From NCBI GenBank assembly GCA_002269645.1, contig NIVC01004982.1, positions 1-29,526 on the forward strand: 29,526 nt of DNA, given 5' to 3'. The notes below the pieces were generated by a model. That model saw only the letters and a program-made list of their open reading frames with translations. It made no database searches and was not told the DNA's origin. Position 1 is the first letter of the stretch. Every line of letters begins with the position of its first letter. Positions 1 to 29,526 of this stretch are shown one piece after another. This stretch comes from Macrostomum lignano. Lineage: Eukaryota. A program made the position numbers and the translations under genes.

Positions 1-442
1 AAGCAGATTTAGAGCGTGATAATCCTAGTTTAAGAATGGTGGCTATGCTAGTAATTGACTTAGACGATTTAATTTAGTTACTTCAAATTGATTACAAGTT
101 CTCAACGCAGTTCGCGCGACGCAGATAAATTTGAGCACGGATAACAACGATAATAAATTAATTACGCAACTGGCGAGCGGATCTCAGCTTTGAAGAAGAA
201 GAAGGAACCGAACACGGGACACGGAGAAAGACTCTAAACACTGGCCTAAACCCAGAACCTACTCTCAAACGAGAGCCCTGACGAATTGACGGTTCAGTGG
301 AGCTCTGCTAAGTTCTACCAGCGCTGCCCTTCAGTGCGACACTGAGGCCCTCGGGTCAAACTTTGTCAAATCCGCCAGTCTCTATCTAAACCGCGCTTGA
401 TAACGACGCCCTCAGGCAAGGTGCCGTAGGCGTCACGTCACA
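1..442. mobile_element. Possible LTR or solo-LTR fragment, truncated by the window edge
   Basis: A non-coding block ends in ...CGTCACGTCACA at 442 (TGTGACG... on the - strand), matching the TG...CA convention of LTR termini. No second LTR, PBS, PPT, TSD or pol sequence is visible. Confidence 0.2.
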
Positions 443-3134
443 AGACCTTTTTTTGAGAAAAAAAAGTACATTGAAACGGGTGACCAAATAAGCAAAAATA
501 ATAATTAACAATATGGAAACTAACTAATAAATGCAAACTACACAAAAGATGCTCACACTACACGAGCTCGTAACCTCCGTCGCAGAGCTAAGAAACTCCA
601 CCGCAGAGCAACTAAAACTAAGAGCCCAGCGCAACAAACCGCCTACATGAAGCAATCCATGAGTTTAAAAGTCGTATGGACTCCAAATGAAAAGAATTCA
701 GAAATTTGCAGTTGCCTAAAAATTGTATTTAAAAAGCGCCTTAGAAGTTGCTGGAAATGTAGTTTGTTTCAAGATCTTCGAAATTAATTTGGTGCTTTTT
801 AACCTAGTCCGTTATTAACTTCTAAATTGATTTGAAAAAAGTCCGCTTCTATTTTAGGTGACTCTCCAGTTGATTGCGAACACAGAGAACCGCTCACATG
901 CACCTGCTTCCAACTCTGCAGTTTCTGCCTCTCTTGCCTCCCAGTCTAGCACTTGGCGTCCCTCCCCTCCCTTTGTGGCTTCAGATCTCTTTAATGGTTT
1001 ACCGTAAATTAAATATTAAAAGCATCTTCAGGCCTTGCGCTCGCCTAAAAAATGTAGCCCAGCTCCAGTCTGCTCCCGGTTACCTGTAGTTCTTCTTTGC
1101 GTCATTTTGGACGCTAAAAATATTATTTCTGTTTGGACTAAAATTAGGACTACAAAAAAATGGCGACTGCAATTATCCCCAGCCTCTCCCGACTTCTCCC
1201 AACCCGCCAAAGTTTCATGAGTGGCGACCCTCTCACAATTTGCTGTCTGCATCCAAGCCAGCATTCTGTGGTTCTATCAATAGAATTTGGTTTAGCTAAT
1301 GAAGCTGCATGAGAGGCGCCCAGCTGCAGTGTTGAATTATTAAGATGTATTCAGAAAAGCTTTCTCAGCAAGGCTCATCAAGTTTATACAACAAATTCCA
1401 GCCTCCGGCCCAGAGCAACCACAAAGCAGCGCAGGCTCTTATGGCACCCCTGTTTAAGGGTTAGATGTTAGTAAGATGTTGTTAAATGCTGGTTTCTTAT
1501 AAAGTTTTGCATCTACAAAATCAATATTGCGTATGTGTACGTTTTGAAATGTATAAAAATCATAGAGAATATATTGTACGTATTTACAAGCAAAACATCA
1601 CAAAAACGAATTCAGCAATAGAAAGCCTAAAATTGCTAATTTCAAAATCGCTAATTTTGTGCCAAAAGAATCAAAAGTCTTGCAACATCCGCAAACCTAG
1701 CCCACAAAATGCTTTCTAAGAAATGGTTTCCCTCCCTTGGCACAAGCATTCAAAGCTTTGCAGAGCGAAAGACCGAAATCAGAATGATCGAAAATTATAT
1801 TGACCTACTTGACTTAGCTGCAGGGCTCCGGGCATCCCGATACAGCGGGGTGTTGAAAGCCCATTACGCTGACACCTGCCGACCACGGGCAGCTGGTTTC
1901 CTGGATTGTCGCTCGCCCGGTAGCCCTTGGGTAGCGGACGAGCTGACAGAAATTTTCGGGCCTGAAAACGTCGGATAGGTCCGGGTTTGGACCGAGATAG
2001 GTGAGCCTGTCCTGTCTGTCCGCATTCTCGACGCTGGAGAGGCAGAATCTTCGATATTCTAGATTCCCTAGAGGTGGCGCTGCCTGGCAAAACAGCCACT
2101 GCCTGAAAGGTCCGGATGTCCCTGCAGTTGGGTCCGGCAATCGGTGGCGTCAGCCCACCTCTTCCTGTGCTTGGATGCCACCCACTGGCTAATTCGAGTG
2201 TTGACAACGGCGGTGGGGTAAAAGAACCGGTAAAAAACCAGTAAAAGACACGGTCGAGCCAACCATACGAGTATATAGAAACTTGATTGACCAAGCGTGC
2301 GACCAACGGTACAGATGCTGCAGTGCTGGGTGGTCGCAATTCCGCAACTTATATTTCTACCGCAGCTCAGAGCTCCCACCTTATCGCGGCAGGGTGAACT
2401 GCAGCTCAAGTTAGCTCGTAATTAGGGATACCTTAAAGGTTGCGACGAAAGTTTTCAATTGCGGTACTAACCGGGATCAGTGGGGGCGTAGCGCGGCGCT
2501 CTGATGTGCTCGATTCCAAGTGCAGTCACATTAAATTGGGACTAAATTAAAATCTCGACTTGGGTCTGCTCGCGCACTTATAGGACCCCAAAGGCACAGA
2601 GAGGGTACGAAAGTCAGGGCCGCTGTACATGTGCATGTACACCCTGTGTGAGTACGTATCCGCATGCGCTTGTGCGCCTGCTCAGGACCTCAGCAAATTG
2701 GCCAGTAATGCCTCTGGACGGTTGGTAGAAAGGAAATTTCCTAAATCCCAACAATAGAGGATGCCTTGAACAGAATTCGGAACTTGAAAAATTCACACAA
2801 AAAGGTATGATCCGCATTTTGATAAAAATGTACTCGAAAATACATCATACTTCACTAATCCAAGTGATTGATCGAGTGCAACTTCCACCACTTTCCACAG
2901 CGCGCGCACAATGTCCGCAGTTCATCTGGCAGACCCAGAATCACGCCAGGTGGAGGGATGGGCAGAGGAGGGAGGCAGGGTGGGAGAGGGAGGAAGCATT
3001 TTAGCGAGCAGAGCATGCAGAGATGAAAGCTTTGCTGCAGCTCAGGATGCCACCGGATGAGCAGAGTCCTGCGGGGCGGGAACCCTGTCGCAAGATTAGC
3101 AACGAAAAAAGTACGACCTGATTGACGCTGCCAC

Positions 3135-3907
3135 CAGTAGCGCAACCAGAAATTTGTTGAGTGGGGGCGGATTCTGGAGGGTAAGGACCCAAGGGGGGGG
3201 GCAGATTCTGGAGGGTAAGGACCCAAGGGGGGCGGATTCTGGAGGGTAAGGACCCCAGGGGGGCGGATTCTGGAGGGTAAGGACCCAAGGGGGCGGATTC
3301 TGGAGGGTAAGGACCCAAGGGGGGCGGATTCTGGAGGGTAGGGACCCAAGGGGGCGGATTCTGGAGGGTAAGGACCCATGGGGGGGCGGATTCTGGAGGG
3401 TAAGGACCCAAGGGGGGCGGATTCTGGAGGGTAAGGACCCAAGGGGGGGGCGGATTCTGGAGGGTAGGGACCCAAGGGGCGGATTCTGGAGGGTAAGGAC
3501 CCATGGGGGCGGATTCTGGAGGGTAAGGACCCAAGGGGGGGCGGATTCTGGAGGGTAAGGACCCAAGGGGGGCGGATTCTGGAGGGTAAGGACCCAAGGG
3601 GGGGGGCGGATTCTGGAGGGTAAGGACCCAAGGGGGGCGGATTCTGGAGGGTAAGGACCCAAGGGGGGGGGCGGATTCTGGAGGGTAGGGACCCAAGGGG
3701 CGGATTCTGGAGGGTAAGGACCTATGGGGGCGGATTCTGGAGGGTAAGGACCCATGGGGGCGGATTCTGGAGGGTAAGGACCCAAGGGCGGCTCTGCATT
3801 TTGGCGAAAATTCGCTTTGTCCCCCCTTTGATTTTCTTTTTGGTCTCCGCCTATAATGGGGGGGGGTGGGCAAACTCCAACCGCCCCCCCCCCTGGTTGC
3901 GCCACTG
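3135..3907. mobile_element. Non-autonomous hAT-like DNA transposon (773 bp) carrying an internal minisatellite
   Basis: TIRs CAGTAGCGCAACCAG (3135-3149) and CTGGTTGCGCCACTG (3893-3907) match 14/15. A perfect 8-bp TSD GCTGCCAC lies at 3127-3134 and 3908-3915. CAG termini with an 8-bp TSD are characteristic of hAT. No transposase. Confidence 0.85.
3163..3790. repeat. G-rich minisatellite, ~31-bp unit, 20 copies
   Basis: Unit G(n)CGGATTCTGGAGGGTAAGGACCCAA with a variable G-run of about 4-9. It generates the repetitive minus-strand ORFs (GPYPPESAP...). Confidence 0.97.
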
Positions 3908-5344
3908 GCTGCCACCGAGCGAGATTAATTGCGCGACCAATTCTCACATGGCTTCTCCACAGACCCACTTTTGGGGCATAGACAATGAAGAACGAGTCTT
4001 CAGTAGCTGGACTCTCCCGCTGAGGACCTTGATTCAACTCAGAACATATTTCTTTAAATATTCTAAATATTTCAATCTTTACACATCTTTTACTCATTTT
4101 AGAAATACCCTCTGCCAGCTACTGCCAGTAGTTGTAACGGCATGCCCGCAGTAGTTTCTGCCCTACCCCCGTTTCGGTCGCGGAAGCGGGCATGAGTCAG
4201 AGCCGGCGGGCTGCCCCCGATAAATGCCCCCCCCCCCCGGAAAAGAGGCCCAGCCCGATATTGAAGCCAGCGAATGCCTGCCTGCCAACAGCTCTGCTGC
4301 TGAGGCTGGAGCTAAGGGGAATTCGCTACCGCCTTTATGGGTTGCGCGCGCGTTGCTGTTGGCTTGCGCGATTTGTGAACCCCCGGCAGGAACTGCGCGC
4401 AAAGTGCGCGAGCCGTCAGCAGATGAGTCACCCATGCGCTGCCTTCGCAGTCGGGCGCGTTGCGTTCGGTTTAGCGCAAAATTTCGCACTGCCTGCGGAA
4501 AAGTTTTTACTCCGATGACGTATGATTGGCCTCCATTCCGGTCAAACGGAACTGCAAGATGTGCTGCCTAAAGTAAATAATTGCTGTGCTGGTTGACAGA
4601 ACCGCTGCCAATGCAAAACAATGCCAAGGAAGTTTCCTTTTTAACCTTTTTGAACATCTTGTTGAGTGTCAATTCTCTCCTAGCGTTCGTGTGCTTAGAC
4701 ACTGGACTTCGAACTCAGAACTAAGGGGGGGGGGGCATCGAATGCTTCAGCATCAGTGAGGTATTCGAGACATTCCAGCTTCATTTTATGCTCGAAAGTC
4801 GCAAAGGAGAAGGACATCGAGTGACGTCCCGACAGGCTGCAAAATCAATTTCTAAGAACAGGTTTGTGCATGTTGCGATGGAGTTTCTTCTCGTGCTGCC
4901 ATATCGCGTGACGGCCGGGACTGGCGGCATGAGTCACCGCATGGCCGCAGTTTTCTGCATGCTTCGCGGTTTAAAAAATCAGCGCTTCGGCGCAATAAAA
5001 AACTGCCGTGTTGCGCAACCCGACGCGATCGTGACTCAGCCGCGCGTGGCCAGGGCCGAGGCGTCGCTTCTGCATCAAGCTTCATCCCCAAGTCATTGTC
5101 CGAATTCCTCTACAACTGGCCGTTTCACTTCGATGAGGAATTTCCTGCTGCAGCACTTGCCGCTCATCCGTCATTCAGATTTGGCATCGGCGGCATTGCG
5201 GCAGAGCTGAACTGACTCGCCAACTGACTGCGGAGGCTGCCGTTTGTTGGCCGATCTGGGAATTCCGGATATCGGGTGGCCATCCGGCCATCCGAAATGA
5301 TCGAAATGGAATTCCGAAACAGGGGATGTCATAAATTTTTTTGA

Positions 5345-6450
5345 GGCCATAGCTTTTCTGTGCGATCATAGCCATTCTGTGTGGTCATAGTCATTCTGTG
5401 TGGTCATAGTCATTCTGTGTGGTCATAGTCATTCTGTGTGGTCATAGTCATTCTGTGTGGTCATAGTCATTCTGTGTGGTCATAGTCATTCTGTGTGGTC
5501 ATAGTCATTCTGTGTGGTCATAGTCATTCTGTAGGGTCATAGTCATTCTGTGTGGTCATAGTCATTCTGTGTGGTCATAGTCATTCTGCGTGGTCATAGT
5601 CATTCTGTGTGGTCATAGTCATTCTGTGTGGTCATAGTCATTCTGTGTGGTCATAGTCATTCTGTGTGGTCATAGTCATTCTGTGTGGTCATAGTCATTC
5701 TGTAGGGTCATAGTCATTCTGTGTGGTCATAGTCATTCTGTGTGGTCATAGTCATTCTGTAGGGTCATAGTCATTCTGTGTGGTCATAGTCATTCTGTGT
5801 GGTCATAGTCATTCTGTGTGGTCATAGTCATTCTGTGTGGTCATAGTCATTCTGTGTGGTCATAGTCATTCTGTGTGGTCATAGTCATTCTGTGTGGTCA
5901 TAGTCATTCTGTAGGGTCATAGTCATTCTGTGTGGTCATAGTCATTCTGTGGGGTCATAGTCATTCTGCGTGGTCATAGTCATTCTGTGTGGTCATAGTC
6001 ATTCTGTGTGGTCATAGTCATTCTGTGTGGTCATAGTCATTCTGTGTGGTCATAGTCATTCTGTGTGGTCATAGTCATTCTGTAGGGTCATAGTCATTCT
6101 GTGTGGTCATAGTCATTCTGTGTGGTCATAGTCATTCTGTAGGGTCATAGTCATTCTGTGTGGTCATAGTCATTCTGTGTGGTCATAGTCATTCTGTGTG
6201 GTCATAGTCATTCTGTGTGGTCATAGTCATTCTGTGTGGTCATAGTCATTCTGTGTGGTCATAGTCATTCTGTGTGGTCATAGTCATTCTGTGTGGTCAT
6301 AGTCATTCTGTGTGGTCATAGTCATTCTGTAGGGTCATAGTCATTCTGTGTGGTCATAGTCATTCTGTGTGGTCATAGTCATTCTGTGTGGTCATAGTCA
6401 TTCTGTGTGGTCATAGTCATTCTGTGTGGTCATAGCTATTCTGTAGGGTC
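5345..6450. repeat. 19-bp tandem repeat, ~58 copies
   Basis: Unit GGTCATAGTCATTCTGTGT, nearly perfect, with recurring ...CTGTAG and ...CTGCGT variants and degenerate edges. Confidence 0.98.
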
Positions 6451-7425
6451 GTACCCATACTGTGGGATCATGGCTACTCATTGGGTTCATGGCCATTCTA
6501 TCGGCGTCATTCCAAAAGGTCATTAGCCTCTTTCACAAGAGATCACACTACCAAGTCTAAAGTGTCATAGCCAGTCTATTAGGATCAGCGCCTTGCTACA
6601 GAGTTACTCCCAGAGGATTTTTTTGAGACAGGCAGCGAGTGTCAGGCAGCCCGAACCGATGGATGAACTGTCGATTTTCGTTAATCATCATGTTATTATT
6701 ATTATTCGAGTTTCAACCTAACACCCACTCAAGGCGGCATTATCCGATCAATTATAAACTCGATTCACTTCGGGCTTTACCGGAACGGCGTGAGTGGCCG
6801 CCCCAGGGGGCACCGGCTCGCTTACTAATTCTGCTGATTACGTAATCACTTGGGCCTCAATACGCTACCAACACACCGGCTAGGGGGGGGGCAGTTGTCG
6901 CACCCCGTGTTAGTCACTTGCGACCCCCAGGTTTACTCATTCTCTCACGGAACTCTCATTGTCAGGGGGAGGAGGGGGTGCAGCGCATGGGCTGCTTTCT
7001 TCCCAAAAGCTGGCAGCTCCCTACCCCCCCCCCCCTGCCCCCGTGACACCGGCGCGCTATGAACAGAATTGCGTCATCTGCCAGTCAAGCGCGTGACTCA
7101 CTGGGCGCAGATTCTTCCTGTCAGCTCGGGGGTGGTCTTTAATCGGCGCATTCTGCGTGGGCAATCCGGGGGGGGGAGATGATCAACCAGATGATAATTC
7201 CATATTTGTGCCGGAGACTCAACTAGTTGGGGTGGAGCAGAACTCAGAGCAATGGCTGAAACGATGCGTGCCTTCTGTGCGAGTCGATGATTTGCATTGA
7301 TTTCTCCAGCAATGAGGGGCAAAGGGGAAGCGGCGCCAACCCCTAATCTTCAGCTCGACATCCTGGCAGCTTTGCACATCAGCATACAATAAAATTTCTG
7401 GCTCCCATTGTGCTTCTGCTAGAAG

Positions 7426-7830
7426 TCTGGCGCTTACTATCAGGCGCCCCTTACTATCTAGCGCTTCTTACGATCTGGCGCCGTTTACTATCTGGCGCCG
7501 TTTACTATCTTGCGCCCTTTACTATCTGGCGCCCTTTACTATCTGGCGCCCTTTACTATCTGGCGCCCTTTACTATCTGGCGCCCTTTACTATCTGGCGC
7601 CCTTTACTATCTGGCGCCCTTTACTATCTGGCGCCCTTTACTATCTGGCGCCCGTAACTATCTGGCGCCCGTAACTATCTGGCGCCCCCTCTATCTGGCG
7701 CTGTTGAATGCCTTTAAAGGAAATATGTTTATAGTTATTCTACCTGACGCACCACTTTCTTTGATCTGGCGCCCCTATCTATCTGGGGCTACTTCCATTC
7801 TGGCGCCACTTCTTTGATGTGGCGCTGTCG
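7426..7830. repeat. 17-bp tandem repeat with degenerate flanks
   Basis: Unit TTTACTATCTGGCGCCC, cleanest at ~7480-7700. It explains ORF 7410-7817 (17-aa periodicity = 3 units). Confidence 0.95.
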
Positions 7831-8754
7831 AATGTCTTTTCAAAGCAAAGTTTTTAGATTTAAGAAAAAGTATTGAACAGTTTTACAATAGGTATTTGTT
7901 TCGAGTGCCAGGCCACAAAAGTGAGTGACCCCGGTTCGCAATAATCCCAAAAGTCAGAGCTGCATTTTTTTAATCCTCCTCTTCCGCTGAGCTGCCTTTG
8001 TGTGACTCAGCTGGCCTTTGTTGCAGCCGCCACGCAAGTCCCGTCGGCACTGAGGTCGGCAGCGGGCGCAGCGGGCGCAGCGCAAGTCCCCCGGCAGTGA
8101 AGAGAGCAGTTGGGGAGGCTCCAGCAAAGAAAATGTTTGCCGAGCAAAATCCCCACGCAAGCTGGCATCCCATAGGGCGGCTCTGAGGCGGAAGGTGAGA
8201 GAAGGGCGAGCGGTGACTCACAAAGGGCGGGGCTGCCGGGATCCTCGCTGCTCACCTGAGCGCCGCCAGCCGACTCTGCCTCTCTCGCGCCCGACCGAGA
8301 TCTGTTGCCAGGCCCCCCCCCAGTAACCTTAATTGACCCCTCGTCCTCTGCCAAACCTCAGCCTGACCGCCTCAAGATTGATTGCGGCAGTTGCGCATTG
8401 CGCAATAGAAAAAATGTTCGCTCGCGAGGGCCGGGTCGCAGCTCCGTGATTTGATTAGTGGCGCCTTCTCTTATCAATATTTGCGGCTCAGCGCCAATTT
8501 GCAATTTCTTCTTTCAGGTTTTGACAGCCGTGACCGAGCAGCCCCCCTCCCGGTGCTGTTGAGCCGAAGCTGAACTGCGGCATTTTCCTCGGATCCCCCC
8601 TCCCGGGATTATGGATTGGGAAATTTCATTTTAGGGAGTGGGGGAACAGAAATGCCAGCTCTGCTGGTGGCGAGTGACTCATCTCGGCCATTGTGCGAAT
8701 TGACTGTCTCGTTGCGGGGTCTCAAATCGGAAGACGGCTTATTCATAATTCACA

Positions 8755-9220
8755 TCTTTGAGACTCATTTAGAGGGGTCAACGGACCTCCCCCTTCATGA
8801 AACTCATTTCGATAACCTCCTCTGACTTGTACTCGCAAAAAGTTATCCCTTCACAGAGATGCAATATGAGGGTCAACGGACCACCCGAAAAACTTATTTC
8901 AATAGGTCAGCGGACCCCCCCCCCGCATTGAGAACTATTTAGAGGGGTCAGTGGACCTCTCCTCACATTCAGAACCATTTGTAGAAGTCAACGGACCTGC
9001 CCTGAGGCTAGTTTAGAGGGGTCAAGGACCTCCCTCCTATTGAGATGATACTCATTAGGAGGGGTCAATGGACCTCCTCCTCTATGAAACGCACTTAGAG
9101 GATTGCCCCACACTTAGGACTTACATCTACGAGTTGCAGAAGGGGTCAATGGACCTCCCCTCATTGGGTCTCATTGAGAGGGTCAACGGGCCCAATTTAT
9201 TAGAGGGGTCAAGGGCCCCA
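8755..9220. repeat. Old, degenerate ~40-bp tandem repeat (about 10 copies)
   Basis: Recurrent core (TTT)AGAGGGGTCAA[C/T]GGACCTCCC preceded by TTGAGACTCA-like sequence. The inter-core segments are homologous to one another. Confidence 0.8.
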
Positions 9221-9732
9221 TGCAAAATCTGGCTCCAGTTGCAGTGTTTCTTCAACTGCAATAATTTCGCACAGGAGGGGGGTGGGGCGGTGCCAGTGCG
9301 TGAGCAGTTTGAGATCAGCTCGGGAGCTTGAGTCAGCGCCCACGCCTCATCCCCAGCGGCGGCACTAGCTTATCAGATCGGCGCCCTGATTATTTGAGCT
9401 GCTGCTGGCGGGAATTAGCAAAAATTAACGCCGTTCGATGGAGAATCTCTGTGAAGCTGCGAACAGCTCAATGGATTATCAGATGGATTATAAAGCCAAA
9501 AAGCGCTCTAAGAGTGAAGCGGTGAGCTGAGTCAGAGGAGCTGAAATTTAGGGCTAAAACTCTGCAATATCGGTGACTCAGAACTTTCAACTCCAGTTTA
9601 TTTAACAGCTGCATCAAATTAATGAATTTTAAGCATGGAGGAGTGCAGGAAAACAACTGGGCTGGGAGTCATAAACACCCAGTTTCAGATGCACCCCGCG
9701 TCACTTCGAATTGCTGCGTCATGCATGAAGTG

Positions 9733-10665
9733 TTTTGGCGCCACCGGGGATTAGCAAAACCAGGGACATTTGGCGCCACCAGTGACATTTTGGCGCCACC
9801 AGGGACATTTTGGCGCCACTAGGGCTATTTTGGCGCCTCCAGGGACATTTTGGCACCACCAGGGACATTTTGGCGCCACCAGGGATATTTTGGCGCCACC
9901 AGGGACATTTTGGCGCCACCAGGGACATTTTGGCGCCACCAGGGACATTTTGGCGCCACCAGGGAGTATTTTGGCGCCACCGGGATATTTTGGGGCCACT
10001 GGGGATATTTTGGCGCCACCAGGGACATTTTGGCGCCACCAGGGACATTTTGGCGCCACCAGGGACATTTTGGCGCCACCAGGGAGTATTTTGGCGCCAC
10101 CGGGATATTTTGGGGCCACCAGGGATATTTTGGCACCACCAGGGACATTTTGGCGCCACCAGGGATATTTTGGCGCCACCAGGGACATTTTGGCGCCACC
10201 AGGGACATTTTGGCGCCACCAGGGACATTTTGGCGCCACCAGGGAGTATTTTGGCGCCACCGGGATATTTTGGGGCCACTGGGGATATTTTGGCGCCACC
10301 AGGGACATTTTAGCGCCACCAGGGACATTTGGCGCCACTAGGGATATTTTGGCACCACCAGGGAGTATTTTGGCGCCACCGGGATATTTTGGGGCCACTG
10401 GGGATATTTTGGCGCCACCAGGGACATTTTAGCGCCACCAGGGACATTTTTTGGCGCCACCAGGGACATTTTGGCGCCACCAAGGACATTTTGGCGCCAC
10501 CAAGGACATTTTGGCGCCACCAGGGATATTCGGATGCCACCTGGGTATTCTGGCGCCACCTGGGTATTTCAGCGCCACCAAGGATAGGGATTAGTTTTGG
10601 CGCCGTCAAGGATATTTTAGAGCCGTCAGGGTGATTTTGGTCTGGATATGGATATTTTAGCGCCA
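9733..10665. repeat. 20-bp tandem repeat, ~45 copies, with higher-order structure
   Basis: Unit TTTTGGCGCCACCAGGGACA. The variant AGGGAGTATTTT recurs at 9961, 10081, 10241 and 10360. It explains all ORFs called at 9719-10666. Confidence 0.97.
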
Positions 10666-11146
10666 TGCTCGCTTCTTGGCCGATTATATCAATAAAAATT
10701 TGGCGTCATCGAAAGTAGCTCGCGCTATAAAAAGAATCACACTAGCTATTATCACATTCAATTAATAATTGTCAGTTGCGGTCTCCGGCCCTGGACTGAC
10801 TGAGCACTCACTGCGCTCACTGGCCGCCGCCCCCGCCCGCACTGCACGGCTCAGCCCCCCCGCCCCAGCTTAGTCAGTTTTGGGGTGTCAGAGGTCGCCG
10901 AGGCACCCCATGCAGTTGGAATTCGCTTTGTTTAGCCATGTTAATCATCGCGGCTGCCGGCCTGTTCTGCTGTTGAGTCACTCGAGCTGCCGCAAACACA
11001 TTTCAGACTTGTGGAAGCATGTTAAGGTAAGACGGGGGGCTTCCTACATGACAGAGCAGGTTAGCACTCATCTGATCGTGTCCTAAGCTCGTCTGCTGGG
11101 TTTAAATTCGAGTCAATGAATATTTGTCACTTTTTTGGACATCACC

Positions 11147-11405
11147 GGGAGAGGAGAGGAAGAGGGAAGGGATAGGAGAGGAGGGAGAGAGCGGAGAGGA
11201 GAGGGGGAGAGGGAGAGGTGAGGGGTAGGGAGAGATAGAGGGAGAGAGAGGAGAGGTAGGGAGAAGAGAGGGAGAGATCGAGGAGAGGGAGATGAGGAGA
11301 GGGGTAGAGAGGAGAGAAGAGTAGAGGGAGGAGAGGCAGAAGATAAGGAGAGGGGAGGCGGAGTCCGGAGAGAGAAGAAGAAAAGGTGATTAAGAGGAGA
11401 GAGTG
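11147..11405 (+). repeat. Polypurine (GA-rich) low-complexity tract
   Basis: About 260 bp almost entirely G/A (GGAGAGG-like motifs), ~900 bp upstream of the DUSP start codon. Confidence 0.9.
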
Positions 11406-11779
11406 ATTATTAAGAGGCCGCTAAAACAAAGGCCGTCAGCCCGATGATGCAGTCCTGGGCTGCCCCCCAGCCAGCCCCCCATTGTCCGAAACTTCTACTA
11501 AGCAAGTAAAATTGCCCAAAAAATGGAAACTGCCGCCCTCCCCCAGCCGCATCGCAAACAGTTGCGGGCGCTCCGAGGGTCCGCGCGACCCCCGCGGCGC
11601 TTAGCGTAAGTCACCTGCGGGGAGAGGGACAAGCTTAAGAGTTGCGATAAGGCGGCCCCAAGTGGCCAGTCATCTGACTGTTCAATAACTCTGCAATGAT
11701 TCTATTAGTCACCCGCCAGCCACTCAGTCCTAATTGCCGGAGATTTCCGCGGCCTCTCCCGTGTTTAACACGCGCGCCC

Positions 11780-12060
11780 CTTCCGCATTGGGCTGGCGTG
11801 TGTCCTGCGTTATTGAACCTGATTAGTCAGTTGGTCCTGGCGGCCGCGGTAGCAATCTGCTCTGGTTGGCTGGCCGTTGCCTAGCGACCGGCCGGGGAAC
11901 CCCCTGTCTGTCTGCGGCCTGCGCACTGGCTGGCTGAGTCAGCCAGGGGGTGGGGGCGGGGGGGATTCCCCCAAAGGCCCGCCGCCGCCTCCTCCTCCTC
12001 CGCGGGCAGCATAAATTCCCAACTCAGCTCTTCCCCTCTGTTCGCTCCCTAAGCGGAACT
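11780..12060 (+). promoter_or_regulatory. Likely proximal promoter of the DUSP gene
   Basis: GC-rich block with AP-1 (11935), a GC box (GGGGCGGGG ~11953), kB-like GGGGAACCCCC (11894) and GGGGATTCCCC (11961), and TATA-like CATAAAT (~12011). A pyrimidine-rich leader follows, then ATG at 12296. Confidence 0.5.
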
Positions 12061-12295
12061 GCACCGTCTGATTCATAATTTCCTCTCGTTCATCGCGTCA
12101 TCACCGGCTTTGCCGAAGCATCCGCCCTCCCCCCGGTTCTCGAATAAAATCCTCGAGTTCGGACTGAGCCAGACTCTTCTCTTCTTCATCAGTTCGATTC
12201 GAGTCCGGTCATTTTTTCTCTCGAGCGTAGCATCGCCTCAGCAGTGGCAGATAATCGGATTCATCCCTGGTAGCAGCACCCCATCCCGAGTAATC

Positions 12296-15200
12296 ATGCG
12301 ATCTCAGCAGCCGGGCGAGGACGAGAACAGGACCGTTGCGGCCGCCCCGGCGGCCCAGATCGCGCCGGTGGCGAAGAGGGCGCGGCCCGGCCGGCTGCAG
12401 CTCGAGTTTCCGGTGCAGCTTCCGGCGGCGGCGGACTCGGCGGGCCTCGGCTCCCCGCTGAGCCCCATCTCGGCCAACCCCAGCATCCTGGGAGCGCGGA
12501 AACGGAGGAAAGGTAAGCGAAGTCTCGGGCTTGAGATGGAGATTTTGATATGCAGTTTTTTGTTGGATCGTATTGGAATCTCAGACTGAGGTGATGCCAG
12601 TTTTAAGTTTTGAGACACCAGATCCCAGTTTTTAGATGTTAGTTTTGGGTTTGAGAAGTCATTCTCAACTTTTAGGTGTCATTTTTTCGTTTAAAATGTT
12701 CGTTTTGGCACCGAGACGTCAGCTTTGAGTCTGTTGAGTCAAAGTTGAGTCTATGGTGTCAGCTTTGAGTCTGGGGTGTTCAGGTTTAGGTTTAAGATGT
12801 CACTATTTTGATTGAGGTATCAGATTCTGGAGTGTCAAATTTGAGTTTCATGTACCAGGAGTTGAGTTAAAGATATCGGATCGAAGTCACAATGTTGATT
12901 TTGAGATCGCAGATTTGAGGTCTCAGCTTCGATTTTGAGACCGCAGTTTTTTGGAGATCGCAGATTTTATTTTGAGACTGCAGATTTGATTTGGAGATCG
13001 CAGATTTGATTTTGAACAGGCAAATTAGATTTTGAGAACGCAGATTTGGTTTATAACTCACAGCTTTGATTTTGAGCTGGCAGATTTGATTTTGAGACCG
13101 CATATTTTATTTGGAGATCGCAGATTTGAGACCGCAGATTTGATTTGGAACTGGCAGATTTGATTTAGAACTGGCAGATTTGATTTAGAACTGGCAGATT
13201 TGGTTTAGAACTCACAATTTGATTTTGAACTGGCAGATTTGGTTTTGAGCTGGCGAGTTGATTTTGAACTGGCAGATTTGATTTTGAGACCGCATATTTG
13301 ATTTGGAGATCGCAGATTTGAGACCGCAGATTTGATTTTGAACTGGCAAATTTGATTTAGAACTGGCAGATTTGGTTAAGAACTCACAGTTTTGATTTTG
13401 AACTGGCAGATTTGGTTTTGAGCTGGCAGATTTGATTTTGAGACCGCATATTTTATTTGGAGATCGCAGATTTGAGACCGCAGATTTGATTTTGAACTGG
13501 CAAATTTGATTTAGAACTGGCAGATTTGATTTTGAGACTGCAGATTTGATTTGGAGATCGCAGATTTGAGACCGCAGATTTGATTTGGAGCTCGCAGATT
13601 TGAGACCGCAGATTTGATTTGGAGATCGCAGATTTGAGACCGCAGATTTGATTTGGAGATCGCAGATTTGAGACCGCAGATTTGATTTTGAACTGGCAGA
13701 ATTGATTTCGAACTGGCTAATTTAATTATGAAAAAAATTATTTCCGAATAAAATAAATTCTGCTTGAGAAGTCAGTTTGAATTGGAGAGACATCGACTTT
13801 GTTCTAAAAATAAGTAATGAATTTCATGTATCAGTCTTTTGCATGCATGCATTGATTGCCTCAGAAAGTTTTATTTTTAAAATCCCCAACCAGAAAAAAC
13901 CAGTCACCGCTTCCGTCTACTCATTGGCTGCCACTCCCTAAAATGCTGTCATTGCTACTTAAACAAGTAGGCTAGTAGCATGATGCGCACATGACACTAA
14001 AATTGAGGCGAGTTTTTGGAGAAATAGCACAGGTTTTAAGCTAAGCAAAACGGGCAGCAAGCCTCTGCTTATCTACAAAATACGATCGATATAAAGTTAC
14101 AGTATTGCCTCTCGCTGCTGTCCTCAGGCAGAGATAAGACATGCCTTATCAGTGCCAGGCCGCTAGTTCACGAAGTCTTATTTTTACCTTTATTGGTCTG
14201 ATCTTACAAAATCACGTGAGCCCAGCGTGTCCGCCAGACTGTTAGGTGAGGTTTAGAACCAACTGGGCTTATTGCGCAGCTCTTGTGTTCGCAGCATGTT
14301 GCACTTTTGTCCCCTCCTTTAACAATTATCAAAGCTGTGAATCAGGTACCCCAGAATGGCCTGTGTGCTGCCATGCCTGGGGTCTGGCCCGAAGTGAGTC
14401 ACATCACATGACTGGCATTAGGGCTGGTTGAAGTTGTCGGAATTGGCGCGCAATTTTGAGGCTATGCAGTGTGGACCAGGCCACTCTGCCCCCTCCCCCC
14501 ATTGCCCATTGTGCTTGGCAAGCATTCCAGCTATTTACTATGCGCTAGGCGCAGTCAGCATCAACGATTCAATGGCCTGCCTGGCTGCCTTTCATTCTGG
14601 CTCCCATTATCCTGCTCCACTGCTTTAGGCTAAGGCTAAATTCTAGCATGACGTTATAAATGCCTTCATATGCTTCATATGGGCTTATTTTAGGCTACAG
14701 GGCTTAGCGTGCGCAGTGTACAGTCAGCTCCCAAGCACTCTAATAGAAAATGCCAGCTTACCCGCACAATAGTAAACCCACTGACTCAGTTGTTGCCCCA
14801 GCCGAGCCTGTCGCCCTCCTATTGGCTGGCCGCCGTCGCCCATGACGACCTGCCTCCCCCCTCTATCCCTCTATCTACCCTCTCGTGGGGCACAGGGGGC
14901 GATGCTAAAAATAGCCTCAGAGTCACAGTTGTTTTGGCTAAAATTAGCCGTGCCAGAATAAAACTGGTTCAGCTGCCCCCCGGCCCAAGTCCAAGTCGCG
15001 GCTCTGTAGAATCGCAAACGAAGCGGCTTGCAAAGCGTTGACGCAATTTCGTGTGCAAGAATAACCGATATATTTAGTTGGATCTACTTAGTCCGACGGG
15101 GTCACGAAAGCCAAACTGGACTCCTCTTTAGCTTAAGGATCTGCGGATCGCCCCATTCCCCAAGCCAAACTGCATTTACTCCTCCAAGCCACAATCATTC

Positions 15201-16923
15201 GCTCTCAAAGACAAGATTTCACCTAATTCTCACCGGGCCTAACTCAACTGAGCATGGTGCTGTGCCGCAAAAACCGTCCATGTGGTCTCAAGTTTAGCGG
15301 CGGAGGCGGCGGCGGCAGCGGCGGCTGCACCGGTGGCCAGGCCACGGCCCCGGTGGTCAGCCAGCAGCTGCCGGCTGGCTGCGGCCTGCAGGCTCACCTG
15401 GCTGCTAAGCAGGGCTCGAACCAACGCCTTTCAGGCAGCGGCTTGCACGAGTTCCATTCTTTGGCCGGCAAGCAGCAGCCGACGGCGAACGGCAACAGCG
15501 AGGACTGCGACGACGAGGCCGCTATGGAAACGGCTCAGCTGCCCAACGTGGGCCCAACCTGCGTGCTGCCCCATCTGTACATTGGCTCGCAGGCTGATGC
15601 CCTGGACGCTGAGGTCATGCAGCGCTTCGGCATCACGCACGTCATCAACGTGAGCATCTCCTGTCCGCAGTCGCAGCACGTGCCAGACAGCAACTTCCTG
15701 CGGATCCCGGTTAACGACGGCTACACAGATAAACTGCTGCCGCACTTCCAGCGGGCTTTCAACTTTCTCGGTGAGTTCAGTTCGGGAGGAGCCGCTCGCA
15801 CGCTCGGGCGGGGGGGGGGAGATTTCGGACATTTTAAGCGAGACGAAGACTTCAAATTCATTTTTCTAACAAATAAAGCGCCCTCGCTTAGCGAATTCTC
15901 ACAGCCATAGGAAACATGAAGTAGCAGTGAAAATCTGCTAATTCTTTCTACAGGCTTCCATTCAGAGATTTTTTATATCGCTGATATTGCGCGAATGACG
16001 CGCACCGCTTGGCAATCGGTGACTCATTTGGTCAGTGATGCAGAGCTAGGCTGCGTTTGACCTTTGCGCAATCAAATTCCCAATACTTTATTGCAAGCCC
16101 GGCCGGCCCACCCTGCCCCGGCCATTAGCGGCCTGCCGATGGGGCGGGCTGAATGCCGATGCAGGGCGTCGCTGAGTCACCGCGGGCCTGCAGTTCCGCC
16201 GGACCGCATGGGCCAGGGCGGGATCCTCAGATCCGTCATTGTTTTACCCACACCAGCCTCTTGCCAGGGTTACTAAGGAGATTTTCTTTCTCTCTAACTC
16301 AGAACGCGTGCGCGAGTCCTCCGGCCGCTGCCTGGTCCACTGCCTGGCAGGCATCTCCCGGTCGCCGACTCTCTCCATTGCCTACATCATGAAGCACAGG
16401 TGCATGAGCCAGGATGAGGCGTACAGGTATGCGTCATTTCTCATTTCTCACCGTCATTTTTCGAATGCGATTTAATTGACAGGCCCATTGCAATTTTGCC
16501 CGCCAACCATCCCGATGCTCTGGCAGATTCGTAAAACAACGCCGGCGCCACATCTCGCCGAACTTCAACTTCCTTGGCCAGCTGCTCGAATTCGAGCGCC
16601 AGCTCAGGCGCTCAGGCGAAGCAGCGGCCGCGGGGGAGCGGCCCGAGGCGAAGCGTCAGCGGACCAGCGACCGCAGCCCCACCAGCGCACTCTCGCAGCT
16701 CAGCTTCGGCGTCGTGCCCACCGGTGGCAGCGAAATCATGGTCAGACGGCCGAGGAGCGTCCTCATCCAGGGCGACGGCGTCGTCGGCGGCGGCATCAGC
16801 GGCCCCATCTGGGAGCAGCCTGTCCGGCGGAGCCGGTCCTCCGACGCCTTCCTGGACCTCGAAGACGAGGCTGTCCGGTCCTGCGAGGAAACGGCTGTAG
16901 GCCCGGTGGCCTGCCTGTCCTAG
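12296..16923 (+). CDS. DUSP8/16: Dual-specificity MAP kinase phosphatase, DUSP8/DUSP16 (MKP7/puckered)-like; ~357 aa in the best model
   Basis: Exons 12296-12512, 15435-15770 (phase-compatible acceptor CTTTCAG; the frame is open from ATG 15254), 16303-16426 and 16527-16923 total 1074 nt, in frame, all GT-AG. The catalytic domain is clear: GPTCVLPHLYIGSQ, IPVNDGY (general acid), VHCLAGISRSPT, FVKQRRRHISPNFNFLGQLLEFE. The catalytic exons are secure; how exon 1 joins is less certain. Confidence 0.9.
12550..13730. repeat. Degenerate 14/20-bp composite tandem repeat in DUSP intron 1
   Basis: Interleaved units GCAGATTTGATTTTGAACTG and GCAGATTTGAGACC/GAGATC, most regular at ~12900-13720 and decaying into TTTGAG-rich sequence on the 5' side. 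Confidence 0.92.
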
Positions 16924-19460
16924 CGGGCTCTTCTTCCAGAGGCAGGAAACAGAAATCTTCCTGGCGAACTCCCGAACTCTCCGCTTGCGCTGTGCCTGTG
17001 CGAACCTGAACTCCCCTGTACGGTACGAAGGCCGCCTTCCCGCCTTGCATGGCATTCGCAACGCCTGTTACTGCAGTCCCCCAGTGTGTCTGTTCCGTTG
17101 TCATGCTTTATCCCCGTCTGCCTTTGAATCCTGCGCGTTCTCTCTACGGCTGGGCCCTGCACCCGACGATCCCCCGCCCCGCTGCGAGAGTTTTGGCTCG
17201 AAGGCATTGCGGCAGTTGCGCTTTCCAAATGAAATAATTGAATGCACACTTAAGCTTCGAAACTTGTTCTGAAGATACCTGGTGAATAAAGTGCCACGCA
17301 TTCAGACCTTGCTTCACACCACAGATGTACTTTTATGCTTAACCAGAAATCCGCTGGTGCCAGTCGAGCCAGACCTCCCCAGCCCCGGTTTATCCCTCGC
17401 CTGTACAATGAATGGTGCAGGTAAACTGTTGGGTGCAGGTGGGGAACTGCTTTTATTGTCTGTACAAAGCTCATTAAGCTGCACCCGGCTGCACTACAGA
17501 AGCATTGCTTGTGCCATCAGAACTGTCGTCTGCTGCCCTGGCTGCAGTGCCAACGAACTCCTCGCTACAATATATTGATAATTCTAAGAAAGTAGTTATC
17601 ACTAAGCATATGAAACGTTTCTGCTGTTAATTGTGGATTTAGTTCACTCTTTGGTAGTTTTGACTGTTACGAGCGTATGACTGTAGATTTTCTATAAAGC
17701 GCTCTATATTGGCGTGGGTCGCAGCTCACTTAAAAATGATCGATTAACTGTCAATCTTGAGAACTTTTCGCCCCCCGGCCCCCCCCCCCCAAGGTAAAAT
17801 GCTTGAGCATGTTAGAGGTAGACCTCTGCAGAGCTGGGGCATCGTCAAACTGCATGCTGAGTCAACCCTCGAGTTTGAGGTGGGTCAAAGTTGGGTCAGG
17901 GCCGATACTTTACACCATGCCAGCAATTGTGAGTCACGGCGCCTGTAAAATTGAGTCATTTCAGCTAGCTCAAGGTGCGGAGGAACCTCTTACACTATGC
18001 TAGATGTAACATGTAACACACGAGGCCAGGCATTGTGGCAGAGAATATTTTCGAATGCTGCACTGCCGCAACAGTTGCCGATTTCTCGCAGGCGGAGAAT
18101 GAGTCACCCTGAGCAGCCCACAGTTGTCTTTTGTCTGAGAAGGCAGTCAGAGTAAAGTTTTGTGGAGAAACCACTGGTTAAACCAAACGGGACCTGTGTG
18201 AGAAACAAGAATTCTTGATAGCTTCTCAACTGTCGTTCTGAGCAGTTTGCCAAGCAATCAGCGATTGTGTCAAATTCTGCATGATCGCACAGCTGATCAT
18301 GTGATGCGCGCTTTAAACAACTCGAACAGCGCCCGAATAGCTAGCCTGTAACCCTGCCCCCAGTGAGCAGTGCTCGATCTATACTGCTGGAAATTTCTGT
18401 CATGAACTAGCCTCGGCAGGTATGAATGTAGTGCAGGCGCACCTGAGGTAATGGAAAACTGTAAAAATAGAATAGAAGTACTTGAAAAAGAGACATTGTG
18501 CAAGAGCCACAGAGACTAGGTGAAACATACCCTTCGTATTCCGTGTATGCTACTTGTAGTAGAAATGCGGCGCTGTTCTGTTTAAAAGTAGGCGACTTTA
18601 TTTAATAGACAAGCTGAACAGAAATCAAATTTGAACTGCGAGGACGAATTTCGCCGTTGCGTCAAGCAGTAGGGAAGCGGATCGCCTCTGCGGCTTGTGT
18701 GAGAGCTGCGCAATCATTGGAGACTGGCGCCCAAGCTGCATCGCCGGCACGAGCTACTCTCCATCATCAGCTCTGGTCAGCCAGCCATAGAGATTAGCAA
18801 TCAGGCTGGGCAAACAAATCGCGGTCGTGGCTCCGGACACTGCGCAAACACACCGGTCTAGGTCAGGCCGCCTCGTCTCAAGGGGCTCAAATTTGCTCCC
18901 GGAAGGAGCTCGGGGGGGGGGCGGCGAGGAGGCTGCAGCGATCCGCCCGATGTCCAGCGGTGGATTTCTGACCCTGAAATTTGCCTAAGTTAAGATCGAG
19001 ACAGCCGCCCACTCTGTTTCATGCGGGAGTTCCCAGCTCCCAGAATGCAGGCGGATATTTTTGCTGCTGAGACACCGGCAATATTTGCACCCCATCAGCC
19101 TCTCCTTAGTAGGAAGTGCAGCCGGATCAAATGAGAGGGGAGCGGCGTATCGGAGCCGAAACCTGAGCTCCGTGTCTACTCACTTCTTTTTCTGCTTCAC
19201 CTTCAAGCTGCTTTCCAGCTATCTGCTCAGCCACTTGCCCTCTCCCTCACCAGCTGCTTCTCATCCCCATCTGCGATTGGCTGCGGCAGCAAATTGACTC
19301 TGCGATGCACATGGGAGGAGGCGGACGGACTGCGATGCAGGGAAAAGCTCTCGAGCCGGGACTAAGCTGCTCGAGCTTGAGTTTCAGCTGAGGTGTAATG
19401 TAATTAGCCACATCCAGCAGCTAGAAACGGAACTCCCAGTAGCATTGAGCGAAATCTGTC

Positions 19461-22400
19461 ATGCAGCGTCAAGACATCGCAATCGTGGTCCTCTGCTCGC
19501 TCCTCGGCTTTTTTGTCTGCGCTGGGATCCTCGCCTTTTTCTGCTGGCGTCGCCGAATTACTTCGAAGTTCGGGCCGCTGCTCTGCAAGGAGTCTGGCCG
19601 AGCTGACAGCAGCGGCTGTGGCGCCAGCGGCCGCAGCGTAGGCGGGGGCTATCGGACTTTCTACTCGTGGCGGCGCCGCTCGCTCTCGGGCAGCACCGAG
19701 ACGGAGGGTCTCTCGGAAGGGGCAGCTGGCGTTCCTTCAAGCTCGGCGACGACGGAATCCCCGCTGCATCTGACGGCAGGGCGAAGCAACGAGTGCCCGG
19801 CGACGCTGTCTGGCGAAGGTGCCATGAGGTACCTGCGCCGTCAGCGCCGCTCTTCGTCCTTCAACGATCTGCACCGGCCAACGGATGGCGACGCTCGCCG
19901 CGAGGAAGCTGCTTGGGCCGAGTTCGGCCTCGACCCGGCGCTGTACTTGTCCGACGAGGCCGCGCACGAGACGTCCCTGGGCAAGCTGTGCGTCTGCCTG
20001 GACTGGCTGCCCGCCAGGGCGCTGCTGATCGTCACCGTGGTGAGCGCTCGCTGCCTCGTGCGTTGCACGCCGCGCAACACCGGATTTTTCTACGTGACCC
20101 TCCGGCTGAGCGGGCCTCACGGCGACGGTCACAAGCGCAGCACCCACGCTGTCTGCGCCGCCTGCAACCCCCGTTTCGACAGGCAGTTCAGCCTCCCCTG
20201 CCAGCCGGACCAGCTGAGCCAGGCCGGTCTGCTTCTCAAAGTCAAGGAGAAAGTTACGGTGGGCAAGCCTCGCCTAATCGGAAGCTGTATCCTGCAGCTG
20301 GGCTCCCTCGGTGACCTCACGCGAAAGGAGATTTGGCGAGACCTGCAGCCGGAGGTGAGCCCCAGTCCCCATACGTCTCTCTTATCTTCTCATCCCAGTT
20401 TTGCATCCCCAGTCGGAAAGCCCCTGCTGTAATTTTTTATCCTCTGCTAACTCACGAGTCGCGAGTTGCCGCCTCAGCTGCTTCCATCAGTCTGCACTTT
20501 ATAGCGTTTCAAAAAATCTTTTTTTACAGGTTGGCATCGGGCAGAAGGCAGGGGTAAAAAGGTGAGGAACTGCTGGATGGGGAAGCCAAACTAAAGCAGA
20601 AGCCGCGAGTAGCCTCAGGCGGAAAGTTACCCTCCTGCCGGCCCCCCCCCCCCCCCCCCCGATGGATCGTACGCGTTGCAGCAGTCAACTACTCTGTCCT
20701 GCATCCCCTTTCATTTATGAATTCGCAGAGGAGGCTCGGCAGGGGATTTCGTGACTGAATGAGCTGAATGGGAGGCGAAAAGCCGGCATTAAAAGGAAAG
20801 AGCGGGGTGGATTCCTGACGAACTGAAGAACAAATGGAGTGGGCGGATCCACGACTCCGAGGACGGGTTTTAGCGGGGGCACCGCCTCTCTGCGGCCCCC
20901 AGAGCGGTTTGGGAAAAAACGAAAATCAATGCTGCTCTCAGCCCGCCTTTGTCTCAAAGGCCGTTCGCTCATCGCACAGGTGCTTTGCCAGCGGCCGCTG
21001 ATCGCCTTTGACTGTCGCTTTACGGTCAATCACTGCTGAAAGGCTATTTTCATCGTTTGACATTTTCACGAATAGTTCATTACTTTGAAAGGGCCGTACG
21101 GGGGAACAGGGGCTGGCTTCGAAATTCAGGACGCTAAGCCTCACGTGGGATGAGGGGCTTCTGGACGTCAAAAAATCCGCAATCTATATGGAACTAACTG
21201 GCCTGCATAATTTCACTGCGGACCTTGACAGTTCAGCGGACTGATTTTCCTTGCTAATGGTGGCCATGTTTTTCGAAGATAAGAGCTGCTTGCTTGCTCA
21301 AAGAGGAAATTTTTCTGTTTTGCCTGAGGAATTTGTAATTACTGAGCTCTGCTGGCGGAGCCCATCCGATGCATCTTTTTACAGAGTCGGATTTCGAGGC
21401 GTCCCAGGCGCGGGGATTTCAGGACGCTTTTATGTCCGTGATTTGTTTCTGCCTACATCTGTAGCCCTATTGACATGCCTTCAGAGGCAACATACTCGCG
21501 CTCCGCTTCCACAGACATGCCTGCGTGCTGCATCTCAGGTTTTGGTCTCTCTCTCTCTCTCTCGTTGTCTTAGGACGCAGGGAGCAATATTTCTTTAGCC
21601 TCCCAAGCTTTTGTGTAAATTTTTCTTTTAAGACACGCGCGACTAATGCGGCTAGTGGCCTTCCGAAATCCCCCCAGCAACCGCCCAGCGGCCCTCCAGC
21701 GCGAATTCACATGTCCTTGAGCTACAGCGGATCGCGTCGCATTCTCCTGGTTGGTCTGCTCGAGTGCCGCGATCTCAAGGTCAAGGACACCGACTGTGAG
21801 TGATGATGGCAGCTGGGTTTTCCCAGTCTGGGCTGGTGTCGGTGCAGATTTATGCAGTGGGCTTGCAGATTTATGCAACAGTATCGCAGTATCGCAATAT
21901 TTGAGCTGGCAGTCACAAAGCATTTGGCTCTGGCGACTCAGCCAAGCGAAATGGCGGGAAGTGAGCTCGCCCATTGCGCTTGTCCAGCCGACTAGAAAAA
22001 GTCCTGTCACTACCCAACCCCAGCTCATAAACAATGACTCGAGCTTTGATTAAGGAAGGCGGTCCGTCAGGAGATCCCAGACTAGGGAAAGGGACGTGAG
22101 CGCATCCGCTTCGCATATCCTGGAAAACTGAAGCTTACTCACGTGGGCAAAATAGCGGGCACAGAAGATATTTTGCTGCAACAGAACGCCTCTATAAATT
22201 TGCATCCCGCAGCGGCCGTGTACCTCAGGGCCAGCATCATGGCCAAGGAGCGGACTGTCAAGACAAAGAAGACCCCGCTAATTAAAGAGGCCCTGGCCAG
22301 CCCCAGCATTCGAGAGGAGCTCGCCTTCCAACTGGCACAGGATGTCACGGATGAAGTCTACTTGTTCGTGCTGATCTGCGCCAAATCGAAGCGAGGCTCG

Positions 22401-22526
22401 CACCGCCTGCTCGGCAAGACGGTGGTCGGGCCCGTCCGCTACGCCCAGGGCAGCGGCGTCGACCAGTGGAACGACTGCTTCCGTAACCAGCCGAGCATCG
22501 TTTACCAGTGGCACGACGTCTACTGA
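19461..22526 (+). CDS. Synaptotagmin-like protein (N-terminal TM, linker, C2A, C2B), atypical/Ca2+-independent type, 456 aa
   Basis: Exons 19461-20354, 21633-21795 and 22213-22526 total 1371 nt, with phases 0 and 1 matching and GT-AG junctions. Hydrophobic segment IAIVVLCSLLGFFVCAGILAFFC is followed by WRRR. C2A: LGKLCVCLDW...LIVTVVSAR...NPRFDRQFSL...LIGSCIL...EIWRDLQ. C2B: RIHMSLSY...LLVGLLECRDL...VYLRASI...LLGKTVVG...QWNDCFRNQ...QWH. Confidence 0.9.
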
Positions 22527-23317
22527 GGGCCTGCACAAGGCGTCTATAAGAACATGTACTAGGAAATTTCTTTAGAAAGATTTACTAAAATTATTGATGT
22601 CGTGCGTTCCCCAGCTGCAGAGAACTGGAATAATCGGGTCTGCGCGTCTTGAATCGAAAAAATAAATTTGCACTGGCCGCTTCGGATCTAAGTCGGAATT
22701 TTCATGCTCCCAGGGGATCTGAGAAAATTATTAGAGAAAATAGAGGGCGGGTCTGTCTGGCGATCATCTATTTTATGTCCTGGCAGAGCCGTGCTACGGG
22801 GCGCCTTTCTGGTTAATAATTGAAGTTTCGTGACCTTAGAGACGCTGCATCTGCGCGCCTGCAGCTCTTCAAGGCGGAAATGCGCGGGCATGCGCCGGGG
22901 CGATTCAACGGCTCGGCCACGCTGACCATGGCACTTGGCCACAGTAATTAGGCCCCTCTCGAGCCTTTGTGAATATGGGGCGCCTTTCAATCACTGTGAC
23001 CGGTCAGTTCCGACCAAGCACGCGTGTGCAGACATGCTTGCAGAGTTCCATTTTTAATCTGGCATTATTCTTTGCCTGAATCTGTATAATTAATAAAAGC
23101 AGAATGGCGCTTGAGATCGAGCAGCATTGCTACTCAATATCTCGCGCGTGCATCTTTTCAAAAGTATATTCCATAGCATCCTTCACTCCGTTAGGTGTTG
23201 GTAATGCCAGACAGGGCCTGTCTGGAGCGGCAGAACTAAAGTGTGAAAAATAATAATTGAAAAGGCAAGGAAAGTAAAGTGCATAGTGCATAGTGCATGA
23301 GTAAGCAAAGCTGATTC

Positions 23318-24647
23318 TCAAGAATCCGGGAGCTTGTCCACCTCAATATTCTTGATTTTGTTGTTCTTCAACCAACCCTCGAAGTAGTAGCCTTCCTCAG
23401 TGACTCCTCTCTGCTGAAACCAGTCTTTGTCACCGCGCATATACTTCAGCGTAATTGCGCCAAAATCGGTTTGGCCTTTGGCAAATTTCTGTGAGAGTTG
23501 TGACGAAAGAAACCAGAATGAGCAGTGTAACAATTAAGCCAAATTACATATTACAATTACATTACTGTTGTGAATCGAACTGGCTGGATTGAAACGCTCT
23601 ACATTTGTCCGCCGTCACTGTCTATAGTCAAAACAAATTTCAGCCCTCCATCAGCCAGTCTACATCAATACGTATATCATAGAACTGCACTCGACCATAG
23701 ACAATAAAACCAATCAACTGTGGAAGCTCGCATCCAATCTGCACTCTCACAGACTGCAAGTTGAGGCTCTTCTCTGTGGTTTAAAGACAATCAAGTAGAG
23801 AATTTCAAAGCAAGTATTCCGACCACAGACCTTGATTTTTACACCTGGGGCCTATTTCATAAAGCACTTGTCGGACAAATTACAAGTGACAAGGGACAAT
23901 TCCACAAAATAATGCGTTTCATAAAAACAAGCTACAACTTGACAATCTACAAGTTACAAGTGACAAGTGATAAGCGAAATTTGACAAATTACAAGCGCTT
24001 CTTAAGGGGTTTCGTCCATAGAAATGCACAAAGCTGGATGCTTCTGTGTGAAAATACTTCCTCTTGTCTTGTGTTTTTGACAAGTCGCTGTGACACTTGT
24101 AGCTTTATTAAAACTGTGTATTAAAGTCCAAGAAAGGCCGTTTTTAAATCAAGTCTGTCTAAAACACAGATCCTAAAATTGTGGTAGGTGGTCTAAAGGC
24201 TGGATCAATTTTTTATGGTGTCTCAACCATAGACATAAAATTGAGTTATTTTTAACACGAGTATGGACCTATGTTGTCATTTGTCGACTTGTCACTTGTG
24301 ACTTGATAGCTTTTTTATGAAATAGGCCCCTGGTGCTAATTTCCAATGGAATTATCCACTTGATTTACTTTACTGCAATGCTACGAGCTCTGCTATACCC
24401 ATCCTCAGATGAATTTTTAGTTTACTCAAACTCGGTTCTAAACGTGGCACCGGAAAGTCACACGAAAGCTTACGGAGTTGCAGGCTTGGCACTCCATTAC
24501 GTATGAGTAATCGTACTGGAAAGGATCGTAGCAGCCGTCCTTCATCATGTAGAGTCGCACCTGATCCTCGGGATGAGAACATTTGGCTGACGGCGGCGGA
24601 CTTGGCTGAGAGTCTGACTTCATGCTGATCTGGTATTGGCGATACAT
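23318..24647 (-). CDS. Uncharacterised 114-aa protein, paralogue A (two coding exons)
   Basis: Exon 1 is 24647-24474 (MYRQYQ...KCSHPEDQVRLYMMKDGCYDPFQYDYSYVMECQACNS, donor GTAAG). Exon 2 is 23488-23318 (acceptor ...CTCTCACAG; KFAKGQTDFGAITLKYMRGDKDWFQQRGVTEEGYYFEGWLKNNKIKNIEVDKLPDS*). Phase 0. Coding status is supported by synonymous-type conservation with paralogue B. Confidence 0.8.
23848..24329. mobile_element. PIF/Harbinger-type MITE (482 bp) in the intron of paralogue A
   Basis: Perfect 16-bp TIR GGGCCTATTTCATAAA. 3-bp TSD CTG at 23845-23847 and 24330-24332. Subterminal ACAAGTGACAAG-type repeats on the left are inverted on the right. Confidence 0.8.
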
Positions 24648-25344
24648 TTTTGATGAGCCACGGTGAGAAAGTGCTGCAAAATGTCCAACTATGCTCTCGG
24701 TGCACTGCTGCCTGGACTATACAATGCTCTTATAAAGCTGCTACATTGCCTTCATCCAACAGATAGGCTATATGTATTCAAGTGTACTCTGGGCTAGATT
24801 TAGGAAACTGTACAGTAGGCAGGGCTGCGTAGACAACAATAAGGTTGGGGGGGGGTACAGTAGGCACTAGCCATCTACAGGTAGCTTTCTCAGGTGTCCA
24901 CCGCGCGTCCAATTACTTGCACTAAAAGCAGGGAGAGTGGAACCCACTTAAAGAGCTGTGTCTGGGTCCGAGTGTGCTAGAGGGGAAGATTTTGAAGAGC
25001 TCATAGTGCATCGGTGTTCTACGTAGTGTTCTGCGTAGGTGCTGATGGCAATTCGCCCGGCTGCTGTGTGCCATGCTGGCACGGCTGCAAGGCTGTGACT
25101 GCTCTTAAAGTGCTCTTTGGGCATCTATGAGCGCCCCGGGGGTCTTGTCTGGCTCGTGTATTTAGCGATCGATAAGCATCTTGGGGTGTAAAGTTATACC
25201 ACGTTAGATTGATTTTGCGCGCAAGATGATTGGCTGTTGGGTAAGAGGGTGTACATTGCACATGTGAAAGGACATGTTAGCAGTGAATAGCGATATATTT
25301 ATATTTCATCGAAACCAATCACAGCATTTATAACGCGGAGAAAT

Positions 25345-26547
25345 TCAAGACTCCGGCAGCTTATATACTTCATCGTAGTGGATTTTGTACTCCTCCAGCC
25401 AGGCCATGAAGAAGTAGTCATTGTTGGTGACGCCCCGCTGCTGGAACCAGTCCTGCTCGCCGCGAATCAGCCGCAGGTAAATGCCGCCGTTATCTGACGG
25501 GCCTCTGGCGAAAGTCTGCGCGAATTGACAGAAAGAGTGAGAGGGCTTGAGTCGGATTCAGGGACCGTAAGGAGTGCTTCATTTTAAGGGCGAATTATGA
25601 AAAATCAGCCGGTTTAACTACGAGCAGTTGAACCCACTTTATTAACTGCAGGACGGCAGGGCCCGAGCGGAAGCCAAATTTTCTTCAACTTCTTCAACAA
25701 CTGATGAGTGCCAGCTTCCTCTTATAGCTAAGTGTAGTTCTTGGTTGGAATCAAATTTGAGCACTTTTTTATACGTGGTTTGAGAGCTCCTAATTAAGCT
25801 AGCTGCTCAAATGGGGTGAACAGGACGTTGCCATGAATTTTATGGTGGGGAACAAGGCCAAGAATTCATAGCAAACATCTTTGTCCATGACAATTTTACT
25901 CGAATAAGGTGATTTATAAAACTGAAGAAGGAATTGATTCTTATTAAGAAAATGTGCTTTTTTTAATTGTTTTATATGAATATTTTTGCTCCTTGCCTAT
26001 CGCGCGCCCCGAAGGGGGCACTAGATTGCTAGTACGCTCGTACATGATTAAATTCATACATGTCCATCATTTTAAGAATCGGTGTTGTCAGTGATCATTT
26101 TGGCGCCGCAGGCACTCATTTTAGCGCCGCAGGCACTATATTTTGGCGCATTGAAGAAAAATTATTGATTTCCCCAACAAGTTACAAGGTGGAGTGGGGG
26201 GACAAAGCATTGACATGTCCCCCAATAACTTTTACTGGGGGGGGGGCATGCCCTCTGTTACCCCCCGGTGGCGACGCCCCTGGTGGTGAAAACATCCAAG
26301 CCTCCTGAATGTGTGTCCAGAGGTCCTCAAAGACCCGTCGCTGGCCCACAATAGCCTACTGAAAGTCTTACGGCTCTGCAGAGTTGGCACTCGGCCACAA
26401 ACGAGTAGTCATACTGGCCGTGATCATAGCAGCCATCCTGCACCATGTGGAACCGCACTCGATCCTCGGGATGGGAGCACTTTGTTGCTGGGGGGCTTGG
26501 CTCAGCTGCGGCAGAGGCTTCACGCTGTTCTGGTACTGCCGGTACAT
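25345..26547 (-). pseudogene. Paralogue B of the same family; exon 1 frameshifted (pseudogene or 1-nt sequencing error)
   Basis: Exon 1 (26547-26372) is 176 nt, one short of in-frame: MYRQYQNSVK, then a frameshift, then EPSPPATKCSHPEDRVRFHMVQDGCYDHGQYDYSFVAECQLCRA and donor GTAAG. Exon 2 (25515-25345) is 171 nt, the same as in A: TFARGPSDNGGIYLRLIRGEQDWFQQRGVTNNDYFFMAWLEEYKIHYDEVYKLPES*. Intron position and phase are identical to A. Confidence 0.7.
26090..26282. mobile_element. Truncated end of a hAT-like MITE in the intron of paralogue B
   Basis: Short TTTT[G/A]GCGCCGCAGGCACT repeats, then G10 and CCCCCCGGTGGCGACGCCCCTG, a CAG-type terminus resembling the 3135-3907 right end in layout. No partner TIR or TSD was found. 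Confidence 0.35.
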
Positions 26548-28210
26548 GGTCAGTGAGAAAAGTGTAAAATTATTGGGAGATCGGCAAGAATCAGCTCATG
26601 CACTGAGCCATTGAACGCACGGAGCTTTTTAGACCCCCCCCCATCTGCAGTGCTCACCCAGAGACAGGCAGTGTACTCAGCGCTTCTCAAGGCCAGATAA
26701 TGCACAATACTGTACATTGCTGGCTTTCGCACTCTGAGTTGGAACAGTAGAAGGGGTTGAAAGGAAAGCTCTTCTAGTAGCCATGGTAGCCACCTCCGAC
26801 TCAGCGGCCCCTCCAAGCTCTCCACTTAGTTCTGTCTGAGTTAAGATAATCCATGCAGTGCTTCATTATTTAGTCATAGAGAATTAATACATGTATATGT
26901 TAATTGACAGCCAACTGAATTTTCGTAAGCATTGTGACAGAGAGAAAAAAACAGAAAAAATACTTTTGGTTTTGCTGTCATCTGGCTGCCGAAGATGCAT
27001 AAAAATACCCATCTGCATCTGGCTCACTTTCAAATCGCATGCGCGACACAACGACACCTCCAAACAGCTACAGAATGTCCATCAGGAATAGACACGAAGA
27101 AAATAATTGAACCATATGGCTTATAAATATAATGACGTGTTGGGGGGTTGTCGCTGACTATTGACTGGCTTGCTATTAAACTTTGACTCACTTTGTGCGC
27201 TGCTTACCACGCCAAGCGTGCACCCCACCATGCGTACATTAATATGTACATAACGTACTTTCTACTCTAACTTTTAGCGATAACTCAAATATAGTTTTAT
27301 ACCATTTCGTATTTAAATAACTGAATCTAGCTTTTCTTCATTGTGATTTTCTTACTCAGCAAATATATCAGTTCGCTGCATTATCGTTCAAACTAAAATG
27401 AGTCTTGTCTGCGTCGCGTCATATAACTCTGGATATCAATTTTCATGTAGGCACGTGTACATGTGTAGAGCTACATGTAGTTACACAATCTGCTAATCAG
27501 GTTCACAGATTAGAACAACACTAGAATATATGTTGTTCTGTATCTGTGAGTTTAATCAAGATCTATGAGAAAATATTGCCTTCTCCGCTATTCAGCATGT
27601 AAAGTATGAAAATATTCGAAGAACGAAAATACACATGTACATGTCTGTAAATCCTGTACATGTCTGTTAAGTCTGATCCATTTCTAATTCATATCCTATG
27701 TATTCGGTAATTTAATAATATTACCATAATTTAGAAGATCTTCCAAAAACTTGACCAATTCTTTTAATGATTTTCCGTACGTTGAAATCAGCGAAAAACG
27801 CTGTCTGACTTTGAATTAAAAGTAAATCTGTACTTATTATTATTACTCGAGTTTAGAAGCAACCAATATTTATTTACCGCTTCTACGTAGTGCACACGGA
27901 CTACAAATTTTATATTGTTAGATTCTAAAGACCTGCCAGTGAATATGCAGGAAACATTCTGATGTAGATTTCCGATGTACGAGCTATTATGAGTCTCCGT
28001 TATAGCTGTCAACAACAGAACTCGGTAGGTCAGCGTCCAGGGAGAATTGATAATTGAATGCAAACACTCGGTGGGATGGTAGAAATTAAAGAAGAGTTCG
28101 GAATTCCTAGTACAAGTTATTCATATTCAATTTTCCATCCTACATATACTATTCCCAATTTTATAGTACTTAATTTAATCAATTTCCCATGATTTTAGAA
28201 AGAAAACATT

Positions 28211-28441
28211 TAGTGGGGCAACCAGACATTCGATGAGGCAGGATCTCGGTGTAAGGACCAATGTATAGATGTATAACCACTTTTACACTCTACAGTGGTC
28301 CTTGTTTCGGTGGTGGAAACCCTTAAATTAAAAGCGGGCTTGTACTCGTATTTTGGCGAAAATTCGCTTGCACTTTTTCCACGTCTCCAGCAAAAAGGAA
28401 CGGAGTGATCCATCAAACCCTGCTCCCTGGTTGCACCACTG
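28211..28441. mobile_element. 231-bp hAT-like MITE related to the 3135-3907 element, without the minisatellite
   Basis: TIRs TAGTGGGGCAACCAG and CTGGTTGCACCACTG. Degenerate 8-bp TSD AAAACATT/GTAACATT (6/8). It shares the 20-mer ATTTTGGCGAAAATTCGCTT (28350-28369) with 3798-3817. Confidence 0.7.
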
Positions 28442-29280
28442 GTAACATTCCAAATGAAATGCTAAACCAGCTCAGCTTGATAAGACTAATTAACACTGTA
28501 AACATTGTTCAATCGCCGTATGAACTTTTGAAATTTCATAGGAGGCCTGATTTCTAGAAAATATTAGTAAAAAGAATTAAGAAAAAAAGACTTTACACTT
28601 TTTAAATTATTTACAAATTCTAAATGGTATTTGTTTTATCTAATAAGCTAAAAGGGTTTATTTTAAACAATCAATTATTTTCTCTTTAATTCATATAATT
28701 GTTAGTGGCAGAGTAGTTCACAATTGAATATGATCATGATTGGCTGGCTGTTGTGAGCATTGTTATGATCCTAGCCACACCCCATCCATCCAATGATGAT
28801 CAACGTTTGGTTGGGTCTTTATCTTGTAATAATATTTTTAGATACACTCGTACTTTAAAAAAATGATTTCGTTATCTTTAATTTAGCTATTTTTAAGATA
28901 TACATTCCAGATATTTCCTTTTAATAATATATACACATGAATATTGACGTTGTATTTAATATTTTGTTGGCAGATGAAATGACTACATTGTATTTTTGTA
29001 GACAAGAGTAGCAGAGCAGATGAACTGGCAACAGACAAAATGACTGTCAACCTCTTTGGCCAGCTATAAAAATTAGTATTTGGGTTGTATCTATGGCTAC
29101 GCTATAAAAATAACTGTTAGGCCTATCTTACCTAATGAAAATTATACCAAGGCCAAGAAGTGTCCTAGAGTCACTTGCATTGCTCTAGAGTCATTTCAGA
29201 TGCATTTCAGATTACAGAGGTTAAATAGAAAAGAAATTATTTTAAATGAACTAAATGATAAGATATCATAATGGCAGTGC

Positions 29281-29446
29281 TTATCCCCACAGTACCGTAG
29301 GAATAATTTCTGTCTTATTCCAATGGTACCGTGGGAATAATTTTCTGCTTATCTGCACGGCACACTGACGAGATAGCTGCCCCATCTTCTACATATGCCG
29401 TGGGGATAATTTTCTGCTTATCCGCACGGCACACTAACAAGATAGG
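29281..29446. repeat. Array of three imperfect palindromes (12-bp arms, 8-bp spacer) with a ~69-bp direct duplication
   Basis: CCGTAGGAATAA-TTTCTGTC-TTATTCCAATGG (29295), CCGTGGGAATAA-TTTTCTGC-TTATCTGCACGG (29329) and CCGTGGGGATAA-TTTTCTGC-TTATCCGCACGG (29398). Confidence 0.75.
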
Positions 29447-29526
29447 GCGAATTGTTGAAGCAATGCAATAATCTATACAAACAAATAGCTAATTTACATG
29501 TCTAGTAGAAGTCTACAACAGAAGCG

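Follow-up and report, generated by a model that had tools for sequence, protein, structure and literature searches.

In Macrostomum lignano, a window of 29,526 nt (contig NIVC01004982.1; the whole stretch of DNA analyzed here) holds a phosphatase gene and a dense series of perfect TGASTCA sequences, the TRE/AP-1 site. This raises the question whether the sites form a control region of the gene and, if they do, which signal they would pass on to it. The window was found to contain 23 sites, 22 of them in a domain at 4193-18106, in exact agreement with the coordinates of a first-pass annotation, and one at 27184. The 1.7 sites that the annotation had expected at equal base frequencies (13,914 x 2/16,384) and its grouping into five clusters and single sites, the latter six in number, were likewise correct.

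Excess and placement of the sites

The counts were compared with those in dinucleotide-preserving shuffles. Shuffled versions of the whole window contained 3.5 +/- 2.0 sites, and 0/100 reached 23. When only 4150-18150 was shuffled, 1.81 +/- 1.36 sites were obtained with a maximum of 7 in 500 shuffles, against 22 observed. With tandem arrays masked, TGASTCA ranked 1 of 5204 canonical 7-mers by over-representation in the domain and 5525 of 6366 outside it, where the other ~15.5 kb of the window held 1 site for 1.81 expected; the limits of the domain are defined by the sites themselves, and P values for inside versus outside are therefore optimistic. One-mismatch variants of the kind that had been proposed as control 7-mers (19 pairs) occurred 0-5 times each in the domain and were not enriched. 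The density was 1.6 sites per kb, or ~2 per kb of non-array DNA, the highest among eight loci compared.

The positions of the sites and of the genes are collected in Table 1. The domain had been described as wrapped around the gene, but its arrangement is asymmetric: with the 5ʹ end of the mRNA at ~15043, 16/22 sites are upstream and intergenic, 2/22 are intronic and 4/22 are 3ʹ of the gene. The leftmost cluster, which sets the left limit of the domain, is ~10-11 kb upstream of the mRNA start, and the two promoter-proximal sites are ~650 and ~260 bp upstream of it. The pair of intronic sites had been assigned to intron 2; it belongs to intron 1, since the transcript-supported protein starts at 15254 and the gene has two introns only. 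As annotated, no DUSP coding exon contains a site and the series ends before the next gene: the 3ʹ cluster lies 0.55-0.8 kb beyond the poly(A) signal and 1.35 kb short of the ATG of a C2-domain gene at 19461. The domain is also unusually rich in minisatellite arrays.

Table 1. Features of the window (positions in nt of the forward strand).
Feature	Positions	Strand	Evidence
Distal cluster, 4 perfect TRE/AP-1 sites (4193, 4424, 4930, 5032)	4193..5038		motif scan
Single TRE (gTGACTCAc), flanked by two minisatellite arrays	7094..7100		motif scan
Cluster, 3 TREs (8003, 8214, 8675), all GTGACTCA	8003..8681		motif scan
Cluster, 3 TREs (9329, 9528, 9574)	9329..9580		motif scan
Single TRE	10974..10980		motif scan
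TRE (site 11935) in perfect 11-bp palindrome GCTGAGTCAGC, T-MARE-like core	11933..11943		motif scan
TRE in imperfect 20-bp tandem repeat	12735..12741		motif scan
Two promoter-proximal TREs (14395, 14782)	14395..14788		motif scan
Inferred 5ʹ UTR, co-linear with genome	15043..15253	+	related species' transcript
DUSP coding exon 1	15254..15770	+	annotation, transcripts, Pfam
Two TREs (16020, 16173) in coding intron 1 (15771-16302)	16020..16179		motif scan
DUSP coding exon 2, active site VHCLAGISRS	16303..16426	+	translation, Pfam
DUSP coding exon 3, SPNFNFLGQLLEFE motif and C-terminal tail, stop TAG 16921-16923	16527..16923	+	
Likely poly(A) signal AATAAA	17285..17290	+	sole AATAAA from stop codon to next gene
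3ʹ cluster, 4 TREs (17858, 17930, 17952, 18100)	17858..18106		motif scan
Neighbor gene: N-terminal TM segment and two C2 domains, no TRE; right limit of domain	19461..22526	+	

The first-pass annotation had held that its reading would fall if the sites belonged to a dispersed repeat. The flanks of all 22 sites differ from one another and share no extended similarity, and no dispersed repeat family was found over any of them in a scan of the window, the repeat families of which are tandem arrays that exclude the sites. The claim that the sites avoid the near-perfect tandem arrays thus stood, with the qualification that site 12735 falls in a 20-bp tandem repeat that is short and imperfect (12718-12779); the remaining copies of this repeat have TGAGTCT in its place. 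We concluded that the excess of the motif is genuine, does not derive from the repeats found in the window and has sharp limits.

Related loci and the form of the sites

Three genomic copies of the locus, namely the window, L001 and L002, are 93-97% identical. Sites were kept in 16/17 cases covered by L001 and in 7/8 covered by L002. The sites at 8003, 8214 and 8675 were all kept (3/3) in L001, a copy with 93% identity, and site 17858 is TGAGGCA in both other copies. Phylogenetic footprinting with L001 and L002 had no power, with 87% of all 7-mers conserved between copies.

The locus of the paralog Mlig006006 (L003) is far more diverged; only the exons align to the window (69-73%), the non-coding DNA is unalignable, and the duplication that gave rise to Mlig009817, the gene of the window, and Mlig006006 is older than the Macrostomum species sampled. 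In L003, 9 TGASTCA sites were found in 3773-11949, an interval of 8.2 kb that surrounds the gene, and 0 in the remaining 13.2 kb; shuffles gave 1.1 +/- 1.0, and the motif ranked 2 of 4222 7-mers; the M. lignano background for these counts consists of ~29 kb of flanks (1 site) and composition models, and is not genome-wide. A fragment of a LINE reverse transcriptase is also present in L003.

An excess was observed in some other phyla as well. The DUSP8/16 locus of the nematode Steinernema has 14 sites for 2.8 expected, confined to an 11.7-kb interval around the gene, that of the annelid Owenia has 17 for 5.8 expected, and in C. auriculariae 7/7 sites fall inside the gene span. The mite and tardigrade DUSP8/16 loci showed no excess of TGASTCA, and the feature is thus not universal. 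One-mismatch controls were at 0.7-1.3x in every DUSP8/16 locus compared. Recurrence of this kind, at a diverged paralog and at part of the orthologous loci in other phyla, speaks for function, if not decisively.

Alternatively, the sites might lack function, their excess arising from local composition, from a mutation bias, from the turnover of minisatellites or from a genome-wide repeat that went unrecognized. Such an origin would fit the abundance of minisatellites, the position of site 12735 in a short tandem repeat and the lack of a conservation signal between close copies. It is nevertheless very improbable, given that 0/500 shuffles exceeded 7 sites, that one-mismatch variants are not enriched, that the flanks all differ and no repeat family covers the sites, and that a like excess recurs at nematode and annelid orthologs and at a paralog locus which cannot be aligned.

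The bases next to the core were then compared over the 31 sites of both M. lignano loci. At half-site position -1, G was favored (26/62, P = 0.003) and T disfavored (7/62), beyond what composition predicts, and the commonest flank was G at -1, as in GTGACTCA. No partner motif within +/-75 bp of the 31 sites recurred in both loci. The CRE (TGACGTCA) was absent from all regions examined, and half-CREs were not enriched.

Many of the sites could be antioxidant-response or Maf-recognition elements of the form TGASTCAGC, bound by CNC/Nrf-small Maf or Bach/Maf proteins and reporting oxidative or xenobiotic stress; AREs and TREs are distinct but overlapping elements (PMC3324472). A GC flank was found at 7/22 window sites (8/44 flanks for ~8% expected, P ~0.01-0.02), the MARE/ARE-like sites 9329 and 9528 among them, and at 2/9 paralog sites, and site 11935 is a full perfect palindrome. 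However, 15/22 window sites have no GC flank, each locus has a single copy of the extended MARE half TGCTGASTCA (the full MARE being TGCTGASTCAGCA), the commonest flank is not of the ARE form, and it is the 7-mer core as such that is in excess. This assignment is thus distinctly unlikely.

A short phosphatase of the DUSP8/16 type

The phosphatase gene is Mlig009817-like and encodes 345 aa (CDS 15254-16923). The 5ʹ end of the mRNA was placed with a transcript of a related species (L005), the first 131 nt of which align to 15043-15178. Within the inferred 5ʹ UTR there is an in-frame stop at 15224, and related transcripts also have in-frame stops ahead of the ATG. If the AATAAA at 17285 is the poly(A) signal, the 3ʹ UTR would likely be ~0.37 kb long; in this 3ʹ UTR, AU-rich ATTTA elements such as those of immediate-early mRNAs are absent. 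In exon 1, a low-complexity linker joins the invariant N-terminus MVLCRKNRPCGLKF to the first half of the DSPc domain.

The gene had been called a JNK-type MAPK phosphatase, and by its catalytic domain it is a MAPK phosphatase clearly closest to DUSP16 and DUSP8. Pfam PF00782 matched both catalytic exons (37.8 and 54.9 bits). Against PDB, the catalytic domain scored 185.9 bits with DUSP16, 172 with DUSP8, 128 with DUSP10 and <=126 with the ERK-type and nuclear MKPs (DUSP2/7/5/1/6/4/9). The best named database matches of the phosphatase were DUSP8/16, and many nematode DUSP8/16-like proteins were among the best matches. The DUSP8/16 group is JNK/p38-selective, and in classical MKPs the kinase interaction motif (KIM) is carried by an N-terminal non-catalytic rhodanese/CH2 domain (PMC6227380).

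It is this N-terminal half that the flatworm protein lacks. PF00782 is the only precomputed Pfam domain of the 345-aa protein, with no rhodanese domain, and no rhodanese/KIM exon was detected in the 15 kb upstream in the window by tblastn or a custom profile; the same rhodanese-N profile did recognize an exon upstream in the paralog locus, with 65.8 bits. Direct splicing of that L003 exon to the ATG exon was considered and rejected, as inspection revealed no in-phase acceptor; further exons may lie between the two, or the upstream one may be a relic. A vestige of the C-terminal end of the rhodanese domain (SGSGLHEFHSL) is retained in the exon 1 linker. Judged from these comparisons, the window phosphatase is an atypical, truncated DUSP8/16 member. 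Its preference for JNK/p38 would be an extrapolation from the catalytic domain, because the rhodanese/KIM half, which sets substrate choice in classical MKPs, is missing. Mammalian DUSP8 and DUSP16 (PMC6227380; PDB 4YR8, 4JMK), to which similarity is highest, share the DSPc domain, the HCxxGxxR active site and the SPNFNFLGQLLE(F/Y)E motif with the flatworm protein; unlike them, it has no Pfam rhodanese domain and no recognizable KIM exon, and begins with the invariant MVLCRKxRPxxLxF instead. By inspection, this N-terminus resembles a MAPK docking (D) motif. With the rhodanese-less short form, the question arises by what means an MKP that has no canonical KIM would dock onto its kinase.

In both the M. 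lignano paralog and Steinernema, a rhodanese/KIM exon is located far upstream, and the DNA between it and the catalytic exons includes the TRE-rich stretch. The AP-1-dense region might be an ancient architectural feature of DUSP8/16 genes, an internal stress-inducible promoter/enhancer from which a KIM-less short phosphatase is made. In Macrostomum, the short form starting with MVLCRKxRPxxLxF would have become the main or only product, and in the window the upstream exon would have been lost and the former intron would now be an 11-kb AP-1 control region. We consider this history unlikely and mention it tentatively.

A proposed MAPK-AP-1 feedback

We propose, with a probability of roughly 0.6, that the 14-kb stretch is the cis-regulatory domain of the DUSP8/16-type phosphatase gene, in which many high-affinity TREs serve a MAPK-AP-1 negative feedback. 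Injury or stress would switch on a MAPK cascade, most likely JNK. Phosphorylated Jun/Fos-type bZIP dimers would then bind the TREs of the distal clusters and single sites, the two promoter-proximal sites, the two in intron 1 and the 3ʹ cluster, and would raise transcription of the phosphatase. The phosphatase would dephosphorylate JNK/p38 and end the signal, closing a transcriptional negative-feedback loop. The identity of the bZIP and of the driving MAPK, and the action of the sites on the phosphatase gene, are presumed here from motif and protein similarity. From the same similarity we infer that the locus may depend on JNK rather than on ERK or p38 and may respond to wounding or regeneration. 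The locus had also been called super-enhancer-like; super-enhancers are a class defined by chromatin data, as clustered enhancers that rank highest in Mediator, BRD4 or H3K27ac signal, and what was observed here is clustered motifs over ~14 kb.

The closest known system is that of C. elegans, in which injury acts through KGB-1 (JNK) and JUN-1 (AP-1) on transcription of vhp-1, whose product VHP-1, a DUSP8/16 homolog, provides negative feedback (PMC7935884). The flatworm locus shares with vhp-1 the phosphatase subfamily and the proposed AP-1-dependent induction of a phosphatase that inactivates the upstream JNK, and nematode relatives of vhp-1 (Steinernema, C. auriculariae) have a TGASTCA excess confined to the gene region, as in the flatworm. 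It differs in that the protein is a short form without the rhodanese/KIM half and that the loop is a proposal made from sequence. Because VHP-1 is induced by injury via JNK and AP-1, the flatworm locus is most likely a further case of this known feedback design. We found no literature on AP-1, JNK or the phosphatase gene in M. lignano.

AP-1 may be the true input and the driver a different one. ERK, or p38/growth-factor signaling, would then induce a JNK/p38 phosphatase as cross-talk, or AP-1 would act as a constitutive tissue-specific factor that selects enhancers. Jun/Fos binds TGASTCA irrespective of which MAPK acts upstream, and ERK and p38 likewise have AP-1 among their outputs; AP-1 has been described as a general enhancer-selection factor and as a mark of regeneration enhancers, vertebrate injury work stresses ERK, and the substrate range of a phosphatase without a KIM-bearing domain is itself uncertain. 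In contrast, VHP-1, the one experimentally dissected homolog, is induced via the JNK KGB-1 and JUN-1, and the catalytic domain clearly falls in the JNK/p38-selective subgroup, both of which speak against an ERK driver. We regard these schemes as a real possibility, albeit a rather unlikely one.

The first-pass annotation had cited Drosophila puckered as a JNK-induced feedback phosphatase. JNK induces the phosphatase Puckered, and TREs of the TGASTCA type read out JNK activity in the fly (PMC3324472). The likeness lies in a JNK/AP-1 target phosphatase that closes a negative-feedback loop, which on the flatworm side is proposed. Puckered is, as we take it, a DUSP10-like fly MKP, whereas the flatworm protein matches DUSP16 and DUSP8 (186, 172 bits) more closely than DUSP10 (128 bits). 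On that basis, puckered would serve as an example of a JNK-induced feedback phosphatase but as a looser analogy, one of circuit and not of orthology.

In Hydra, chromatin that opens upon injury is marked by TRE/AP-1 motifs, and regeneration enhancers of fish (killifish, zebrafish) require such motifs (PMC10232395, PMC8049744). The flatworm domain has in common with such enhancers the core motif, a highly regenerative animal and AP-1 sites that would turn wound signals into transcription. Regeneration enhancers, however, were identified through chromatin accessibility and reporter assays; as a rule they are single, span a few hundred bp and contain mixed motifs. The flatworm domain, in contrast, is defined purely by sequence and is a homotypic array of clusters over 14 kb, for which no partner motif was detected.

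Should the clusters prove functional, they would provide a compact, sequence-defined set of candidate injury- and stress-responsive enhancers, and natural reporters of AP-1/JNK activity could be based on the promoter-proximal piece of 0.9 kb or on the distal and 3ʹ clusters, which measure 0.3-0.9 kb; M. lignano is, to our knowledge, the one flatworm model with routine transgenesis. Function would also extend the AP-1 to DUSP8/16 feedback shown in C. elegans to Platyhelminthes and, together with the nematode and annelid motif counts, would suggest that the wiring is old in protostomes.

Elsewhere in the window, Rfam and tRNA scans found nothing, and Pfam found nothing credible on ten other ORFs. 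The neighboring gene had been called a synaptotagmin; its architecture, with a TM segment and two C2 domains, is synaptotagmin-like, but no homolog was retrieved by search. The 3ʹ cluster could serve this C2-domain gene instead of the phosphatase gene.

Excess of the exact TGASTCA consensus

A pattern search located 23 TGA(C/G)TCA sites: 22 within 4193-18106 (the domain), exactly where the first-pass annotation listed them, and one elsewhere in the window, at 27184. Each site was counted once because reverse complementing either motif form gives the other. Dinucleotide-preserving shuffles of the whole window gave 3.5 ± 2.0 sites (largest 11) versus 23 observed, and shuffles of 4150-18150 alone (500 times) gave 1.81 ± 1.36 (maximum 7) versus 22. 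In the 15.5 kb outside the domain one site was observed versus 1.81 expected; binomial values comparing inside with outside are optimistic, the limits having been drawn from the sites themselves. The M. lignano background was taken from 28.7 kb of flanking DNA, which had a single site, and from composition models.

With tandem arrays masked, TGASTCA ranked first for over-representation among the domain's 5204 canonical 7-mers, with its own extension, GAGTCAC, in second place; outside the domain TGASTCA ranked 5525 of 6366. The 19 one-mismatch 7-mer pairs occurred only 0-5 times each in the domain, indicating that the excess is of the exact consensus and not of a composition class. The 25-nt flanks were different at every site, and the repeat families of the window were tandem arrays or were positioned away from the sites, which agrees with the view that the sites do not belong to a dispersed repeat. 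Site 12735 was within a tandem repeat of 20 bp, short and imperfect, that read TGAGTCT in its other units. The motif excess is real: 6.6 times expectation overall and 12 times inside the domain, the most extreme of the loci compared.

Gene model, site layout and phosphatase identity

The spliced DUSP exons (1038 nt, 345 codons plus stop) encoded a 345-aa protein 99% identical to Macrostomum lignano BOX15_Mlig009817g1, and we assign the window to this free-living flatworm, which regenerates.

Positions of genes, exon-like segments and repeats in the window and at the paralog locus L003
Feature	Locus	Position	Strand	Basis
DUSP CDS exon 1	window	15254-15770	+	sequence reading
DUSP CDS exon 2	window	16303-16426	+	sequence reading
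DUSP CDS exon 3	window	16527-16923	+	sequence reading
Neighbour gene, N-terminal TM segment and two C2 domains	window	19461-22526	+	domain search
Minisatellite arrays	window	3163-3792, 5356-6444, 7434-7701, 9759-10584, 11148-11358, 12914-13717
Exon-like ORF, unannotated	L003	1440-1577
Weaker rhodanese/KIM-like piece	L003	4885-5169
C2 exon counterpart	L003	20334-20642	-
Retrotransposon fragment	L003	13457-14422	-
Retrotransposon fragment	L003	16456-17250	+
Minisatellite arrays	L003	176-1317, 1976-2313, 3120-3398, 5168-5791, 6269-6758

Sites 16020 and 16173 were inside intron 1 (532 bp; intron 2, 100 bp). The first-pass annotation had placed this cluster (16020-16179) in intron 2, and no support was found for the extra upstream exon that its numbering implied. 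In two transcript contigs of other Macrostomum species, both without introns, in-frame stops preceded the DUSP ATG, and the first 131 nt of one contig aligned to window 15043-15178; therefore, the mRNA appears to start at about 15.04 kb, without a 5ʹ intron. AATAAA, the likely poly(A) signal, occurred once downstream of the stop, at 17285, which gives a transcription unit of about 2.3 kb.

The domain had been described as wrapped around the phosphatase gene, but its layout was asymmetric: 16 of the 22 sites were upstream (-10.8 kb to -0.26 kb), two in intron 1, and four 0.55-0.8 kb past the poly(A) signal. The sites did stop before the neighbouring C2 gene, earlier called a synaptotagmin, the last cluster being 1.35 kb short of its ATG. 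This neighbour had no homolog at E ≤ 1e-3 and was absent from the called genes of L001 and L002, two further copies of the region.

Pfam search of the DUSP protein returned only the DSPc catalytic domain, and the active site VHCLAGISRS and the SPNFNFLGQLLEFE motif were both read in the sequence. Compared with all solved structures, the catalytic domain scored 186 bits with DUSP16, 172 with DUSP8, 128 with DUSP10, and at most 126 with ERK-selective and nuclear MKPs. The JNK/p38-selective group comprises DUSP8, DUSP10 and DUSP16, and the defining feature of classical MKPs is a non-catalytic domain at the N-terminus that carries a kinase interaction motif (KIM) (PMC6227380). Pfam matched no rhodanese domain in the 345-aa protein, and neither tblastn nor our own profile, built from 44 homologs, found a rhodanese-like exon in the 15 kb upstream of DUSP. 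What was left was only a remnant of the domain's C-terminal end, SGSGLHEFHSL versus GGFxxF in homologs. The earlier designation as a JNK-type MAPK phosphatase thus stands for the catalytic domain, nearest to DUSP16 and DUSP8, while the protein is an atypical short form without the KIM domain, for which a JNK/p38 substrate preference is predicted.

The N-terminus MVLCRK(N/F)RPxxLxF (window 15254-15295, residues 1-14) was invariant in six Macrostomum sequences, including orthologs and paralogs, and might substitute for the missing KIM. By inspection it resembles a MAPK-docking D-motif, with basic residues, a spacer and hydrophobic-x-hydrophobic.

Recurrence at a paralog and in other phyla

L001 and L002 (both in GCA_002269645.1) were 93-97% identical to the window. 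L001 retained 16 of 17 covered window sites (13 of 14 in mapped blocks, plus 10974, 11935 and 12735, whose positions correspond in one further aligned block) and L002 seven of eight, but this retention is no test because 87% of all 7-mers were retained too. Only site 17858-17864 varied among the three copies, the TGAGTCA of the window being TGAGGCA in L001 and L002.

The paralog locus L003 (Mlig006006g1, in NIVC01001575.1) was alignable to the window only in the DUSP exons (69-73%) and in one C2 exon, inverted, and we therefore regard the pair as products of an old segmental duplication, with non-coding DNA now too diverged to be recognised as related. The C2 counterpart, which is 71% identical, follows the L003 DUSP but is on the other strand, indicating that the duplication involved an inversion. 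By protein alignment, it is older than the other Macrostomum species sampled. L003 contained nine TGASTCA sites, all within 3773-11949 and none in the other 13.2 kb; eight of them preceded the ATG by at most 6.3 kb and the ninth was immediately 3ʹ of the gene. Shuffles (500) gave 1.1 ± 1.0 with a maximum of 5, and the motif ranked 2 of 4222 7-mers.

An unannotated exon-like ORF, MVASCFYAQLLIIDSRSLLDFNLSCIRTAINVCCSRLVKRRLQQGK, with a consensus donor (AAG|GTGAGC) at its end, was also seen in L003, 8.4 kb before the annotated start codon. It scored 65.8 bits with our own profile of the DUSP8/16 N-terminal rhodanese/KIM region, a second piece scoring lower, and the stretch from this ORF to the catalytic exons contained the AP-1 sites. 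Directly before the L003 ATG there was no in-phase acceptor for the ORF, and no counterpart was found in the window. Downstream of the L003 DUSP were two degenerate non-LTR retrotransposon fragments, one covering the reverse-transcriptase YADD region and the other endonuclease-like by eye only; this flank had no AP-1 sites.

DUSP8/16-type loci of other phyla were compared as the gene plus 10 kb on each side, with expectations from a dinucleotide model.

TGASTCA counts at DUSP8/16-type loci of other phyla
Species	Observed	Expected	Placement
Steinernema carpocapsae	14	2.8	all inside 11.7 kb, far-upstream rhodanese exon to just past catalytic exons
Owenia fusiformis	17	5.8
Pinctada	19	10.4
Caenorhabditis auriculariae	7	4.8	7/7 in gene span
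Panonychus	3	4.0
Hypsibius	5	4.6

One-mismatch controls were at 0.7-1.3 times expectation at every locus. These counts show that the excess is recurrent at this gene family (flatworm, nematode, annelid), yet not universal. In Steinernema (L008, CM016762.1), ten of the 14 sites were between the rhodanese and catalytic exons and four just 3ʹ of the gene, the same layout as in L003. The public L008 annotation treats this vhp-1-like DUSP8/16 as two "genes", one of 167 aa for the rhodanese part and one of 593 aa for the catalytic part (2082-2399, 10001-12162).

The excess is unlikely to be a neutral by-product, because shuffles fell far short of the observed count, one-mismatch controls were not raised, site flanks were unique, and the excess recurred at loci that cannot be aligned.

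In both paralogous upstream regions, AP-1 clusters were in unique DNA between long minisatellite arrays (15-43 bp units, up to 57 copies); each region also had a microsatellite of purine/pyrimidine type, GGAGA or CTCTCC. The 19-bp unit TTCTGTGTGGTCATAGTCA of array 5356-6444 and the 20-bp repeat GTCAGCTTTGAGTCTGTGGT at 12718-12779, which includes near-TRE copies and one perfect TRE, have TGTGGT and GTCA elements in common and may be related satellites.

A candidate feedback circuit and its alternatives

The best-supported reading is that the domain is a homotypic cluster of candidate high-affinity TPA-response elements inducing the phosphatase, and it is probably functional. A stress MAPK would activate Jun/Fos-type bZIP dimers; these would occupy the elements, each cluster putatively acting on the phosphatase gene, and induce it; the induced enzyme, if it has the predicted specificity, would shut off the activating kinase. 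The core of the earlier proposal, AP-1-driven feedback by a JNK phosphatase, is reasonable; its "super-enhancer-like" label, which borrows a term defined by chromatin, needs correction. The main value of the locus is practical, namely compact candidate injury-responsive elements in a transgenic flatworm model, together with the short KIM-less DUSP8/16 variant as a worthwhile assay target.

The locus fits the already known design of AP-1-driven MKP feedback and does not constitute a novel type of system. In C. elegans the JNK KGB-1 becomes active on injury, and induction of vhp-1 needs KGB-1 and the AP-1 subunit JUN-1, which the authors describe as negative feedback (PMC7935884); VHP-1 is of the same subfamily as the window DUSP. 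The analogy drawn with Drosophila Puckered holds as a precedent for the circuit, documented for that JNK phosphatase (PMC3324472), but needs correction in that the catalytic domain is nearer to DUSP16/8 than to DUSP10. Injury-opened chromatin in Hydra is characterised by TRE/AP-1 motifs, which fish regeneration-responsive enhancers require (PMC10232395, PMC8049744).

The same elements could instead respond to ERK or p38, or act constitutively, which we consider rather unlikely. Sequence alone cannot separate the kinases, and the missing KIM domain weakens the argument for JNK. Binding by CNC/Maf-type factors rather than Jun/Fos seems improbable: a GC flank was present at seven of 22 sites (8/44 flanks, P about 0.01-0.02) and site 11935 was a perfect GCTGAGTCAGC palindrome, but the majority of sites had no GC flank and the favoured -1 base was G (26/62 half-sites, P = 0.003).

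A 5ʹ UTR block, AAACTGGAYTCCT...TTAGC, was common to window 15043-15178 and to transcripts of other Macrostomum species (L004 1-260 and L005 1-228). The L004 5ʹ UTR contained two copies of TTTTTGCGCAA, each including the palindrome TTGCGCAA, which we take to be C/EBP/PAR-bZIP-like.
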